A DNA stretch of 64,000 nt from NCBI GenBank assembly GCA_964618625.1, contig CAZUBI010000001.1, positions 164,781-228,780 on the forward strand, written 5' to 3'. The stretch is from an uncultured Candidatus Saccharibacteria bacterium. GTDB taxonomy: Bacteria > Patescibacteriota > Minisyncoccia > UBA6257. The notes beneath the pieces are model-generated. The model was not told the DNA's origin and ran no database searches. It saw nothing but the letters and a program-made list of their open reading frames with translations. How positions within the stretch are numbered: the stretch's first letter is position 1; each line of letters begins with the position of its first letter. A program made the translations under genes and the position numbers. Below are positions 1 through 64,000 of this stretch, one piece after another.

Positions 1-150
1 TTCTATAATCTTATTCCTTATCCTTTAATTTCTTCTTCATTATTCTTTTAATCGCCATTCTTCTGCCGAACCAAACCCCCAGCATCCCTATGGCGAACAA
101 AAATAAATATTTTACAAAATCATTTTCCATAATTATCATTTTCCATAATT

Positions 151-849
151 TTACGCAATAAACTCTCCACCATCTACTGAATATATTCCACCAGTTACAT
201 AATTTGCTTCATCTGAAGCTAAAAAAGCTGCCACATTTGCAACATCTTCAGGTTTTCCAATTCTTCTCATCGGGTTTAACTCAGCATACTTATGAATCGC
301 TTCATCAGAAGAAAGAACTCTTCTTAACAAGGGAGTATCTATAGGCCCTGGCAATATCACATTTACCCTTACTCCCTCTGCAGCATACTCTTGAGCCATA
401 CATTTAGTAAGCATCACTATTGCTGCTTTAGTTGAACAATAAGCTGGAAATTCTGAATAAGGAATGCTGCCCGCAACTGAAGAAATATTAATAATATTGC
501 CTTTACTTTCTTTAATTAAAGGAAGCGCGTATTTAGAAATTAAATATGCTCCTTTAAAATTTACATCAATAATCTTATCCAATTGTTCTTTTGATGTTTC
601 TTCAACAGATGCTTGAAAAGAGATTCCTGCATTATTAACAACAATATCTAAATGTTTAATTTCCTCAAACGCTTTCTTAATTTGTTCCTCTTTGCTTATA
701 TCAACTTCATAAAAATCAACTTCATAATCTGGTTTTACAATGTCAAAGATTATAACCTTTGCCCCTTCATTTAAAAACCTCTGGGCAATAGCTTTTCCAA
801 TACCATTTGAACCACCAGTTACTAAAGCTACTTTTTTGTCTAATTTCAT
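151..849 (-). CDS. SDR-family short-chain dehydrogenase/reductase
   Basis: 232 aa ORF; TGGSNGIGKA Rossmann motif near N-terminus, NNAG, catalytic Y-x3-K (YCSTK). Confidence 0.85.
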   Translation of the reverse strand: MKLDKKVALVTGGSNGIGKAIAQRFLNEGAKVIIFDIVKPDYEVDFYEVDISKEEQIKKAFEEIKHLDIVVNNAGISFQASVEETSKEQLDKIIDVNFKGAYLISKYALPLIKESKGNIINISSVAGSIPYSEFPAYCSTKAAIVMLTKCMAQEYAAEGVRVNVILPGPIDTPLLRRVLSSDEAIHKYAELNPMRRIGKPEDVANVAAFLASDEANYVTGGIYSVDGGEFIA

Positions 850-888
850 ATTTTTATTTTAATTATTATTTTAAATTTAAAAAATGCC

Positions 889-1890
889 TTAAGTATTTAT
901 AAGATTTATGATTATTCTAATCAAAATATCTTTTTCTTTAGAATCACTTATTGCAACCAAAAGAGCTAAAGCAACTAAAGCATTATCATTTATTTTCTTC
1001 TCACCATTCTTGCGATAGAGATAGTTATTTTTATCTAAGAAATAAACAAACAAAAACGAAGCAATCCGCTTGTTACCATCTACAAATGGATGATCTTTAA
1101 TAGTAAAGTAAAGTAAATGCGCTGCTTTTTCCTCAATAGTTTTATACAATATTTTTCTATCAAATGTCTGGTATAAATTTTTAGCTATACCTTCAAATTT
1201 ACCTTCTGTCTCAACGCCAAAAAAACCACTGGCCTTTTTTTCTGCTATCAAATTCTTCCTTAATATAACAATGATATTCTTACAACTATTATATTCTAAA
1301 ACAAATTTCGCTTCTTTGCCTTTAGGCTTTTTTACTTTCCTTTTATCATACTGACTTAAAATACTAAGTGTTTTGGCGTAATTACCAAGTAAATCTAATA
1401 TCTCTTTTTCCTGACCTTTAAGCGTTTTCTTGCTTGATTTCTCCCGTAGAAAAGCAATAGCGCTTTGTAATTCATTAAACTTAGACCGAGTTTCTAATAG
1501 ACGTCTCTGATTAATGGTATAGCCATCAAAAATATGTTGTTTTAAAACCCTTGTTGCCCAAATTCTAAACTGTGTCGCTCTTTTAGAATTCACTCTGTAG
1601 CCAACAGAAATAATCATATCAAGATTATATTGATTCATTTGTCGAACTTTTCCATCGGCAGCAACCTGTGCAAAAATTGCACAGGTTGATTTTTCAAACA
1701 ATTCGCCACTTTTGTAAATATTGTGAATATGTTTTACAATCACGGTTCTATCAATATCAAAAATCTGCGCTATTTGATGCGCATTAAGCCAAATTGTTTC
1801 TTTCTCCAATTTAACTTTTACTTCAACTTCACCGCCTTTAGGCCGATAAATAACAATCTCACCTTTACTAATATCCTTTCCTTTTTTCAT
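889..1890 (-). CDS. RhuM/Fic (Fido) family protein
   Basis: 333 aa; C-terminal Fic motif HPFVDGNKRIAS; N-terminal IWLNAHQIAQIF..NIYKSGEL resembles RhuM-type proteins. Confidence 0.7.
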   Translation of the reverse strand: MKKGKDISKGEIVIYRPKGGEVEVKVKLEKETIWLNAHQIAQIFDIDRTVIVKHIHNIYKSGELFEKSTCAIFAQVAADGKVRQMNQYNLDMIISVGYRVNSKRATQFRIWATRVLKQHIFDGYTINQRRLLETRSKFNELQSAIAFLREKSSKKTLKGQEKEILDLLGNYAKTLSILSQYDKRKVKKPKGKEAKFVLEYNSCKNIIVILRKNLIAEKKASGFFGVETEGKFEGIAKNLYQTFDRKILYKTIEEKAAHLLYFTIKDHPFVDGNKRIASFLFVYFLDKNNYLYRKNGEKKINDNALVALALLVAISDSKEKDILIRIIINLINT

Positions 1891-1897
1891 AAAATTA

Positions 1898-2194
1898 TTA
1901 TACTACTTTTTTATTCTTTCCAAAAACTATTCTCAATTCTTTTTTGGCTTGTTCCAAAATCTTGCGTTGTTTTATATCAAGGTTTTTACCAGTACGATTA
2001 ATATAAAAATTGAGCATTGACATTGCTGATTGAAATGAAAAAGCTTTTCGTCTCTTACTTTCTTCAGCCGATCTTTTAAGCGATTGAGCAATACGTTTTG
2101 GATTCTTCCAAGTAAAAACACCTTCCTCTAAATCCAGAGCATTGCTCTTTAAAGTAACTTCTTTGGACCAATATTTTTCAGATTTTCCTGCCAT
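1898..2194 (-). CDS. small conserved hypothetical protein (DUF3175-like impression)
   Basis: 98 aa ORF tightly packed between neighbours; YWSKEVT..ALDLEEGVFT..SAMSMLNFYINR pattern recalled from the DUF3175 family, unverified. Confidence 0.5.
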   Translation of the reverse strand: MAGKSEKYWSKEVTLKSNALDLEEGVFTWKNPKRIAQSLKRSAEESKRRKAFSFQSAMSMLNFYINRTGKNLDIKQRKILEQAKKELRIVFGKNKKVV

Positions 2195-2199
2195 AAAAT

Positions 2200-2421
2200 T
2201 TAAAGCCCTTCTTTCTGGAACTTTTCTTCCTGTGTAGAATCTAATTTTCTAATTATCTTAATTAATTCAGCTACATGCTCTTTTTCATCATCTCTAATAT
2301 GACCTAATACTTTTTTAGCTTCATCATCGTCTATATCGTCAATATGCTCCTGATATTGATTAATAGCCCCTAATTCACCGACTAAATCTTCCCTTAAAGC
2401 TTTCAATGTTTTATTATCCAT
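2200..2421 (-). CDS. small acidic hypothetical protein (possibly ferritin-like)
   Basis: 73 aa ORF, 5 bp from the downstream gene; acidic helical sequence; no firm family call. Confidence 0.45.
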   Translation of the reverse strand: MDNKTLKALREDLVGELGAINQYQEHIDDIDDDEAKKVLGHIRDDEKEHVAELIKIIRKLDSTQEEKFQKEGL

Positions 2422-2428
2422 ATTTTTA

Positions 2429-2662
2429 TTATTTAACTTGTCCTGAGTTTATCGAAGGATTAATTTTCGACCTTTTTTGGTCTTTAATAAACATTTCAAA
2501 GGAACGATCAAAAGTTTTTTCTGCTTCTTTTGAAAAACAACAAGCCAGCAATTCATTATGCGCCAAATGATATTTTATACATTCACAACAAATACCCTTT
2601 CTTGGACAATCAGGATAAGTACAAGGACATATTTTTAAATTTTCTTCTTTTTGACATTCCAT
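2429..2662 (-). CDS. cysteine-rich small protein
   Basis: 77 aa, multiple CxC/CxxC; the C-terminal ~12 codons and the stop codon are supplied by the long-variant junction repeat. Confidence 0.5.
   Translation of the reverse strand: MECQKEENLKICPCTYPDCPRKGICCECIKYHLAHNELLACCFSKEAEKTFDRSFEMFIKDQKRSKINPSINSGQVK
2435..2482. repeat. junction repeat, long variant
   Basis: AACTTGTCCTGAGTTTATCGAAGGATTAATTTTCGACCTTTTTTGGTC. Confidence 0.8.
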
Positions 2663-2710
2663 AATAAATTCTCAATTTCTTCCTCTATAATATTTTAGCA
2701 TAAAACCTTT

Positions 2711-3775
2711 TTATTCTAAAAATTCATCTACTGCTTTAATAAACTTCAAAGGATCAACGCTCGCGCCATTTACTTTTATAGAAAGATGTAAATGAGGACC
2801 TAATGACCAACCAGTATTTCCAACAAGCCCAATTAATTCTCCTCTTTCTATCATTTTTCCTTCTGAAACTTTAAATTGAGAAAGATGTAAATATAAAGAA
2901 TAGATTCCTAAACCATGATCTATAATTATCGTATTTCCATAAACTGTTAATTCTTGAACAAGAGCTACTTTACCATTATTAATCGCATAAATTGGCGTTC
3001 CCACAATAACATCCAAATCCACTCCCAAATGCTGAATTGTAACATCTCCGTCTTTTCTAATGTTCCCAAAAGCTCCAACATCTATTATTTCCCCAAGTGG
3101 ATAAATAAATTTCTGGTTAAAATATGCTATAGGATTATATTTTCCTAAAACCTCATAAATGATAACTCCGTCTTTGGTGGCAATGGTTTTTGATATATTT
3201 GATGAAGTTAGGCCTTTTTCTTCCAATTCTGGCGTTATTACAATTTTAGTTATATAAAAATCCTTCTTTTTTACTGTTATTGTTTCTTCAATTTTTGATT
3301 CGCCAGAAAGAAAAATTGATAAAGAATACCCTCTAGGAGTTTTTTTTGCATCAATTCCCAGAAGAGCTATCCATTTTCCTTCTGATTCAGTTGGGAAAAA
3401 ATCAAATGATTTGTTATTAAATTTTCCAGTAATCTTTTCTTCTTCGGAAACATTTTCTGCCGTAATAATTAATGTATCTCCCTGCTCAAGCTCAGTAACT
3501 GATAATAAAACCGCAAAAGAAGATTTTATTAATTCTGTAGTAGTAGCAGTAGTTGTTGTAATAGTTGTGGTTACAGTAGTAGCTGCAGTAATGGTTGTAG
3601 TTGTTATTGAATCTTCATTAATAGTTATTTTTGCACTTAGTTTTTCTTCTGGCTGAATATTTTCAAACGACCATTTAGATGACAATTGTGAAATAAAAAA
3701 GATAATTCCTGCCAAAATCAAAAAAAACAAAAAGATTAATGTCTTTGCTGAATTTTTTCTTACAAATAAACCCAT
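2711..3775 (-). CDS. membrane-anchored M23 (LytM-type) metallopeptidase
   Basis: 354 aa; N-terminal TM helix, Thr-rich linker (TTTTITAATTVTTTITTTTATTT), HxxxD (HLGVDLD) and HxH (HLHLS) M23 motifs. Confidence 0.85.
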   Translation of the reverse strand: MGLFVRKNSAKTLIFLFFLILAGIIFFISQLSSKWSFENIQPEEKLSAKITINEDSITTTTITAATTVTTTITTTTATTTELIKSSFAVLLSVTELEQGDTLIITAENVSEEEKITGKFNNKSFDFFPTESEGKWIALLGIDAKKTPRGYSLSIFLSGESKIEETITVKKKDFYITKIVITPELEEKGLTSSNISKTIATKDGVIIYEVLGKYNPIAYFNQKFIYPLGEIIDVGAFGNIRKDGDVTIQHLGVDLDVIVGTPIYAINNGKVALVQELTVYGNTIIIDHGLGIYSLYLHLSQFKVSEGKMIERGELIGLVGNTGWSLGPHLHLSIKVNGASVDPLKFIKAVDEFLE

Positions 3776-3783
3776 TTTTTAAT

Positions 3784-3807
3784 TTTCAATTAATTTTTTA
3801 CCTTTTT
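3784..3807. repeat. junction repeat, short variant
   Basis: TTTTCAATTAATTTTTTACCTTTT. Confidence 0.7.
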
Positions 3808-3867
3808 ATAAAATTCGGTTTATTAAAATAATGAAAAACGCCCCATTGGGACGCTTTTCATTTTTCT

Positions 3868-4149
3868 TTATTCAGCTTTTCTTTTACCTTCTTCATATTT
3901 TCTCCAAGCACTAGCTACAGCCGGTTCAACTCTATCCAACTCACTAAGAATAATCTCTCTAATTTCACTTGCAGCTATTTCCTCTCTATTTTCAATCATA
4001 GGAATTACTGAGGATGCAACTTGCTCTGCTACTTCACTTTTTCTCTCTTCTGGGATATCAGCCTGTCGAGCAGCACCAGCAATTGATTTTTTAATTTTTT
4101 CAGGATCAAATGGTTCTTTTGTCCCATTTTTTTTGATAACTTGAGCCAT
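3868..4149 (-). CDS. ATP-cone domain protein
   Basis: 93 aa; MAQVIKKNGTKEPFDPEKIKKSI matches the ATP-cone N-terminal consensus; a hairpin plus T-run follows the stop. Confidence 0.65.
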   Translation of the reverse strand: MAQVIKKNGTKEPFDPEKIKKSIAGAARQADIPEERKSEVAEQVASSVIPMIENREEIAASEIREIILSELDRVEPAVASAWRKYEEGKRKAE

Positions 4150-4391
4150 AATTTATTAAGAATTATCTATTAATTAATGTTAACGACCTTTGTTCCACTA
4201 TTTTAATTATACCAGATTTTCAAAAAAACTAATATATTAGTAAATCCAGATATCATTTTTCACTCAATCAATTTCTAATTTTTTATAAACTTGACCTTCG
4301 TAATAGTTTATGGTATCATTTTATACAAATAGCATATTGAAATCTTAAAACAAAATCTGATAAAAAGAGAAAAAAGAGGGGGTAAAAGAAG

Positions 4392-4598
4392 ATGCGAAAG
4401 ATACCAAAAAGGATTCGCAGATGCAAGTATTGTGGCTATAAAACCCATCATGCACTTTGGAAAGATAAAGTGTGCCCAATTTGCGAATCCGCCGAGGGTT
4501 ACTCAGAGAGTACCCACGGTGGACTAAATACAATTGAAATAGAGATTGAAAAACAGAAAGTTCTTTCAACAATTCAAAAGCGACAAGGGGGGCAGTAG
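4392..4598 (+). CDS. small zinc-ribbon protein
   Basis: 68 aa; CKYCGYK..CPICES two Cx2C pairs; SD-like GAGGGGGT 8 nt upstream; TTGACC-17-TATCAT promoter-like sequence ~70 nt upstream. Confidence 0.55.
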   Translation: MRKIPKRIRRCKYCGYKTHHALWKDKVCPICESAEGYSESTHGGLNTIEIEIEKQKVLSTIQKRQGGQ

Positions 4599-4713
4599 TT
4601 AGTTCTCCGGCTCTCCTTGTCCTTACTTTCGTAGCCCGGAAAGCCCCAATACCTGACAATTAGATCTTGACAAAATTTTATCAATTCTTATAAAAAATAG
4701 GAGGTAGAAATTA

Positions 4714-4950
4714 ATGAAAGAATTTTTTCCTTTTAAAATCGAGAAAATTTTTTCTCGTATATTAGCGCTGCTAGGAATCCTACTCGTAATCTCTATTGTA
4801 ACATCTGTTATCTGCTTGATTATCATTATGTTTTCTCCAATAGAAAGATTAGCGGTCAAAAATATTGGTATAATGAGCTCAGATTCTACTATATATTTGC
4901 TCATAGCAATATTTACCATCTTTATAGTAGTTTATCATGAAAAGAAATAA
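4714..4950 (+). CDS. small membrane protein
   Basis: 78 aa, two predicted TM helices; strong SD AGGAGGT upstream; followed by a perfect hairpin (4968-4991) and a T-run. Confidence 0.55.
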   Translation: MKEFFPFKIEKIFSRILALLGILLVISIVTSVICLIIIMFSPIERLAVKNIGIMSSDSTIYLLIAIFTIFIVVYHEKK

Positions 4951-4967
4951 TAAATCTCACTATCACC

Positions 4968-5000
4968 GCCCAAGGATAAGCTTATCCTTGGGCATTTTAT
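4968..5000. terminator. bidirectional intrinsic terminator hairpin
   Basis: CCCAAGGATAAGCTTATCCTTGGG perfect palindrome followed by a T-rich run; lies between convergent genes at 4714-4950 (+) and 5017-5472 (-). Confidence 0.6.
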
Positions 5001-5020
5001 TTCTCAATTAATTTTTCTAC
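5001..5020. repeat. junction repeat (CTAC subtype)
   Basis: TTCTCAATTAATTTTTCTAC; supplies the TAG stop of 5017-5472. Confidence 0.8.
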
Positions 5021-5472
5021 AATGATATTTTTTCTAAAACTTTCTCAAACCCCGGCAGTAATTTCAACTTTTTTGCGTCCCTCAATCTAATCCATTTATA
5101 ATCTTTTGCTTCCCAATTCAGTTTCACCTTATCTGTTCTTACCTTAACCAACACTGGATGAACAATCCATGTCTTCTTATATCGGAGCGCTTCCTGATGA
5201 AAAATCTCGCCCATACAAATGCTTTTTATTTCTTTTCCGCCAATACCTAGCTCTTCCTTTAATTCCTCTTTTACTTTTTGCTTAAGAGTTTTTTTATCAT
5301 CTAAAAATCCAGAAATGCCATTCCAATAACTCGGATAAAAAGCCAAATTTTCGCTTCGTTGAACAACTAATACTTTTCCCTTGTAATTCAAAACACAATT
5401 TATTACTGGCACCCAATGCACTTCAGTATAATCAATTTGCCCTGGTTTTGGTTTAAATTTAATCTTTTTCAT
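5017..5472 (-). CDS. NUDIX hydrolase
   Basis: 151 aa; Nudix box GISGFLDDKKTLKQKVKEELKEELGI (G-x5-E-x7-REUxEExGU pattern); identical protein to 9372-9827. Confidence 0.85.
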   Translation of the reverse strand: MKKIKFKPKPGQIDYTEVHWVPVINCVLNYKGKVLVVQRSENLAFYPSYWNGISGFLDDKKTLKQKVKEELKEELGIGGKEIKSICMGEIFHQEALRYKKTWIVHPVLVKVRTDKVKLNWEAKDYKWIRLRDAKKLKLLPGFEKVLEKISL

Positions 5473-5506
5473 ATTATTAACACAATAAAACTATAATAAA
5501 TTTTAT

Positions 5507-5530
5507 TTCTCAATTAATTTTTGACGTTTT
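5507..5530. repeat. junction repeat
   Basis: TTCTCAATTAATTTTTGACGTTTT. Confidence 0.8.
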
Positions 5531-5566
5531 TTGAATTAACGAGGTCTGACCTCCAAACTCATGTCC

Positions 5567-6163
5567 TTAAATGAGTTTATGGGCTTCAAGAAAATTCCTT
5601 ACTTTTTGAAAAATTTTATTATGGCCCTTCGCATTTGGATGAAGGCCATCTTCAAAATCGCTATTTTCCAGAAGACCTAATATATCCAGAAACAAAACAC
5701 TGTTTTCTTTGCACACTTTTCGTATTATCTCGTTATAAGTCTTGATGTCTTTGTTTGTGTAATAAATATTCCGCCAAGGCACAGGCATTGTTTTCGATTC
5801 ATCGCAATTTTTAAAACCAATGAAGATAATATTATCGGTAATTCCATGCGCTCTTTTGATAATTTTTTCTAAATTCGCCTTGAACTCACTATGTAACACT
5901 TGGTGATTGCCTTCAGTATGCTCATAGGCGGCATCATTTCCGCCTGTTTGGAAAATCAAAACATCGGCTTCTCTTATCTTTGCTTCTGATTCAAACCGAG
6001 CAAGAATTGTTTTGGTTGTGCCATCAGAGATACTAAGATTGTAAACTTCGTTATCAGTATCTTTTTCTGCCAAGTGCAACCAAAGACGATTTACCCAACC
6101 GCCTTTTTCTATATCCCATGCACCCCAAGCGGTGCTAGTGCCAAAAATACAAAATGTATGCAT
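5567..6163 (-). CDS. SGNH/GDSL-family hydrolase
   Basis: 198 aa; N-terminal GTSTAWG block, GGNDAAY block and DGLHPN (DxxH) catalytic block. Confidence 0.8.
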   Translation of the reverse strand: MHTFCIFGTSTAWGAWDIEKGGWVNRLWLHLAEKDTDNEVYNLSISDGTTKTILARFESEAKIREADVLIFQTGGNDAAYEHTEGNHQVLHSEFKANLEKIIKRAHGITDNIIFIGFKNCDESKTMPVPWRNIYYTNKDIKTYNEIIRKVCKENSVLFLDILGLLENSDFEDGLHPNAKGHNKIFQKVRNFLEAHKLI

Positions 6164-6166
6164 ATA

Positions 6167-6194
6167 ATTTTCAATTAATTTTTGAGGTTTTGGT
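6167..6194. repeat. junction repeat
   Basis: TTTTCAATTAATTTTTGAGGTTTTGGTT; abuts the start codon of 5567-6163. Confidence 0.8.
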
Positions 6195-6256
6195 TTTTAA
6201 GCCAGATGGCTTGAATTAGATGCTTGGAGGTTGAACCTCCAAGCATCTATTGTCTT

Positions 6257-6481
6257 CTACCTTTCAGAACCACCTAGACAAAATGCACAATTGTCATAAC
6301 CTTCATTTTTTGCTTGTTCTAAAGTATCGGGATCAAAAACCACTGCATTACCAGCTTCTATAATTTCATTAATTTGGCATTGCTCCTTTTCATTTTTAAG
6401 ATCGTGAACCTCCATATGACCAGAACTACTATTTCCTAAATATTTTTTATCAATCGGGCGACTACTAATTGGAATTGCCAT
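6257..6481 (-). CDS. hypothetical small protein
   Basis: 74 aa ORF in cassette-like spacing; C-terminal CAFCLGG; no family call. Confidence 0.45.
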   Translation of the reverse strand: MAIPISSRPIDKKYLGNSSSGHMEVHDLKNEKEQCQINEIIEAGNAVVFDPDTLEQAKNEGYDNCAFCLGGSER

Positions 6482-6506
6482 AATCTTATTTTTTATTTTT
6501 ATTTTA

Positions 6507-6570
6507 TTATTTTCGACCTTTTGAATTATTTTTCAATTAATTTTTGACCTTTTAGTTATTTCTCGACTTT
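6507..6570. repeat. junction repeat (one full copy flanked by two partial copies)
   Basis: TTATTTTCGACCTTTTGAATT + TTTTTCAATTAATTTTTGACCTTTTAGTT + ATTTCTCGAC. Confidence 0.75.
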
Positions 6571-7167
6571 AAACGGTTTTCCGTGGCCAGGAATTATATA
6601 ATCTGCAAATGCTAAAACTTTCTTTCTGCTATTTACTAAATCTTCTTCATTTTTTACATAAGGGTCTTGCAACTCTATTAGACTTCCTTTATCGGTTTTC
6701 TGTTCCTGGCTATCTTCCCACCAAAAAACATCGCCAGCTATTGCCACCTTTCCAAGATTCTCATCTTGAACTAAAACAGAGCAATGGAACATATCGTGCC
6801 CAGGGGTTTTAATTATTTCAATATCAGTTCCAGGAATTTTACCTCCATGTGATTCTATTTTTCCATCCCAGGAATAAATGTCCTCATTATCCAAAATTTT
6901 TGCCTTTTCAAAAACTCCAGCTAAAAGTGAATGGTCTAAATGATAATGCGTAAGAATTACGTAATTAATTTTATCTGGAGATAAATTTTCTTTTCTTAAA
7001 GCCTCTAATAATAGCTCCCTATTCGTTCCAGGGTCAACAATGATCTTTAAATCTACTTCTTGAATTAAAGTAGTTGATGATGAAGCAAATTCAGCACCGT
7101 CTTTTTCTCTTGCATAACCTTCAATTAAAATTTTAACTTTCGCCATAGTTTTATTTTTATTTCTCAA
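6556..7167 (-). CDS. MBL-fold metallo-hydrolase
   Basis: 203 aa; THYHLDH (HxHxDH) metallo-beta-lactamase motif. Confidence 0.85.
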   Translation of the reverse strand: MRNKNKTMAKVKILIEGYAREKDGAEFASSSTTLIQEVDLKIIVDPGTNRELLLEALRKENLSPDKINYVILTHYHLDHSLLAGVFEKAKILDNEDIYSWDGKIESHGGKIPGTDIEIIKTPGHDMFHCSVLVQDENLGKVAIAGDVFWWEDSQEQKTDKGSLIELQDPYVKNEEDLVNSRKKVLAFADYIIPGHGKPFKVEK

Positions 7168-7190
7168 TTAATTTTTGATGTTTTGGTTGG
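7161..7190. repeat. junction repeat
   Basis: TTCTCAATTAATTTTTGATGTTTTGGTTGG. Confidence 0.8.
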
Positions 7191-7286
7191 ATTTTAGTTT
7201 GTGGATAAATGGGCTTGACAACAGGTGTATTCTTGATACAATTTAACTAGAATACACATGAAAAACACCTCTATGGGTTTCGTCCC

Positions 7287-7787
7287 TTAGCGGTGTTTTT
7301 CTTTATACTCGAGTTTTTTTCTTAAATTAGCCATAAAAAATATCTTTTCTTTAGCTGTCTTTTTTAATAAAACCGAGCAAGTCCTGATATATGGGCTTAT
7401 CACACAATTAAGCTTATTGTTTTTGTATAAATGTTTAACTAAAGAATAAAAATCTCCGTCGCTTGTAACAATTACGGCTTTATCATATTTCTTATAATCA
7501 ACCATTACTTGTAAAACTAAATCCGCGTCCACATTGCCTTTAACTTCCCCGTTTTTATCGGGTAGTGTTGGTTTAAAAATTAGAACATAACCATCCCTTT
7601 GTAATGAAGAATACAAATCTTGGTTAGCCGGAATATAACCAATAAATAGATAAACTGTTGACACTTTATACTTTTCCTTTAAATAAATTCTAAATCTTCG
7701 ATAATCCAATTTCCAACCCAAACTTTGAATTCCTAAGTTAAGATTTTGACTATCAATAAAAGCAAAATTGTTTTCTTGTTTCTTCAT
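7287..7787 (-). CDS. NYN-domain (LabA-like) protein
   Basis: 166 aa; FAFIDSQNL, VDADLVLQ and VIVTSDGDF acidic blocks typical of NYN/LabA nucleases. Confidence 0.7.
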   Translation of the reverse strand: MKKQENNFAFIDSQNLNLGIQSLGWKLDYRRFRIYLKEKYKVSTVYLFIGYIPANQDLYSSLQRDGYVLIFKPTLPDKNGEVKGNVDADLVLQVMVDYKKYDKAVIVTSDGDFYSLVKHLYKNNKLNCVISPYIRTCSVLLKKTAKEKIFFMANLRKKLEYKEKHR

Positions 7788-7941
7788 AAGTTTTATTTAC
7801 GAGATTCGACCTCATAATACCTACTTATTAACATTTTAACATAAAATGCTAATTTATAATAAAATCCCCAAAAATTTGGGGATTTTAACTTTTTATTTTA
7901 ATAAAACATAAGCACTCAAGGAGAACTGTTCTCCTTTATTC

Positions 7942-8385
7942 TTAATTCTTTTTAAACCAACTAATAGCTTCGTCTATCATTGAGCGATAATCTTCTATTT
8001 TAACATAATTGAAAAATTCATCTGATGGTATAAATTTTCTTTCCTTCACTGTCCCTGAATCAGGATCAATTGTGCGTGGTTTTTTCTTGTCCAATAAAGC
8101 AGCAAATCTAAGCTGATAAATGGTAGGTTTATCTGAAATAACTTCATAATATCCAATCATTATATTTTCACCAATAATTACATCAGCCTCTTCCTCAAGC
8201 TCACGTTTTAATGTTTGCTCTGGCGTTTCATTATTTTCTGGCTTTCCTCCTGGAATATTCCAACTTCCATTCGAGTGACGAATAATTAAAATATTTCCTC
8301 CATTATCAAAACATATACCATATACTTGAGTAATTGGTTTTAAAGAAAAATGATCTGTAGTTTTATGCCAAATAAATTTCTTCAT
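7942..8385 (-). CDS. NUDIX hydrolase
   Basis: 147 aa; Nudix box PGGKPENNETPEQTLKRELEEEADV. Confidence 0.8.
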   Translation of the reverse strand: MKKFIWHKTTDHFSLKPITQVYGICFDNGGNILIIRHSNGSWNIPGGKPENNETPEQTLKRELEEEADVIIGENIMIGYYEVISDKPTIYQLRFAALLDKKKPRTIDPDSGTVKERKFIPSDEFFNYVKIEDYRSMIDEAISWFKKN

Positions 8386-8400
8386 TTGTATTTTAAATTC

Positions 8401-8796
8401 TTACTTCCCAGTTAATTTTTGACCTTTTCGTTTACCAAAATCTGGACCAGAAATGAAATATAAACCAAGTGCAATACCCAAATAATAATGAATTCTACCA
8501 CCTTCTATTATAATCAGCGCTAAATTAACTATTACCATTAAAATTCCAATGATCAGAAAGCCCTTTTTGATTTTAGCGGTCGTTATATACCTGCGATATC
8601 TAGCACCAAGAAACATAGACATTGGCAAAACTACTATAAGCATTCCTACAGCAATAAGAACCGCCTTAACAGGTATTCGCCCACCATACGCAATAAAAAC
8701 AAGAAATAAACCAAATGCAGCCGCTGCCGCCGTATTTACTAAAATCTTTTTGATAAGAAGCTTATTATCAATTTTTGGTAGTTGATTATTTTCCAT
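8401..8796 (-). CDS. integral membrane protein
   Basis: 131 aa, 3-4 hydrophobic helices; last codons (GQKLTGK*) are read from the junction repeat. Confidence 0.55.
   Translation of the reverse strand: MENNQLPKIDNKLLIKKILVNTAAAAAFGLFLVFIAYGGRIPVKAVLIAVGMLIVVLPMSMFLGARYRRYITTAKIKKGFLIIGILMVIVNLALIIIEGGRIHYYLGIALGLYFISGPDFGKRKGQKLTGK
8407..8430. repeat. junction repeat (inside the ORF 3' end)
   Basis: CCCAGTTAATTTTTGACCTTTTCG. Confidence 0.7.
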
Positions 8797-8798
8797 AT

Positions 8799-8820
8799 TT
8801 TTTTCAATTAATTTTTGAAA
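8799..8820. repeat. junction repeat
   Basis: TTTTTTCAATTAATTTTTGAAA. Confidence 0.75.
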
Positions 8821-9346
8821 TTATTTTAATTACCTTATTTGATTTTTCTTTCCAGCTTTTAAAAGATTTTATTCCAATATCCCACGAATTAAGTCCTTTT
8901 CCGACTATAAAATTCTTTTTATAAAAATCGCTTGTTTTTATATCTAAACTAATAGTTCTTTTACTCTGATCAACTATAATCCAATGTTCATTAACATACA
9001 CCTCTATAACACAATGCCCCCTGTTTTTAGGGTTTAATTTATCTATACCCATTATATATTTTGCAGGAATTCCTACTGCTCTGCATAGCGTCGCAAATAC
9101 TAAGGCATTATCATGACACCCTGTAGTAAAACCATCTTCCAAAACCTTATTAACATTTCTCCTAGCAAATATCTTTAGTATCTTTTTATAATCTTTACAT
9201 TGTTTAAGGTTTTTATCCATCCATCGAATAATACTCTCTATTTTTTCAAAATCATTTCCTGAAAATTTAGAAACTAATTTTTTAATTGATTTAGTAACCT
9301 TGCTTTGTTTTCCTTCTTTTAACCAAATTTTTATATTTTCTTTCAT
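8804..9346 (-). CDS. transglutaminase-like cysteine peptidase family protein
   Basis: 180 aa; GCHDNALVFATLCRAVGIPAKYI matches the transglutaminase-like core. Confidence 0.65.
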   Translation of the reverse strand: MKENIKIWLKEGKQSKVTKSIKKLVSKFSGNDFEKIESIIRWMDKNLKQCKDYKKILKIFARRNVNKVLEDGFTTGCHDNALVFATLCRAVGIPAKYIMGIDKLNPKNRGHCVIEVYVNEHWIIVDQSKRTISLDIKTSDFYKKNFIVGKGLNSWDIGIKSFKSWKEKSNKVIKIISKIN

Positions 9347-9356
9347 ATTTTAAAAT

Positions 9357-9376
9357 TCTCAATTAATTTTTCTACA
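9357..9376. repeat. junction repeat (CTAC subtype)
   Basis: TTCTCAATTAATTTTTCTAC; identical to 5001-5020. Confidence 0.8.
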
Positions 9377-9827
9377 ATGATATTTTTTCTAAAACTTTTT
9401 CAAACCCAGGCAGTAATTTCAACTTTTTTGCGTCTCTCAATCTAATCCATTTATAATCTTTTGCTTCCCAATTCAGTTTCACCTTATCTGTTCTTACCTT
9501 AACCAACACTGGATGAACAATCCATGTCTTCTTATATCGGAGCGCTTCCTGATGAAAAATCTCGCCCATACAAATGCTTTTTATTTCTTTTCCGCCAATA
9601 CCTAGCTCTTCCTTTAATTCCTCTTTTACTTTTTGCTTAAGAGTTTTTTTATCATCTAAAAATCCAGAAATGCCATTCCAATAACTCGGATAAAAAGCCA
9701 AATTTTCGCTTCGTTGAACAACTAATACTTTTCCCTTGTAATTCAAAACACAATTTATTACTGGCACCCAATGCACTTCAGTATAATCAATTTGCCCTGG
9801 TTTTGGTTTAAATTTAATCTTTTTCAT
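9372..9827 (-). CDS. NUDIX hydrolase (duplicate copy)
   Basis: 151 aa, amino-acid identical to 5017-5472; the ~505 bp duplicated segment is bounded by junction repeats. Confidence 0.85.
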   Translation of the reverse strand: MKKIKFKPKPGQIDYTEVHWVPVINCVLNYKGKVLVVQRSENLAFYPSYWNGISGFLDDKKTLKQKVKEELKEELGIGGKEIKSICMGEIFHQEALRYKKTWIVHPVLVKVRTDKVKLNWEAKDYKWIRLRDAKKLKLLPGFEKVLEKISL

Positions 9828-9865
9828 ATTATTAACACAATAAAACTATAATAGATTTTATTTTT

Positions 9866-9913
9866 GAACTTGTCCTGAGCTTACCGAAGGATTAATTTTT
9901 CGACTTTTTGGTA
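9866..9913. repeat. junction repeat, long variant
   Basis: GAACTTGTCCTGAGCTTACCGAAGGATTAATTTTTCGACTTTTTGGT. Confidence 0.8.
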
Positions 9914-9920
9914 ATTTACT

Positions 9921-10568
9921 TTATTCCCATAAATCTTCTTCGGAAATTAAAAAATCTTTTCTTTCTTTTAAACTTTTTATTACTTCATTAAAATGCTTGA
10001 TGCATTCTAGAAAACCATTCTTAGAAATTTCCTTTGCCTTTTTTGTATAAAACCCCTCTTTAATAAATTTTTGAGTTCTTATTATCCCTCTTTCAATCCA
10101 TTTATCCATTGGGGTTGTTGATTCTTGTTGCGCTTTGTAAAAACTAAAAACCCCGCTAATTCCGGATTTTTCTAATCTATCCGCATCAAAAAGGATTTTC
10201 GCCTCAATTGTTTCTGGCTCTATTTTACCATCATGCGATTCTATGCAATGAGCAATTTTTTCAATTTCTTTTTTAGAATACCCGAGCTTCGGTATATCTC
10301 TTTTTATAATTGACACCCCTGCCTCTTTATGGTTTTCATGTTTACTTTCTGTTCCTCCAATATCATGCAGCAAAACAGCAGGGATTAGAATAAAATAATT
10401 TATATCATTCTCTATTTCGGCAATAATTAAAGCTCTGTATAAATCCCTTAAAACATGTTCTAAATTGTGCTGTGGAAGATTTGCCTTATCATATTTCTCT
10501 TTTGCATAATCATAAACTTTCTTTATCCGAGGATCTTTTTCAACAAAATAATCTAATTTCTTCACCAT
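9921..10568 (-). CDS. HD-domain phosphohydrolase
   Basis: 215 aa; H..LLHDIGG..D metal-binding HD motif. Confidence 0.8.
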   Translation of the reverse strand: MVKKLDYFVEKDPRIKKVYDYAKEKYDKANLPQHNLEHVLRDLYRALIIAEIENDINYFILIPAVLLHDIGGTESKHENHKEAGVSIIKRDIPKLGYSKKEIEKIAHCIESHDGKIEPETIEAKILFDADRLEKSGISGVFSFYKAQQESTTPMDKWIERGIIRTQKFIKEGFYTKKAKEISKNGFLECIKHFNEVIKSLKERKDFLISEEDLWE

Positions 10569-10580
10569 ATTTCTAAATTT

Positions 10581-10907
10581 TTATTTTTTTGTCTTTATTA
10601 AAAATAGTCGTTTTTTAAAGCCTCCCCGCTTTTTATTTTTTACTTTTTGTTGTTTGTGAATTTGTAATTTTGTTAGACCACTTTCCGATATTAAAACATT
10701 AATTAATTCTTGAACATCAACGATTTCATTAATAACCTCTTTTTTGCCCTTGGCTTCAATTAATTCTTTTGCTTCTTCCAGTATTTTCTTCTTTATCTCT
10801 TTAATATATTCTTTTTTATTTAAAACTCGAAAATAGGGCTTTTCTTTATTTGCCTCTATAATTTCCAAAATTCTATCCCGAATTAACTTATTATGTTTTT
10901 TAATCAT
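10581..10907 (-). CDS. MazG-like NTP pyrophosphohydrolase (putative)
   Basis: 108 aa; KLIRDRILEI, EEAKELIEA, EIVDVQELINVL pattern typical of small MazG/HisE-like all-alpha NTP pyrophosphatases. Confidence 0.55.
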   Translation of the reverse strand: MIKKHNKLIRDRILEIIEANKEKPYFRVLNKKEYIKEIKKKILEEAKELIEAKGKKEVINEIVDVQELINVLISESGLTKLQIHKQQKVKNKKRGGFKKRLFLIKTKK

Positions 10908-10913
10908 TTTTAT

Positions 10914-10937
10914 TTCTCAATTAATTTTTGACGTTTT
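10914..10937. repeat. junction repeat
   Basis: TTCTCAATTAATTTTTGACGTTTT. Confidence 0.8.
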
Positions 10938-10965
10938 TATTTTCTATAACTTCAATTATCAGTAT

Positions 10966-11541
10966 TTATATTTCTTTTTTTCTTTCATTTAAATACTTCC
11001 CAAATAAAGATTTCGTAGTTTTTGTTGAAAAGGGTCTTTTTATTAACTTCTCTTCATTTTCTAAATACTCAACCATAGCTTTTTTATCCTTTCTAAGAAT
11101 ATTCTTCATAATAGAAAATCCTTTTAGTGTTGCCATCCACATAAAGTCCAAATCGTTAAATACACCTAAAATGAGATCCTCCTTGTATATTTTATCTTCT
11201 CCTAATGCCCAATTATCATGAACCGATACATAGTATGAAATTTGGTTAATTTTATCTTTATTATAATTTAATTTCATTAAAATATTCCTTGATATTTTTT
11301 CTCCCTCCTCCATATGAGCCTTACGTAAATTAAGATCGAGAGGATTGCCTGATTCTATATTTCTATATCCAACATCATGTAAAATAACAAGCGGCAATAA
11401 TAAAGAATCGTCAATATTTTCTTCTTCGCATATAAACATAGCATCCTTCATCATCCAATTTATATGCTCTATATCATTAGGCCGCCCTTTTTCATAATAA
11501 GGCTTTGCTAACTTCCAGATATCTTTATATACTTCTTTCAC
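10966..11541 (-). CDS. HD-domain protein
   Basis: 191 aa; ILHDVGY plus downstream His/Asp residues. Confidence 0.75.
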   Translation of the reverse strand: MKEVYKDIWKLAKPYYEKGRPNDIEHINWMMKDAMFICEEENIDDSLLLPLVILHDVGYRNIESGNPLDLNLRKAHMEEGEKISRNILMKLNYNKDKINQISYYVSVHDNWALGEDKIYKEDLILGVFNDLDFMWMATLKGFSIMKNILRKDKKAMVEYLENEEKLIKRPFSTKTTKSLFGKYLNERKKEI

Positions 11542-11556
11542 TTTTTTAAAGATTTT

Positions 11557-11584
11557 ATTTTCAATTAATTTTTGACCTTTTGGT
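11557..11584. repeat. junction repeat
   Basis: TTTTCAATTAATTTTTGACCTTTTGGTT, followed by AGAT (GTTAGAT). Confidence 0.8.
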
Positions 11585-12167
11585 TAGATTTTTCGGAAAG
11601 TCTTATATATTTGATTAGTTTATTACCATCAATTAATTCAATTGGTTTATCTTCTGCAAATCTTTCAGCTTCTTCAGTAAAAAAATTAGTTGTGATAAAA
11701 AAAGCTTTATCATTAGATAATTTATCAGATAAAGCCCCACAAAACTCCCTAACGTCTTTAACTCCTACTTTATTATTATAATGCTTGCATTGAATATAGT
11801 GTTTTATTCCATCTTTTTCAGCAATAACATCAATTCCTTCATCATATGAACTACCAATAACCCTAGTTTTATATCCCAATTTATTAAATAAATCTCCAAT
11901 ATAATGTTCGAATTCCCAATGTTTTAAATTGTTCAACCACTTTATTAATTCTCCATCAGTGTTAAATTGACTTCGTTTATGAATTTTAGATCTTTTAATC
12001 AACAACCTTACTACGATCAGAGCAGCTAAAAACGCTAGCCCCCATAATAACAACTTCCAAAAAAGTACTTTATTTGTCCATAAAAAGATTAGTAGAAAAA
12101 GTACATAAACAATACCTACTTCTTTTAAAATATCTTCTAGTGTGTCTAACCATGCTTTTCTTGACAT
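11565..12167 (-). CDS. membrane-anchored Mrr-cat restriction-endonuclease-like protein
   Basis: 200 aa; two N-terminal TM helices then GIDVIAEKDGIKHYIQCKHY (D..EK..QxK PD-(D/E)xK-like Mrr_cat core); C-terminus NQKVKN* is read from the junction repeat. Confidence 0.7.
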   Translation of the reverse strand: MSRKAWLDTLEDILKEVGIVYVLFLLIFLWTNKVLFWKLLLWGLAFLAALIVVRLLIKRSKIHKRSQFNTDGELIKWLNNLKHWEFEHYIGDLFNKLGYKTRVIGSSYDEGIDVIAEKDGIKHYIQCKHYNNKVGVKDVREFCGALSDKLSNDKAFFITTNFFTEEAERFAEDKPIELIDGNKLIKYIRLSEKSNQKVKN

Positions 12168-12186
12168 ATTTTTATAATTAAATTAT

Positions 12187-12210
12187 TTTTCAATTAATTT
12201 TTGACCTTTC
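12187..12210. repeat. junction repeat
   Basis: TTTTCAATTAATTTTTGACCTTTC, then ACGAAG. Confidence 0.8.
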
Positions 12211-12234
12211 ACGAAGTTGAAATTTATAAGGTTA

Positions 12235-12591
12235 TTATTTTCTACTGAAAATGAGCATCGTTATAAAAATAATAACTGAAGGTATCCCAAAAGCTAATGC
12301 AAGTGTTTTGTTGCCAGAAACAAAATAATTTATAGAAAAACCAACGCCTCCAATTGATAGAAACTTAAACAACTCTATCCAAAAAAAGGTTTTTTGTCTT
12401 TCTTCTAAAACTACATTCTTTTTTTCTTGTTCAAATTTCTCCTCCCTCATTTTTTCAAGTTCATCCTGCGTTTCTTTTAAAGATTCTTTCAGTGTTTTAT
12501 TTTCATTAATAACAATTTTTACTACGCCCGGGCTTTTCAGGTCTTTTTTGGTTAAATCCGTTATTTTTTTATTATTTTTGTGACCCGACAT
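12235..12591 (-). CDS. hypothetical coiled-coil/membrane protein
   Basis: 118 aa; charged coiled-coil segment then two C-terminal TM helices. Confidence 0.5.
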   Translation of the reverse strand: MSGHKNNKKITDLTKKDLKSPGVVKIVINENKTLKESLKETQDELEKMREEKFEQEKKNVVLEERQKTFFWIELFKFLSIGGVGFSINYFVSGNKTLALAFGIPSVIIFITMLIFSRK

Positions 12592-12592
12592 G

Positions 12593-12970
12593 TTAAGTAA
12601 AAAATAGGTTTATCGGGTCCTTTTCTGACCAAGAAAAAGATTTAAATGGTTTAAATGGAACAAATTCAGTAAATGGACGAAATGATTCGAATTCTACAAA
12701 CCCTGGAAATGGCTTAAATTGTTTAAACGGGAAAAATGGCGCAGGATAATCAGTCGGATTTTCGCCAAACCCAACACAATTGCCACCCTTATCTCTCATT
12801 ATCCCATTCTCAAACCAGCCAACGTATCTCCCAGAATAATTAAAAAGATTTCCATCTTTTACAAAACCAATGCTTTTGCCGGGAAAGCTAACTAACCTAC
12901 CATTATCAAGTAGCCTTAAGGTTGGCGCTCCGTATCTATTGTAAATTGTGTCAATTTCTTGCTCGTTCAT
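12593..12970 (-). CDS. hypothetical protein with C-terminal FKPFP-type short repeats
   Basis: 125 aa; ORF abuts the downstream gene (1 bp gap). Confidence 0.5.
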   Translation of the reverse strand: MNEQEIDTIYNRYGAPTLRLLDNGRLVSFPGKSIGFVKDGNLFNYSGRYVGWFENGIMRDKGGNCVGFGENPTDYPAPFFPFKQFKPFPGFVEFESFRPFTEFVPFKPFKSFSWSEKDPINLFFT

Positions 12971-13036
12971 AAATGAGACGATACTTTACAACTTACGTTT
13001 TTATCTCCCCGCTCATTAATTTTGGTAAAAGTAAAT

Positions 13037-13086
13037 CACGAAGGATATTTTAATTTTAATTTTATTTCTCAATTAATTTTTCGATC
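13037..13086. repeat. junction repeat (CGAAGGAT piece plus short variant)
   Basis: CACGAAGGATATTTTAATTTT ... TTCTCAATTAATTTTTCGAT. Confidence 0.7.
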
Positions 13087-13412
13087 TAAAAATGAAAATT
13101 CTTAAGCCAATGAACTATTTTTTGAAACGACTTTGTCCTCGACAAAACACTTCCCAGCCATCCCATAATTAATCCTAAAATTGATAATATAATTGCAGCA
13201 GCATAAGGATTTTCAAAAAGTTTTACAAGATTTTCCTGTTTTGAAAAAAAACTATATAATAAAAACATTAAAAGACCCCAGAGTGCACTAAGTGCAAAAT
13301 ATTCAAAATCCCTTTTTTCTTTTGATCCTATAAAATAACGAAACGACCAGACTGTAATAAATCCAGGTATAACAAAGAGAAAAAAATGAAAATTCAATGG
13401 TTGTTCTAGCAT
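13086..13412 (-). CDS. small membrane protein
   Basis: 108 aa, three hydrophobic helices. Confidence 0.5.
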   Translation of the reverse strand: MLEQPLNFHFFLFVIPGFITVWSFRYFIGSKEKRDFEYFALSALWGLLMFLLYSFFSKQENLVKLFENPYAAAIILSILGLIMGWLGSVLSRTKSFQKIVHWLKNFHF

Positions 13413-13436
13413 ATTAATATTATGAATATTTTAGAA

Positions 13437-13462
13437 ATTTATTAATTTTTGACCCTTTGGTT
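13437..13462. repeat. junction repeat
   Basis: ATTTATTAATTTTTGACCCTTTGGTT. Confidence 0.7.
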
Positions 13463-14185
13463 TGGAGTGCTTAAGACTTCTTTTAAAAGTTGCGTAGCAG
13501 GATTAATAGGGCGCGCAATTCCAAGTCCAACGATTTCATATCTTTGTTGCTTTCCAACAATTGGTTTTGCAAATCGACCACTAATAAAACCTATGATCCT
13601 ACTAGATTTTTGAGAAAAAACTGGAGATCCACTAAATCCTTTGTCGCAATTTGTGTCTAAATAAAATAGCTCCGTTTTCTTTGTATTAGAATTCTTTTTG
13701 ATTGTAGCTATTATTGCATGAATATTTACAAAAGAAACGTTTTTTCTACCTGAAGAAATAGCCATTGTTGACTCGGGAAATCCAGAGAAAAAAAGTTTTT
13801 CACCTTCTTTAACTTTTTCAGAATCAGCAATAGCTAAAGGCTTAATGAACTGCTTTTTATCTTTATTAGCTCCCTCAGATATTTTCAGTAACTCAATAAT
13901 AACACAATCATTAATTATGTCTTGAGTTACAAATTTAGCATCACACATAATATAGTTAAATTCGTCTGATGAATCTAAAATCCAAATTTTTAGATTTCCC
14001 TTATCTTTATCAGGTATTTGATTATACACATGTGCCGCTGAAACAAAATAAGACGAGGATACACAAAAAGTTGTTCCTCTTATACCTAAAATTGTTTTTC
14101 CATTATTAGTACTGAAAAAACCAATAATCCCAATTGATGGTTTAACTCTCTCAATAAACTTCTCCAATGAATTTCTAAAACACAT
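13442..14185 (-). CDS. trypsin-like (S1/chymotrypsin-fold) serine protease
   Basis: 247 aa; VSAAHV (His block) and GFSGSPVF (Ser block, GDSGGP-like); C-terminus NQRVKN* is read from the junction repeat. Confidence 0.65.
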   Translation of the reverse strand: MCFRNSLEKFIERVKPSIGIIGFFSTNNGKTILGIRGTTFCVSSSYFVSAAHVYNQIPDKDKGNLKIWILDSSDEFNYIMCDAKFVTQDIINDCVIIELLKISEGANKDKKQFIKPLAIADSEKVKEGEKLFFSGFPESTMAISSGRKNVSFVNIHAIIATIKKNSNTKKTELFYLDTNCDKGFSGSPVFSQKSSRIIGFISGRFAKPIVGKQQRYEIVGLGIARPINPATQLLKEVLSTPNQRVKN

Positions 14186-14193
14186 AAATTTTT

Positions 14194-14213
14194 AAATTAA
14201 TTTTTGACCTTTT
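14194..14213. repeat. junction repeat
   Basis: AAATTAATTTTTGACCTTTT. Confidence 0.7.
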
Positions 14214-14270
14214 AAAATTTCTCCTAATTTTTTGGTGACTAGGACATAAATATAATTGCTTACTCGATAA

Positions 14271-16112
14271 TTATTTATTCTCATCAATTTGTGGTATAAG
14301 AAGTTGCGGTCGTTCTTTTATTTCTTGTTGAATAAATTTATCTAAGCTATCCTTTATTAAAATGAGTTGGGCGCGTTGTTTTTCTGTCAATTTAAATTCC
14401 ACATCTTTTAAATCTCCATCCTTAAATAAAATACCAAGCGCTTGTATTTCCCGAGGCTTACTAGGATTATTTGATGGTAAATTAAACTCGGTCCGAATAT
14501 TTTCTATAAGATCTCCGAAGTCATCTATTTCTTTCTTCAAAACCGTTTCTAAATTTTTACCAAATACTAACAACCTATTGTTAATTACTATCTCTGCATT
14601 TTTAACCTTCCTAATATCATCCATGGAAATATCGAAAGCGGTTGAATCTTTATTTTGAGCACTAGATTGATTAAGCACTTTAATAATTCTTTCGTTTATG
14701 CCATTTTCGCTGTTTGCCTCATCTCTATCAATCACTATAAGACAAGGGATTCCGAAAGCAGTAAGAAAAGTATAAATGGATGGAATATTATTTTTTCCAT
14801 CCGCTATTACCAACGCAAATTGATTTTTATCAATATTTGAAAAAGAATGAAATACCTCTGCGTCAGAGGGCCCTTCTACAATAACCGCTCTAGGAGCGAA
14901 AAGAGCTTCCCTCAAGCCGTTTGCAACTGTTTCAATAAGACTGTAATGAATATGTTGATCACTAATATTCTCTTTCTGTTGTCCCAAAGAAATTGTATGC
15001 TTCCTAAGTAGGGTACTATCCACATGTCTAACACTTATATTTTTATTTTCTTCCCATAAGACAACTATGTCTTCAAAGCTCCCGCAATCAATAAAATCTT
15101 CCGAATGAGTAGTATAAATTATTTGCCCTTCGGTATCCTCAGTTTTAATAGCTTGTTTCAAAACAGTAAACAAAGTTTTTCTTGCTTGTGGATGAAGGTA
15201 GCTTTCTGGCTCTTCTACTAAAAGCACAGCCCGATTATTTCTACTGTGTCTTTTCAAATAAGTTCGATAAATAGCTATAATTGCTAGTCTTTGAACACCT
15301 TCTCCTAATGTTTCCAACGGAACTTTGTTGCCATGTCTTTTAACCGAAAGCTTAAACTGACGATAATACCGCCATGGTTCATAATCAAGAAACTCCAGAT
15401 CTGTTCCACTAAGATTTAGAGGCTTAATCTGGCCCCAAAAAGTTTTTATATCTTTCTCAATATTCTTAAATTCCTGAGGGGCTCTTAATACCTTGACTGC
15501 ATCCGATATTTTCTTTTCAAATTCTTCTACTTTTTTCCCTTCATCTTCTTCGCTAAATATTCTTTCAACCTTCTGCAACATTCTCCCCAAAACACCCCAC
15601 TTGTTTGATGGTTGTTCGCCCTGAAGTTTTATCAGAGGAATCGTAATAACAACTGGTAAATTATTCTTGATATCCTGGCTTATTCTTATTTCGTTCTCCC
15701 ATTTATTTTTGGCTATTTCCCAATCACATTTATTAAAATCGTTTATCGTGTTGAGGAGAAAATAGTCAACACCAACAGAAGATTCACCATATCCAGTTTT
15801 TAAATGGTAGGCTTCAATAAGCAAACCGATAACTTCTTTATTTTCCCCGTAATAGGAAATTTCAATTGGGCTATTAAATTCCGCCGCTAGAATAATCTTT
15901 CTAGAAAGTTTATTGTTATAAAAATCATTTTCATTAAATTGGCTAGATGGCCATTTATCACCAAACAAAATATCTAGTGCCTTCAAAATGGTACTTTTGC
16001 CAACATTATTTGGACCAATCAAAGCAGTAAGACCAGAATTAGAAAATTCTATTATGACTGGTTCATCACCAAAACAGCGATAATTTTTTATTAGAAGCCT
16101 TTTTATAAACAT
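14271..16112 (-). CDS. OLD-family ATP-dependent endonuclease (AAA ATPase + Toprim)
   Basis: 613 aa; N-terminal Walker A GPNNVGKST in the LLIKNYRCF..LTALIGPNNVGKSTILKAL context typical of OLD/AAA_15-21; C-terminal Toprim block AVIVEGPSDAEVF. Confidence 0.8.
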   Translation of the reverse strand: MFIKRLLIKNYRCFGDEPVIIEFSNSGLTALIGPNNVGKSTILKALDILFGDKWPSSQFNENDFYNNKLSRKIILAAEFNSPIEISYYGENKEVIGLLIEAYHLKTGYGESSVGVDYFLLNTINDFNKCDWEIAKNKWENEIRISQDIKNNLPVVITIPLIKLQGEQPSNKWGVLGRMLQKVERIFSEEDEGKKVEEFEKKISDAVKVLRAPQEFKNIEKDIKTFWGQIKPLNLSGTDLEFLDYEPWRYYRQFKLSVKRHGNKVPLETLGEGVQRLAIIAIYRTYLKRHSRNNRAVLLVEEPESYLHPQARKTLFTVLKQAIKTEDTEGQIIYTTHSEDFIDCGSFEDIVVLWEENKNISVRHVDSTLLRKHTISLGQQKENISDQHIHYSLIETVANGLREALFAPRAVIVEGPSDAEVFHSFSNIDKNQFALVIADGKNNIPSIYTFLTAFGIPCLIVIDRDEANSENGINERIIKVLNQSSAQNKDSTAFDISMDDIRKVKNAEIVINNRLLVFGKNLETVLKKEIDDFGDLIENIRTEFNLPSNNPSKPREIQALGILFKDGDLKDVEFKLTEKQRAQLILIKDSLDKFIQQEIKERPQLLIPQIDENK

Positions 16113-16166
16113 AAAGATTTTAGTTCTTCAATTTTTCCCAATATTTCTTCCTATTTTTTATTATTT

Positions 16167-16238
16167 TTTATTTTCGACCTTTTTTATTTTTCAACTTGTC
16201 CTGAGCCTGTCGAAGGATTAATTTTTGACCTTTTGGTT
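16167..16238. repeat. junction repeat (partial copy plus long variant)
   Basis: TTATTTTCGACCTTTTTT ... TCAACTTGTCCTGAGCCTGTCGAAGGATTAATTTTTGACCTTTTGGTT. Confidence 0.8.
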
Positions 16239-16269
16239 ATTACGTTCAAAAATCAGACCTCATAATAAA

Positions 16270-17883
16270 TTAACTTTCGGACTCAGTGCCCATAGTCATA
16301 AAAGATACATTGTATCTAAATGCTCCATTCAATCTTTTTTGTGCATTTCGTAAATTTATTTTGCTAAAAAATGGAATATCAATTAAATTTCCATGCTTAC
16401 TGACAATCGCAAAAACAATTGTATATTCTGATGACTCTGGTCTTGTAATGGGCACTAATGATCTATGCGAAGAAGGTAAGATATCTCGCACTTTTTTTCT
16501 AAACTCTACATCAGACAAAAACAATTCTCCCGATACAAGACCTTGCGAAAATAGATGACTTAATACTGATGATGCGCCATATCGTTTGACATGAATAATC
16601 TTTTTATCACTGGTTAAAAGATCACAAAATTCAATCTTGCTATGGGCACCACCGTGAGAAACAAGTTTGCTATCCATATTACACACTCCTGAAAGCTCCA
16701 CGGATACTCTCTTATTATACTCGTCTTCCTTCTCTCCTTTTTGAGATTCTGGCAAACTAACAACTGGTGTAATCGTTCGGATACCCTCAAAATGATTATT
16801 AATTTCGTTAGCGAAATTAGTCTCTACTTCATACCATCTCCCATTGCTCAAAATATATGTTTTATCATTCTTTGTTAACTCTCCATATAAACAATTATAT
16901 GCTTTCCAGTGATCAATTAACTCCTCATTTTCTGCACCAATGCAATCAATAATTTCCGATTTAAATATTCCCAATGATAAATTATCACGAGCATTTGGAT
17001 CTAATGCCATAATAAAATCTTGTAAATAAATATCGTCACCTAGCGAATTTTTATTGCTTTCCATGCGAAATTCTAAAACTTTTTCCCATGGAATAATACT
17101 TGGAATTGCCATCCAAATTTTTTCTATATCTTCTATGCCTGAATTCTTAACTTTTTCTATCAGCTCATTATTTAATTCCTCAATAATCTTCGGGGATTTA
17201 ATTTCTGCAATATTATCTATCCAACTAAAATTGTTTTTATAATCACTACTATTATATTTTTCATAACATAATTTAAGAAAATTCTTGATATTTTTTAATT
17301 TTATTTTTATAGAAAGTGACAAAGCATCTTTTCCTGTAACTGTTTGTCCAAACTCTTCAAATTTCGATTTACCAGTCATTCCTTGTAGTAAATCTTGCTC
17401 AATATCAATTCCAAAATCTGCAACTGACCCACTTCTGGTCATTTGTTCAGTCACAAGCTTTGGAATAACTGTCATGTTCTTCCTATCAATATTTCTAATA
17501 TTCTCATGGTCAATTATATTAACTAAAACTTTGAGCCCAAACCGTTCTTCCCATACACCAGGATTCAAAAGCGTTCTACCATAACCAAATGTTACAGCAA
17601 ACAATCTACCTTCCACTTGAACAAGAAGGACTGCTTTTGCGCTGGCACTAAATATCTTAAGTTTATTATTGCCGTTTAGTTTTATATAATTATCAAAATC
17701 ACTCCCAAAAAACTTTTTAAGCCAAGTCGGTGAAAATATGTATGACTCCCCATAATAAATGTTCCCTACCTCATCTATTTGTTCGGTACTCAAATCATCA
17801 ACATTTTTAAAAATATCTACATCATTTGTATATTCATCTTTGATGAGATAAATCGTTAATTTGTTGCAATATTCTCTTGGCAT
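16270..17883 (-). CDS. hypothetical 537-aa protein immediately upstream of the OLD nuclease
   Basis: Long uninterrupted ORF; no motif I can assign; N-terminus MPREYCNKLTIYLIKDEY. Confidence 0.7.
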   Translation of the reverse strand: MPREYCNKLTIYLIKDEYTNDVDIFKNVDDLSTEQIDEVGNIYYGESYIFSPTWLKKFFGSDFDNYIKLNGNNKLKIFSASAKAVLLVQVEGRLFAVTFGYGRTLLNPGVWEERFGLKVLVNIIDHENIRNIDRKNMTVIPKLVTEQMTRSGSVADFGIDIEQDLLQGMTGKSKFEEFGQTVTGKDALSLSIKIKLKNIKNFLKLCYEKYNSSDYKNNFSWIDNIAEIKSPKIIEELNNELIEKVKNSGIEDIEKIWMAIPSIIPWEKVLEFRMESNKNSLGDDIYLQDFIMALDPNARDNLSLGIFKSEIIDCIGAENEELIDHWKAYNCLYGELTKNDKTYILSNGRWYEVETNFANEINNHFEGIRTITPVVSLPESQKGEKEDEYNKRVSVELSGVCNMDSKLVSHGGAHSKIEFCDLLTSDKKIIHVKRYGASSVLSHLFSQGLVSGELFLSDVEFRKKVRDILPSSHRSLVPITRPESSEYTIVFAIVSKHGNLIDIPFFSKINLRNAQKRLNGAFRYNVSFMTMGTESES

Positions 17884-17886
17884 ACT

Positions 17887-17914
17887 TTTTCAATTAATTT
17901 TTGACCTTTTGGTT
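17887..17914. repeat. junction repeat
   Basis: TTTTCAATTAATTTTTGACCTTTTGGTT, followed by GGGC (GTTGGGC). Confidence 0.8.
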
Positions 17915-18697
17915 GGGCAATTTTGAAGGTTGAATCTCTAAACGGTTTATTAAAAAATTACCAGATTCGAATTGTTCTTTTTGATTTTGATTTAAAGAAT
18001 TTTCTAAATATCCCAAAAGGTTATCCAAAATCTGTTTGCTATCTCCAACTAGTTGGTGATAGCTGTCAGAATTTCTAAGATCATTAAAATCCCATAAGGC
18101 TCTAAGCCCATTTTTAAAATTAGCCTTAAGAACAGTAATTATTTCTTCTATATGATTTTTTGCTTCTCCGATGTTTTCCGCAATTAAATATCTGATGGTT
18201 CTAAGGTAATAAAAAATTATTTGATTTTCAGGATCTAATAAGGTTTTTTGGAAAATACCCATCATTTGAATACTATTTATTGTTTCATCAAAATTATGGA
18301 AGTCTTTTATAAGTAAGTAAGCCTCTAAAAGTTCTAAGGTGGTATTAGAATCTGGTTTAATATATGAGGCTTCTTTTAACCTATTTATGGCGCTAATATA
18401 GTTTCTCGTTTTAATATGGCTCCTTCCATCCTGTTCTAATCTTTCAAATCTATTCTCTATTAGTTGCTTAAAAACAAGCCAAATAGAAAATATCGCGAAA
18501 ACTAAAATGCCTATTTGGGTTAAAAAATTCAAAAACCCAAATAACAAATTCAAGTCTTCTGCCATATCTAATCTCCGAATCATAGAAATTCCAAATATTA
18601 CCAAAATTAAAGTTCCTACCACGACCGTAGTCCAAAATCTTATATTAAAGGATGGAAACTTAAATATTTTTTCCCAAAATGTTTTTTTGTTATTCAT
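17894..18697 (-). CDS. membrane protein with cytoplasmic helical domain
   Basis: 267 aa; 2-3 N-terminal TM helices; C-terminus NQKVKN* is read from the junction repeat. Confidence 0.55.
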   Translation of the reverse strand: MNNKKTFWEKIFKFPSFNIRFWTTVVVGTLILVIFGISMIRRLDMAEDLNLLFGFLNFLTQIGILVFAIFSIWLVFKQLIENRFERLEQDGRSHIKTRNYISAINRLKEASYIKPDSNTTLELLEAYLLIKDFHNFDETINSIQMMGIFQKTLLDPENQIIFYYLRTIRYLIAENIGEAKNHIEEIITVLKANFKNGLRALWDFNDLRNSDSYHQLVGDSKQILDNLLGYLENSLNQNQKEQFESGNFLINRLEIQPSKLPNQKVKN

Positions 18698-18748
18698 ATT
18701 CTCTTAATCCTTTTGTTCGTTAAGATAATTTAAGCATTAAAGTCAAAT

Positions 18749-19039
18749 CTAAATTATTTTCTTTTTAAATTCTCTCATTTTTTTTCTTTCTGCATACTCC
18801 TTGAATGCTACCTGTTGTCCTTTGTCTTTTTCGTTTGTTTCCTTGGTCTCAACTTCGCCAATAATCTCTTCTTTACCTTTTTTTGCAATCCAATCAGGAA
18901 CATATCCCTTTATCTTTTTCGGCTTGTCATAGCCTGGAAGATCGGCTTTTACTTTATATCCTTGACCTTCATACCATTTAACACTTCTTAAAACTGCTTC
19001 ATCGTGTTGTTTTTGACCAATTTTGGTTCTTTTTTTCAT
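18749..19039 (-). CDS. small basic hypothetical protein
   Basis: 96 aa, Lys-rich; 2 bp downstream of the AIPR-like gene. Confidence 0.45.
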   Translation of the reverse strand: MKKRTKIGQKQHDEAVLRSVKWYEGQGYKVKADLPGYDKPKKIKGYVPDWIAKKGKEEIIGEVETKETNEKDKGQQVAFKEYAERKKMREFKKKII

Positions 19040-19041
19040 AA

Positions 19042-20670
19042 TTATTTTTCAATTAATTTTTCTACTACTTTCCAAGTTGCTTCATTTTTAAAAATATTAT
19101 TATAACTATATTCTTTGCCTTCCTTTTTTCTTATTATCTTAGCCGCTTTTTTGCAAAAATTAACAGCCTTTTTAAAACTTTGCACTTCTTTTTTATCGTA
19201 GTTATATAAAAAAGTCATAATATGAAAATTAGCATGATCTAAAAATGCTCTTTTGTTCTTATTATTGACGCCTTTTAATATCTTCTTCTCTCTTTTTATT
19301 TCTTCTTGTACAAAGATACAATAATCACAAATCTTTGTTATTTCATCTATTTTTAATTCTTCCTCGTTAAAAATCTCTTTGTATATTGATTTATCCCCTT
19401 TTATTATGTCAAATAGATCCTTTTTAGAAGATTTAGCTTTAGCTGGTTTCATATATTTACAAGAATAAATCCACTGCCCTAAATCAGTAATCAATATTTT
19501 GTCCTTAATTCCTGGCTTCTTTTTCCTTTGATATGAATAACCTTCTAGATTCAATATTTCTTCTAGCGTTTTTTGAATGAAATCATTTGTCCTAAGATCC
19601 CACTTATCTATTTTTCTTTGAGTATTAGTAGATTGGCAAACCGAATTTATCTCATTTTCATCCTCTGCCTCAAAAAGTCTAGTCAAAATCATAATTTTTT
19701 TACAGTCGCCTGCTAAAATTTCCTTATTTTGATACATATTATAAAGAGTACTTAATGATTGACATCCGTTTATAATTTGAGGATTGATAACATTAAAAAC
19801 ATATTTATCACTTATTTGTTTCAAATTCTTGCAGCTGACAGTAATACCATTATGAAAAAGATAAAATTTATTTTTTCGTTCTAAAATTGTATTTTTGAAA
19901 CTAAATTTTAGGCTTTTATCATTTTGATTAACTCTAATATTATCTTCAAAAATATTATATTTTTCATCATCTGCTTTTTCAAACATATCTAATAGTTTAA
20001 TCAATAAAACTTTACCAATAACAATACGATTTTTTTTATCATAAAAAGAACTATTATCTTGAAATTCTATCCTATCTAAAAAGTTAATCTTTTTCGAATA
20101 ATTAATATCTACTTTGACCAAATCTCTTAAATTAAGTAATTTCAATTCTACTCCTGTGTAATTATTGAGATGTGATTCTAGATTTTTTTTTAATTTATTC
20201 TCCGCATTCTTTTTGTCTGAATATCTTATTATGTTTAAATATATTTTATAATTTCCTTTTAAAAATCTTTTCCTTGCTTCCTTAATCTTCTTTGCCGCCA
20301 AAGGATTTAAATTATGCAAAGAAGTATTTGGATTGAAAAAATTCCTTTTTAATTCTTCTAAAAAACCATTAAGAATACTCTGACGATCAAATCCCTCGCT
20401 TTTAACATCTAAAATATTAATCTGCTTTTTTGCCTTGTTTACAACTATCGCATCAACCCCTCCATCCTTTTTTCCATCCGTAATCAATTCTTTATTATAT
20501 ATTTCATCATTATTAAAGCCAAAAAGTATTTTTATAATAGTTATGATCGCAGCATAAGCGTTTTCGCTCGAGCCCTTCATAGAATAATGTTCTCGATTGT
20601 GACTGAAAATCTTTTTAGCTAATTTAAAATCTTGATTTATTCTCCTTTCTATATATTCTTTTAAAAGCAT
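19042..20670 (-). CDS. AIPR-family (abortive infection phage resistance) protein
   Basis: 542 aa; N-terminal ITDGKKDGGVDAIVV block resembles the AIPR DG..DGGIDA signature; C-terminus EKLIEK* overlaps a junction-repeat copy. Confidence 0.6.
   Translation of the reverse strand: MLLKEYIERRINQDFKLAKKIFSHNREHYSMKGSSENAYAAIITIIKILFGFNNDEIYNKELITDGKKDGGVDAIVVNKAKKQINILDVKSEGFDRQSILNGFLEELKRNFFNPNTSLHNLNPLAAKKIKEARKRFLKGNYKIYLNIIRYSDKKNAENKLKKNLESHLNNYTGVELKLLNLRDLVKVDINYSKKINFLDRIEFQDNSSFYDKKNRIVIGKVLLIKLLDMFEKADDEKYNIFEDNIRVNQNDKSLKFSFKNTILERKNKFYLFHNGITVSCKNLKQISDKYVFNVINPQIINGCQSLSTLYNMYQNKEILAGDCKKIMILTRLFEAEDENEINSVCQSTNTQRKIDKWDLRTNDFIQKTLEEILNLEGYSYQRKKKPGIKDKILITDLGQWIYSCKYMKPAKAKSSKKDLFDIIKGDKSIYKEIFNEEELKIDEITKICDYCIFVQEEIKREKKILKGVNNKNKRAFLDHANFHIMTFLYNYDKKEVQSFKKAVNFCKKAAKIIRKKEGKEYSYNNIFKNEATWKVVEKLIEK
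19046..19065. repeat. junction repeat (CTAC subtype; inside the AIPR-like ORF 3' end)
   Basis: TTTTCAATTAATTTTTCTAC. Confidence 0.75.
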
Positions 20671-20721
20671 GTGTGATGAAATATTATATTTATCTATAGT
20701 GTTTTACTATATTTTATCAAT

Positions 20722-21492
20722 TTATTTCTCTAAAATCCGAAATTTCCCTGATTTTACTAATTTGATACTGTTATAATTTTTTGGATTCTCAAATTCAAAC
20801 TGCCAAATTGAATAGAGATCCTCACCGTGTGCTTTATCAAAAAATAAAGTAATTACTTTTTTTCTTATCTGCTCTTGCCATTGCCTAAAAGGATAGTAAA
20901 GCTGACGAATAATTACATTTGCTGCACTAAAGTTCTTTGCTTCAATTAATACAACCTGCTTCTTACCTTCATACCCAGCATCAACTTCAGTTTGTACACT
21001 TGAAACTTTAATTTTTTGTTTGCCAACTCTAAAGTCAAAGCTAGGTGTATATTTTCTACCTCGTATTGTAAGAACAAGCGAAGGATCATTCATAAAAGTA
21101 CGAATCAAACTTGAGGCATAAGCATAATCAAGATGCTGCATTTCTGAATTACCGATTCTTGCAGTATCTAATTGAAAATCTAATTTTGAGGAATAAATTG
21201 ACACTTCTTTTTTAATTTCTGGAATATCAACATAACCTTCTCCTTTAATAATATTATAATATCCATTTTTTACAGGAAGTAAAAATAAATTATGCTTTTG
21301 AAAAATGTCTGGTCTATCCTTTCGTCTGTCCTGCTTGCACAAAATACGAACCTCTTTTTTACCTGTTTCTTTAAACCTTTGACAAGCCTGCTTTATCTGT
21401 TTTGCAGAAAGTAAAAACGGTGATTTATCAAAATCATGATCTAAGATTTTATAATCATCAAATATCTTTTTCCAAGATTTACTATTTGCCAT
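20722..21492 (-). CDS. type II restriction endonuclease (putative)
   Basis: 256 aa; immediately downstream of the methyltransferase (15 bp gap); D..EGKKQVVLIEAK PD-(D/E)xK-like block. Confidence 0.55.
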   Translation of the reverse strand: MANSKSWKKIFDDYKILDHDFDKSPFLLSAKQIKQACQRFKETGKKEVRILCKQDRRKDRPDIFQKHNLFLLPVKNGYYNIIKGEGYVDIPEIKKEVSIYSSKLDFQLDTARIGNSEMQHLDYAYASSLIRTFMNDPSLVLTIRGRKYTPSFDFRVGKQKIKVSSVQTEVDAGYEGKKQVVLIEAKNFSAANVIIRQLYYPFRQWQEQIRKKVITLFFDKAHGEDLYSIWQFEFENPKNYNSIKLVKSGKFRILEK

Positions 21493-21507
21493 AATATCAA
21501 AAACAAT

Positions 21508-22464
21508 TTATTTTTTAAGACTATGATTTAATTTTTTAAAACGCTTTATTGATAAATCTAAATATTTTTTTTCTGTATCAATACCTACAAATTTTCTATT
21601 GTTAAAACATGCAGCTAAACCTGTCGTCGAACTACCTGTAAAAGGATCTAAAATAATATTGCCTTTATTTGTGCTTGCTAATACTATTCTTTTAAGTAAT
21701 TCAAGCGGCTTTTGGGTTGGATGTTTTCCAAATACTTTTTCTTCCTTTTTAGGAGTTGTTATAGCCCATACAGAACGCATTTGTTTCCCTTTCTTATGCA
21801 TTGGCTCTATAAACTCATCATTCTGACAACGAATCTTATAATTATTATCCCAATCTCGCATTAGTTTATAATTAAAAGTGTGTTTTACTTTTTTATATTT
21901 TCGCGCCCATAAAATTGTTTCATGGCTAGCTGTGAAATAACGACAACTTAAATTGGGTGAAGCATTTGGCTTAAACCATGAAATATCATTTAGTATATGA
22001 AAGCCGGCAACTTGTAAAGCAAACCCACATTGATAAATAGAATGATAAGTTCCGCTAATCCAAATTGTTCCGTTTGGTTTTAATACACGCCTGCATGCTT
22101 TAATCCACTCCAAATAAAATTCAAAATCCTTTTTTAATCCATTGCTTTTATCCCATTTACCTTTATTTACACTTACACGTTTCCCAGCATGAACCGTAAA
22201 TCCTCCGTTAGAAAGCAAATAAGGAGGGTCGGCAAATATCATATCAATTGAATTTTCTGGCAATTGTTCTAGTATTTTTAGACAATCAGATCTATATAAC
22301 ACAAAATCGCCTTTGGAAAAATAAGGCTTTTGCTTGATAGAAAAAAGTATTTTCTTATTTATACTCATAAAGTTGTTTTCTATCTCCGGAACTAATATTT
22401 TTATCTTTTCGCATCTATAATTAAGATCTAATTGTATTAAATTTTGTTTGTTACGGTGGGGCAT
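21508..22464 (-). CDS. DNA methyltransferase, beta-class amino-MTase (N6-adenine or N4-cytosine)
   Basis: 318 aa; motif IV DPPY (IFADPPYLL) precedes motif I FTGSSTTG near the C-terminus, which is the beta-class order. Confidence 0.85.
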   Translation of the reverse strand: MPHRNKQNLIQLDLNYRCEKIKILVPEIENNFMSINKKILFSIKQKPYFSKGDFVLYRSDCLKILEQLPENSIDMIFADPPYLLSNGGFTVHAGKRVSVNKGKWDKSNGLKKDFEFYLEWIKACRRVLKPNGTIWISGTYHSIYQCGFALQVAGFHILNDISWFKPNASPNLSCRYFTASHETILWARKYKKVKHTFNYKLMRDWDNNYKIRCQNDEFIEPMHKKGKQMRSVWAITTPKKEEKVFGKHPTQKPLELLKRIVLASTNKGNIILDPFTGSSTTGLAACFNNRKFVGIDTEKKYLDLSIKRFKKLNHSLKK

Positions 22465-22505
22465 AGTTTTAAATTGTTATATTGTTAAATTATTGATTGC
22501 TATGT

Positions 22506-22694
22506 TTATTTTTTTGGCTTCCAATCACTAATTGTAATTGTTTTCTTTTTTTCGTTTATTTTAAGTTCAACTTTCTGTCTTTCTCTCCAGCGCCATTTTC
22601 GAATAATATCTATAGGCAAAGTAACAGCATAGCTTTTTTTGCCTACTTTTGTAATTTTTCTAATATTTTTTTCTTTAATTTTTCTCCTTGGCAT
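22506..22694 (-). CDS. AbrB/SpoVT/MazE-family small DNA-binding protein (controller-like)
   Basis: 62 aa; KVGKKSYAVTLPIDIIRKW..ELKINEKKKTITI swapped-hairpin pattern; three ATTACGTAAT palindromes in its own leader. Confidence 0.65.
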   Translation of the reverse strand: MPRRKIKEKNIRKITKVGKKSYAVTLPIDIIRKWRWRERQKVELKINEKKKTITISDWKPKK

Positions 22695-22703
22695 TTTGAT
22701 TGT

Positions 22704-22745
22704 TTACGTAATATATTACGTAATTTATTACGTAATCCTATTATA
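22704..22745 (-). promoter_or_regulatory. promoter -10 (TATAAT) plus three tandem ATTACGTAAT palindromic operator boxes, 12-bp period
   Basis: Minus-strand reading: GGTATAATAGG ATTACGTAAT AA ATTACGTAAT AT ATTACGTAA ACAATCAAA ATG. Confidence 0.6.
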
Positions 22746-22814
22746 CCATTTTTTGTTTCAACCAACTATTATATATAGTACCCCTGTTATAAGATATTTT
22801 CAAACCCCAAAAAA

Positions 22815-22895
22815 TAACAAAAAAAGCCCTTAATTAGGCTTAAGATTTTGAAATGGTTCAGGAGGAGTAAGTAATTTATTACTTATTCCTCCTGA
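22815..22895 (-). terminator. conserved 3' element T1 (large GGAGG-containing hairpin, then AAGCC..GGGCTT hairpin plus U-tract)
   Basis: AAAAAAGCCCTTAATTAGGCTTAAGATTTTGAAATGGTTCAGGAGGAGTAAGTAATTTATTACTTATTCCTCC; similar copies at 23945-24015 and 27052-27145. Confidence 0.6.
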
Positions 22896-22901
22896 TATAC
22901 T

Positions 22902-23801
22902 TCAAATAACATAATATGTACTACGACAATGATAGTCATAGCACTTTTTCATTACCGCTTTAATAGCAGAATGAAAACATGACAATATTCCCGGTAATTC
23001 ATTCGGTTGCCCAGACCATATTTCTTTTTGCTCTATCCAGCATCTATTTCTCTTTTGAACTATAGAACATTGAATTAGATAAATTTTCTCTCCGTGATAA
23101 CCCTGACTACCTCTAGCAAGTACCGCAACTTGTGGAATCGAGAAATAGGCATGAATGCCATTAGACAAACTGCCACTTTTCGGTACCCAATATGGACGAA
23201 AAGCTTGTCCTCTTCTCCCACAAATAATTGTGGCACTCCCTCCGCTTGCCGTACTACCTCCTTCTTCAACCAATTCCATGCGAAGTTGCATATTGATTGA
23301 ATTAGGAATTAAAAACTTTGGTTTTTCCACTGCCTCTTTTTCCATCATCTTTTTATTCCTGTACCAATCTGCATATTCTCTTATAACGGTTGGTACATCT
23401 TGAGTCTTTAATTTCATCTCCTTTAAGGAATACCATGTTGTATAACGATCTCTACGATTATATCCTTTTTCATAAATCCATTGACTTGACCCAATAAGAA
23501 ATCTAAATTTCTCTTTAATCCCCCCTCTATCTTGATTTGCAACTTCAATAGTTCGAATAAAAAATAGTATATCATGGTAAAAATCCTTATCCCATCCCGA
23601 TTTATCCGGATCTTCTGGTTTTTCTTGTTCAAATCTTCCCTCTATTTCTGCGAGTTCAAGTGAATCAACTTTTTTAAGATTTATAACAATTCCTCCTCTA
23701 ACAATACGAGAATTGAATCCCTTATTTGTAAGAGATTCTTCCAAATCTTGATGTTCACCATAATGAAATCCGCTAATTTTGATTTCTTTTATTTCTCTCA
23801 T
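22902..23801 (-). CDS. hypothetical protein (module a cargo)
   Basis: ORF-track frame 22902-23867; likely start at MREIKEIK (ATG 23801), which is preceded by AAGGAG SD; the upstream codons in the track belong to the conserved leader. Confidence 0.6.
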   Translation of the reverse strand: MREIKEIKISGFHYGEHQDLEESLTNKGFNSRIVRGGIVINLKKVDSLELAEIEGRFEQEKPEDPDKSGWDKDFYHDILFFIRTIEVANQDRGGIKEKFRFLIGSSQWIYEKGYNRRDRYTTWYSLKEMKLKTQDVPTVIREYADWYRNKKMMEKEAVEKPKFLIPNSINMQLRMELVEEGGSTASGGSATIICGRRGQAFRPYWVPKSGSLSNGIHAYFSIPQVAVLARGSQGYHGEKIYLIQCSIVQKRNRCWIEQKEIWSGQPNELPGILSCFHSAIKAVMKKCYDYHCRSTYYVI

Positions 23802-23930
23802 TTCTTTCTCCTTTGTTCCCTTGCCTGTCATTACCAGATCAGGACTTGTGGAAACTAAAATTATCAAAGAACAGGCTAGTATCTAGCTTTATGCTAACAT
23901 ATTGGTGCTTAATCGTCAAGTATATAAATA
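23802..23930 (-). promoter_or_regulatory. conserved promoter plus 5' leader (module a)
   Basis: Leader CCTGATCTGGTAATGACAGGCAAGGGAACAAAGGAG shared with modules b and c; upstream TGTTCTTTGATAATTTTA block and TTGACG -35-like element. Confidence 0.5.
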
Positions 23931-23944
23931 ATGCCCCCGGCAAT

Positions 23945-24015
23945 AAAAAAAAGCCCTTAATTGGGCTTAAAGTTTTGGAAGGAGTAAGTATTTATTGCTT
24001 ACCCCTTCCGTTTTT
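23945..24015 (-). terminator. conserved 3' element T2
   Basis: AAAAAAAAGCCCTTAATTGGGCTTAAAGTTTTGGAAGGAGTAAGTATTTATTGCTTACCCCTTCC; hairpin plus T-run on the minus strand. Confidence 0.6.
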
Positions 24016-24023
24016 ATAATCTT

Positions 24024-24518
24024 TTATCTATATATTCCTTTCAGTGTGCAACCATAAAGATTAAACTCTATGCTTCTTATATCTCGATAAATATAAGTCG
24101 GGACTCGTACTTCTTTCTTACCAATTTTTATCCAAATACCATTATCCTTAATTTCAAAGGGAATATTCCTCTTAGTGTTTAAAAAATATAGTTCAACTAA
24201 TCTCTTCTTCTTCTTCTTTTGCTGTAGTTGATAATCCTTCATTATCTCAAAACAAATTTTCCAAGATGCCACTATTTCTTCTCCGCAGCTCTCTTCTTCA
24301 CAATTAATAGTAATCTCTTCTTCTTCTCCTGAAAAAAGAACTTCCTTTTCTAATCTCTTTTCTATCATTTTTCTTACAAAATCTTTGCTGGGAACACTTA
24401 TATCATCAACGTATTCTGCTGTCTGATCTAATGGAATACAAAACCCATTAATATACAAACCCTCTAAATTTGAAGAAATAAGCTTGACCTCTCCCCACAA
24501 TGTTTTAATTCTTGCCAT
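24024..24518 (-). CDS. hypothetical protein (module b, second gene)
   Basis: 164 aa; Glu-rich and Cys-containing; 38 bp downstream of module b gene 1. Confidence 0.55.
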   Translation of the reverse strand: MARIKTLWGEVKLISSNLEGLYINGFCIPLDQTAEYVDDISVPSKDFVRKMIEKRLEKEVLFSGEEEEITINCEEESCGEEIVASWKICFEIMKDYQLQQKKKKKRLVELYFLNTKRNIPFEIKDNGIWIKIGKKEVRVPTYIYRDIRSIEFNLYGCTLKGIYR

Positions 24519-24556
24519 TTTCTTTCCTCCTCTTTTATTTTTTTATCATTTATTCA

Positions 24557-24919
24557 TTACTTTTTTACTTTCAAAACAGAATCTAATTCATTTAATATCA
24601 AAACTTTCATTCTATTAATTGTTTCTTTAAATCCTATCTTTAGGTCCTCCTTTTTTAGAAAATACTTTTTTACGGGTGTTCTGCACTCTAATAAGCTAGC
24701 AGAAATGAGGAAATATTTTCCAAGAAGCTCTAATTCAAAAATCATTCCTGTAGCAGACAATTTAAACTCTATCTCGTATCCAGCATCTTGCGTCCCATAT
24801 ATTTCAATGGAATCTTTCAATATTCCTTCACTTCCTTCACCAAAACTCTCAATTATATAATCAATCACCCATTTTACCTTAGACGGGATATATCCAATAC
24901 CACCAATTTTCATTTTCAT
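24557..24919 (-). CDS. hypothetical protein (module b, first gene)
   Basis: ORF-track frame 24557-24949; likely start MKMKIGG (ATG 24919), which is preceded by GGAGG SD. Confidence 0.55.
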   Translation of the reverse strand: MKMKIGGIGYIPSKVKWVIDYIIESFGEGSEGILKDSIEIYGTQDAGYEIEFKLSATGMIFELELLGKYFLISASLLECRTPVKKYFLKKEDLKIGFKETINRMKVLILNELDSVLKVKK

Positions 24920-25050
24920 CTCTTTCCTCCATATTACCTTGCCTGTCATAAGTGCATCAGGGCTTATCGGTTTTTTTCAAAAAACTATACTATTATCTTG
25001 TATAATAGTATATTAACAGTAGACTGTCAAGTATATAAAATCACTGGCAA
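24920..25050 (-). promoter_or_regulatory. conserved promoter plus 5' leader (module b); upstream terminator hairpin
   Basis: Minus-strand reading: TTGACA-gtctactgttaatatac-TATTAT, then leader ..CCCTGATGCACTTATGACAGGCAAGGTAATATGGAGGAAAGAG ATG; ACTGGCAAATTGCCAGT hairpin just upstream. Confidence 0.6.
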
Positions 25051-25113
25051 ATTGCCAGTTTAAGAGTTTAAAGGTTTAAAGATTAAGAGATCTTTCGTTA
25101 TTGCTCAGGATGA

Positions 25114-26127
25114 CTATGAGATTGCCAGAAAAATAGATCTAAATATTTTATCAACTTCTTCTTTATAGAGATAACCCTCCTTAGCAAGAGTACTTCTTAC
25201 GGGACTGATCTCCTTATCGACAAAGGTCTGATCTCCTATTTTGTAAGTCTCAGTTTTTGTCTTAAATTTTGTCAAAGAATCACAGGGAGTACTTGCTAAT
25301 GGAAAACTATTAACTACACGCAATAAAGTGCCTGACACAATAAAGCGTCCTACTCTTAGCATATCAAAAACTTTATTTCTATCTTTACTTTCTTTGATAT
25401 AAGAAACAACAGAACTCTTGTTCTTGCCTTCAAGAAATACAACATCAAATCCTTGATATTTCCCCTTGCGAATTTTAACGTCTTTGGGGAATTTATTCTT
25501 CACTTCTCCCATTGCCTTTTCCAACTCCTTAATCTGTTCTTTAGTTATATAATCCTTCATCACACCACTTTTAAAAAGTTCCCTCAGAGTAGTTTTATCA
25601 CTCATTCCTGGTATGCTCATTCCTGGAACAGAAGCGTCTAAAAAGCCCTGCGTTGGCACTAAACGACGGCTTTCCAGAATTTGTTTGGCTGTTTTCTCAT
25701 TAGCGAGTTCTGTGATAATAATAAAACCATGATAATCAAATTTTTCTGCCACAGGAGCAAGTAAATCATCTTGTTTCAAGCTTTCTATTGCCTCGCTGCT
25801 TTGCTCTTTCAACTTTTGCACTTTTTGGATGAGATCCGTCTGCCCAAATGCTTGAGCATACGATTCCAGCATTTGCTCACCTTCTTGTTGAGCTCTTTCC
25901 CATATCTTTGGACCGTGTGGACGTTCTGAACCAATTATAATCGTTTGGCTAGTTTCACTTTCTGCAAAAACTCTTGGATTGATAAAATTAAGGTCAGCAT
26001 TACGCCGAGGGTCAATATGACCGATTTTTACCTTAAATCTTGTTTCATCTGCCTGACGTAAGATTTCCTCCCATTGTTTGGTAAGAAGCCAACTTTTAGA
26101 CAATATTTTAGTTATTTTTACCCCCAT
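25114..26127 (-). CDS. hypothetical protein
   Basis: 337 aa ORF; no recognisable motif. Confidence 0.6.
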   Translation of the reverse strand: MGVKITKILSKSWLLTKQWEEILRQADETRFKVKIGHIDPRRNADLNFINPRVFAESETSQTIIIGSERPHGPKIWERAQQEGEQMLESYAQAFGQTDLIQKVQKLKEQSSEAIESLKQDDLLAPVAEKFDYHGFIIITELANEKTAKQILESRRLVPTQGFLDASVPGMSIPGMSDKTTLRELFKSGVMKDYITKEQIKELEKAMGEVKNKFPKDVKIRKGKYQGFDVVFLEGKNKSSVVSYIKESKDRNKVFDMLRVGRFIVSGTLLRVVNSFPLASTPCDSLTKFKTKTETYKIGDQTFVDKEISPVRSTLAKEGYLYKEEVDKIFRSIFLAIS

Positions 26128-26192
26128 TTTTATAATATTAATAGGATGAGAATAAATTGTTAATTTTTAAACAATCCCATTGTGGATAACTC

Positions 26193-26221
26193 TTGCTTGA
26201 CATAAGGTTTTTTGATATAAT
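26193..26221 (+). promoter_or_regulatory. sigma70-type promoter with extended -10
   Basis: TTGCTT, 17 bp spacer, then TGATATAAT (TGnTATAAT); no protein-coding gene lies downstream on the plus strand. Confidence 0.55.
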
Positions 26222-26227
26222 GCAGAT

Positions 26228-26314
26228 GGTGCTTGGAGGGCCTTGGCCCTGTCACGGCTATATCCAAGCTGTACCCAAGTACCACTAAAGAATACCGTAA
26301 AAACGGTATTTTTT
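26228..26314 (+). ncRNA. candidate small RNA (~85 nt)
   Basis: Own promoter; GC-rich structured body (GGTGCTTGG pairs with CCAAGTACC; internal AGGGCCTTGGCCCT hairpin); ends in ACCGTAAAAACGGT hairpin plus TTTTTT. Confidence 0.35.
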
Positions 26315-26320
26315 AGTTGT

Positions 26321-26806
26321 TTAATCATTTTCAAGGTCTCCACTGTGTAAAATTCTCTTACTTGTTACTTTATCAACGCCCCAAAATGGAACTACGCTCC
26401 AAAAATGCTTTTCTCCGCCTAACACTTGTTTAATAATCACTTTTAGTCTTATAGTATCTATAACTGCAGTAAATTCATAATATATTACATCTTTCATAAC
26501 CTGCTCCCACCTGCTATTCATCTTTTGAACTTCAAATCTTCTTATTTGCCAAATACCTTGTAAAGTATGGGATCGTTTTAAAACTTCTGGCGCGAAATGA
26601 ATAAGTTTTAATCTTGAGTATTGATCTTTTTTAGGTCTGGCTTGCCTATTTGATTTAAATTTTAAATGTTTTAATCCTTTTGTGTTAAAAGCAATTTTTT
26701 CTTTAAAATAGGGGCAATAAATATCATTAATTGTTTTATAGAATTTTTCTGCTCCATTTTTAACTTTTAAAAAATCTTTTTCATCTTTAAAATTAAATTT
26801 TCCCAT
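26321..26806 (-). CDS. hypothetical protein
   Basis: 161 aa ORF; extended -10 TGATATAAT about 70 nt upstream on the minus strand. Confidence 0.55.
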   Translation of the reverse strand: MGKFNFKDEKDFLKVKNGAEKFYKTINDIYCPYFKEKIAFNTKGLKHLKFKSNRQARPKKDQYSRLKLIHFAPEVLKRSHTLQGIWQIRRFEVQKMNSRWEQVMKDVIYYEFTAVIDTIRLKVIIKQVLGGEKHFWSVVPFWGVDKVTSKRILHSGDLEND

Positions 26807-27051
26807 ATACTAAAAACATATCTTTTAATTTTCCCCATCAGTATGGTTCGACTTCACTCACCACAAGCTTTGTTTTTATTATGTAGTTATATTATATCAT
26901 AATCATGGTATATTCTTACCATAAATCAGGTTTTTATTTTGTTTACTCTTCTTTTAATAATTGCGCAAGAATCGCGCAAGAATCGCGCAAACAAAACCCA
27001 TTGTTTTCTCTTTATATTTTACCCTTATTAAGAGGTGTTTTCAAACCTCAA

Positions 27052-27145
27052 AAAACAAAAAAAGCCCTTAATTAGGCTTAAAATTTTGAAATGTTTGGGA
27101 AGGAGTAAAATATTATGATTTTCATAATACTTTACTCCTTCTATT
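27052..27145 (-). terminator. conserved 3' element T3
   Basis: AAAAAAAGCCCTTAATTAGGCTTAAAATTTTGAAATGTTTGGGAAGGAGTAAAATATTATGATTTTCATAATACTTTACTCCTTC. Confidence 0.6.
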
Positions 27146-27173
27146 CTTTATAAATACGTGTTCTTTAGGGAAA

Positions 27174-27530
27174 TTAAACAAAATCCTCAATTTTTGGCCC
27201 CCTCGAGGGATCAAATCCGATCCAAACTCCCTCGATCCAAGTTCCATTCTTGTTGAATCTTTTTCCAGCAGCTATTCTCTTTACAATCTTTTGTAAATTA
27301 CAGAGAATAGCTTTCCGTCTTCCAAGAATAAAAATTTTATCCACAAAAGGCCCAGTACTACCTCTACCACGCATATGCAACACTAAATTTAAGATTGAAC
27401 ATTGATTCTCGCTTAAAACTTTCTTAAGAACTTTTAAAATTTCCTCTTTGGTTGCTAATAAACTATCTTCTTTGGTCCCCGGGTCTTCCCACAAAGAAAT
27501 TTCCTTTGTGAGAATTTGTGGCATTCCCAT
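27174..27530 (-). CDS. hypothetical protein (module c cargo)
   Basis: ORF-track frame 27174-27590; likely start MGMPQ (ATG 27530) after AAGGAG SD; the first ~25 residues resemble those of module a. Confidence 0.55.
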   Translation of the reverse strand: MGMPQILTKEISLWEDPGTKEDSLLATKEEILKVLKKVLSENQCSILNLVLHMRGRGSTGPFVDKIFILGRRKAILCNLQKIVKRIAAGKRFNKNGTWIEGVWIGFDPSRGPKIEDFV

Positions 27531-27680
27531 TTCTTTTCTCCTTGTTCCCTTGCCTGTCGTTACCAATCCGATCAGGACTTTTGGGAACATATAAAATTAT
27601 CAAAGAACATTCTACTATTTATATAATGATATATTAATATATTTATATAATGGTATATTAATAATTGATTGTCAACAACT
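27531..27680 (-). promoter_or_regulatory. conserved promoter plus 5' leader (module c)
   Basis: TTGACA-atcaattattaatatac-CATTAT, then TGTTCTTTGATAATTTTA..AAGTCCTGATCGGATTGGTAACGACAGGCAAGGGAACAAGGAG ATG. Confidence 0.55.
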
Positions 27681-30277
27681 TAATCTTCGGTCTGGTGGCG
27701 GACAATGAAATAATGTTTTGCCGCTTCAATAAAACCTAATTCTATTATGCCCAGGGTAACAATAATTAACCAATCATAAACTCCTAATGGGGCAGTCTTT
27801 AAAAGTGTTTGAAATAAAGGCACATAAACAGCGACAACTAGCATTATTATTCCAATAATGACTGAACCTATTAAAAATTTGTTAGAGAAAAGATTTATGT
27901 GCCATAAATTCTTGCGTAAGCTTTTACAAGAAAAAACATAAAAAAGCGAATCTATAGTAAGGCAGGCAAAAATCATTGTCCTGATATAAGTAATATCAAA
28001 ACCTTGTTTCCATAACCAGAAGAATAATCCTAGAAGTATTAAATCAGTAATCACTCCGATAATCACAATTATGAATTTCATCTCTTTGGTTAACAAAGGA
28101 ACTTCATGAGCCGCAGGTTTCTGCTGCATTATTTCTTTTTCTTTCGGCTCAAAAGCCAAAGCCATACCAGGTAAGCCATCTTCTATTAAATTAACCCATA
28201 AGATCTGTACTGCTATTATTGGTAAAGGAAGCCCAACAAAAATACTGGTTCCTACTAAGATTATTTCAGTAAAACTATCTGAAAGCAGATAAGTAATAAC
28301 CTTTCTAATATTATCAATAATAACTCTTCCCTCTTCTATGGCTTTAACAATAATAGAAAAACTGTCATTTAATAGAATTAAATCAGAACTTTCTTTTGCC
28401 ACAGCTGTTCCAGAGCCTAAAGCTATTCCAATATCAGCTTTTTTCAAAGCTGGCGCGTCGTTTATTCCATCGCCAGTCATTGCTACAACTTCACCTTTGT
28501 CCTGCCAAGCGCCAATAATCCTCATTTTATGTTTAGGCTCTACTCTGGAATAAATCTGTATCTTATCCAAAATTTCTTCAAATTCTTTATCAGAAAGTTT
28601 ATCTAAATCCATTCCTTCTAAAATATTTTCTTTTGTTATTTTAAAGCCTAATTCTTCTGCAACAGCTTTAGCTGTTAATTTATGGTCGCCAGTAACAATA
28701 ATGGGTCTCATACCAGCTTTTCTACAAATTCGCATTGCTTGTTTCACCTCTTTGCGAATTGGATCACTTAAAGCAATAAAACCTGTAAAAATAAAATCAT
28801 AACAAAGAGCTTCTAATCCTTTAATTTCATAGGTTATATTCTCGCTTTTTTCAACTTTTCTGCATCCTGTGGCAAGTACGCGCAAGCCTTTGCCAGTTAA
28901 TTCTTTTAATTTTTCTTCTAATTTTCTCTTTTCTTGATCAGTTAAATTACTTCTTTCAAAAATTCTTTCTGGAGCGCCGCAAATATACAAATTCATTTCG
29001 CCTGATTCTTGATAAAAAGCAGCGGCAAATTTATTTATAGGATTAAAAGGAACTTCGGATAATTTACCTTCTTCCATCTTTTTCTTCATATTAATCAATC
29101 CATTTTCAATTCCAGCTTCTAATAAAGCCCTGTCTGTGGGCCTTCCCCTTAAAATCCATTTTTTCATAATATCATCGGGATTTTCAATAAACGCTTCTGA
29201 TGTTAAAACAGCTGATTTAAGAATCAAAGATTTATCACCAATTATTTCACTAACTTTCATTTTCCCTTTTGTTAAAGTCCCGGTTTTATCAGTACATATT
29301 ATGCTGGTATTTCCCAAAGTTTCTGCTGAAGATAGTTTTCTTATTAATCCTTTCTTTTTTAATACTTTTTGCATTCCTAAAGCTAAAATAACTGTTATTG
29401 CCACAGGCAATCCTTCAGGTATGGCGGAAACAGCAATAGCGACAGAAGTAGTAAACATTTCTACAAATTCTTTTCCCTTTATTATTCCCTCAAAAAAGAT
29501 AAAGGCACAAATAATAGTAATGCCTATTCCAATCATAGTTGAAAAACTTGTTAGTTTCTTCTGGTATGGAGTTTTTCTTTCTGGCGCCTCTTTTACCATT
29601 TTGGCAATCTTTCCAATCTCTGTATATATACCAGTATTTACCACAATCGCTTTGCCTTTCCCAGCTTCTATCACACATCCCATATAAACCATATTATCCC
29701 TGTCCATCAAATGCGTCTGGCCTAATAATGTTCTGGAAATTTTTTCTGATGGCAGCCACTCGCCAGTCAAAGCCATTTCATTAACTTTTAAGCCCTGGAA
29801 CTCAATAATTCTTGCATCTGCAGGAACTTTATCCCCAGGATTTAGAATAATAATATCTCCAGGAACTAATTCTTCAGAATTGATAATTTTTAAATTCCCA
29901 TTCCTGAGAACTTCGGATTCCTGTTTAACAACTTCTTTTAATGCTTTTAAAGCGTTTGAAGTTCTATTTTCCTGAACAAAACCAACTGTAGTATTTACAA
30001 GTATAGCCGCCCAAATAACAATAGTATCAGCAAACTCTTTTAAAAGTAAAGTAACAATTCCAGCAACTATTAGAATATAAACAAAGGGGCTATGAAACTG
30101 CTCCAAATATATTTTTAATTTTGATAATGGCTTTTCTTCAGGAAGCTTATTTTTGCCAAATTCTTTTTCACGGATTTTTATTTCTTCACCAGATAATCCT
30201 TGTTTTAAATCTGAGTTTAATATTTGTAATGCTTCCTGCCAAGAAAGACTATGCCACATTCTATTCATTAATATCAT
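27680..30277 (-). CDS. cation-transporting P-type ATPase, type II (Ca2+/Mg2+ family)
   Basis: 865 aa; DKTGTLT phosphorylation site, PEGLP in TM4, [11 protein letters not shown] hinge, 8-10 TM helices. Confidence 0.9.
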   Translation of the reverse strand: MILMNRMWHSLSWQEALQILNSDLKQGLSGEEIKIREKEFGKNKLPEEKPLSKLKIYLEQFHSPFVYILIVAGIVTLLLKEFADTIVIWAAILVNTTVGFVQENRTSNALKALKEVVKQESEVLRNGNLKIINSEELVPGDIIILNPGDKVPADARIIEFQGLKVNEMALTGEWLPSEKISRTLLGQTHLMDRDNMVYMGCVIEAGKGKAIVVNTGIYTEIGKIAKMVKEAPERKTPYQKKLTSFSTMIGIGITIICAFIFFEGIIKGKEFVEMFTTSVAIAVSAIPEGLPVAITVILALGMQKVLKKKGLIRKLSSAETLGNTSIICTDKTGTLTKGKMKVSEIIGDKSLILKSAVLTSEAFIENPDDIMKKWILRGRPTDRALLEAGIENGLINMKKKMEEGKLSEVPFNPINKFAAAFYQESGEMNLYICGAPERIFERSNLTDQEKRKLEEKLKELTGKGLRVLATGCRKVEKSENITYEIKGLEALCYDFIFTGFIALSDPIRKEVKQAMRICRKAGMRPIIVTGDHKLTAKAVAEELGFKITKENILEGMDLDKLSDKEFEEILDKIQIYSRVEPKHKMRIIGAWQDKGEVVAMTGDGINDAPALKKADIGIALGSGTAVAKESSDLILLNDSFSIIVKAIEEGRVIIDNIRKVITYLLSDSFTEIILVGTSIFVGLPLPIIAVQILWVNLIEDGLPGMALAFEPKEKEIMQQKPAAHEVPLLTKEMKFIIVIIGVITDLILLGLFFWLWKQGFDITYIRTMIFACLTIDSLFYVFSCKSLRKNLWHINLFSNKFLIGSVIIGIIMLVVAVYVPLFQTLLKTAPLGVYDWLIIVTLGIIELGFIEAAKHYFIVRHQTED

Positions 30278-30313
30278 TTTACTATCATTTTGCTGTATTC
30301 ACAAACAACAAAA

Positions 30314-30343
30314 AACCACTCTGTTTTTAATTTTGGAGTGGTT
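30314..30343 (-). terminator. intrinsic terminator downstream of the methyltransferase
   Basis: AACCACTC..GAGTGGTT 8-bp stem followed on the minus strand by TTTTTGTTGTTTG. Confidence 0.5.
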
Positions 30344-30414
30344 AATTAACTCTTTTAATTACTCCATTTCCATCTGAGCAAAAGGACAACGCAAATAAGG
30401 AAAATTATATTTTT

Positions 30415-30488
30415 TCAGAATTTTCCTTGTTTTATATTGTCTAAAAGATCTGCTAAAAGAGTGTTTTTGGTAATCTTTACCATTATTC
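30415..30488. repeat. ~73-bp direct repeat, copy 1 (flanks methyltransferase)
   Basis: CAGAATTTTCCTTGTTTTATATTGTCTAAAAGATCTGCTAAAAGAGTGTTTTTGGTAATCTTTACCATTATT; second copy at 31222-31296 with 3-4 mismatches. Confidence 0.8.
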
Positions 30489-30494
30489 CAGTCC

Positions 30495-31184
30495 TTATTT
30501 TCTAAAAATGTAAATCTGAATTTTCTCGATTACGGTTTTTTCCTCTAGGCCTTTGCCTTCCAATACTTTATGAATTCTGTTTACTAATATTTGTCTTTCT
30601 TCGTCATCTTTTGGAATTAATATATCTGACCACCAATCCAACATAGTATTATCAAGTTCTGTAATATCATTAAAAACCATATCTATTTGGCCAGTTTTAT
30701 ATTGGAGTAACTTATGACCATTTTGTTGCATATAGTTTTTTATGGTTGAAGCGGATTTTTTAATTCGTTCACCATGATTCTCATTCGGATCAAAAACCCT
30801 AAACAAATCATTTGTCACTGATCTTTCTGTTGGATCTATGAATATAAGCAAACCATTATCTTTAAGAACGCGCATAGCTTCGTTTAGCACATCTGTTTGT
30901 TTTTCATGGTCAATTTCGTGAAAACTAGATGAAAAAACGACATCAAAGAACTTATCATTAAATTTCAAATCGCTGGCATCCATTAATAAAAATTCAGTAT
31001 TTGGTGCAGAATTTTCTTTTATGTTCATATCAATAAACATTTGCAATAAATCAATGCTCTTAAGCGATTTTGCGTATTTTTGTATTATTTGCGTATAGCT
31101 ACCGTCACCACAACCAATTTCCAAAACATCTTTGTCTTTAGCTTGTTTGATTACATCCTCGACAATGTGCATATCTCTTTTCAT
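30495..31184 (-). CDS. class I SAM-dependent methyltransferase
   Basis: 229 aa; VLEIGCGDGSYT motif I; acidic motif II. Confidence 0.8.
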   Translation of the reverse strand: MKRDMHIVEDVIKQAKDKDVLEIGCGDGSYTQIIQKYAKSLKSIDLLQMFIDMNIKENSAPNTEFLLMDASDLKFNDKFFDVVFSSSFHEIDHEKQTDVLNEAMRVLKDNGLLIFIDPTERSVTNDLFRVFDPNENHGERIKKSASTIKNYMQQNGHKLLQYKTGQIDMVFNDITELDNTMLDWWSDILIPKDDEERQILVNRIHKVLEGKGLEEKTVIEKIQIYIFRK

Positions 31185-31221
31185 TTTATTATTTATTTAT
31201 TTTTTATATTTTACTAATTTT

Positions 31222-31296
31222 TCCAGAATTTTCCTTGTTTTAGTATTGTTTAAAAAATCTGCTAAAAGAGTGTTTTTGGTAATCTTTACCATTATT
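31222..31296. repeat. ~73-bp direct repeat, copy 2
   Basis: CCAGAATTTTCCTTGTTTTAGTATTGTTTAAAAAATCTGCTAAAAGAGTGTTTTTGGTAATCTTTACCATTATT. Confidence 0.8.
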
Positions 31297-31485
31297 TTAA
31301 ATGTCGGAGATAAGTTGAAACCTTAAAATCTTTCTATATTTTTAGTTTAACAAAAATATGAATGAAAGTAAATTTTTTAACCCATTGTTATACTATTGAC
31401 TCAAAATCTATTAGTTGCTAAACTAGAAATAGACCCATACCTGTGGTCGGGGTGTGGATAACTTGATTAATAGTCTTTAAAAACT

Positions 31486-31758
31486 ATGTCTAATCAAAAA
31501 GAAAAAACATTTATTAACTTTAAAAAAGCGCAGGGCTCAATTGCAAAAATTATTAAAATGGTTGAAAGCAATGAATACTGCATTAATATTATGCAGCAAA
31601 ATTTAGCAGTCATTGGGCTTTTAAAGTCCGCCCATCAAATGTTAATGGAAAATCATCTAAATACCTGTTTTAAAACAGCAATGGGAACAAAGAATGAGAA
31701 AAGAAAACAAGAAATGATCGAAGAAATTTTAAAGGTTACAAGATTGTTTAATAAATAA
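31486..31758 (+). CDS. csoR: CsoR/RcnR-family metal-sensing transcriptional repressor
   Basis: 90 aa; conserved Cys (YCINIM) and His/Cys (HLNTC) ligand positions of the DUF156 family; first gene of the copper island. Confidence 0.75.
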   Translation: MSNQKEKTFINFKKAQGSIAKIIKMVESNEYCINIMQQNLAVIGLLKSAHQMLMENHLNTCFKTAMGTKNEKRKQEMIEEILKVTRLFNK

Positions 31759-31779
31759 GCTTAAGAAATATAATTTACG

Positions 31780-33492
31780 ATGCTTAAAAAAACTAAAATT
31801 CAAATTGAAAATATCCGCTCGGAAAACGATAAAGCGTTGATTGAGACTGAAGTTGATATTTTAGAAGGAGTAAAAGATATTAATATTAACGAAAAAAACG
31901 GCGAAACTATTATAGAATTTGATGACAATATTATTTCTTTAGATGAAATACGAAGAGTAATTAAAAAACTGGGTTTTCAAATAGAAAGCCAAGAAAAAAT
32001 CTTGTCAGTGCAAAAGGAGCATATTTATTTTGTTAAAGGAATGCACTGCGCTTCTTGTGAGGTTTTGATAGAAAAAAAATTATTAACTTTTAAACAGATA
32101 AAATCAGTTGAGGCATCGGCTGATAAGGGCAGAGTTTTTATTGTCTATGAAGGAGAGAGGCCAAGCACTGACAGATTAAACAAAAATTTTAGAAAAGAAA
32201 ATTATCTTTTCTTTGACCACCCAGCAAAAATCACAGAGAAAAAAGAAGGGAACAACTTTTTCATAATCGCTGGCACGGCGTTATTTATTATCATCGGATT
32301 TTTTATTATTAAAAACAGCGGCTTTACCGGTTTGATAAATGTTAATTCAACTTCATCTTTGCCTACGTTCTTTTTCTTGGGGCTATTGGCCGGAGTTTCT
32401 AGCTGCGCGGCTTTGGTTGGTGGCTTGGTTCTTTCAATGTCAAAACAATGGCTTCAAATGTATTCTGAAAAAAACTCAACTTTAGAAAAACTTCAGCCCC
32501 ATTTAATGTTTAATATCGGAAGAATTGTTTCTTATGCTCTTTTAGGAGGCGTTATTGGCGCCATCGGCAGTAAATTTCAAATCTCTTTAACTTTTACTTC
32601 TGTTTTAATTATCGCTGTTTCTATAATGATGTTCTTTTTAGCTTTACAAATGTTAGGGGTAAAAGCTTTCCGAAAATTTCAGTTTACAATGCCTAAATTT
32701 ATAACCAGACGCATTGTTGATGAAACTAAATTCCAAGGAAAATACATGCCATTTCTAATGGGAGCGCTGACTTTTTTTCTGCCTTGCGGTTTTACCATTA
32801 CTGCCCAAGGACTGGCTTTAATTTCCGGAAACGCGGTTCAGGGCGCTTTAATTATGCTTTTCTTTGCCCTGGGAACATTGCCGGCACTTCTGGCAATTGG
32901 ATTATCGGCGGTTAAATTTTTTGAGAAGCCTCATTTGTCCTATAAATTTCTAAAAGTTGCCGGCGTTCTGGTTTTGTTTTTCGCTTTATACAATATTAAT
33001 TCCCAATTAAATGTTTTGGGATTTTCCAGTTTTAGCGATATAAAACCGAACTTTATTGGTCGGCAAAATGAAGAGGGATTGCCGCCGATTGTTAACGGCA
33101 AACAGGTTATAAAGATGGATGCCTTGAGTTTTGGCTATAAACCAAATTATTTTAAGGTCAAAGTCGGAGTTCCTGTCAGATGGGAAATTAGTGATAAAGG
33201 AACAAGCGGATGTACTAACGCCATTATTTCCAAAGGCCTATTTAAAGAAGAAATTCCTCTTACTCCGGGCCAGACAAGTATTACAGAATTTACGCCGGCA
33301 AAGCCGGGAAAGTATAAATTTAGTTGTTGGATGGGGATGGTTTCTGGCATTATAGAGGTAGTTGACGGTAAAATTGCAGCAAAAAACCCTGTCGCTAATG
33401 TTCAAGCCGCCAACGGGGACGATGATATTATCCCCTCCGGCGCCAAAGGATGCGGCTGCGGCGGCGAAAGCGGCAGCTGCGGCGCAAGATAA
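31780..33492 (+). CDS. HMA-domain / CcdA-TauE-like membrane domain / cupredoxin-like fusion protein
   Basis: 570 aa; GMHCASC HMA site, TM helices with GLLAGVSSC and FFLPCG cysteines, C-terminal cupredoxin-like domain (FSCWMGM) and a GCGCGGESGSCGA tail. Confidence 0.65.
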   Translation: MLKKTKIQIENIRSENDKALIETEVDILEGVKDININEKNGETIIEFDDNIISLDEIRRVIKKLGFQIESQEKILSVQKEHIYFVKGMHCASCEVLIEKKLLTFKQIKSVEASADKGRVFIVYEGERPSTDRLNKNFRKENYLFFDHPAKITEKKEGNNFFIIAGTALFIIIGFFIIKNSGFTGLINVNSTSSLPTFFFLGLLAGVSSCAALVGGLVLSMSKQWLQMYSEKNSTLEKLQPHLMFNIGRIVSYALLGGVIGAIGSKFQISLTFTSVLIIAVSIMMFFLALQMLGVKAFRKFQFTMPKFITRRIVDETKFQGKYMPFLMGALTFFLPCGFTITAQGLALISGNAVQGALIMLFFALGTLPALLAIGLSAVKFFEKPHLSYKFLKVAGVLVLFFALYNINSQLNVLGFSSFSDIKPNFIGRQNEEGLPPIVNGKQVIKMDALSFGYKPNYFKVKVGVPVRWEISDKGTSGCTNAIISKGLFKEEIPLTPGQTSITEFTPAKPGKYKFSCWMGMVSGIIEVVDGKIAAKNPVANVQAANGDDDIIPSGAKGCGCGGESGSCGAR

Positions 33493-33521
33493 AAATTTAT
33501 TAAAATAATTAAATTCAAATT

Positions 33522-34496
33522 ATGAAAAAAGCAAAATTTAAAATTCATGGCATGTATTGCAACTCCTGCGCCATTCTTATTCAAGAAAGATTAAAAAATC
33601 TGCCGGGTGTGATTCAAGTAAAAATAAATCATGAGTCGGAAAAAGGCGTGATAGCTTACGATGAAAATGCGATTGAAGAAACGGAAATTCAGAGTGAGAT
33701 TGAAAGCGTCGGTGAATACAGCGTTGAAAAAATTGAAGACACAGAAAAAGAAAAAAATATTAAAGAAGATTATTTTCAGACCTTGGAAAAGAAGAAAGAT
33801 TATTCTCGTCCCAATCTTTCTATACCAATCTCCATAATTATCGCAGGCTTGATTATCGGAGGGGCAGTTATTATCAGTAGTGGAAATGTAAATATCGGTA
33901 AAGAAATTGCCACCACTGGACAAATAGCCCAAAATTTGCCCGTTAACGATACTCAACCGCCCGAAGTGCCAGCAATTGCTCAATTTGACATTACAAAAAA
34001 CGACCATATTCGCGGCGATTTCAATGCGCCGATTACTTTGGTTGAATTTTCTGATTTTGAATGTCCGTTCTGCGCCAGACATAATCCAACTCTGATTAAA
34101 ATTTTAGACGATTATAAGGGAAAGGTCAGGTTAGTTTATAAACATTTTCCTTTGGGATTCCATTCAAACGCTCAAAAAGCGGCCGAGGCCTCGGAGTGCG
34201 CCAGCGAGCAAGGCAAGTTTTGGGAATATCACGATAAATTATTTGAAAATTTAGCTACAAGCGGTTATAGTCTCGTGAATTTTAAACAATGGGCGAAGGA
34301 TTTGGGTCTTAATTCAAAGAAGTTTGACGATTGTCTTGATTCGGGAAAATTCGCTCAAAAAGTTCAGGCTGATTTTCAGGAAGGATCACAAAAAGGAGTA
34401 AACGGAACGCCAGCCACTTTTGTTAACGGCCAGTTTGTAAGCGGCGCCTTACCTTATGATTCGTTCAAGCAGATAATTGATTCATTGTTGCGATAA
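33522..34496 (+). CDS. HMA-domain protein fused to a membrane-anchored thioredoxin/DsbA-like domain
   Basis: 324 aa; GMYCNSC HMA site, one TM helix, FSDFECPFCAR CxxC thioredoxin fold. Confidence 0.75.
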   Translation: MKKAKFKIHGMYCNSCAILIQERLKNLPGVIQVKINHESEKGVIAYDENAIEETEIQSEIESVGEYSVEKIEDTEKEKNIKEDYFQTLEKKKDYSRPNLSIPISIIIAGLIIGGAVIISSGNVNIGKEIATTGQIAQNLPVNDTQPPEVPAIAQFDITKNDHIRGDFNAPITLVEFSDFECPFCARHNPTLIKILDDYKGKVRLVYKHFPLGFHSNAQKAAEASECASEQGKFWEYHDKLFENLATSGYSLVNFKQWAKDLGLNSKKFDDCLDSGKFAQKVQADFQEGSQKGVNGTPATFVNGQFVSGALPYDSFKQIIDSLLR

Positions 34497-34500
34497 AATT

Positions 34501-35712
34501 ATGGACATAGATAAAATTAGACCGGATTTTCCCTTGTTGCAAACGAAGATTAATGGGAAATCTATAATTTATTTTGATAACGCCTGCCAGTCATTGCGTC
34601 CTTGGCGGGTTATTAATGCCATAAATGATTATTATCAAAAATATTCGGCTTGCGGTGGCCGCAGTGTTCATAAATTAGGAGAATTAGTGACTCAAAAATG
34701 TGATGAATCAAGAAGGGTGGTCGCTGATTTTATCGGCGCCAGAAGAAAGGAAGAAATAATCTTTACCCGTAATACCACTGAAGGAATAAATTTGGTTGCC
34801 CAGTCACTAGGATTAAAAAGGGGAGATATTGTTTTAACTACCGACAAAGAACATAATTCCAATTTGATCCCCTGGCAGATTTTGGCAAAAAATATCGGGA
34901 TTATCCACAAGATAGTTCCTTCAAAAAAAGACAACACTTTTGATTTGAAAAAATTCACAGAGATGATGAGCGAGCGAATAAAATTGGTTTCAATGGTTTG
35001 GACATCCAACTTAGATGGAGTGACAATTCCGGCGCGAGAAATAATTAATATTGCCCACAAAAAAGGAGCAATCGTATTGCTGGATGCCGCTCAGACTGCC
35101 TCACACCAGAAGATTGATGTGGCAATGCTGGATGTGGATTTTTTAGCTTTTTCCGGTCATAAAATGCTCGGACCATCCGGCATGGGAGTATTATACGGGA
35201 AATATCACCTTTTAGAGGAATTAGATCCTTTTTTGGTCGGCGGAGAAACGGTTGAATCTTCAACTTACGAAAATCATAAATTGCTTCCGCCGCCGGAAAA
35301 ATTTGAAGCTGGATTACAGGATTTTGCCGGCATCATTGGATTGGGCGAAGCGGTTAAATATCTGCAACAAATCGGCTTTAAAGACATAATCCGGCAAGAA
35401 TTAGAATTAAACAAATTTATTACAGAAGAAATAAGCAAAATTCCTTCAGTGAGAATTATCGGACCGCTTGATCCGGCGTTGCGGGGTGGAATTATTTCTT
35501 TCTGGGTTGAAGGAATGGATTCTCATCAAGTAGCTTTGGTTATGGATGAAATGAGCGGGATAATGATTCGCTCCGGTCAGCACTGCGTCCATTCATGGTT
35601 TAATGCCCATCAGATCAAAAGCTCTGTAAGAGCTTCCTTGTATTTCTATAATATGATCGCGGAAGCGAAAATCTTTGTAGAGAGCTTAAATAAAATTATT
35701 AAATTAATATAA
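34501..35712 (+). CDS. cysteine desulfurase (class V aminotransferase, SufS/NifS-like)
   Basis: ORF-track frame starts 34477; PLP-lysine region SGHKMLGPSGMGVLYG; conserved C-terminal Cys (SGQHCVHS). Confidence 0.85.
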   Translation: MDIDKIRPDFPLLQTKINGKSIIYFDNACQSLRPWRVINAINDYYQKYSACGGRSVHKLGELVTQKCDESRRVVADFIGARRKEEIIFTRNTTEGINLVAQSLGLKRGDIVLTTDKEHNSNLIPWQILAKNIGIIHKIVPSKKDNTFDLKKFTEMMSERIKLVSMVWTSNLDGVTIPAREIINIAHKKGAIVLLDAAQTASHQKIDVAMLDVDFLAFSGHKMLGPSGMGVLYGKYHLLEELDPFLVGGETVESSTYENHKLLPPPEKFEAGLQDFAGIIGLGEAVKYLQQIGFKDIIRQELELNKFITEEISKIPSVRIIGPLDPALRGGIISFWVEGMDSHQVALVMDEMSGIMIRSGQHCVHSWFNAHQIKSSVRASLYFYNMIAEAKIFVESLNKIIKLI

Positions 35713-35717
35713 ATCCA

Positions 35718-36644
35718 ATGCTTTGCATAATTGCCTTAATAGTTTTTGCATTTTTAGGAATTTTTAGCGCCAGCCATCGTGCGCTGGCAAAAGAAGCGCT
35801 TGATTGTGTTCTGCGGCGCATCACTTTAAGACCTTGTAATACTGGATTTAATGAAAAAATAAAGGGTAGGATGATTGGCAAACTACTTAATCGATCTGTG
35901 TTGGCCGCCCGCGTTTTCAATAAACACTTTGAATTAATTTCCTGGATTTTTATTATTTTGTCTTTAACAAGCGCTTTTTATGTAGTCAAAGGAGGCTACA
36001 ATTATTATCTATATGGTAGTTGCAATGGTTTAAATCAGAGTGGATTCTGCGTATTTGATCCGATGGGAGGAAGTAATAAAGTATCGCCAGTTAATAGCAA
36101 TACTTGCCCTATTCACCAGGATACCAAAGAAGCCGTAACCTTGACCGGTTTAGATCTTGCCCAATTCCCGCAAAAAAAGTTTGATTCTAAAAATCAAGTT
36201 GTTTTTATCGGATGTTATAACTGCGATTATAGTCGTAAGGTTTACCCCCTTATTCAAAAACTTATCAATAAAAATAAAGCTGATTTTACTTTTATTCATA
36301 TCCCGGCTAAGGAGGAAACGAATTATATTTCCGACTATGTATATTGTCTCTACAAAGAAGATCAAGAAAAATTCTGGAGCTTTAACGATAATCTGTTTGC
36401 TTCCGATAAAAAAGATATAGAAAACAATGATTACATTAAACAGTTGGCCGGAAATGTCGGCTTTGATATGACAAAATTACAGCAATGTGTTTCAAGCAGT
36501 GAAACCAAAAACGTTGTCAGTCAACAGTTTGAACAAATTCAGGCTACGGGAGTCTATGGCACGCCCACCATTTTTATAAATGGCGAAACGCTTGTTGGAC
36601 CCAAGCCTTACAGGGTTTATGAAAAAATGCTTAAAAATAATTAA
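35718..36644 (+). CDS. membrane-anchored DsbA-like thioredoxin-fold protein
   Basis: 308 aa; N-terminal TM region with Cys pairs; CYNC CxxC in a DsbA-like C-terminal domain. Confidence 0.6.
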   Translation: MLCIIALIVFAFLGIFSASHRALAKEALDCVLRRITLRPCNTGFNEKIKGRMIGKLLNRSVLAARVFNKHFELISWIFIILSLTSAFYVVKGGYNYYLYGSCNGLNQSGFCVFDPMGGSNKVSPVNSNTCPIHQDTKEAVTLTGLDLAQFPQKKFDSKNQVVFIGCYNCDYSRKVYPLIQKLINKNKADFTFIHIPAKEETNYISDYVYCLYKEDQEKFWSFNDNLFASDKKDIENNDYIKQLAGNVGFDMTKLQQCVSSSETKNVVSQQFEQIQATGVYGTPTIFINGETLVGPKPYRVYEKMLKNN

Positions 36645-36663
36645 TTATTATAAAAATAAAAAT

Positions 36664-37491
36664 ATGTCAAAAAATAAATATCATACAAACCAGCAAGGGG
36701 AAAAATATTGGCCGATTTTTGTAGTCGTAGTTGTTGTTTTGATTGTCGGAGGGTTTTTTCTTTTGAGAAAGTCTGAAGAAAAAAATATTAGCCAAAGCCA
36801 ATGTCAAGTCAAAGAGATGATTTTTTATTATCGAGATGGTTGTTCTTGGTGTCAAAAAGTTAAAAATGAGGGAACAATTAAGAATATTAAAGAATTAGGA
36901 GTAAGTGTTAAAGAAATTAATACAGATATTGGTCCGATCAAGCATCAATTTCAAGGAGTACCAACTTTTGTCATTGATGAAAAGGTTTACTCCGGTTATA
37001 AAACCTTTGAAGAGTTAAAGGAGCTTCTTGTCTGCTCAACGGACGGCAAGCAAGGTCTTGAAACTCAAAATCAAGCATCGCTTCCGGTTCAGGCCGAAAA
37101 AGCCTTTTTTGGCGAAAAGGGCGAAAATGTATTCTTGGAAAATGGAGAAATTAAATTGGACGCTTCGCAATTTAATGATAATCAAGCGCGTTTCTACAAC
37201 ATAAAAATGTCCGGCGGAAAAATAATTTATTTTTTTGCAGTGAAGGATAAAAACGGAATTTACAGAGCCGCCGCTAATGCCTGCGCGATCTGTTTTAAAA
37301 CATATAAAGGATTTCGCCAGGAAGGCAACGAGATCGTCTGTAATAATTGCGGGAATCGTTATCCGATAGAAAAAATCGCCACTGAAAAAGGCGGCTGCAA
37401 TCCCGGCCCGATTAATCCGAATTTATCAATTCAAAGCGGTAAAATTATTATAGAGCAGGCCGACATTGAACAAGTCGCCGATCTTTTTTGA
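36664..37491 (+). CDS. membrane-anchored thioredoxin/glutaredoxin-like protein with C-terminal Cys-rich domain
   Basis: Start at MSKNK (ATG 36664) chosen to avoid overlap with the upstream gene; CSWC active site; C-terminal CAIC..CNNCGN Cx2C pairs. Confidence 0.6.
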   Translation: MSKNKYHTNQQGEKYWPIFVVVVVVLIVGGFFLLRKSEEKNISQSQCQVKEMIFYYRDGCSWCQKVKNEGTIKNIKELGVSVKEINTDIGPIKHQFQGVPTFVIDEKVYSGYKTFEELKELLVCSTDGKQGLETQNQASLPVQAEKAFFGEKGENVFLENGEIKLDASQFNDNQARFYNIKMSGGKIIYFFAVKDKNGIYRAAANACAICFKTYKGFRQEGNEIVCNNCGNRYPIEKIATEKGGCNPGPINPNLSIQSGKIIIEQADIEQVADLF

Positions 37492-37524
37492 AAACATTAA
37501 AATTAAAAATTAACCGCAAATATT

Positions 37525-39756
37525 ATGGAAAAAACAATCTTAAAAATCTCTGGAATGCATTGTGCTTCTTGCTCGGCAATAATTGAAAACGCCCTTAAAA
37601 AAGAAAGGGGCGTTATTTCAGTAAATGTTAATTTTGCCTCAGAAAAAGCGAATTTAGAGTTTGATCCTAAAAAGATTAAAATTGAGGAAATTCAAAAAAT
37701 TATTCAAGGATTAGGGTATAAGATCGAGAAAGATATTAATAAAGAAGCTATCAACTATCAAAAAAGCCAAAAAATAAAACAATTAAAAAAACGGTTTATT
37801 ATTTCTTTTGTTTTTGGTTTACCTCTCATTTATATTGTTATGGGCGGAATGCTCAGTTTGCCAATACCGCAATTTTTCAAAGAATGGAATATTTTAATTC
37901 AATTTATTTTAGCAACCATTGTAATTTTAGTTTGCTTTAATCTTTGGATTTCTGGCTTTAAGAATTTAATACGACTGAGGCCTAATATGGATTCTTTAAT
38001 TTTTATTGGCACGGCTACTGCTTATTTTTATAGTCTTGCTGTCACCACCTTTTTTTGGCTAGGCGTTCAAAAACTGCCTCTTCATTTATATTATGAAAGC
38101 GCTGTCTTTATCCTTATTTTTATTTCACTTGGCAAATATTTAGAAGCAGTTACTAAAGGAAAGACCAGTGAAGCCATTAAAAAATTAATTGGGTTGCAGC
38201 CAAAGGAAGCGACAGTTATCAAAGATAGACAGGAAATCAAAATCCCAATCTCTGAAGTGAAAGTTGGTAGTGTTATTTTGGTGAGACCGGGTGAAAAGAT
38301 TCCAGTTGATGGAGTTGTAATTGATGGGTATTCGGGCGTTGATGAGAAAGCAATTACTGGCGAGAGTATTCCAGTTGAGAAAAGCAAGGGAGACGAAGTC
38401 ATTGGCGCAACAATTAACAAGACGGGAGTTTTAAAATTTAAAACAACAAAGATTGGAAAAGATACAATGCTTGCTCAAATTATTAAAACAGTAGAAGAAG
38501 CCATGGAGTCTAAAGCGCCAATTCAACTTCTGGCTGACAGAGTTTCTTTTTATTTTGTTCCAGGAGTAATCGGGATAGCCATTTTAGCTTTTATTGTCTG
38601 GATTGTTTTAGGCCAACCCTTTGTTTTTGCCTTGACAATTTTCGTTGCGGTTCTTATTATTGCTTGCCCCTGCGCCTTAGGGTTGGCGACACCGACAGCA
38701 GTGATGATGGGGACAGGTTTAGCGGCGCAAAACGGTATTTTAATCAAAACCAGTAAGGCTTTAGAAACAGCCCAGAAAGTGAATATAGTTGTTTTTGATA
38801 AAACAGGCACCTTAACTAAAGGTGAGCCAGAAATAACAAATATTGTAAACATCTCGAATTCCAAATCTCAAGAACAAATTTTGCAATTAGCTGCTTCAAT
38901 AGAAAAAAATTCTGAACATCCTCTTGCCCAAGCCGTTACTCAAAAAGCTCAAAAAGAAAATATAAGCTTGTTAGATGTCCAAAATTTTGAGGCAATACCT
39001 GGTAAAGGTGTTATGGCTCTATCTAAAGGTGCTAAGATTTTATTAGGAACAAGAAAATTAATGAGCGAAAATAATATCAATGTAGATTTTATTGAAGAAA
39101 AATTAGTAAAATTAGAAAACCAAGGTAAAACAGCAATGATTTTGGCTCATAATGGAAATGTTGTCGGAATAATTGCTGTAGCTGATACTTTGAAAAAGTA
39201 TTCTAAAGAAGCAGTAACCATGTTACACAAATTAGGTAAAAAAGTTGCCATAATCACTGGGGATAATAAAAGAGTGGGACAAGCTATTGCTCAACAAGTT
39301 GGTATAGATAGAATTTTAGCTGAAGTTTTGCCGCAGGAAAAATCAGAGGAAATTAAAAAATTACAAAAAGAAGGAAATATAGTGGCAATGGTAGGCGACG
39401 GAATAAACGACGCTCCAGCTTTAGCTCAGGCAGATTTAGGCATTGCTTTGGGCTCTGGCACTGATATTGCCATAGAAACAGGAGAAATAGTTTTAATAAA
39501 AGATGATCTACGGGATGTAGTTAAAGCTATTGATTTGAGTAAATATACTTTTAAAAAAATCAAACAAAATCTTTTCTGGGCTTTCTTTTACAATAGTATT
39601 GGTATTCCTATTGCCGCGGGCATTTTATATCCGCTAACTGGTTGGCTTCTCAATCCAGCAATCGCGGCTTTAGCCATGGCTTTTTCCTCAGTAAGCGTTA
39701 TCTCTAATGCTCTTTTAATGAAACGATATAAGTTACAAACTGTTAAAAAATTTTAG
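37525..39756 (+). CDS. copA: copper-translocating P1B-type ATPase
   Basis: 743 aa; N-terminal HMA GMHCASC, CPC in TM6 ([12 protein letters not shown]), [17 protein letters not shown]. Confidence 0.9.
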
Positions 39757-39770
39757 GGAGTTATTTCGGT

Positions 39771-39849
39771 TGGTCGGGGTGACAGGATTCGAACCTGCGA
39801 AGTCTCTCGCACCCCATGCGAGCGCCCTAAACCACTGGGCCACACCCCG
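39771..39849 (-). tRNA. trnP: tRNA-Pro (anticodon GGG)
   Basis: Cloverleaf read by eye: acceptor CGGGGTG/CACCCCG, D-stem GCCC/GGGC, anticodon stem CTCGC/GCGAG with loop ATGGGGT, T-arm GCAGG-TTCGAAT-CCTGT, encoded CCA. Confidence 0.85.
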
Positions 39850-39859
39850 AAGGTCTGTG

Positions 39860-40054
39860 TTATTTTTCCGTAATCTCAATAGCCCCAACAGGACAATTTT
39901 CTGCTGCTTGTTTTATGCAATCTTTGTGTTTTTCTAAATCTACTTCTTCTTTAATTTTTGATTTTCCATCTTTTAATTCAAAAACCTCGGGGCAAAGACT
40001 GATACATACTCCGCAACCGAGGCATTTTTGTTTATCTATTTTTACCTTTTTCAT
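39860..40054 (-). CDS. 4Fe-4S ferredoxin
   Basis: ORF-track frame 39860-40093; likely start MKKVKID; CLGCGVCISLCP and C..C..CP clusters. Confidence 0.75.
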   Translation of the reverse strand: MKKVKIDKQKCLGCGVCISLCPEVFELKDGKSKIKEEVDLEKHKDCIKQAAENCPVGAIEITEK

Positions 40055-40112
40055 AAGGGTGTAAAGGGATTGCCACGGCCTTCGGCCTCGCAATGACAGG
40101 TAGATTGTCAGT

Positions 40113-40304
40113 TTAGGTGATTGTTTTAGAGAGGCGTTTGCGGCATTTAGTGCAAGCCTTTACTCTTTTACCATCTGGCATTCTAAACCATTGCAAATTA
40201 GGCTTCTGGCGATGTTGAGCAACTGGATTATAAGCTGAATGCACTTTTTTGTATTTAGTGGCATTTTGATAGCTTTTTCCGCAAATTGAACAAACTCGTG
40301 ACAT
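40113..40304 (-). CDS. rpmB: 50S ribosomal protein L28
   Basis: 63 aa; MSRVCSICGK..PNLQ..KACTKC L28 pattern. Confidence 0.8.
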   Translation of the reverse strand: MSRVCSICGKSYQNATKYKKVHSAYNPVAQHRQKPNLQWFRMPDGKRVKACTKCRKRLSKTIT

Positions 40305-40486
40305 AATAGTAATAATTGAAGTAAATAACGGGCCCTACCCGCAACTAAGGTCGAATCAGCTAGTAGTAAAGTGGGTGCTCGCGCTTTTGCCCAACAGGAC
40401 AAAAGACATTGAGCTCCCTAAGAAAACCAACTTGTCCTGAATCGTTCCTTAATCCGGCAAGACCCAGTGGATTATAGCATAAAAGT

Positions 40487-41896
40487 TTAAGATTTTAAAG
40501 TCTTGATGTGAAGATCCTTCAACTGCTTTTCATCCACTTCTGCTGGAGCATTCATCATTAAATCTTTACCGTCTCCGGTTTTAGGAAAAGCAATTACTTC
40601 CCGAATACTCGATTCATCTTCCAAAATCATTACAATTCTATCAAGTCCCAATGCAATGCCCCCATGAGGGGGAACTCCATACTTAAACGCTCCGATTAAA
40701 TGACCAAATTTTTCCGCAATGTCTTCTTTTTTATGACCCAATATTTCAAAAATAGTTTCTAATAGTTTTGGTTCATGAATTCTTAAAGAACCGCCTCCAA
40801 TCTCATAACCATTTAAAACAAAATCATATTGGTCAGCAAATGGTTTGCCTGGATCTTTTTTAATTCTTTCAATCAGCTGCTCAATTGTTTCGTCTTTTTC
40901 TAATTTAGGCCTTGTAAATGGATGATGGACAGCTCCCCATTTCTTTTCTTCTTTTTTAAATTCAAAAAGAGGAAAGTCAACAATAAAAACAAAAGCTAAT
41001 TCATTTGGATTGTCTTTATCTTTTCTCAAATCAGGCTTATCTGATTTATATTTTTCAACTGCATCTTTGTATTTAATGCGGGGGAAAGGAAATTCTTTTA
41101 TCTTTTTCTCAGGATAAATCTTTTCAATTAATTGTTTAAATAAATTTTCTATTAAGCTTAAAATGTCTTCCTGGGCAGGAAAATCCATTTCCAAATCTAA
41201 TTGGGTAAATTCAGGTTGTCTGTCTCCACGCGTATCTTCATCCCGAAAACAACGGGCAATTTGAAAATATCTTTCAATCCCGGCCACCATTAAAAGTTGT
41301 TTGTATTGCTGGGGGCTTTGCGGTAAAGCGTAAAATTTTCCCGGTTCCAAGCGGGAGGGAACAATATAATCACGAGCTCCTTCTGGAGTAGATTTAGTTA
41401 AAATAGGTGTTTCTACTTCTATAAAACCATCATCTGAAAGAAAGTCACGTATAAACTTAATTATTTTATGCCTATAAATAAGATTTTTACTTAAACGCTC
41501 ACGACGCAAATCCAAATATCTATATTTTAAACGCACTTCTTCATTAATATCTCTGCCATCAGCTGATAAATCAAATGGTGGAGTAAGCGCTTCGCTTAAT
41601 ATTTTTAATTCAGTTGCTTCAATTTCTATGGAGCCTGTTGGCATTTTGGGATTTTCCATTGATTTGGGCCGAGCTTTCACAACACCCTTCATCTCTACAA
41701 CCCATTCTGAACGCAGTTTATTGCCTAATCCATAAGTTTCTTTTTTGTCTGGGGAAAAAACTATCTGTACTTTGTCTGTTCTATCACGTAAATCAATAAA
41801 AATAATCTTTCCGTGATCTCTACGGGAATCTACCCATCCATAAAGGGTTATCTCTTCATCAATATGTTGTGGCGTGTCCTTTATCCAAAGACGCAT
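40487..41896 (-). CDS. aspS: aspartate--tRNA ligase (short form lacking the GAD insertion)
   Basis: 469 aa; class II motif 2 FRDEDTRGDRQPEFTQLD; N-terminal OB-fold anticodon-binding domain. Confidence 0.85.
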   Translation of the reverse strand: MRLWIKDTPQHIDEEITLYGWVDSRRDHGKIIFIDLRDRTDKVQIVFSPDKKETYGLGNKLRSEWVVEMKGVVKARPKSMENPKMPTGSIEIEATELKILSEALTPPFDLSADGRDINEEVRLKYRYLDLRRERLSKNLIYRHKIIKFIRDFLSDDGFIEVETPILTKSTPEGARDYIVPSRLEPGKFYALPQSPQQYKQLLMVAGIERYFQIARCFRDEDTRGDRQPEFTQLDLEMDFPAQEDILSLIENLFKQLIEKIYPEKKIKEFPFPRIKYKDAVEKYKSDKPDLRKDKDNPNELAFVFIVDFPLFEFKKEEKKWGAVHHPFTRPKLEKDETIEQLIERIKKDPGKPFADQYDFVLNGYEIGGGSLRIHEPKLLETIFEILGHKKEDIAEKFGHLIGAFKYGVPPHGGIALGLDRIVMILEDESSIREVIAFPKTGDGKDLMMNAPAEVDEKQLKDLHIKTLKS

Positions 41897-41958
41897 AATA
41901 TTAAAAAATTAAAAATTTGATATGATTTTATTGTATAATAAAAAGCGTTATTAGGCAA

Positions 41959-42783
41959 CTATTTAATTTTAAAACGGATTGTACCGTCTAAATCAGTACG
42001 AAAGATTTGAGCGCCAATGTTTCTTAAACGCTCAAGCGTATCAGGATGAGGATGACCATAACTATTTTCCCCAACTTCAATAACCGCTATTTGAGGTTTA
42101 AATTCTTCTAAAAACAACGCAGAAGATGAATAGCGAGAACCGTGATGCGGAACTTTTAATATCCGGGAATTATTATCAGGGCAGAGGAGCAAAGACAAGA
42201 TTTTCTTTTCTTGAGCAGAACTAATGTCTCCGGTAAAAAGAAAACAATTTTGTCCCAAAAATAACATGTGAACTGAACTAAATTTATTAGGATCTTGCCT
42301 GGAAGAAACCATTATGTCTGGATAAAGAAATAAAAGATTGTCTTGATTTTCCCAACTTACCTTTGTGCCAATTATTCCTTTAATTATCAATGTTTCTCTT
42401 TTATCTAATTCCTGAAGCAGTTTTTGAAACAAAGAATTGGAATAAGATAAATTATTAAGTATTATAGCCCTAACTTTATATCTTTCCAATATATCAAACA
42501 AACCATTAAAATGGTCTTTGTTAGGATGAGAAAGTATAAATAAATCAATTGTCCTGTCGTAAAAAGGCAGTAATTTATCTAATTCAGAAAGAATCTTTGC
42601 GTCAGGACCAGCGTCAATCAAAATGTTGCCTCCTGGAATTTGAATAAATTCAGCGTCGCCTTGCCCAACAGACAAAAAACTCACTTCACCTTTAGACATA
42701 CAAAGAAAATCAAGAATAATCCAATAAGCAAAAATATTGGCGGCAATAAGAATTATTAAAAAATATTTAAAAGGTTTTTTCAT
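41959..42783 (-). CDS. comEC: ComEC C-terminal metallo-beta-lactamase domain protein
   Basis: ORF-track frame extends to 42870, but MKKPF (ATG 42783) overlaps the upstream TGA as ATGA; HPNKDH..VPHHGS MBL motifs. Confidence 0.7.
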   Translation of the reverse strand: MKKPFKYFLIILIAANIFAYWIILDFLCMSKGEVSFLSVGQGDAEFIQIPGGNILIDAGPDAKILSELDKLLPFYDRTIDLFILSHPNKDHFNGLFDILERYKVRAIILNNLSYSNSLFQKLLQELDKRETLIIKGIIGTKVSWENQDNLLFLYPDIMVSSRQDPNKFSSVHMLFLGQNCFLFTGDISSAQEKKILSLLLCPDNNSRILKVPHHGSRYSSSALFLEEFKPQIAVIEVGENSYGHPHPDTLERLRNIGAQIFRTDLDGTIRFKIK

Positions 42784-44186
42784 GTTCTTTTGCGGATGTA
42801 GAAGAAGAGAAAAATATAATAAGGAATAATGAACCAATGCAAAACAGATGGAATATAAATCTGCGACCAAGACAAAGAAGAAAATAATGAAATAACTTTT
42901 AGGAAATAGGCAAGAATTAAATTAAGCAAGGCCCCGAGAAAAAGCCCGAATGGATAAAACAATAAAGAAGAAATCGCTACAATTGCTCCACCTGCCATTA
43001 TTAAAGGAACTAAAGGGAGAATTAAAAGATTTGTAATCGGAGAAACCAAAGAAAGAACCTGCATTTTAAATATCACCCAAGGAATAACAAATGTTAAAGC
43101 TGAAGATGTAGAAAGAACTGTTTCTCTAATAATTTGGCCTTTTTTATTAAACCAATCCTGTTGCCAAAATGGACTTTCTTTCCATATAGGATAAAGAAAA
43201 ATTATTCCTGCAGTAGCTAAAAAAGAAAGTTGAAAACCCAAATCCCAAAAAAGAACCAAAGGATTTAGCCAAATCATTATCACAGCAGCTAAAAGCAGAG
43301 CATTAAAGGAATTGTAAAGACGAAAACTGAAGCGGGATAAAATCAATAAAGACGCCATAATAGCAGCCCTAATAATAGACGGGGTTAAACCTGCCATAAA
43401 AGCAAAGCTTAATATAAACAGAGAAGAAATAATAAAATTAACAGAATTACTCATACATAAAATATCAAGAAAACCAGAAAGCGCTTTTGCTATTATTGAT
43501 AAATGAAGGCCGGACGCGACAATAACATGGGACAAGCCACATCTTCTTATTTGCTTTTCCAAAACAGACGTTAAATTATTTTTAGCGCCAAACATTAAAC
43601 TAATAAGAAGGCTGGATTTGGGTTCAGGAATTATTTTTTGTAAAGATGATGTAATTTTATTTTTTACTAATAAAGCGGTTCTCCTCAAAGAAAATTTAGC
43701 AGGAGAAAAAAGCTCTATTGAGGGATAACTTATTTTTCCAGAAATAATTATTGAACTATATGAACGAAATTCAGAAAAAGGCTTAACTTTACCCTTAATA
43801 TTTATGATATCCCCATAATGATAACGGGGATACCTGTCTGTATAAATAACAATTTTTGGAATGATAATTCTTTGATAATTCTCTTTGAAAATAGGCTCAG
43901 CAATAATTGCAGCCTTGATTTCTATTTGCTCTTCCTCAATAATGGCAGTATTTTTTAATTCCCTAAAAACAACAAAATATCGATATCCTCCTAAAAATAA
44001 ACTTAATAAAACTAAAATCAAAACAATAAATTCTTTTTTTCTGACAAAAAAATAGGCACAAATTAAAAAAGCGAAAAAGCAAATCGCCTGTAAAGAAAAA
44101 GACGAGTTAGTAAAATAAGACAAAATTACACCAATTAAAAAAGACGCCCCGCATTGGCGAAATACTCTTGAAGCCGAAAGCGTCAT
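42780..44186 (-). CDS. comEC: ComEC N-terminal competence membrane domain protein
   Basis: 468 aa polytopic membrane protein; ends in a TGA that overlaps the ATG of the MBL-domain ORF. Confidence 0.7.
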   Translation of the reverse strand: MTLSASRVFRQCGASFLIGVILSYFTNSSFSLQAICFFAFLICAYFFVRKKEFIVLILVLLSLFLGGYRYFVVFRELKNTAIIEEEQIEIKAAIIAEPIFKENYQRIIIPKIVIYTDRYPRYHYGDIINIKGKVKPFSEFRSYSSIIISGKISYPSIELFSPAKFSLRRTALLVKNKITSSLQKIIPEPKSSLLISLMFGAKNNLTSVLEKQIRRCGLSHVIVASGLHLSIIAKALSGFLDILCMSNSVNFIISSLFILSFAFMAGLTPSIIRAAIMASLLILSRFSFRLYNSFNALLLAAVIMIWLNPLVLFWDLGFQLSFLATAGIIFLYPIWKESPFWQQDWFNKKGQIIRETVLSTSSALTFVIPWVIFKMQVLSLVSPITNLLILPLVPLIMAGGAIVAISSLLFYPFGLFLGALLNLILAYFLKVISLFSSLSWSQIYIPSVLHWFIIPYYIFLFFYIRKRT

Positions 44187-44878
44187 CTTATATTACATTT
44201 GGAAAAATACGGTTTTATTTTTTTTAATAACTGCTTTGTCCTTTGTTCTGACCATGGTTGAGCATTTTTAAATTTTTCATCCAAAACTTTGCCTCTCTGA
44301 AAACGCTGAAGATAGTAATGGGGAGCGAATTTTATCCAATCAACAATGGCTAAAACATCCTGCTCATCTAAAACATCAGAAACCAAAGTTGTTCTAAATT
44401 CGTAATCAATTTTATCCCGTTTTAATAATTCTATACTTTTATCAACTTTTTCTACAATATTCTTATCTTCACTAAAAATTTCATACTTTTCTTTCGGCGC
44501 TTTTATATCCATTGCCACATAATCTATTAATTTTTCCTCAATTAAATTATTTAAAACATTCGGACAAGAACCATTCGTGTCTAATTTTATCAAAAAACCC
44601 AAATCCTTTACTTTTTTTATAAAATCAATCAAATCAGGTTGAATAGCAGGTTCTCCTCCAGTAATACATAACCCTTCTAATAGTTTCCGGCGTTCTTTTA
44701 AAAAATCAAGAATTTCTTTTTCTGTAATTTTTGGCTGTTTTTTTATTAATTCTGGCAAAACTAATTCTGGATTATGGCAATATGGGCAACGAAAATTGCA
44801 GCCAACAGCGAAAACAGTAGCTGCCACTTTCCCCGGATAATCAACTAAAGTTGTTTTTTGCAAACCGCCAAACAACAT
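44183..44878 (-). CDS. nrdG: anaerobic ribonucleoside-triphosphate reductase activating protein
   Basis: 231 aa; radical-SAM CNFRCPYCHNPE. Confidence 0.85.
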   Translation of the reverse strand: MLFGGLQKTTLVDYPGKVAATVFAVGCNFRCPYCHNPELVLPELIKKQPKITEKEILDFLKERRKLLEGLCITGGEPAIQPDLIDFIKKVKDLGFLIKLDTNGSCPNVLNNLIEEKLIDYVAMDIKAPKEKYEIFSEDKNIVEKVDKSIELLKRDKIDYEFRTTLVSDVLDEQDVLAIVDWIKFAPHYYLQRFQRGKVLDEKFKNAQPWSEQRTKQLLKKIKPYFSKCNIR

Positions 44879-44881
44879 AAT

Positions 44882-47800
44882 TTATATTTTAAAGGTGGAA
44901 CGTTCTTTAAATTCTTCCTGTTTTCCTTTATGCCATTGTTGTACAGGACGCAAATATCCGACAACTCTGGAATAAACCTCACAAGGCTGTTCTATTGTAC
45001 ATTTTGGACAAATAAAATGTTCCCCTGCTATATATCCATGAATAGGGCAGACAGAAAAAGTAGGCGTAAGAGTAAAATATGGCAAACGGAATTTTTCAAA
45101 AACAATTTTAATTAAAGATTTTACTGATTCAGAATCAGACACTGCTTCTCCTAGGAAAGAATGAAATACCGTATTATGAATAAATACTAAAGTATTTTTA
45201 CCAGCTAAATAATTATGATTTTTTTGAGTGGTCAAATCATAAAATTGATTATCTTTCACATCAACTTTTGAAATTTTCTTTACTCTGATTACGGGTAAAA
45301 ATCTTTTCTTTCTATTAGAAAACTTATTGTTAATTCTTTCTTTATTAACAGTGTTTTTTAATTGATCTTTTATTTTAATCATCTCGTATTGTGGTATTCG
45401 AATCCGCCAAATATCCACCTCATTTTTTCTTTTATTTTTCTTCCTTGTCTTACCGACCATAATTCCAGCGATTGAGCAAATCTCTAAAATATCATCAGCT
45501 AACCCCTCGGAAACAGTATAATATTCGAAAAACCCATCTCTTTTATCAATATGACCATCGCTATCCATTAACCCTGATAAAAGTGAATAAAAATTCTCTT
45601 TTCTAATGTTCGCTTTTACTATTTCAGGAATTCTTATTATATAAGTTTTTTCTCCAAAAGAAAATCCATATTTAAAGAAAAACTGCCAAACAGCTTTTTT
45701 AGACGTTGAAACACATCTCAATAATTTACTCCTTTTATCATTTTGTATTACATTCACATGACAATTAAAATATTTATTAAGAATATTCTTTATTTTGCTT
45801 AGTGCTACTCGATGTTCGGAAAAAAAACGCACTACAAATTTTTCAATCTGATTTCCTCCTCGATTATCAAAAAACTGAGAGATGGAACCATCGCCAATAA
45901 AAAATCCAATTAACCACATTAAATTATTATCTAGCCTAGATGATTTTTCTAAATAAAGATTGAAAGAGTTTTGTAAAATATAATCACTTTTCTTCAGCTC
46001 ATCTGCTCTTTTTTCTATTACTCTATATTTTGACATTTTTGAATACTTCAATCGACATTGTGCATGATGCTTTAAATGAACAGCAAAACCTTTAATATTG
46101 CTTACCTTTTCTTGACAAATAGGACAACAAGAATCAGGTTTTATCTTTTCCAAAACAAAAAATGGATGCCAATCAGAAGTAGTAATATCCATTCCCTTCT
46201 CTCCCTTTATCCTAATTTTATTCTTTTTTTTAACATTAATTTTAAAAACATCAACAATTGCGTCCCATTCGCTAACGCCTTTCTTTAAATTGTAGCTTAA
46301 AGCTTTAATGGGTTTTAATTTTTCAAAATTCTCTACTATTTCTTCTATTTTAATCAAACCTTTATTAGTCAAAACTTTATTCCCTTTCTCAATACATCCA
46401 CCTGTATATTTTGTTTGTAAAGAATCCTGTAATTTTAAAGCTTCAAATAAATCATCTGTGTAATTTACAGGTAGTTGGGTGGAATTAGTATAATAAGGCT
46501 CTTTTCCCCCTGCAGTAATAATATCAGGATATTTTTTCTTATCTTTTAGCGCCAAACGATAAGAAGTTCCTTCGGCAGGAGTAGCCTCTAAATTATATAG
46601 ATTTCCGGTTTCTTCCTGATACTCTACCAACCTATCACGCATAAAATCTAATACTTCTAAAGCAAATTTAACTCCTTTTTTATTACCTAAATTTATTCCC
46701 AAAAAATTAAGAAGCGCTTCATTCATGCCAATCAATCCAATGGTGGAAAAATGATTGCCCCAATAACAACTTCTCATCTTCTTCACTCCGTTTAAATAAT
46801 ATTTTGCATAAGGATAAAGCCCTTTATCTGTCCAATCTTCCAAAACCTTTCTTTTTATTTCCAAGCTTATTTTAGCTAAATTCATTATATGCGCTAATTT
46901 TTGGAAAAATTCTTTTTTTGTTTTGGATAAATAAGCCAAACGAGGCATATTAATCGTTGCCACGCCAATACTCCCTGTGAGCGGAGCTGCTCCAAACAAT
47001 CCTCCTCCACGTTTATAAAGTTCTCTATTATCCAACCTAAGTCGACAGCACATTGAACGCGAATCTTCTGGACTCATATCAGAATTGATAAAATTTGAAA
47101 AATATGGAATTCCGTACTTTGCCGTCATTTTCCAAATTCCATCATAAACTGGATTATTCCAGTCAAAATCTTTAGTAATGTTATAAGTAGGAATAGGGAA
47201 GGTAAAAACTCTTCCACTCGCATCACCATCTACATAAACCTCGCAAAACGCCTGATTAAGCATATCCATTTCTTCTTGAAACTCTTTGTAAGTTTCTTTT
47301 TGATGCTCACCACCAATTATCACAGGCAACTCTTTAAAATGACTTGGAACTTTTAAATCCAAAGTAAGATTTTCAAAAGGGGTTTGAAAGCCTACTCTTG
47401 TAGGGATATTACAATTAAAAAGAAATTCCTGCAAAGATTGTTTTACCTCATTATAGGTTAAATTATCATAACGAATAAAAGGCGCTAATAAAGTATCAAA
47501 ATTAGAAAAAGCCTGGGCCCCGGCTCCTTCTCCTTGTAATGTATAGAAAAAATTAACTACTTGACCTAAAGCAGAACGAAAATGTTTTGCAGGTTTTGAT
47601 TGAATTTTACCAAAAACTCCACCAAATCCTTTTAAAAGAAGATCATATAAATCCCAGCCACAACAATAAGTGGCTAAAATATCTAAATTATGAATATGAA
47701 AATCTCCGCTTTCAGTTGCTTCCCTGACTTCTGGCGGATAAATTTTTCTCAACCAGTATTTTTTTGCCACATAAGCAGCAACATAATGATTTAATCCCTG

Positions 47801-48217
47801 CAAAGAAAAGGCCATATTGCTATTTTCTTTTACCTCCCAATCTTTCTCCTTTAAATATTCATCTACTAAGCTTATTGCTTCTTCAGAAATGATACGGCTT
47901 TCCCTTAATTTTTTTCGCTGTTCACGATATAAGATATAGGCTTTTGATGTCTCCACTAAATTCTCTAAAATTAGAACCTCTTCAACAATATCCTGAATCT
48001 GCTCTACGGTAGGAATTTCATCTTTTTTAAATCTTCTGTTTAAAATTTTTATCACGCGAGCGCATAATTGCCGCGATAAAACTTTGCCACCTTCATCAGT
48101 GGCTGTTAAAGCTTTATAAATAACTTCTTCAATCTTCTTTTTATCAAAAAGAACAATATCCCCTGTTCTTTTTTTTACTTGCTTTATATGATTATGAAAT
48201 TTTCTTTTTGGGGACAT
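44882..48217 (-). CDS. nrdD: anaerobic ribonucleoside-triphosphate reductase (class III) containing an intein
   Basis: 1111 aa; ATP-cone N-terminus, glycyl-radical motif RVVGYLRP, C-terminal Zn ribbon CPIHGY..CPKC; ~408-aa insertion carrying intein and LAGLIDADG motifs. Confidence 0.85.
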   Translation of the reverse strand: MSPKRKFHNHIKQVKKRTGDIVLFDKKKIEEVIYKALTATDEGGKVLSRQLCARVIKILNRRFKKDEIPTVEQIQDIVEEVLILENLVETSKAYILYREQRKKLRESRIISEEAISLVDEYLKEKDWEVKENSNMAFSLQGLNHYVAAYVAKKYWLRKIYPPEVREATESGDFHIHNLDILATYCCGWDLYDLLLKGFGGVFGKIQSKPAKHFRSALGQVVNFFYTLQGEGAGAQAFSNFDTLLAPFIRYDNLTYNEVKQSLQEFLFNCNIPTRVGFQTPFENLTLDLKVPSHFKELPVIIGGEHQKETYKEFQEEMDMLNQAFCEVYVDGDASGRVFTFPIPTYNITKDFDWNNPVYDGIWKMTAKYGIPYFSNFINSDMSPEDSRSMCCRLRLDNRELYKRGGGLFGAAPLTGSIGVATINMPRLAYLSKTKKEFFQKLAHIMNLAKISLEIKRKVLEDWTDKGLYPYAKYYLNGVKKMRSCYWGNHFSTIGLIGMNEALLNFLGINLGNKKGVKFALEVLDFMRDRLVEYQEETGNLYNLEATPAEGTSYRLALKDKKKYPDIITAGGKEPYYTNSTQLPVNYTDDLFEALKLQDSLQTKYTGGCIEKGNKVLTNKGLIKIEEIVENFEKLKPIKALSYNLKKGVSEWDAIVDVFKINVKKKNKIRIKGEKGMDITTSDWHPFFVLEKIKPDSCCPICQEKVSNIKGFAVHLKHHAQCRLKYSKMSKYRVIEKRADELKKSDYILQNSFNLYLEKSSRLDNNLMWLIGFFIGDGSISQFFDNRGGNQIEKFVVRFFSEHRVALSKIKNILNKYFNCHVNVIQNDKRSKLLRCVSTSKKAVWQFFFKYGFSFGEKTYIIRIPEIVKANIRKENFYSLLSGLMDSDGHIDKRDGFFEYYTVSEGLADDILEICSIAGIMVGKTRKKNKRKNEVDIWRIRIPQYEMIKIKDQLKNTVNKERINNKFSNRKKRFLPVIRVKKISKVDVKDNQFYDLTTQKNHNYLAGKNTLVFIHNTVFHSFLGEAVSDSESVKSLIKIVFEKFRLPYFTLTPTFSVCPIHGYIAGEHFICPKCTIEQPCEVYSRVVGYLRPVQQWHKGKQEEFKERSTFKI
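45173..46396 (-). mobile_element. intein with LAGLIDADG homing endonuclease inside nrdD
   Basis: Begins at Cys 608 (TGG|CIEKGNKV), ends VFIHN|T; LIGFFIGDGSIS and LSGLMDSDGHI LAGLIDADG blocks; coordinates computed from residue positions. Confidence 0.7.
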
Positions 48218-48356
48218 ACAAATATAATTTTTAATTTTATAATTTTTAATTTTTGAGTCTATACAAGAATTGTTTAAAAATTAAAAAATAAGCAATTAAT
48301 AATAATTGGGATTGCCGCACTCGCCTGTTGGCTCGTTCGCAATGACAAAATATTTA

Positions 48357-49586
48357 TTATTCTTCTTCGTCGTCTTTTTTGTTCTTTCTTCGGAGAAAAG
48401 CGGGAATCTCAAATTCTTTTGCTTTTTCTTCTTTTTTTTCTTCTTCGTTCACAGGAATTTTTATTTCTAATGGTAAAACGCGACTAGTTTCTCTAAATTC
48501 TTCTCCAAAACCTCCAGCTACAACTGTAACTTTTATTTCTCCTTTTCTAAGATCATTATCAAAACTAGCGCCGAAAACCACCTGTGCATCTTTTGCTATA
48601 GATTCAGTAATAACTCGAGCCGCGTCATGAATTTCCACTAATGACATATCTTTCCCGCCAGCCACATTAAACAGAACACGTCTTGCCCCATCTATAGAAA
48701 TATCTAATAAAGGTGAGGAAATAGCTAATTGAGCCGCTTTTTTCGCCCGTTCCTGCCCTTTTGATTTTCCTATTCCCAATAAAGTACTTCCGGCTTCAGT
48801 TAAAATTGCTCTTAAATTTGCAAAATCTAGATTAATTAAACCAGGATAAGCAATTAAATTAACCATTCCTTCCACTCCTTGCTTTAAAACATCGTCAACT
48901 TTAATAAAAGCGTCAAGAATCGGCGTCTTTTCATCAATAATATTAAAAATTCTATCATTAGGAATTGTCACCAAAGCGTCAACTTCATTAAAAAGCTTAC
49001 TCCATGCCTCCTCGGCAATTTCCAACCTTTTTTCTCCTTCAAAAACAAATGGCCTTGTTACTACCGCTATCACCAAAGCTCCTGATTGTTTTGCCAGATT
49101 TGCAACAACAGGCGAGCCGCCAGAACCAGTTCCTCCTCCCAAACCACATGTAAGAAATAGCATATCAGTCCCTTGGATTATCTGATTTATTTCTTCAATA
49201 TTTTCCTCTGCCGCTTCTCTTCCCCTTATTGGGTCCATTCCAGCCCCTAACCCGCGGCAAACTTCTTTTCCAATTTGTAATTTAATATCTGCCTTTGTAC
49301 TATGCAAACCTTGAACATCAGTATTAATAGTAATAAACTCTACTCCCTCAATTTTTTTCTCTTTCATCCTTGTCACTACATTTCCACCAGCTCCCCCTAT
49401 ACCAACTATTTTTACACAAATATTTTTAGTTAAAAACTTCTTCTTTTCTTTTTTCTCTGCTTTCTTCCTTATTGGCTTCGATCTTTGCTTTGGTTTCTCA
49501 ACCAATTTCTGTTTTGGTTTCTGTTTGTGTTTTAGCCTTTTATTCTGTTTTTTTTCTATTAGTACTCTTTTTTTTTGTTTTTTCAT
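48357..49586 (-). CDS. ftsZ: cell division protein FtsZ (with ~55-aa Lys-rich N-terminal extension)
   Basis: GGGTGSGG tubulin signature; VGIGGAGGN; N-terminal MKKQKKRVLIEKKQNKRLKHKQKPK.. extension before the GTPase core. Confidence 0.9.
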   Translation of the reverse strand: MKKQKKRVLIEKKQNKRLKHKQKPKQKLVEKPKQRSKPIRKKAEKKEKKKFLTKNICVKIVGIGGAGGNVVTRMKEKKIEGVEFITINTDVQGLHSTKADIKLQIGKEVCRGLGAGMDPIRGREAAEENIEEINQIIQGTDMLFLTCGLGGGTGSGGSPVVANLAKQSGALVIAVVTRPFVFEGEKRLEIAEEAWSKLFNEVDALVTIPNDRIFNIIDEKTPILDAFIKVDDVLKQGVEGMVNLIAYPGLINLDFANLRAILTEAGSTLLGIGKSKGQERAKKAAQLAISSPLLDISIDGARRVLFNVAGGKDMSLVEIHDAARVITESIAKDAQVVFGASFDNDLRKGEIKVTVVAGGFGEEFRETSRVLPLEIKIPVNEEEKKEEKAKEFEIPAFLRRKNKKDDEEE

Positions 49587-49635
49587 AAAATTATTGTAAT
49601 GCTACGCTGTCAGTTTAAAAGTTTAATGCTTAATA

Positions 49636-50844
49636 TTATAAACGGCCATTGAAAAAATTCCTAATTTTTTGAAAAATCTTATTTTCCATGGGAATCGGAC
49701 CATTTTCTGCTTGAAATTTCAAGTTAAGTAATCCCAATACAGGAATAAAAGATAAATCTGGGTTTTCTCTATACCATTCAATATCTGGATTAGCTAATCT
49801 TACAGGAAGTTTAAATTTTTCTTTTGCTAACTCAACAATAGAAGGCATATTAGCCCCACCGCCATAAAGAACCACACCGCCAGGAAGTTTTCCAAAGCGA
49901 TCAATTTCTTTTAATCTTTTTATTACTAAATCGAAAATTTCTGATAAGCGAGCTTCAATAATTTCCGCTAAAAATCTTCTACTTACTTTCTCGCTAGATT
50001 CAGTTTCTTCCAAGTAAATATTTAAATCTATATTCTCGTTCTTGCCAATTTTCTTTTTAATTGCCGCACCTTCATTAACTTTTATTTTTTCAGCAATATC
50101 AACATATGTTTTTAGTCCTACTGCAATATCATTTGTAATATTGTCCCCTCCCATTGAAAACACCTGCAAATCCAAAATCTCATCATTTTCATAAACACAA
50201 GCGCTAGTAGTCCCAGCGCCTAAATCCAGAGCTATTACCCCTAAATCTTTATCCTGGTCAGTAAGAACAATTTCTGCGCCTGCAAATGGTAAAATAATTT
50301 TTGGATCAAGCCTTAAGCCAATTATTTCGCCTAAACGATTAATATAACTAATATTAGGGCTGAAAGCATCAATCAAAAGGCACTCGGTCTCAATTTTTAA
50401 TCCTTTCATTCCTACTGGATCTTTTACTTTTGTCACTCCGTCAACAATGTAGCTTCTTGAAACAGTTTGAACTAATGTTCTGTTAGATGGAAGAGCAAAA
50501 GCTTGGGCAGCTTTATCTGCTCTTTCTTTATCTTCCTCAGTAATCTCCTGATCTGGCCGTGAAACTACGGCCACACCCTTAGAAAGACGGGTTTTTATAT
50601 TAGGGCCTCCTATGCCTATAATGGATTCTTTAAAATGAACATTCTTTAGCATTCCTTCTATTTCTGCCACCAAATTATCCAATTCCTCAGCTGTTCCTTC
50701 TATATCCACAATTTCTCCTTTTTTAATGCCGCGAGATTTTCTATGGGCAGGCAAAACAACGCTCCAATTGTCAGAATCTTCCTTTCCAACTAAAGCTTTC
50801 ATATTAGACGTGCCTAAATCTATTGCTAAAATATGAGAACGCAT
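49636..50844 (-). CDS. ftsA: cell division protein FtsA
   Basis: 402 aa actin-like ATPase; ILAIDLGTSN phosphate-1 motif; immediately upstream of ftsZ. Confidence 0.85.
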   Translation of the reverse strand: MRSHILAIDLGTSNMKALVGKEDSDNWSVVLPAHRKSRGIKKGEIVDIEGTAEELDNLVAEIEGMLKNVHFKESIIGIGGPNIKTRLSKGVAVVSRPDQEITEEDKERADKAAQAFALPSNRTLVQTVSRSYIVDGVTKVKDPVGMKGLKIETECLLIDAFSPNISYINRLGEIIGLRLDPKIILPFAGAEIVLTDQDKDLGVIALDLGAGTTSACVYENDEILDLQVFSMGGDNITNDIAVGLKTYVDIAEKIKVNEGAAIKKKIGKNENIDLNIYLEETESSEKVSRRFLAEIIEARLSEIFDLVIKRLKEIDRFGKLPGGVVLYGGGANMPSIVELAKEKFKLPVRLANPDIEWYRENPDLSFIPVLGLLNLKFQAENGPIPMENKIFQKIRNFFNGRL

Positions 50845-50874
50845 ATTTGTGATTTACCAATTACCAATTATTAA

Positions 50875-51330
50875 TTACCCATTAATTGCTTGCAGAATTT
50901 TATTTTCTAAACTTTCCATTTTCAACTTGTTCTCCTTTTTATCATGGGTATACCCATAAAGATGCAATAGGCTATGGACTACTAATTTTTGATAAAAAGA
51001 ATCCAGGGATACATTGAATATTTTAACTTGTCTTTTTATTTCTTCAGGGCAAAGAAAAATATCCCCAAGTATTTTTTCTTTTTTTCCTAATTCTAGCGGA
51101 AGAGTTTCATTCAAGGAGAAAGAAAGAACAGCAGTCTCTTTATTTTTCCCTCGCCAATAATTATTTAACCGGCGAATATTTTGAGAATTGACAAAAATTA
51201 AAGATAAAACTATTCTTTTGTTTTCTTTTAGAACGATTAAGGCCTTCTCAATGATGCTGTAAAAGAATCTTTTAGAAGGGATATTTTGCCTATCTAAATT
51301 ATATATTAAAACTTCATGCTTGAAAACCAT
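50875..51330 (-). CDS. ybeY: rRNA maturation RNase YbeY
   Basis: 151 aa; HSLLHLYGYTHD (H-x3-H-x5-H). Confidence 0.85.
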   Translation of the reverse strand: MVFKHEVLIYNLDRQNIPSKRFFYSIIEKALIVLKENKRIVLSLIFVNSQNIRRLNNYWRGKNKETAVLSFSLNETLPLELGKKEKILGDIFLCPEEIKRQVKIFNVSLDSFYQKLVVHSLLHLYGYTHDKKENKLKMESLENKILQAING

Positions 51331-51339
51331 CGTTTTATG

Positions 51340-51555
51340 TTAAAGAATCCCCTTTTTTCTCTTAATAGCTACTTCTTTAAGAACTTTTATTTTATGAAGA
51401 GCTGATAATTTTTGGCTTCTTTTAGTCGGTTTAGGATGGTAATATTTTCTTTTTCGAGCTTCCAAAAGCACACCACTTTTTTTTATAATCTTAAAGGCTC
51501 GGCCGAGAAAAGAACTCTGATTTTCTCCTTGTCTTCTTTTTACTGTAATAGGCAT
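51340..51555 (-). CDS. rpsU: 30S ribosomal protein S21
   Basis: 71 aa basic; MPITVKRRQGE..ARKRKYYHPKPTKRSQK pattern. Confidence 0.75.
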   Translation of the reverse strand: MPITVKRRQGENQSSFLGRAFKIIKKSGVLLEARKRKYYHPKPTKRSQKLSALHKIKVLKEVAIKRKKGIL

Positions 51556-51568
51556 AATCTATGAATTG

Positions 51569-52903
51569 CTAAATTGTTAAATTGTTAGTTGTTATTTGCT
51601 TTTTGCTTTTTGTTTTTTGTTTCTTTAATCGCTTTTTAACTTCATTAATTATCTTTTCCAGAGGAATTAATTCTTGCAGGCCTGAATCCATATCTTTCAA
51701 AATTATCATACCATTTAAAACCTCCTCCTGTCCAAGTATAAGAACATAGTCTACATTTAATTTATTGGCGGCTGTTAATTGAGCCCTTAAACTCTCTTTT
51801 CCTAAATTCTCCCCAAGAAAAATATTTTCTTTACGAAATTGCTCTAAAAGCTTAAAAGATTGTCTTTTTGCCGCATCCCCTATTTGCACCAAAAATATTT
51901 TTGGTTTTGGCAAAACTAATTCTTTGCCTTTTTCTATCAACTCATTCATCAATCTTTCAACGCCAAAAGCAACGCCAACAGCCGGTTTATATGTTCCGCC
52001 TAAAGATTTTACCAATTTATCATATCTTCCACCGCCAGCTAAAGCAATCCTTTTTATTTCGTTGCCAAGAAAAAATTCAAAAACAGTTCTCGTATAATAA
52101 TCAAGCCCCCGAACTAATGTTTTATCCAGTATGTAAGAAACGCCTAAATAATCCAATAGTTCTAAAATATCTTTAAAATGGCTATGACATTCTGAACAAA
52201 GGTAATCTAAAAAAGTTGGAGCGCCATTTTTAATAGATAAACATTCCTCATTTTTACAATCTAAAACCCTTAAAGGATTTTCTTTTATGCGCCTTCGGCA
52301 ATCAGCACAAATTTGCTTAATATATTTTCTATAATATCTTTTTAATTCTTTTATATAAACAGGCCTACATTCAGAACAGCCAATACTATTAAGAGATAAA
52401 CAAATATTCTTTTGCTTAAATCCTAAGTTTTCCAAAAAGACTTTTGAAGCAATAATTATTTCTACATCAGTGGCTGGGGAACCTTCCCCAATTATCTCCG
52501 CTCCTAATTGATAGAATTGACGGTAGCGGCCGGCTTGGGGTTTTTCATGGCGAAAGAAGGGGCCAAAATAATAAAACTTGACTGGCTGAGGTAAATTAAA
52601 CATTCCTTTCTCTACATATGCCCTTACTACTGAAGCTGTTCCTTCTGGCCGAAGAGCCAATAATTCCTTATTTTCTTTGGCTCTCAAAATATACATCTCT
52701 TTTTCTACAATATCTGTTTTTTTGCCTATTCCTTTGGTAAATAATTCGGCTTTTTCTAATATGGGAGTTTCTATTCTTTGAAAACCGTAAAATTCGAAAA
52801 TCTTTTTAGCATTAGATAAAATATAATCATAATAAAGCCAATTTTTTGCCGAGATATCTTTCATCCCGCGGAGCGCTTGAAAAGACTTTCTTTTATAAAC
52901 CAT
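51569..52903 (-). CDS. hisS: histidine--tRNA ligase
   Basis: 444 aa; LRPEGTASVVRAY motif, GGGRYD motif 3 region. Confidence 0.9.
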   Translation of the reverse strand: MVYKRKSFQALRGMKDISAKNWLYYDYILSNAKKIFEFYGFQRIETPILEKAELFTKGIGKKTDIVEKEMYILRAKENKELLALRPEGTASVVRAYVEKGMFNLPQPVKFYYFGPFFRHEKPQAGRYRQFYQLGAEIIGEGSPATDVEIIIASKVFLENLGFKQKNICLSLNSIGCSECRPVYIKELKRYYRKYIKQICADCRRRIKENPLRVLDCKNEECLSIKNGAPTFLDYLCSECHSHFKDILELLDYLGVSYILDKTLVRGLDYYTRTVFEFFLGNEIKRIALAGGGRYDKLVKSLGGTYKPAVGVAFGVERLMNELIEKGKELVLPKPKIFLVQIGDAAKRQSFKLLEQFRKENIFLGENLGKESLRAQLTAANKLNVDYVLILGQEEVLNGMIILKDMDSGLQELIPLEKIINEVKKRLKKQKTKSKKQITTNNLTI

Positions 52904-53423
52904 AAGCCATTATTCTTTGTGAAGGCCAAAGCCGAAGCCATACCCGACCTATTACCAATTTTTCATCCAACGGCCCCCAATTACGTGAATCATAAGAAGC
53001 CAAACGATTATCGCCTAAAACAAAAAGTTCGTTTTCTCCAAGGATTAACTCAAGATTGCCTGAGGTATTTGATGTCTCAGGTAAAAAATCTTCCTCTAAA
53101 GAGATTTGATCTCCAGAACTATCAAGTACAGTTATATTACCATCTTCTATAATTATTGTTTCCGTAGGCAAAGCAAGGATTCTTTTGATATAATATTGAT
53201 GTGGATGATTAGGGGCTTTAAAAACTATTACTTCATATCTTGTTGGCTGACGAAAGCGATACGACAATTCATCAATAATGAGATAATCCTGGGTATAGAA
53301 ATTTGGCTCCATACTACTGCCATGAACTATAAAAGGTTGAATTAAAAAATATCTTATAGGAGCGACTATAAGAATAGCGATAAAAATCATTTCTATATTT
53401 TCCCGAACAATTTTCTTCCACAT
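52893..53423 (-). CDS. lepB: signal peptidase I
   Basis: 176 aa; GSSMEPNF catalytic Ser box; GDNRLASYDSRNWGP box. Confidence 0.85.
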   Translation of the reverse strand: MWKKIVRENIEMIFIAILIVAPIRYFLIQPFIVHGSSMEPNFYTQDYLIIDELSYRFRQPTRYEVIVFKAPNHPHQYYIKRILALPTETIIIEDGNITVLDSSGDQISLEEDFLPETSNTSGNLELILGENELFVLGDNRLASYDSRNWGPLDEKLVIGRVWLRLWPSQRIMAYGL

Positions 53424-53540
53424 ATAAGAACCTCGTTTACAAGAACCTTGTTATTCGCCTTTGGCTCATAATTAGTAAAAACTATTGCTGATAATACCAT
53501 AATTGAACCATCAAAGCAAATATGTTAAATTATAGAAAGT

Positions 53541-54557
53541 ATGACGTTAATTAACAAAAAAACCATCACATTGGGGTTAATTATTGGCGGAATTGTATTT
53601 CTGTTCTTTTTATTTTATGGATTAAATGATTCAAAAGAATACTCTTTTTCTTATAATAATGATTCTATTGCGTTCTCAAAAAAAGAATTTCCAAAACCAG
53701 AAAATTCACCAATTAATATCCTTTTTTTAGGAATAGTAGGAGAAGGATCGCGAGGCGCTTTTCTTACCGACACCATTTTCGTCGCGAGTATTATCCCATC
53801 TAAAAAACAAATCTCAATGATTTCCCTGCCCCGAGATTTATGGGTAAAAATTCCAAGTGGCTCTACTGGCGTTAAGATTAATTCCCTTTATGAATTAGAA
53901 AATAAGGGAAAAAGATTTTCAAAAGCAGACTCTTATGAATTAATAAAAGAAAAAATGGAGGACATAACAGGATTACCTATGGATTATATTGTTATTCTTG
54001 ATTTAAAAGGATTTGAAAAATTAATTGACGCTTTGGGAGGAATAGATATTTGGCTGGAAAAAGATATAATAGATCCGAGTTTAGTAAATCCCCATAATCC
54101 TTCGGAAATTTTCCACCTTTCTGCTGGCTGGCGCCACTTAGACGGAGCATTAGTTATAAAATTTATTCGCACACGTTATGCCCCTAATGGCGATTTCTAT
54201 AGAATTAAGCATCAACAACAAATAATTGCCGCATTAAAAGATAAACTTACTAAATTAGCTGACATTTGGAATTTAATTACTTGGTTAAAGATTTGGCAGT
54301 CTTTAAGCGGGCATATTATTACTAACCTGGATTTTAATACAATATGGCAAATATTCCCTGTTGTAAAAGATATATCATCCAGCCAAATCCAATATCTCAG
54401 CATAACAAACAAGCCCCCTGATGAATTATTAATGACATCTACAATATATGACAATTTGGCTGATAAGGATATTTATATTCTTATACCAGCTAAAGGATTT
54501 GAAAATTATGAAGAAATAAATAATTATATTAAGGAAAAAATTTATTCACTCCGTTAG
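53541..54557 (+). CDS. LytR-CpsA-Psr (LCP) family cell-envelope transferase
   Basis: 338 aa; N-terminal TM; RGAFLTDTIFV (R-x-DT) and LPRDLWV blocks. Confidence 0.8.
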   Translation: MTLINKKTITLGLIIGGIVFLFFLFYGLNDSKEYSFSYNNDSIAFSKKEFPKPENSPINILFLGIVGEGSRGAFLTDTIFVASIIPSKKQISMISLPRDLWVKIPSGSTGVKINSLYELENKGKRFSKADSYELIKEKMEDITGLPMDYIVILDLKGFEKLIDALGGIDIWLEKDIIDPSLVNPHNPSEIFHLSAGWRHLDGALVIKFIRTRYAPNGDFYRIKHQQQIIAALKDKLTKLADIWNLITWLKIWQSLSGHIITNLDFNTIWQIFPVVKDISSSQIQYLSITNKPPDELLMTSTIYDNLADKDIYILIPAKGFENYEEINNYIKEKIYSLR

Positions 54558-54657
54558 AAGTTTGTCATACTTAAATATGTTAAAATCTAAACAATCACTT
54601 TATCTTATTAAACTTTCGCCAAAAAGACGATTCTGCCTTTTTGACCAATAACTATAT

Positions 54658-55221
54658 ATGCAAACTTCTAACGGGGTGAATAAAAACTATCTTCTCATTG
54701 GCTTAGGAAATCCTGATAAAAAATATGAAAAAAACCGACATAATATCGGTTCTGATTTTGTCATGTTTTTAGAAAAAGAATGGCGTGGTTCTGGTTGGAA
54801 AAAGAATAAAAAATGCTTTGCTGAAATAAGCTACGTTGAAAAAAAAGATAAAAAGATTATCTTAGCCAAACCATTGGTATTTATGAATAATTCAGGAAAA
54901 AGCGTGGTCCAGCTTAAAAGATTTTATAATGTACCGCTAAAAAATATATTCATTGCGCAAGATGATACTGATATAAACTTAGGAGATTTTAAAATAAGCT
55001 ATGATCGCGGATCAGCAGGACATAATGGCATTAAATCTATTATTAATTACCTCAAATCAAAAACTTTTTATAGAATAAGAATAGGCATTAGGCCTTCTTC
55101 CAAAAAAAGGGAAAAAGCCGATAAATTGGTTCTTAAAAATTTCACTCTGCAAGAAAATAAGATTTTAGAAAAACTTTTCCCAATCATATTGGAAGAGATA
55201 AATAACAAAACGGAAAATTAA
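54658..55221 (+). CDS. pth: peptidyl-tRNA hydrolase
   Basis: 187 aa; LIGLGNPDKKYEKNRHNIG signature. Confidence 0.85.
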   Translation: MQTSNGVNKNYLLIGLGNPDKKYEKNRHNIGSDFVMFLEKEWRGSGWKKNKKCFAEISYVEKKDKKIILAKPLVFMNNSGKSVVQLKRFYNVPLKNIFIAQDDTDINLGDFKISYDRGSAGHNGIKSIINYLKSKTFYRIRIGIRPSSKKREKADKLVLKNFTLQENKILEKLFPIILEEINNKTEN

Positions 55222-55812
55222 AATGCTAAGTACCCCTAATGCTAAAGTACTCAGGGAAAGATAACTTAGAAGCAAGAAAAATTCCAAATTCACAAGAATC
55301 AAAACCAAAAATAACGGTAGAAAATCTGAGCGCAAGGTGTCGGTGGAAAAAAAATAAAAATAGGAAAAACCTATTAGCCCTAAAACATAAACTAAAAACC
55401 CAATCCAAAAAGGATAATTAAGAAAAAAATAAAGGCCATAGGAAATAATTATCCAAAATAAAAAAAGATAATAGAATAAAAGTTCCTGCCAATACTTTTC
55501 TTTAGGTAGAGGAAAAAATAATTTCTTCCAAAAAAGACCAAGAAATATTAAAACAAAACCAATAGCCCACAAAGGTTTTACGAAAAAGACTAAAATATTG
55601 ACTTCGAGAGAAGCTAAAAGAAGAAAGATAAAATTAAACCAGGAGAGGCCTAAAAACGCTTTCCATAAAAAGATTAACAAAAAACATATAAAAATAGACT
55701 GAAAAAAAGATAAAGAAAAAAGGATGCTACCAATCAGACAAAAACCGTAGAACAAAAAAAAGAGAAACTTTCTAATTCCGATAAGAGGAAGAAAATCTTT
55801 TATTGTTTGCAT
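55165..55812 (-). CDS. polytopic membrane protein (hypothetical)
   Basis: 215 aa, highly hydrophobic; overlaps pth 3' end and clpB 5' end by a few codons, so the true start is uncertain. Confidence 0.45.
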   Translation of the reverse strand: MQTIKDFLPLIGIRKFLFFLFYGFCLIGSILFSLSFFQSIFICFLLIFLWKAFLGLSWFNFIFLLLASLEVNILVFFVKPLWAIGFVLIFLGLFWKKLFFPLPKEKYWQELLFYYLFLFWIIISYGLYFFLNYPFWIGFLVYVLGLIGFSYFYFFSTDTLRSDFLPLFLVLILVNLEFFLLLSYLSLSTLALGVLSILIFRFVIYLFQYDWEKFF

Positions 55813-58433
55813 AAATTCAGAGTATTCTTCTTTAAAGAAACAGTAATTTTGTCTCCTTCTTTTATTTTACTCTTGATAATTTCATCAGCTAAAGGATCAA
55901 GGACTTCTTTTTCAATAAGCCTTTTTAACGGTCGCGCGCCATAATTAGGATTATAACCTTTTTGAGCTAAATATTTCTTTGCCTCTTTGCTTAATTTTAA
56001 AACAATCTTCTTATCAGCTAACCGATGATTAATTATATTTATTTGCAAATCTACAATTCTTTCTATGCTCCGAATGCTTAAAGCATTAAAAATGACAATT
56101 TCATCAACACGATTAAGGAATTCTGGACGGAATTTTTCCCTTAAAGCATCATGAATTTTAACTTTTAATTCCTCTTTCTGTTGCTCCACCTTATTCTTTT
56201 TATTTGCAACAAATCCCAAAGAAACCATTTCCTGTAAATATTCCCCACCCAAGTTAGAGGTCATAATAATAATCGTGTTTTTAAAATTCACTACCCGACC
56301 CTTACCGTCAGTAAGGCGGCCATTATCTAATATTTGAAGAAGAATATTAAATACCTCTGGATTGGCCTTTTCTATTTCATCAAACAAAATCAGGCTATAT
56401 GGGCGATGTTTTATTGCTTCTGTTAATTGCCCCCCTTCTTCATAGCCAACATATCCAGGAGGAGAACCGATTAAACGGGCAATACTATGTTTTTCCATAT
56501 ACTCGGACATATCTATACGAATCATTGCTTTTTCATTAGAAAACATAAATTCTGCCAAAGCCCTAGCAAGCTCTGTTTTTCCCACTCCAGTTGGCCCTAA
56601 AAACATAAAAGAACCAATCGGCCTGTCTTCTTCGGATATTCCCGCGCGAGCTCTTCTAATAGCCCTGCTCACCGCAAAAATAGCCTCTTTTTGTCCCACA
56701 ACTCTTTTGTTCAAATCTTTTTCCATTCTCACTAATTTTTTGCTTTCTTCTTCAAGCATTCTTGTTACAGGAATTCCAGTCCATCGGGAAACTACGCGAG
56801 CGATATCTTCGGCTGTTACCTCGTCTTTTAAAAACCTTTCCCCTTCAGCAATTTTACTTAAAGACTTCCCATTAGATCTTAATGTTTTTCTTAATTGAGG
56901 AATTTTGCCATAAATTATTTCGGCAACTTTATCTAATTGCCCGATTCTTTCAAATTCTTGCGAATTTTTTTCTAATTCTTCTATTTCTTTTTTAATGGCG
57001 CTCACTTCGCTAAATATTTCTTTTTCCTTCTGCCATTTACTTTTTATCTTATTATATTTTTGTTTTAATTTCTTTAACTCATTTCCGATTCTTCTTCTAT
57101 CTTGCGTTATTTTTTTACCTTTTCGTATTTCCTTTTTGTTTGCCTCTTTTTGCAATTCCAAAGATTTTATTTTGGCCTCTAATTCAGAGATGGGCAAAGG
57201 AATACTGCCAATTTCCAAACTCATTGATGAAGCGGCTTCATCCATTAAATCTATGGCTTTATCAGGCAAAAAACGGGAGGTAATATAACGGCTGGATAAT
57301 TGCACCGCCATTATAATTGCTTCATCAGATATCTTTAATCCATGATGAACTTCATATTTTGATTTTAATCCCCGTAAAATCTCAATTGCTTCTTCAATTG
57401 AGGGTTCTTCTACTAATACTGGCTGAAAACGCCTTTCTAAAGCCGGGTCTTTTTCAATATATTCACGGTAATCTTTAAAAGTTGCCGCTCCAATAGCCCG
57501 CAATTCACCTCTGGCTAATGCGGGTTTTAATAAATTAGAAGCGTCAATAGCTCCTTCAGCTGCTCCTGCCCCTACCAATGTATGAATTTCATCAATGAAA
57601 ATTATAATATTACCGGCCTTTTTTATTTCTTTAAGAAGATTTTTTAATCGTTCTTCAAACTCCCCTCTAAAACGGGTCCCGGCTATTAATGCCCCTAAAT
57701 CTAACGATATAATCTTTTTATCAATTAAACTTTCCGGAACTTCAGAAGAAGCAATACGTTGAGCCAATCCTTCTACAATAGCGGTTTTTCCAACACCTGC
57801 TTCACCCATTAATATTGGGTTATTTTTTGTCCTGCGTGACAATATTTGCATAACCCGCCGTAATTCTTCCTCTCTTCCTATCACTGGATCCAATTTATTC
57901 TCTCTTGCTAATTCAGTAAGATCTTGTGTATATTTTTCTATGGCGTTAGCGCCAACTTCTTGGAATTCATCAGTAATTTTTTCACCATCTGTATAATGAT
58001 GAAGCGCCTCTAAAAACTCTTCCTTGCTAATATTAAATTCGCTTATTAATTCCTGCGCAGAATTTTTAGAAGCAAGTATGCCATAAAATAAATATTCTGG
58101 GGAAATAAATTCATTTTTTTCCTCCATCGCCTTTTTAGCAGTCACTTCTATAATTTGCAACATTTCCTGAGAAAGATACATTGGACCAAAACCCTTGCCA
58201 ATAGAAAAGATACGCGGTAATTTAATAATTTCTTCTAATATCTTCTTTAAAAATTTTTCTACATTAACTTTTAATTCTTTTTCTAAAATTTCCCTTGGGC
58301 CAGACCCTTCTTCATCTAACAAAACATACAAAAGATGGAGAGCGCGCATCTCTCCCTGGTTTCTTTCCATAGCCATTTGCTGAGCTCTTTCTATTGCCGC
58401 TTGAGCTTTTGCTGTAAATCTTCCTAAAGGCAT
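55800..58433 (-). CDS. clpB: ATP-dependent chaperone ClpB
   Basis: 877 aa; two AAA modules ([20 protein letters not shown]) and a long M-domain coiled coil. Confidence 0.9.
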
Positions 58434-58653
58434 AAATAAAAATTAAACGTAATATATAGTATACAATAATCCATATTATTTTCCAAAACGACGACGACGT
58501 TTTTGGAATTCTTTAATAGCTAAGTCAAATTGTTTTTTGGTAAAATCTGGCCCATACCCTTTCTATGCCTCTTTTATGGCCTAAAAAAGCAGGGGGTTTC
58601 TTCTCCCTAGCCCAACGGCGATTACCGTGTTTTTGAAATAATCTCTTCCCGCT

Positions 58654-61600
58654 TTACTCTCTAAACCCTGTCCCCGCAGGAATCAACCTGCCAATAATAA
58701 CATTTTCTTTGAGCCCTTTTAGATAATCTTTCTTTCCTTCAACAGCAGCTCTGATTAACACTCTTGATGTTTCTTGGAAGGACGCAGCTGAAAGTAAGCT
58801 GTCAGAATTCAACGCAACGTTTTTAATTCCCATAAGTACTTCGCTTCCCTTAGGCACTTCTTTCTTTAAACTTTTTAATCTATCTACTTCTCCTTGAAAA
58901 GATTTTTTAGATACCACTTCACCTGGAATAAACTCACTATCACCGCTATGTGTAATCTTTAATTGAGAGAACATTTGTTTAATGATTATCTCAAAATGCT
59001 TATTATTAATATTCTCGCCCGCAATATCGTATACTTTCTTTATTTCCGTCAATATATATTCCTGGCAAGCATTTTTGCCTAAAATCCTAAAAAGTTTTTT
59101 AAGATTAAGATGTCCTTCGCAAAGCTGATCGCCTTTTTTGACTTCTTCTCCATTTTTAACCCATAAAGTTACTACTTCAGATATAACATATTCAAGTACA
59201 CGAGATTTTTTGTCGTCTGGTTTTATCCTGATAAATTTTTGATGATTTATTTTTTTTATTTCAATAATCTCTCCATCTACTTCGCTCATAGGCGCCTCAC
59301 CTTTAGGTATCCTGGCTTCAAAAATCTCTTCTACTCTTGGCAACCCTTGAGTGATATCAACGGCTTGAGCTACTCCGCCAGTATGAAATGTCCTTAAAGT
59401 TAACTGGGTACCTGGTTCTCCTATAGATTGAGCAGCAACAACACCAACTGCTTCCCCTAAATCAATAAGTTTTCTCCATGCCAAATCAAGTCCGTAACAC
59501 TTCTGGCAAATTCCATTTGAGCTTTCGCAAGTGATTGGAGAACGAACTAATATTTCTCCAACTGAAGAATCTACTATTTTTTTAGTTAATATTTCATCTA
59601 TTAACTCCCCCTTTTTAGCTATAATTTTGCCTTTTTTATCAACAGCATTATCACCCAAAATTCTTCCAAAAATCTTCTTTGATAAATCTTCATTTTGTTC
59701 TTCAACCTTTTTTCTATTAACAATCAAGCCCTTTTTTGTTCGGCAATCTTTTTCCCTGATAAGAACATCTTGAGCAACATCCACTAATCTTCTGGTAAGA
59801 TATCCTGCAAAAGAGGTCTTTAAAGCAGTATCAGCTAATCCTTTTCTTCCACCATGTGAAGCAGCAAAATATTCCAAAACATTAAACCCTTCCTGATGGC
59901 AAGATAAAATAGGCATTTCTATCAACTGCCCAAGAGGATTAATCACTAATCCCTTCATGCCCATAATTTGCGTGGCTACTGCCCAATTTCCTTTTGCCCC
60001 TGAATTAAAAAATATGTAAACTGAATCTTTCGGGTCTAAAGTCTTTAAAACTAATTCTGATATTTGATCAACAGCATGCCTCCATTGTGTCTCTGTTAAA
60101 ATCTTCTTTTCCTGCGCAGTTAAAAGCCCTTCTTCATATTGAGTGGTAATCTCTTCAACTTTTGCAGATGTCTCATCCAAAATCTCCTTTTTCTTTGAAG
60201 GGACTCTTATATCAGTAAGTCCCCATGACACGCCTGATAAAGTAGAATAATAAAAACCTAACTTTTTTATATCATTTAGAATTTCGGCGCTTTTATTAAA
60301 ATCATTAAAATAATGAATTATATCCTTAGTAATACCTTTTATGTCTTTACTCGTTAATTGTTTGTTTATAAACGGAAAGTCTTCTGGTAAAATCTCGTTA
60401 AAAATAATTCTTCCTACAGTAGTACTAATCAATTTATTGTTTTCTTTTAAAATACGGACCTTAATTCTTTCTTGAAGTCCGATCTTTTTATATTCATAAA
60501 TTAATAACGCATCACTTGAATCAGAAAAGATTTTTTCTTTTAAATCATCGCCTTTAACCTCTTCCTCCGTCATATCCATTGTTAACCAATAAATACCTGC
60601 CACCATTTCATGTCGAGGTAACATAGCAGGTTCTCCATTAGATGGCTTTAATAATCCTAAGGTTGATAACATTCTATTTTCACTCTCCCTCTGAGCTTCT
60701 TCAGATAAAGGAACATGCACTGCCATTTGATCTCCATCAAAATCAGCATTAAAAGGAGGACAAACCATTGCAGGAATCTGAATAGCTAATCCTTCAATTA
60801 ATTTTGGACGAAAAGCTTCAATACTTAAACGATGAAGCGTAGGAGCTCTATTTAAAAGAACATATTTATCTTTCACTATATTTTCTAAAATTTCCCATAT
60901 AACGTCAGACCCTTCTTCAATTAAATGATTTGCAGCGCGAGGATTAAAAACAATTTCTCTTTTTATTAACTCGCCAGCTACAAATGGTTTAAATAATTCC
61001 AAAGCCATTTTTTTTGGCAATCCACATTCGTGAATTTTTAGTTCAGGGCCAATAACAATTACTGAACGGCCTGAATAATCCACTCTTTTTCCTAAAAGAT
61101 TCTGACGGAAACGCCCCTGCTTGCCTTGTAAAATATCAGCTAAAGAACGCAACGGACGATGTTGAGCCGAATGCATAGGTGTAGCACCAGAACCTTTTCT
61201 TATAGAATTATCAATTAAAGCGTCTACTGCTTCCTGCAGCATCCTCTTTTCATTCTTTATAATAACTTCAGGCGCTCTAAGCTCTAATAATTTTTTTAAA
61301 CGATTATTACGATTAATGACACGGCGATAAAGATCATTTAAATCTGACGTAGCAAATTTTCCTCCATCCAACTCAACCATTGGACGCAAATCAGGAGGAA
61401 GTACGGGAAGTATAGTTAAAAACATCCACTCTGGGCGTGCCTTTGAGTGTAAAAACCCTTTCGCTAATTTAAGACGATTAAGAACTTTTTTATCAACATT
61501 TTTTAAGTGCGATTTTTTCTCAATTTCTTTTTCTAACTCACTAACCAATTTTTTAAGGTCTATCTGTTCCAAGAATTTTCTCACTGGCTCACTTCCTGTT

Positions 61601-62262
61601 TCTGCTGTGAAAACTTCACCGTATTTTTTTGAAAGGTTTAAATAATCAATTTCAGAAAAAATAGCTTTTGGCTTTATCATATCTAATCCTATTCGCGCTT
61701 GACTGCGGGATTTTGTTAAATCTTTTTTCTTATCTTTAGGCCATGTTTTTGATTTAATCTTGTATTCAGATTCTATTTCATCTAAAGCTCTTTTTTTTGC
61801 GGCTTCATCTACAGAAGCTACAATATAGCTATTGTAATAAATGACTCTTTCTAAAGCGGCCATTGGAACATCAAGCGCTAAAGCAATTCGTGAAGGAATG
61901 CTACGTAAAAACCAAATATGAACTACTGGAGTAGCTAATTTAATATGACCCATTCTTTCTCTACGAACAAAAGAACGGGTTATTTCTACTCCGCAACGAT
62001 CGCAAATAATCCCTTTGTAGTGGGCGCCTTTATACTTTCCACAAGGACATTCATAATCTTTTACAGGTCCAAAAATCTGCTCAGAAAAGAGACCTTCTTT
62101 TTCCGGCTTTTGAGTTCGATAGTTAATTGTCTCAGCTTTAATAATTTCTCCATATGACTTATTCCCTTCTATATATGACCAAGATAAAATCTCCTCTGGA
62201 GAGGCAATTTTTAAACCAAGCGCTTCAAAATCACTAACCTTTTTTTCTATGTCTTTTATCAT
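58654..62262 (-). CDS. rpoC: DNA-directed RNA polymerase subunit beta'
   Basis: 1202 aa; NADFDGDQMAVH catalytic motif, Zn-binding Cys cluster near the N-terminus. Confidence 0.95.
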   Translation of the reverse strand: MIKDIEKKVSDFEALGLKIASPEEILSWSYIEGNKSYGEIIKAETINYRTQKPEKEGLFSEQIFGPVKDYECPCGKYKGAHYKGIICDRCGVEITRSFVRRERMGHIKLATPVVHIWFLRSIPSRIALALDVPMAALERVIYYNSYIVASVDEAAKKRALDEIESEYKIKSKTWPKDKKKDLTKSRSQARIGLDMIKPKAIFSEIDYLNLSKKYGEVFTAETGSEPVRKFLEQIDLKKLVSELEKEIEKKSHLKNVDKKVLNRLKLAKGFLHSKARPEWMFLTILPVLPPDLRPMVELDGGKFATSDLNDLYRRVINRNNRLKKLLELRAPEVIIKNEKRMLQEAVDALIDNSIRKGSGATPMHSAQHRPLRSLADILQGKQGRFRQNLLGKRVDYSGRSVIVIGPELKIHECGLPKKMALELFKPFVAGELIKREIVFNPRAANHLIEEGSDVIWEILENIVKDKYVLLNRAPTLHRLSIEAFRPKLIEGLAIQIPAMVCPPFNADFDGDQMAVHVPLSEEAQRESENRMLSTLGLLKPSNGEPAMLPRHEMVAGIYWLTMDMTEEEVKGDDLKEKIFSDSSDALLIYEYKKIGLQERIKVRILKENNKLISTTVGRIIFNEILPEDFPFINKQLTSKDIKGITKDIIHYFNDFNKSAEILNDIKKLGFYYSTLSGVSWGLTDIRVPSKKKEILDETSAKVEEITTQYEEGLLTAQEKKILTETQWRHAVDQISELVLKTLDPKDSVYIFFNSGAKGNWAVATQIMGMKGLVINPLGQLIEMPILSCHQEGFNVLEYFAASHGGRKGLADTALKTSFAGYLTRRLVDVAQDVLIREKDCRTKKGLIVNRKKVEEQNEDLSKKIFGRILGDNAVDKKGKIIAKKGELIDEILTKKIVDSSVGEILVRSPITCESSNGICQKCYGLDLAWRKLIDLGEAVGVVAAQSIGEPGTQLTLRTFHTGGVAQAVDITQGLPRVEEIFEARIPKGEAPMSEVDGEIIEIKKINHQKFIRIKPDDKKSRVLEYVISEVVTLWVKNGEEVKKGDQLCEGHLNLKKLFRILGKNACQEYILTEIKKVYDIAGENINNKHFEIIIKQMFSQLKITHSGDSEFIPGEVVSKKSFQGEVDRLKSLKKEVPKGSEVLMGIKNVALNSDSLLSAASFQETSRVLIRAAVEGKKDYLKGLKENVIIGRLIPAGTGFRE

Positions 62263-62283
62263 AAACTACTTAATTACTAATTA

Positions 62284-64000
62284 CTATCTATCGTTATTTG
62301 TTTCTTCTTTTTTGACTCCAATCAAATTTACTGATAAAGATAATGATTGCAATTCTTTGAGAATCACGTTAAAAGCAGCGGGGATATTTGGGTTTTTAAT
62401 CTTTTCCCCGGTAATTATAGCTTCGTAAGCTGACCCCCTTCCAAATACATCATCAGATTTTATCGTTATCATTTCCTGAAGTGTGTATGCGGCGCCATAT
62501 CCTTCTAATGCCCAAACTTCCATTTCGCCGAATCTCTGACCTCCAAGATGAGCTCGACCGCCTAAAGGTTGCTGGGTAATTAAAGAATATGGACCAATTG
62601 CTCTCATATGAACTTTGTCCTTTACCATATGCTCTAATTTCATTATATATATTATGCCTACTGCCACATCTTTATGAAATTTCTCGCCAGTTTTGCCATT
62701 ATATAAAGCAATTTTTCCATCTTCTGGCAATCCGGCTTTTACAAGTTCTTTTTTTACATCTTCCTCAGTGGCACCATCTAAAGACGGAGTAACAGCTCTA
62801 TATCCTAATTTTTGAGCTGCTAAACCTAAATGATTTTCAAAAACCTGCCCTAAATTCATTCGGCTGCCGATTCCTAAAGGATTTAAAACCACATCAATTG
62901 GAGTTCCATCTTCTAAATAAGGCATATTTTCTTCAGGAACAATAACAGAAATAACGCCTTTATTTCCGTGCCGTCCAGATAATTTATCTCCTGCCATAGT
63001 TTTTCTTAACTCTGCAATTTCCACGCTTATACTTTTTATAACGCCAACGTTTAATTTATCCCCTTCTTTACGGGAAAGAATTTTTGTTTTAACAACTCTG
63101 CCTTGTCGAGATGGCTGAAGAATTAAAGATGTATCTTTTATATCCTTCATCTGCTCTCCAAAAATAGCTTGTAGCAATCTTTCTTCAGGAGTTAGTTCTG
63201 CTTTTCCTTTCGGTGAAATTTTCCCAACTAAAATATCCCCCCCTTTTACCTCAGCTCCTATCATTATGACTCCATCCTCATCTAAGTTCTTTAATTTATT
63301 CTCGGAAACATTAGGTATATCACGAGTGGTGCTTTCCTGACCTAACTTAGTTTCCACTACATCACAAGTAAATTCTTCTAAATAAACTGAAGTAAAATAA
63401 TCATTTTTTAAAACTCGTTCTGAAATAACAATTGCATCTTCATAATTAGCTCCAAAAAATGGCATAAAAGCAACCAATAAATTTTGCCCTAAAGCTAAAA
63501 CTCCGTTTTCCGTAGCTGCTCCATCTGCCAATAAAGTTCCTTCCTTTACAACATCTCCTTTGTTCACAACAGGTTTTTGCATCAACCAACTATTTTTATT
63601 GCTGCGGCCAAAATTAATTAATTCGTAAGTTCTATTTTTTTTATTATGAGTTGAAGACGAATAAGAAGGTTCTCGCGAAACGAGGTTCTTATCATTTGTC
63701 TTTACAACAATATGATTTGCGTCCACTTCAATAACTTTTCCCTCAATATCGCTAATCAGGCACTGGCCCGACTCAAAAGCAATTTTTTCCTCCATTCCAG
63801 TACCAACCAACGGAGCTTTTGGCCTTAAACAAGGAACAGCCTGCCTTTGCATATTTGCTCCCATTAACGCTCTATTAGATTCATCATGCTCTAAGAATGG
63901 TATTAAACTAACAGCAACAGAGATAATTTGCTGGCAAGAAACATCAATTAATTCGACTTCTTTGTTGTGAATTAAAGTTGGCTCCCCTTTAACCCTTGCC
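62284..64000 (-). CDS. rpoB: DNA-directed RNA polymerase subunit beta (C-terminal part; gene continues beyond window end)
   Basis: Open frame runs to the window edge; conserved C-terminal beta-subunit blocks (GGQRFGEMEVWALEGYGAAY). Confidence 0.95.
   Translation of the reverse strand, partial: ARVKGEPTLIHNKEVELIDVSCQQIISVAVSLIPFLEHDESNRALMGANMQRQAVPCLRPKAPLVGTGMEEKIAFESGQCLISDIEGKVIEVDANHIVVKTNDKNLVSREPSYSSSTHNKKNRTYELINFGRSNKNSWLMQKPVVNKGDVVKEGTLLADGAATENGVLALGQNLLVAFMPFFGANYEDAIVISERVLKNDYFTSVYLEEFTCDVVETKLGQESTTRDIPNVSENKLKNLDEDGVIMIGAEVKGGDILVGKISPKGKAELTPEERLLQAIFGEQMKDIKDTSLILQPSRQGRVVKTKILSRKEGDKLNVGVIKSISVEIAELRKTMAGDKLSGRHGNKGVISVIVPEENMPYLEDGTPIDVVLNPLGIGSRMNLGQVFENHLGLAAQKLGYRAVTPSLDGATEEDVKKELVKAGLPEDGKIALYNGKTGEKFHKDVAVGIIYIMKLEHMVKDKVHMRAIGPYSLITQQPLGGRAHLGGQRFGEMEVWALEGYGAAYTLQEMITIKSDDVFGRGSAYEAIITGEKIKNPNIPAAFNVILKELQSLSLSVNLIGVKKEETNNDR

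Follow-up and report, generated by a model that had tools for sequence, protein, structure and literature searches.

A putative CsoR-controlled copper and thiol-redox operon beside tRNA-Pro in a Patescibacteria genome, probably acquired by recombination with a relative's DNA

Introduction

Scs (suppressor of copper sensitivity) and DsbD/CcdA-DsbA-type systems are envelope thiol-redox systems tied to copper tolerance. Cargo units flanked by MITEs are also known, e.g., integron mobilization units and MITE-bracketed integrons. CsoR-controlled copper genes have been described in the copZA/copA operons, namely, cso of M. tuberculosis, copZA of B. subtilis, and csoR/copZA of S. lividans. The known type of CsoR operator is a G-tract TAC/GTA pseudopalindrome (PMC3902906).

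Here, we analyzed a stretch of 64,000 nucleotides from an uncultured Candidatus Saccharibacteria bacterium (GCA_964618625.1, CAZUBI010000001.1:164781-228780), hereafter the window, which carries a block of copper and thiol-redox genes. Operons of this type are already known and are common in Parcubacteria. From its predicted proteins, the block would be an accessory copper-homeostasis operon combining CsoR-controlled copper efflux with thiol redox. We estimate a probability of about 0.68 that this assignment holds jointly with the proposed route of entry, i.e., recombination with a relative's DNA and not an integrase, an 11-mer shared with the neighboring tRNA being the CsoR operator.

Results

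The seven genes of the block were assigned by Pfam, in agreement with the content given in the initial annotation, and the adjacent tRNA-Pro was confirmed with Rfam. Coordinates are those of the window.

31486..31758, plus strand: csoR, Cu(I)-sensing repressor (PF02583, E 4e-17, 62.9 bits)
31780..33492, plus strand: membrane fusion of two HMA domains, a DsbD_2/CcdA-like transmembrane domain, a cupredoxin domain, and a Cys-rich tail (Pfam)
33522..34496, plus strand: HMA domain, membrane anchor, and DsbA-like thioredoxin domain (Pfam; CPFC from the translation)
34501..35712, plus strand: class-V aminotransferase, SufS-like cysteine desulfurase, 403 aa (PF00266, E 1.5e-115; gene call)
35718..36644, plus strand: membrane-anchored DsbA-like thioredoxin-fold protein with CYNC (Pfam Thioredoxin_4/DSBA)
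36664..37491, plus strand: membrane-anchored thioredoxin-like protein (CSWC) with a Cys-rich FtrD-like domain, 275 aa (PF10080, E 1e-25; gene call)
37525..39756, plus strand: CopA, P1B-type Cu(I)-exporting ATPase (Pfam HMA, E1-E2_ATPase, Hydrolase)
39771..39849, minus strand: tRNA-Pro(GGG) with encoded CCA (Rfam tRNA, 57 bits)
39860..40054, minus strand: small 4Fe-4S ferredoxin

The block is not the only plus-strand segment of the window, as had been proposed, since 53541-54557 (LytR_cpsA_psr) and 54658-55221 (peptidyl-tRNA hydrolase) are also on that strand.

Alignment placed C32, H57, and C61 of the window CsoR on C36, H61, and C65 of M. tuberculosis CsoR (2hh7), and we take these three residues to be its Cu(I) ligands; the protein combines the PF02583 fold with the x-Cys-His-Cys fingerprint of the Cu(I)-sensing CsoR subgroup. 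The CopA translation contains GMHCASC, ACPCALG (CPC), and DKTGTLT (DKTGT), corresponding to the N-terminal HMA domain with GMxCxxC, the transmembrane CPC, and the DKTGT phosphorylation site of P1B-1 Cu(I)-ATPases. The HMA/DsbD_2/cupredoxin fusion has 2659 homologs at E <= 1e-50, and those named among the best 120 come from Patescibacteria/Parcubacteria or unclassified bacterial MAGs.

Judging from these protein families, csoR through copA would form one polycistronic transcript repressed by apo-CsoR, which would bind a single G-tract pseudopalindrome (31437-31457) directly downstream of the -10 element. Cu(I) bound to C32/H57/C61 would release CsoR, and CopA would then export Cu(I) from the cell. 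The fusion protein and the three membrane-anchored CxxC thioredoxin-fold proteins may handle copper outside the cytoplasm and also repair copper-damaged thiols there, while the cysteine desulfurase may provide sulfur for Fe-S cluster repair.

The sequence TGGTCGGGGTG occurs exactly twice in the window, at 31444-31454 and at 39771-39781 in the tRNA, with 0 matches expected from dinucleotide shuffles. The initial annotation had noted this exact repeat, with the first copy misplaced by one nucleotide (31445-31455), and had taken it for an attL/attR pair, mentioning a CsoR operator as the alternative. The first copy also falls within an imperfect palindrome, CCATACC-N9-GGTGTGG, which we found where it had been described, upstream of csoR (31435-31457, 28 nt before the ATG).

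31396..31424, plus strand: csoR promoter, TTGACT, 17-nt spacer, and TG-TAAACT (consensus scan)
31437..31457, plus strand: predicted CsoR operator ATACCTGTGGTCGGGGTGTGG, a G-tract pseudopalindrome containing the 11-mer at 31444-31454 (conservation)

Upstream regions of csoR were compared among 63 loci (62 related loci and the window). The operator 21-mer, present as a single copy within the window, was found with at most five substitutions in 42 of the 63, window included, at -41 to -80 from the ATG and mostly at -41 to -61; the exact 11-mer was found in 15. A TTGACA-17-TAnAAT promoter precedes the 21-mer in most loci carrying it, and the motif is kept whatever the neighboring tRNA: tRNA-Ala, tRNA-Pro(TGG), or none seen on the contig. 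Because the 21-nt motif recurs in 42 loci, in most of them right after a conserved promoter and also where the neighbor is tRNA-Ala or no tRNA is seen, we read the 11-mer as the core of the CsoR operator and not as an att scar. Its match to the tRNA 3' end (CACCCCG + A + CCA) is then a coincidence of two independently constrained sequences. With the 11-mer serving only as operator, the att claim falls and the island claim stands, as a variable, compositionally distinct insertion beside tRNA-Pro.

Comparison of tRNA-Pro loci, as the initial annotation had suggested, provided an uninterrupted version of the site in two relatives about 90% identical to the window, L085 (JGI) and L086 (ENA), both short metagenome contigs of ~3 kb. 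In each, tRNA-Pro is followed directly by a methyltransferase gene, without copper genes. The L085 aspS-L28-fdx-tRNAPro segment aligns to window 41543-39773 and then jumps to 31226-30466 (L085 1693-2452 by blastn), and the tRNA-spacer-methyltransferase junction of L086 is the same. These empty sites place the left boundary at 31226|31227, i.e., 218 bp left of the 11-mer and not at the 11-mer itself, as had been claimed. Junction alignments revealed no copy of the tRNA end and no tRNA-like sequence at this boundary.

30362..30487, minus strand: copy A, resident small DUF1858-like gene downstream of the methyltransferase, frameshifted or shortened
30495..31184, minus strand: SAM-dependent methyltransferase, resident left-flank gene (Pfam Methyltransf_11/25)
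31217..31226, no strand assigned: left recombination junction, 10-nt microhomology CTGRAAAAAT in minus-strand reading (junction alignments, blastn)
31227..31296, minus strand: copy B, truncated DUF1858-like 5' fragment, first 25 codons, ATG at 31292-31290

The methyltransferase orthologs beside tRNA-Pro are 92% (L085) and 89% (L086) identical to the resident gene. CTGRAAAAAT is common to codons 23-26 of the DUF1858-like gene and to the spacer just 3' of the relatives' resident tRNA-Pro. The first 70 nt of copy A (30419-30487) recur where the block begins on its left, as a 67-nt direct repeat with 88% identity. Translations and tblastn relate copy A to a small ORF of L086, which has a weak DUF1858 match (E 4e-6, below Pfam's cutoff). 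Copy B would be what is left of a gene that once adjoined the block, carried along with it. The left junction is also present in L087 and in L173, another assembly, which lends no independent support because it is 100% identical to the window.

At the other end, the window tRNA-Pro is 70% identical to that of L085, and its flanks are 93-100% identical; the difference extends over the whole gene, 5' half included. We found no remnant of the L085-type tRNA in the window, and L086 keeps both halves of it. Amino acid identity to L085 is 64% for the ferredoxin, 94% for L28, and 95% for AspRS. Informative sites in aspS-L28 unite the window with L085 and leave L086 outside (52 versus 5 and 7), and this signal is lost within the ferredoxin gene; sites in the methyltransferase gene are mosaic. 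Sliding identity, alignment, and three-way informative sites put the right breakpoint in or just past the ferredoxin gene, at ~39885-40113. Since identity drops from ~95% in the flanking genes to 70% in the tRNA, the latter would have come with the block, probably together with the ferredoxin gene, and the window tRNA-Pro is probably a replacement copy. The block thus delimited spans about 31227 to ~39885-40110 and contains the DUF1858-like stub, the csoR promoter and operator, the seven genes, and tRNA-Pro(GGG), probably with the ferredoxin gene.

The higher GC content noted by eye in the initial annotation was borne out. The block is the GC-richest 8.5-kb stretch of the window (0.358 versus 0.319), and the shift lies mainly in third codon positions (GC3 0.326 versus 0.249 +/- 0.043 elsewhere, Mann-Whitney p = 0.0005). 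Most block genes have a GC3 of 0.33-0.38, and the methyltransferase gene has 0.27.

As initially reported, no integrase was found in the block or its flanks; all seven block genes are otherwise assigned by Pfam. Those of the nearest flanking genes that could be assigned by Pfam encode no recombinase, the left 12 kb including six ORFs without any Pfam match, and the integrase pseudogene fragments suggested for the island edges were not found there. Ten proteins that we screened from the interval separating copA from tRNA-Pro, in a set of ten related loci, likewise included no integrase. Of the hallmarks of a tRNA island, the block has a tRNA neighbor with an empty site in relatives and a deviating composition; it has no att core repeat at its distal boundary and no tyrosine/serine recombinase or remnant.

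Discussion

Comparative sequence data suggest that the operon is an acquired, strain-variable block beside tRNA-Pro in a tiny Patescibacteria genome. In the ancestral state, tRNA-Pro would have been followed directly by the methyltransferase gene, as it still is in L085 and L086. The donor would have been a related Parcubacterium whose cluster had tRNA-Pro on one side and a DUF1858-like gene on the other. On the right, crossover would have been homologous, within or beside the ferredoxin gene, the left join would have used the 10-nt microhomology CTGRAAAAAT, and the incoming tRNA-Pro would have taken the place of the resident one. The donor arrangement, with csoR divergent from the DUF1858-like gene, was seen in none of the fetched loci.

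An integrase-borne island at the tRNA-Pro 3' end, with the 11-mer pair as attL/attR cores and the integrase lost or supplied in trans, was the reading first put forward, and we regard it as very improbable. It would explain why the block adjoins the tRNA 3' end, is missing from near relatives, and shows an exact direct repeat not expected by chance. In many lineages, the cluster also has a tRNA gene (Pro, Ala, or Gly) as its neighbor, and in L155 a version bounded by inverted repeats abuts the tRNA-Pro CCA end exactly. However, the position of the true left boundary 218 bp beyond the 11-mer, the lack of a tRNA fragment at that junction, and the conservation of the operator of which the 11-mer is part, also at loci with tRNA-Ala or no tRNA seen, speak against the 11-mer as attL/attR. 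L155 has the same 11-mer pair, yet its operator lies ~490 bp inside the cassette boundary. The whole tRNA differs, and not just the part 3' of a crossover; furthermore, the block and its flanks contain no integrase or integrase fragment, and no non-coding gap in the block exceeds ~190 nt. The integrase/att model is largely refuted.

Two other histories would do without an integrase. The cluster-tRNA-Pro-L28 order could be an old Parcubacteria synteny that the window retained and L085/L086 lost, which we consider unlikely. In ~14 of the ~33 related loci whose contigs extend far enough, copA is followed by tRNA-Pro(GGG) and then L28. Loci separated by a small L28 distance are separated by a small CopA distance as well, and the distances are partly congruent (Spearman 0.36 among loci with the linkage). 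Given this linkage in at least 14 diverged lineages and the partial congruence, some vertical history at the site is likely. A loss in L085 and L086, however, would have to explain why the two have exactly the same precise junction when L085 groups with the window and not with L086, and it leaves the 70% identical tRNA, the GC3 shift, and, at the block edge, the microhomology and truncated DUF1858-like gene unexplained. Parsimony on three sequences is a weak guide here because gene flow among relatives could spread either allele. The event could also have run the other way, an L086-like spacer, methyltransferase gene, and 5' part of DUF1858 inserting into the DUF1858-like gene of a window ancestor that already had tRNA-Pro-cluster-DUF1858. 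This would yield the same microhomology junction and 70-nt direct repeat: the two copies bracket the methyltransferase gene, whose informative sites are mosaic, and the left junction looks identical whether the cluster or the methyltransferase segment moved. This version seems quite improbable to us, as the compositional outlier is the block and not the methyltransferase gene, and the 93-100% identity of aspS-L28 to L085, against 70% for the adjacent tRNA, suggests that it was the tRNA side that was imported. We thus favor entry of the copper operon by recombination with a relative's DNA, a reading in line with the many differing genomic contexts of the cluster in other loci.

The operon shares with the CsoR copZA/copA operons the PF02583 Cys-His-Cys repressor, a G-tract pseudopalindromic operator beside the promoter (PMC3902906), and a P1B-type CopA. 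The half-sites ATACC/GGTRT of the operator are 9 nt apart, compared to 7 in the Streptomyces type-2 consensus ATATACCCCTNAGGGGTATAT, and the right half is usually GGTGT. The operon differs in having no free-standing CopZ, its HMA domains being fused to membrane redox proteins, and in having five extra genes between csoR and copA (the DsbD_2-cupredoxin fusion, two DsbA-like proteins, the cysteine desulfurase, and the Trx-FtrD-like protein). Pfam domains, from which function is inferred only, suggest a likeness to Scs/DsbD-type systems in the DsbD/CcdA-like conduit and extracytoplasmic CxxC thioredoxin-fold proteins. In the window, however, the conduit protein also carries HMA and cupredoxin domains, and the Patescibacterium that hosts it is not known to have a Gram-negative-type periplasm.

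A likeness to MITE-flanked cargo units applies to related loci only. A GC-rich element with a defined terminus (CAATTACTGAAC) stands in inverted orientation on either side of the cassette in L155, L168, L151, and, in part, L169; its inverted arms measure ~270-300 bp, and the full unit in L155 is ~430 bp. No transposase was identified for the element in these loci, and blastn with the L168 and L155 elements found no copy in the window. The bracketed unit of L155 lies between tRNA-Pro and a terminator-like hairpin, with GTCG (4 bp) at both ends; this may be a target duplication or part of the element, and GTCG also precedes the element terminus in four other loci. No empty site for the bracketed unit turned up among the related loci. 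The L151 arms, 1270 nt long and 100% identical, may be an assembly artefact.

With tRNA-associated islands and integrative elements, the window block has in common its place at a tRNA 3' end, its absence in close relatives, its distinct composition, and metal resistance as adaptive cargo. In contrast to such islands, it has neither an integrase nor att repeats at its true boundaries; the tRNA gene itself appears to have been exchanged, and the junctions are best described by 10-nt microhomology on one side and homologous recombination on the other.

A variable block beside tRNA-Pro

The seven-gene copper/thiol-redox operon running from csoR to copA (31486-39756, plus strand) lies next to a tRNA gene. 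Pfam bore out each of the seven gene identities proposed by the initial annotation, and ARAGORN and Rfam did the same for the tRNA:

39771-39849, minus strand, tRNA-Pro(GGG) with encoded CCA

A homolog search with the left-flank methyltransferase (30495-31184, minus strand, called start four codons after the ORF start) recovered L085 (JGI 3300022539) and L086 (ENA ERZ27247989), short contigs that derive from other samples. L085 has the gene order aspS-L28-ferredoxin-tRNA-Pro-methyltransferase-YjbQ, and blastn matched its positions 1-1693 to window 41543-39773 and 1693-2452 to window 31226-30466. In L086, tRNA-Pro is followed by the L085 spacer and then the methyltransferase gene. These junctions indicate that approximately 8.5 kb of the window is missing from relatives whose flanks are 88-95% identical. 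The idea of a variable block inserted beside tRNA-Pro was thus right, since both relatives pass directly from tRNA-Pro to the methyltransferase. A third contig, L087 (98.9% identical to the window), has the window-type junction.

All matches to the window AspRS were Patescibacteria (Parcubacteria/Paceibacterota-type) MAGs; one reached 92% identity and the others did not exceed 65%. A comparison of gene order near aspS across 80 GTDB species representatives was uninformative at this divergence (AspRS identity ≤65%), and L083, the one close genome (92%), breaks off within aspS. Window-identical contigs are present in Logan assemblies SRR8482191-96 and in NCBI GCA_004196315.1. The identical Logan contig L003 ends at window 31267, inside a 70-nt repeat at the left edge of the block, an end most simply explained by the assembly breaking in the repeat, not by strain variation.

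As first judged by eye, the block is GC-richer than its surroundings (0.358 vs 0.319), being the richest 8.5 kb of a window with a GC content of ~31%, and the shift is located in third codon positions (0.326 vs 0.249 ± 0.043, p = 0.0005). It is not the sole plus-strand segment, as had been stated, since 53541-55221 also holds two plus-strand genes, one of the LytR family and pth. The reported absence of an integrase held and extends to transposases and fragments of either, the longest non-coding gap in the block being ~190 nt. Nor were any of these found among the flanking genes, which include a P-type cation ATPase, six ORFs that Pfam did not match, and a DNA methylase/AIPR defence cluster to the left, and ComEC, an MBL-fold protein, NrdD/NrdG, FtsZ, and FtsA to the right. 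Within these flanks, a probable defence islet of low GC (0.25-0.30) occupies window 19042-22464 on the minus strand, its products being an AIPR abortive-infection protein, a DUF6996/DUF6997 protein, and an N6/N4 DNA methylase. Precomputed Pfam matches on the identical Logan contig show a LAGLIDADG-containing intein in the anaerobic ribonucleotide reductase NrdD (44882-48217).

The shared 11-mer is the core of a predicted CsoR operator

The 11-mer TGGTCGGGGTG, initially read as an attL/attR pair, occurs exactly twice, as claimed, at 31444-31454 (a first coordinate corrected by one) and 39771-39781, and sequence shuffles yield no such repeat. Genes and tRNAs were mapped in a set of 80 fetched metagenome loci encoding relatives of the HMA-DsbD_2-cupredoxin fusion protein. 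The csoR-fusion-(HMA-Trx)-(Trx-FtrD)-copA cluster recurs widely among them, with amino-acid identities of 60-84%. In most loci, a TTGACA-17-TAnAAT promoter precedes csoR, with ACCTATACCTATGGTCGGGGTGTGGATAA after the promoter. The 21-mer ATACCTATGGTCGGGGTGTGG was found with up to five substitutions in 42 of 63 upstream regions, counting the window, and with up to three in 33; positions G9-G10-T11 and G15-G16-T17 are invariant. The exact 11-mer is present in 15 of the 63, including loci where the cluster adjoins tRNA-Ala(CGC) (L120, L162, L136, and L139) or tRNA-Pro(TGG) (L158), and one with no tRNA seen after copA (L127). In the window, the motif is single copy and lies 13 nt past the -10 of a TTGACT-17-TAAACT promoter.

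Such conservation upstream of csoR, whatever the adjoining tRNA, identifies the 11-mer as the core of a predicted CsoR operator, as the initial annotation had offered as its alternative. Its match on the tRNA side consists of the acceptor strand CACCCCG, A73, and CCA, a 3' end whose sequence is constrained for its own reasons. The att reading is wrong: the true left boundary is 218 bp away and carries no tRNA-like sequence. The related locus L155 also has the 11-mer pair, with the operator well inside the cassette boundary. A second operator-like palindrome (TATACCTATACCTGGGGTATAGGTATA) lies upstream of copA at L147 13191-13230, suggesting that regulation acts at two promoters in some cassettes; only one operator is present in the window.

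Left and right joins of the probable imported segment

The sequence shared with the empty sites picks up again at window 31226, left of the 11-mer. Inserted DNA begins with 70 nt (31227-31296) that repeat 30419-30487 at 88% identity, and each copy corresponds to the opening 25 codons of a small gene (MVKITKNTLLAD...) whose L086 ortholog gives a weak DUF1858 match; an assignment of this repeat to the 5' end of yjbQ was rejected. The copy at the block edge is truncated at the junction. The 10-mer CTGRAAAAAT is common to the DUF1858-like gene (...AAGGAAAATTCTGAAAAAATATAA...) and to the L085 spacer after the resident tRNA (...CCCGACTGAAAAAATTAATAA...), and in the window the gene sequence runs as far as this 10-mer and gives way to the L085-type spacer beyond it, making this a microhomology junction. 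No remnant of the L085-type tRNA was detected anywhere in the window with up to three mismatches allowed. Among the fetched loci, the order expected of a donor, with the DUF1858-like gene divergent from csoR, was not found, homologs of this gene being located only downstream of copA (L101 and L131). As for yjbQ, it survives in the window only as an 18-codon remnant (30311-30364), with the DUF1858-like pseudogene on one side and the P-type cation ATPase on the other; L085 has an intact 134-aa YjbQ in this place.

On the right, the window and L085 are 93-100% identical over aspS and L28, but identity breaks down at the spacer between L28 and the ferredoxin gene; within that gene it is intermediate, and in the tRNA it is only ~70%. 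Some of the tRNA differences are compensatory, affecting the acceptor, D, and T stems. In aspS-L28, 52 informative sites unite the window and L085, leaving L086 apart (5 and 7 support the other groupings); this signal is gone in the ferredoxin gene, and the window ferredoxin protein is nearer to that of L086 (75%) than to that of L085 (64%). Because L086 keeps both halves of the L085-type tRNA, this tRNA represents the older state for the group. Taken together, the identity drop, the lost site signal, and the older L085-type tRNA place the tRNA inside the predicted imported segment, which probably also includes the ferredoxin gene, with a putative right crossover between ~39885 and 40113. The block limits given initially need moving to ~31227 and ~39885-40110.

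Several features of this region were also recorded. At L086 2012-2236, the L085-type tRNA-Pro is seemingly split after the second anticodon G by an insert of ~150 nt. This insert contains another tRNA-Pro(GGG), complete and distinct from the split one (2064-2137), along with repeats of the motifs CCCCGCAC / GTGCGGGG. On the same contig, a VTC-domain gene lies between the ferredoxin gene and the tRNA. The L28-ferredoxin spacer of the window has a single-copy GC-rich hairpin (GTCATTGCGAGGCCGAAGGCCGTGGCAATC, 40068-40097; folding z-score only -1.4); L086 has a different hairpin there and L085 has none.

Gain, loss, or the mirror event

Among loci on sufficiently long contigs, approximately 14 of ~33 have tRNA-Pro(GGG) and then L28 within 5 kb downstream of copA. 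The tRNAs and spacers at these loci are very unlike one another, and no conserved copA-tRNA junction was found across lineages. Loci near in L28 are also near in CopA, so part of the linkage is old synteny, which fits a donor with the cluster already beside tRNA-Pro. The same old synteny keeps alive the possibility that the cluster was ancestral at the window site and lost in L085 and L086. However, loss would have to account for an identical empty junction in two non-sister relatives, and the exchanged tRNA, the third-position GC shift, and the truncated neighbour gene all speak against it for this lineage. Insertion of a methyltransferase segment into a cluster-bearing genome would produce the same junction, but this mirror event is less likely given the composition and the contrast between tRNA and flank. 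We thus favour gain of the block by recombination.

No donor of the cluster was identified; the best homologs are on short contigs (fusion protein, 84%; cysteine desulfurase, 91%). The proteins screened between copA and tRNA-Pro in related loci included no recombinase and were HNH-repeat, HhH-GPD, ThiI, adenylate kinase-like, or glutaredoxin-like proteins, or had no Pfam match. PF18780 homing-endonuclease-associated-repeat proteins adjoin tRNA-Pro(GGG) downstream of the copper cluster in L103 (7041-7898, minus strand) and L129 (5122-6039, minus strand). Elsewhere the cluster lies between NifS-NifU-MnmA and ZIP (L171), or between phage-like genes and PFOR with an IS200-type Y1 transposase 2.7 kb off (L172).

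GC-rich inverted repeats in related cassettes

In L168, L155, L151, and partly L169, the cassette lies between inverted copies of a GC-rich element.

Inverted arms of the GC-rich element in related loci
L168, 1-274 and 8879-9151, either side of the cluster
L155, 186-480 and 5480-5774, 295 nt, 98% identity
L151, 1-1270 and 5598-6867, perfect over 1270 nt, which may be an assembly artefact
L169, 844-902 and 5741-5799, 59-nt pair bracketing a paralogous HTH-CysDes-DsbA-ATPase cluster

The arms measure ~270-300 bp, with a full unit of ~430 bp in L155, and the element terminates in CAATTACTGAACGAAGCTCGAACC, usually preceded by GTCG. In L155, the bracketed unit is flanked exactly by the CCA end of tRNA-Pro and by a hairpin resembling the terminator of that tRNA, and GTCG is present on either side. 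The element is absent from the window. Rfam gave no match except tRNAs in the junction regions, the window block, and the GC-rich repeats. Among nine other related loci, long inverted repeats were limited to the 59-nt pair of L169, with none comparable in L162, L120, L127, L095, L116, L125, L147, or L148.

It is conceivable, although we consider it unlikely, that the cassette family is a transposase-less unit of Parcubacteria with MITE-like GC-rich repeats of ~300-430 bp, mobilised in trans and inserting at GTCG, as suggested by the L155 arrangement (for example, at the tRNA-Pro 3' end, TGGTCGGGGTG), and that the window copy is a repeat-less secondary derivative passed on by recombination. In a weaker variant, the identity between operator and tRNA-Pro end would itself favour microhomology capture beside tRNA-Pro.

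Inferred function and significance

Gaps between the genes of the block are 5-33 nt, or the genes overlap. Aligned to M. tuberculosis CsoR (2hh7), the repressor has C32, H57, and C61 at the ligand positions, and CopA carries GMHCASC, CPC, and DKTGT. Judging from these families, a single CsoR-repressed promoter would drive csoR to copA, copper would release CsoR, and CopA would export Cu(I). The SufS-like desulfurase may back Fe-S cluster repair. The CysDes-DsbA pair is limited to a cassette subgroup comprising L168, which is 80-82% identical to the whole block in nucleotide sequence, and L170, together with the paralogous cluster of L169.

CPR/Patescibacteria genomes are tiny and hold few classical mobile elements. 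The block offers a worked case of gene gain in this group, with a ComEC-type competence gene nearby, in which an adaptive operon of 8.6-8.9 kb can enter via homologous and microhomology recombination, swapping the neighbouring tRNA gene. It also calls for caution in predicting islands: a tRNA together with a direct repeat and a shifted GC content can look like an att scar where the repeat is in fact the binding site of a regulator. The Parcubacteria CsoR operator consensus, built on 42 sequences, could serve for copper-regulon prediction in uncultured lineages, and the cassettes bracketed by inverted repeats in relatives may indicate an undescribed non-autonomous element.

CsoR operators are G-tract pseudopalindromes with TAC/GTA dyads (PMC3902906). 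The predicted operator is likewise a G-tract pseudopalindrome, but its half-sites ATACC/GGTRT are 9 nt apart, not 7. The DsbD_2/CcdA-like HMA/cupredoxin fusion and three anchored CxxC proteins resemble thiol-redox systems of the envelope that are linked to copper tolerance. The block is a new member of two known kinds, the CsoR/CopA operon and the accessory islet acquired through recombination.

Follow-up and report, generated by a model that had tools for sequence, protein, structure and literature searches.

PI-PfuI, the Pyrococcus furiosus ribonucleotide reductase (RNR) intein (PDB 1DQ3), resides in a class II RNR and is inserted after a GG motif of its host enzyme. It contains a two-motif LAGLIDADG domain, a Thr at position +1, and a ~90-aa Stirrup between the endonuclease and the C-terminal HINT lobe. 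PI-SceI, the yeast VMA1 intein, carries a zinc-free DNA recognition region (DRR) of ~70 aa that is placed by sequence inspection between its block-B strand H79ELVV and W157TIEARDL. TliVMA and PhoVMA are modular inteins in which a variable accessory domain, added to the HINT and endonuclease domains, modulates cleavage of DNA (PMC8966425). These accessory domains follow the endonuclease and precede the C-terminal HINT lobe, and none of them is a zinc finger. Across homing-endonuclease inteins, accessory domains are diverse and have been implicated in DNA recognition.

In HO, the finger domain is located at the C-terminus. The yeast HO endonuclease and WHO elements unite a LAGLIDADG endonuclease of intein origin with a zinc-finger domain (10.1101/2020.01.20.913210). 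No other natural pairing of an intein-type nuclease and a zinc finger was found in the open-access literature; the remaining matches there were engineered fusions, and none described a prokaryotic intein whose accessory domain is a zinc finger.

Few genes are known to be as rich in inteins as those for RNRs (PMC4760082). Class III RNR genes have been described before as hosts of inteins and introns, with examples in Clostridium phage c-st and D-1873, Lactococcus phage 949 remnants, and Jug gut phages (PMC3653736, PMC12880540). An intein in NrdD is as such routine, and NrdD inteins were known before; the reports that describe them give no zinc finger.

The window, meaning the whole 64,000-nucleotide stretch of DNA analysed here, contains an nrdD gene on the minus strand that encodes a class III anaerobic ribonucleoside-triphosphate reductase with an ATP-cone (Pfam NRDD 4e-190, ATP-cone 5e-18). 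As the initial annotation had described, the 1111-aa product includes a segment of ~408 aa that begins with CIEKGNKV after TKYTGG; translation gives an open segment of exactly 408 aa that ends with LVFIHN and is followed by TVFH (Table 1). The insertion is in frame between Gly607 and Thr1016, within the conserved motif KYTGG/TVFH (the slash marks the insertion point here and below), and its GC content is 27.7% versus 33-34% for the exteins. The C-extein includes the C-terminal Cys/His cluster and the glycyl-radical motif SRVVGY. The nrdG-like activase gene is genomic context outside the intein, and the same gene order is seen at L069, a syntenic locus with an empty insertion site. Ten other window ORFs were scanned and contained no further intein, and an Rfam scan of the window returned one tRNA only and nothing linked to nrdD.

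Table 1. Features of the nrdD locus and its intein, in window coordinates
Feature	Position	Strand	Details
nrdD precursor gene	44882..48217	(-)	1111 codons plus stop; listed ORF
N-extein coding region	46397..48217	(-)	NrdD residues 1-607, ending ...LQTKYTGG
Intein, 408 aa	45173..46396	(-)	Cys1 to Asn408; NrdD residues 608-1015
HINT N-lobe	46151..46396	(-)	Intein residues 1-82; block A C1; block B T73 S74 D75 W76 H77
Zinc-finger insert, 41 aa	46028..46150	(-)	Intein residues 83-123; absent from PI-PfuI and the sister clade
CCPICQ...HLKHHAQC string	46055-46129	(-)	Intein residues 90-114
LAGLIDADG homing-endonuclease domain	45362..45931	(-)	Intein residues ~156-345; Pfam LAGLIDADG_3 2e-11
LAGLIDADG motif 1, WLIGFFIGDGSI	45881-45916	(-)	Intein residues 161-172; D169
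LAGLIDADG motif 2, LSGLMDSDGHI	45548-45580	(-)	Intein residues 273-283; D280
HINT C-lobe	45173..45292	(-)	Intein residues 369-408; block F FYDLTTQKNHNYLAG (D387, H394); block G LVFIHN (H407, N408)
C-extein coding region, 96 aa	44885..45172	(-)	First residue Thr+1 (TVFH...)
nrdG-like radical-SAM activase	44183..44878	(-)	Directly downstream of nrdD; Radical_SAM 1e-20, Fer4_12 1.4e-11 (Pfam)

The insert is very probably a canonical class-1 intein with a two-motif LAGLIDADG homing endonuclease, predicted to splice, to cleave DNA, and to home in nrdD. Besides LAGLIDADG_3, Pfam assigns Intein_splicing to it (8e-14), and the PI-PfuI PDB entry is its best sequence match (2.4e-14). Its AF2 model (pLDDT 89, pTM 0.87) predicts a HINT fold with 1dq3 (PI-PfuI) as the best Foldseek match (E 3e-24, TM 0.73) and with further matches to the TliVMA and PhoVMA inteins and PI-SceI, while I-DmoI, I-OnuI, and I-Tsp061I match the predicted LAGLIDADG core fold at E 1e-6 to 1e-8. 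Cys1, directly after Gly607, is invariant in 75 of 75 family sequences. Block B S74 and H77 are conserved in all 75 (S74 is Thr in one sequence), and the window intein also has D387 and H394 of block F, H407-N408 of block G, and Thr+1. The +1 residue is Thr in every homologue but one, L007, which has Ser; across the 75 members the splicing residues are essentially invariant, with two single conservative exceptions. The initial annotation had proposed an intein with a homing endonuclease and suggested a scan for blocks A, B, F, and G; all four blocks are present, and the proposal holds on domain matches, splicing residues, and predicted fold alike.

Judging from these residues, splicing would begin after translation with an N-to-S acyl shift by Cys1, helped by S74 and H77 of block B. 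The hydroxyl of Thr+1 would then attack the thioester to give a branched intermediate, and Asn408 would cyclise with the help of H407 and of D387 and H394 in block F. The expected products are the free 408-aa intein and an active 703-aa NrdD.

The NrdD intein shares the segments TSxWHPFFVL, EKRADELK, FYDLT..NYLAG, and VFxHN with PI-PfuI, together with the two-motif LAGLIDADG domain, Thr+1, and a site after a GG motif of an RNR. Both LAGLIDADG blocks listed in the initial annotation, LIGFFIGDGSIS and LSGLMDSDGHI, occur in the translation. The two inteins differ in host class, and PI-PfuI relatives in this comparison are inserted at GGG/TGFNFS. The NrdD intein lacks a Stirrup and instead contains a zinc finger where PI-PfuI has a short turn. 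It is modular in the same way as TliVMA and PhoVMA, which are among its structural neighbours. Its endonuclease domain aligns with that of PI-SceI at a probability of 91% (hhalign). The slot of the PI-SceI DRR appears to correspond to that of the finger, H77PFFVL to R125VIEKRADEL, an equivalence made by inspection because a profile alignment of the two HINT N-lobes gave no match and the endonuclease domains alone align. Unlike the finger, the DRR has no zinc site, and its fold is unrelated. The HO finger domain is joined to a degenerated intein that does not splice, whereas the NrdD intein is a putatively splicing-competent element with a single CCHC finger inside HINT.

The finger module is inserted in the hairpin directly after splicing block B, 6-14 residues from catalytic H77. 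Its putative zinc ligands are C91, C94, H107, and C114, with a C-x2-C-x12-H-x6-C spacing that is fixed in 51 sequences; C90, H110, and H111 are not conserved in the family. Six finger columns never vary (C, P, C, H, C, and Y), and with a mean net charge of +5 the segment is basic. In the AF2 model, a beta-hairpin bridge at residues 90/97 precedes a helix at 101-110. PI-PfuI and a clade without the finger have a mere 3-4-residue turn at this position; the module is absent altogether from this sister clade, which occupies the same site in the same enzyme.

The module resembles classical C2H2 fingers. The initial annotation had noted a zinc-finger-like insertion CCPICQ..HLKHHAQC; the string is present, but the ligands form a CCHC set rather than the implied C/H pattern. 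The window sequence happens to fit the C2H2 pattern C-x2-4-C-x12-H-x3-5-H through H107-x3-H111. However, no more than 5 of 50 homologues have His at position 111, and the conserved fourth ligand is C114 (H-x6-C). The finger is therefore classified as a CCHC variant, and a strict C2H2 (TFIIIA-type) finger is rejected. Pfam zf-C2H2_4 and zf-C2H2 match 40 and 34 of 50 members, respectively, at a weak best E of ~2e-4, and the window finger scores 17 bits against the C2H2 model, where the cut-off is 27. DUF7501 weakly matches all 50 members (best E 8e-7), with the window copy at 21 bits against a gathering cut-off of 27 bits. Against 1.84 billion protein representatives, a finger profile gave full-length matches in NrdD inteins only; the next matches were poly-C2H2 arrays and one Ros/MucR protein. 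The C2H2 fingers 1mey and Miz-1 superpose on the isolated finger model at 1.4-1.9 A over 22-25 residues, with E >5. Since Foldseek returned no significant structural neighbour of this isolated model, the beta-beta-alpha classification is provisional.

Removal of the insert yields a 703-aa NrdD that aligns colinearly through the junction with solved NrdDs lacking an intein; the E-value against these structures improves from 2.6e-35 to 6.4e-42. The closest database relatives are 93% identical, intein-free, and exactly 703 aa long; they read through an uninterrupted TKYTGG/TVFH and share the FtsA-FtsZ-NrdD-NrdG-ComEC neighbourhood. In the alignment the exteins rejoin as the initial annotation had expected. 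Relative to the syntenic empty locus L069, whose site reads TTACAAACAAAATATACTGGCGGT/ACGGTATTTCATGCTTTTTTAGG, the difference is exactly 1224 bp, and nucleotide identity is 88% over the N-extein and 94% over the C-extein. The insert is a precise 1224-bp presence/absence polymorphism. P0060 and P0064, two relatives that carry the intein, are no closer in their exteins than the empty alleles are.

The same-site intein is found at 44-68% identity in 53 GTDB loci across Bacteria and Archaea, including Patescibacteria, DPANN archaea, Methanophagales, Halanaerobium, Desulfonema, and giant sulfur bacteria. Its recurrence at one site in such distant lineages points to a horizontally spreading homing element. 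Two features are signs of homing: alleles with and without the intein coexist, and the distribution does not follow the phylogeny of the hosts. On this distribution and anatomy, the free intein would cleave intein-less nrdD site-specifically at a target spanning ACAAAATATACTGGCGGT/ACGGTATTTCAT, and repair by recombination from the intein-bearing copy would copy the element into the cut allele. A tblastn search of 50,697 cultured-phage records found only remote helicase inteins at 26% identity, and that collection therefore holds no close phage source. For L073 and L074, the interpretation of ~500-aa database matches as gene-calling truncations of a full nrdD was rejected; no N-terminal nrdD lies nearby. 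In Patescibacteria, NrdD stands out as a hot spot for inteins: at least six insertion sites are used, and alleles with and without an intein are abundant.

It is now close to inconceivable that the 408-aa segment is no intein but a lineage-specific structural insertion in NrdD, the case in which the initial annotation expected blocks A and G to be missing. Every intein block is present, including A and G, and the predicted fold is HINT plus LAGLIDADG; the segment is distributed over both prokaryotic domains independently of host phylogeny, and extein rejoining, the Foldseek match, and the exact 703-aa empty alleles rule such an insertion out. There is only a slim chance that the element is a fixed, decaying intein with an inactive endonuclease, in which splicing alone is maintained. 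Decay of this kind is seen in many family members, with defective LAGLIDADG motifs in 17 of 75 and several reduced to mini-inteins of 146-232 aa, but the window copy retains both catalytic acidic residues (LIGFFIGD169G and LSGLMDSD280G) and the surrounding motifs, and intein-bearing and intein-free alleles coexist in one lineage at ~90% identity.

Within the intein, the finger is most likely an accessory DNA-recognition domain, an assignment made with moderate confidence in which zinc binding and DNA binding are both predicted. The 41-aa CCHC module would extend or stabilise target binding, in a role like that of the PI-SceI DRR or the PI-PfuI Stirrup. It varies between related inteins as an accessory domain does, being present in one clade and missing from the sister clade and PI-PfuI-type relatives. 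The class II RNR relatives contain a Stirrup-type accessory domain in its place, which the finger has apparently replaced. The four ligands are kept in 49 of 49 endonuclease-intact members and lost in 6 of 13 endonuclease-defective members that keep their splicing residues, a link (Fisher test) in which sequences are counted irrespective of kinship and which represents only 2-3 independent finger losses. On these sequence comparisons, the fate of the finger appears to track the endonuclease and not the splicing residues, and the finger is probably not needed for splicing. The finger could instead be purely structural, capping the block-B hairpin with the help of zinc so as to aid HINT or precursor folding and playing no part in DNA recognition. 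This is unlikely, although the proximity to H77 fits such a cap, as do three other observations: outside the ligands, the finger is less conserved than any other part of the intein (50% pairwise identity versus 70-75% for HINT), the canonical base-contact positions +3 and +6 are occupied by small residues, and the finger is still intact in 7 endonuclease-defective inteins. These three observations also weaken the DNA-binding role, as do the lack of a significant structural neighbour for the isolated finger model and the inspection-based equivalence with the DRR slot. Against a folding role, the finger-less sister clade and PI-PfuI-type relatives have the same HINT blocks, the six inteins without ligands retain every splicing residue, and no finger is lost where the endonuclease is intact. 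Less probable still is a regulatory sensor, in which the Cys3His zinc site would gate splicing by oxidation or zinc so that the oxygen-sensitive NrdD matures only under reducing, anoxic conditions. The host enzyme is exclusively anaerobic, the finger directly adjoins block B, and redox-, zinc-, and substrate-controlled inteins are documented; however, where zinc is known to affect inteins, it works via residues of the active site rather than a dedicated finger (PMC10663303). The association of the finger with the endonuclease rather than with the splicing residues, and its absence from the sister clade at the same site, also argue against a sensor. Were such a switch to operate, possibly alongside DNA binding, a selfish element would have been recruited to control anaerobic dNTP synthesis post-translationally in many anaerobes of both prokaryotic domains, an outcome that is just as improbable as the sensor itself.

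The new point is a modest one: a widespread prokaryotic intein contains a single zinc finger inside its splicing domain. If the finger binds DNA, the intein would be a natural zinc-finger/LAGLIDADG hybrid nuclease and a natural test of the proposal that new accessory domains let homing inteins escape extinction. It would also be a possible compact scaffold for engineering meganuclease specificity. With its multiple insertion sites and its wealth of empty and occupied alleles, Patescibacteria NrdD is useful for the study of homing dynamics in uncultured, competence-dependent organisms.

The nrdD gene of the window, which encodes the class III anaerobic ribonucleotide reductase (RNR) NrdD, is interrupted by an intein. 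Its product matches Pfam NRDD (4e-190), an N-terminal ATP-cone, Intein_splicing (8e-14), and LAGLIDADG_3 (2e-11). The intein begins with CIEKGNKV directly behind TKYTGG and ends with LVFIHN, followed by TVFH. The initial annotation had placed and sized this segment correctly, the strand being the sole addition, and the motifs it named are all found in the translation: LIGFFIGDGSIS, LSGLMDSDGHI, and CCPICQ...HLKHHAQC. The GC content of the intein is 27.7%, against 33-34% in the flanking exteins and 32.5% in the window on average.

Coordinates of nrdD, its intein, and neighbouring genes in the window
Feature	Position	Strand	Evidence
nrdD ORF, 1111 codons	44882-48217	minus	ORF listing and Pfam
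Intein segment, 408 aa	45173-46396	minus	translation
ComEC, both overlapping ORFs	41959-44186	minus	
ComEC, Competence-domain ORF	42780-44186	minus	
ComEC, metallo-beta-lactamase-part ORF	41959-42870	minus	
OLD-family ATPase/TOPRIM nuclease	14271-16112	minus	PADLOC Old 5e-44; AriA and GajA models match too
AbiU-like protein	19042-20670	minus	1e-31

The intein contains a complete class-1 splicing set consisting of Cys1, block B T73-S74-x-x-H77, block F D387 and H394, block G H407-N408, and Thr +1. Across 75 aligned same-site homologues, including those with a decayed endonuclease, these positions are invariant save for two conservative single substitutions. Among solved proteins, the Pyrococcus furiosus RNR intein PI-PfuI has the most similar sequence (2.4e-14). 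An AlphaFold2 model built from 14 homologues is confident (pLDDT 89, pTM 0.87), and its best PDB neighbours are PI-PfuI (TM 0.73), the TliVMA and PhoVMA inteins, and PI-SceI; free-standing LAGLIDADG enzymes, among them I-DmoI and I-OnuI, come next. Motifs, predicted fold, and the PI-PfuI match agree; the finding is real, and its interpretation as an intein is supported.

Deletion of the segment leaves a 703-aa protein, colinear with intein-free solved NrdDs, whose junction YTGG/TVFH (the slash marks the insertion site) aligns without a break to RGGHIFY, SGGAILH, and TGGFIHY. The best E-value against solved NrdDs strengthens from 2.6e-35 with the segment to 6.4e-42 after deletion. Natural intein-free alleles are the strongest evidence that the exteins rejoin. 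In a set of 5.8 billion proteins, the best matches to the spliced form, P0043 and P0044, are 703-aa NrdDs with 93% identity that read TKYTGGTVFH, and one of these lies in a contig with the window's gene order FtsA-FtsZ-NrdD-NrdG-ComEC. At the DNA level, the occupied locus has, relative to the empty one, a clean insertion of 1224 bp between ...ACTGG(C/T)GG(T/A) and ACGGTATTTCAT... Two 1111-aa relatives, P0060 and P0064, also carry this intein; their exteins match those of the window at 91% and 89% identity, not above the empty alleles, so intein presence does not follow the host-gene tree.

All 42 protein-database matches to the intein are NrdDs with the same insertion site, and a scan of GTDB, with a single genome for each species, yields 53 loci with the intein at YTGG/C...HN/T, 44-68% identical to the window copy. 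Bacterial hosts include Patescibacteria (Paceibacterota, Nealsonbacteria, Saccharibacteria), Desulfonema magnum, Thiomargarita, Parabeggiatoa, and the cultured Halanaerobium saccharolyticum and H. congolense; archaeal hosts include Woesearchaeota, Nanoarchaeota, and Methanophagales. Archaeal and bacterial copies are interleaved in the intein tree. AT-richness, empty and occupied alleles, and interleaved distribution together bear the hallmark of active homing. The source names of the closest NrdDs and the genes in the window point to a Paceibacterota-like CPR bacterium as the window's organism. ComEC is split into two overlapping ORFs, an arrangement also called in the related contig L069, which carries a syntenic intein-free nrdD. 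Through natural competence, the window's lineage would have a way of taking up DNA for intein homing.

In PI-PfuI, TSPWHPFFVL runs straight into FKIVEKRADELK, whereas the window intein has 41 added residues (83-123) between these strands. The family alignment separates a sister clade of 366-371-aa inteins without the insert from a clade of ~408-aa inteins with it, and a neighbour-joining tree with the insert columns masked parts the two cleanly, a split that fits either one gain or one loss. Across 51 sequences the spacing C-x2-C-x12-H-x6-C is kept without any indel; six columns are invariant (C91, P92, C94, H107, C114, Y118), and F104, A105, K123, and Y124 are nearly so. The annotated Cys/His insert is present, but its C90, H110, and H111 are not conserved in the family, which makes the predicted metal site CCHC. 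With a mean net charge of +5 the segment is basic, and it is predicted to form a Cys-knuckle hairpin followed by a helix with H107. Each of the 50 distinct copies matches Pfam DUF7501 as well as several C2H2 families, in most cases under curated cut-offs, and a structure search with the isolated module gave no significant match; strict C2H2 membership was set aside for these reasons, and the module is called a putative C2H2-like CCHC finger. Its profile, run against 1.84 billion cluster representatives, has full-length matches in NrdD inteins only, some of them in three-intein NrdDs as long as 1776 aa; next come poly-C2H2 arrays, one DUF7501 protein, and one Ros/MucR-family protein.

The nearest relatives outside NrdD are class II RNR inteins at GGG/TGFNFS, which have the TSDWHPFF and EKRADE blocks in common with the NrdD inteins but lack the finger and carry a large Stirrup-type accessory domain at a different position. 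Such PI-PfuI-like inteins occur in loci L054-L068 (e.g., L055:5090-6484, L063:4960-6084). The GG/T context is alike at the class II and NrdD sites, a hint that the element may once have jumped from one RNR paralogue to another. In the verified PI-SceI sequence, the DNA recognition region (DRR) lies, by inspection, between H79ELVV and W157TIEARDL, and the finger lies between H77PFFVL and R125VIEKRADEL. The two slots appear by inspection to be counterparts; a profile alignment of the splicing-domain (HINT) lobes of the window intein and PI-SceI failed.

The finger appears dispensable for splicing, because the full splicing-residue set is retained in the sister clade, in the PI-PfuI-type relatives, and in six inteins whose finger has lost ligands. 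Its fate follows that of the endonuclease: the four ligands are kept in 49/49 copies with intact LAGLIDADG catalytic residues, while ligands or a portion of the module are gone from 6 of 13 LAGLIDADG-defective finger-clade copies (Fisher 2.8e-5, without phylogenetic correction and with ~2-3 independent losses underneath). Published accessory domains of homing-endonuclease inteins are diverse and contribute to DNA recognition. Given this precedent, the link to the endonuclease, the dispensability for splicing, and the absence of a Stirrup from NrdD inteins, the favoured reading is that the finger is probably, by a modest preference, an accessory DNA-recognition domain. Seven endonuclease-defective inteins with an intact finger count against a DNA role, as does the conservation of the finger outside its ligands, which is lower than anywhere else in the protein. 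A purely structural finger is rather unlikely, and a redox or zinc gate on splicing is quite improbable.

Stepwise decay is seen in L026, L044, L045, L048, L049, and P0028 (Halanaerobiales), where LAGLIDADG motifs are degenerate and, in addition, ligands are lost or the finger is truncated or replaced. The P0028 sequence begins at the NPLTG/SIGV site and stops ahead of the glycyl-radical motif, which suggests heavily fragmented nrdD in such genomes. About a dozen clusters of ~500-aa ORFs (P0017-P0025, P0029, P0031; L073:6001-7506, L074:5913-7418) consist of ~45 aa of NrdD N-extein, a finger-less sister intein, and ~85 aa of C-extein without the RVxGY glycyl-radical motif. At L073 and L074 the ORF is isolated, surrounded by DNA methylase and helicase-like genes and lacking a nearby N-terminal nrdD; a mobile element or phage might carry it as an intein donor cassette.

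The same Paceibacterota NrdD clade, homologous to the window gene and with 75-93% identical exteins, has inteins at five or more other sites. Other NrdD sites are RSM/CCRLRL (the catalytic Cys loop), GIPYF/SNFINSD, RVGFQ/TPFEN, NPLTG/SIGV, and EATPAEG/T(S/A)YRLA (P0054, P0057, P0059, P0076, P0094, P0096, P0103, P0107, P0109, P0110, P0114, P0115, P0123, P0007). One NrdD representative, P0163 (1776 aa), holds three inteins. After splicing of the P0054 intein (CPLAGDE...THN/CRLRL), the CC motif of the product would lack one Cys. Elsewhere in the window, the OLD-family and AbiU-like genes are near each other and may form a small defence island in this CPR genome.

The anaerobic RNR of Methanocaldococcus jannaschii has two inteins. 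Since inteins are also common in RNR genes (PMC4760082) and nrdD inteins or intein remnants are reported in phages (PMC3653736; PMC12880540), the intein itself is of an already known kind. No description of a zinc finger within a natural prokaryotic intein was found in the searchable literature. The finger-bearing intein is already in public genomes of cultured organisms, and novelty appears limited to recognising the module, the sequences themselves not being new. The element is of moderate interest: as a mobile intein it is ordinary, and the new point is its zinc-finger accessory module, which appears to be undescribed and has a putative role in DNA binding.
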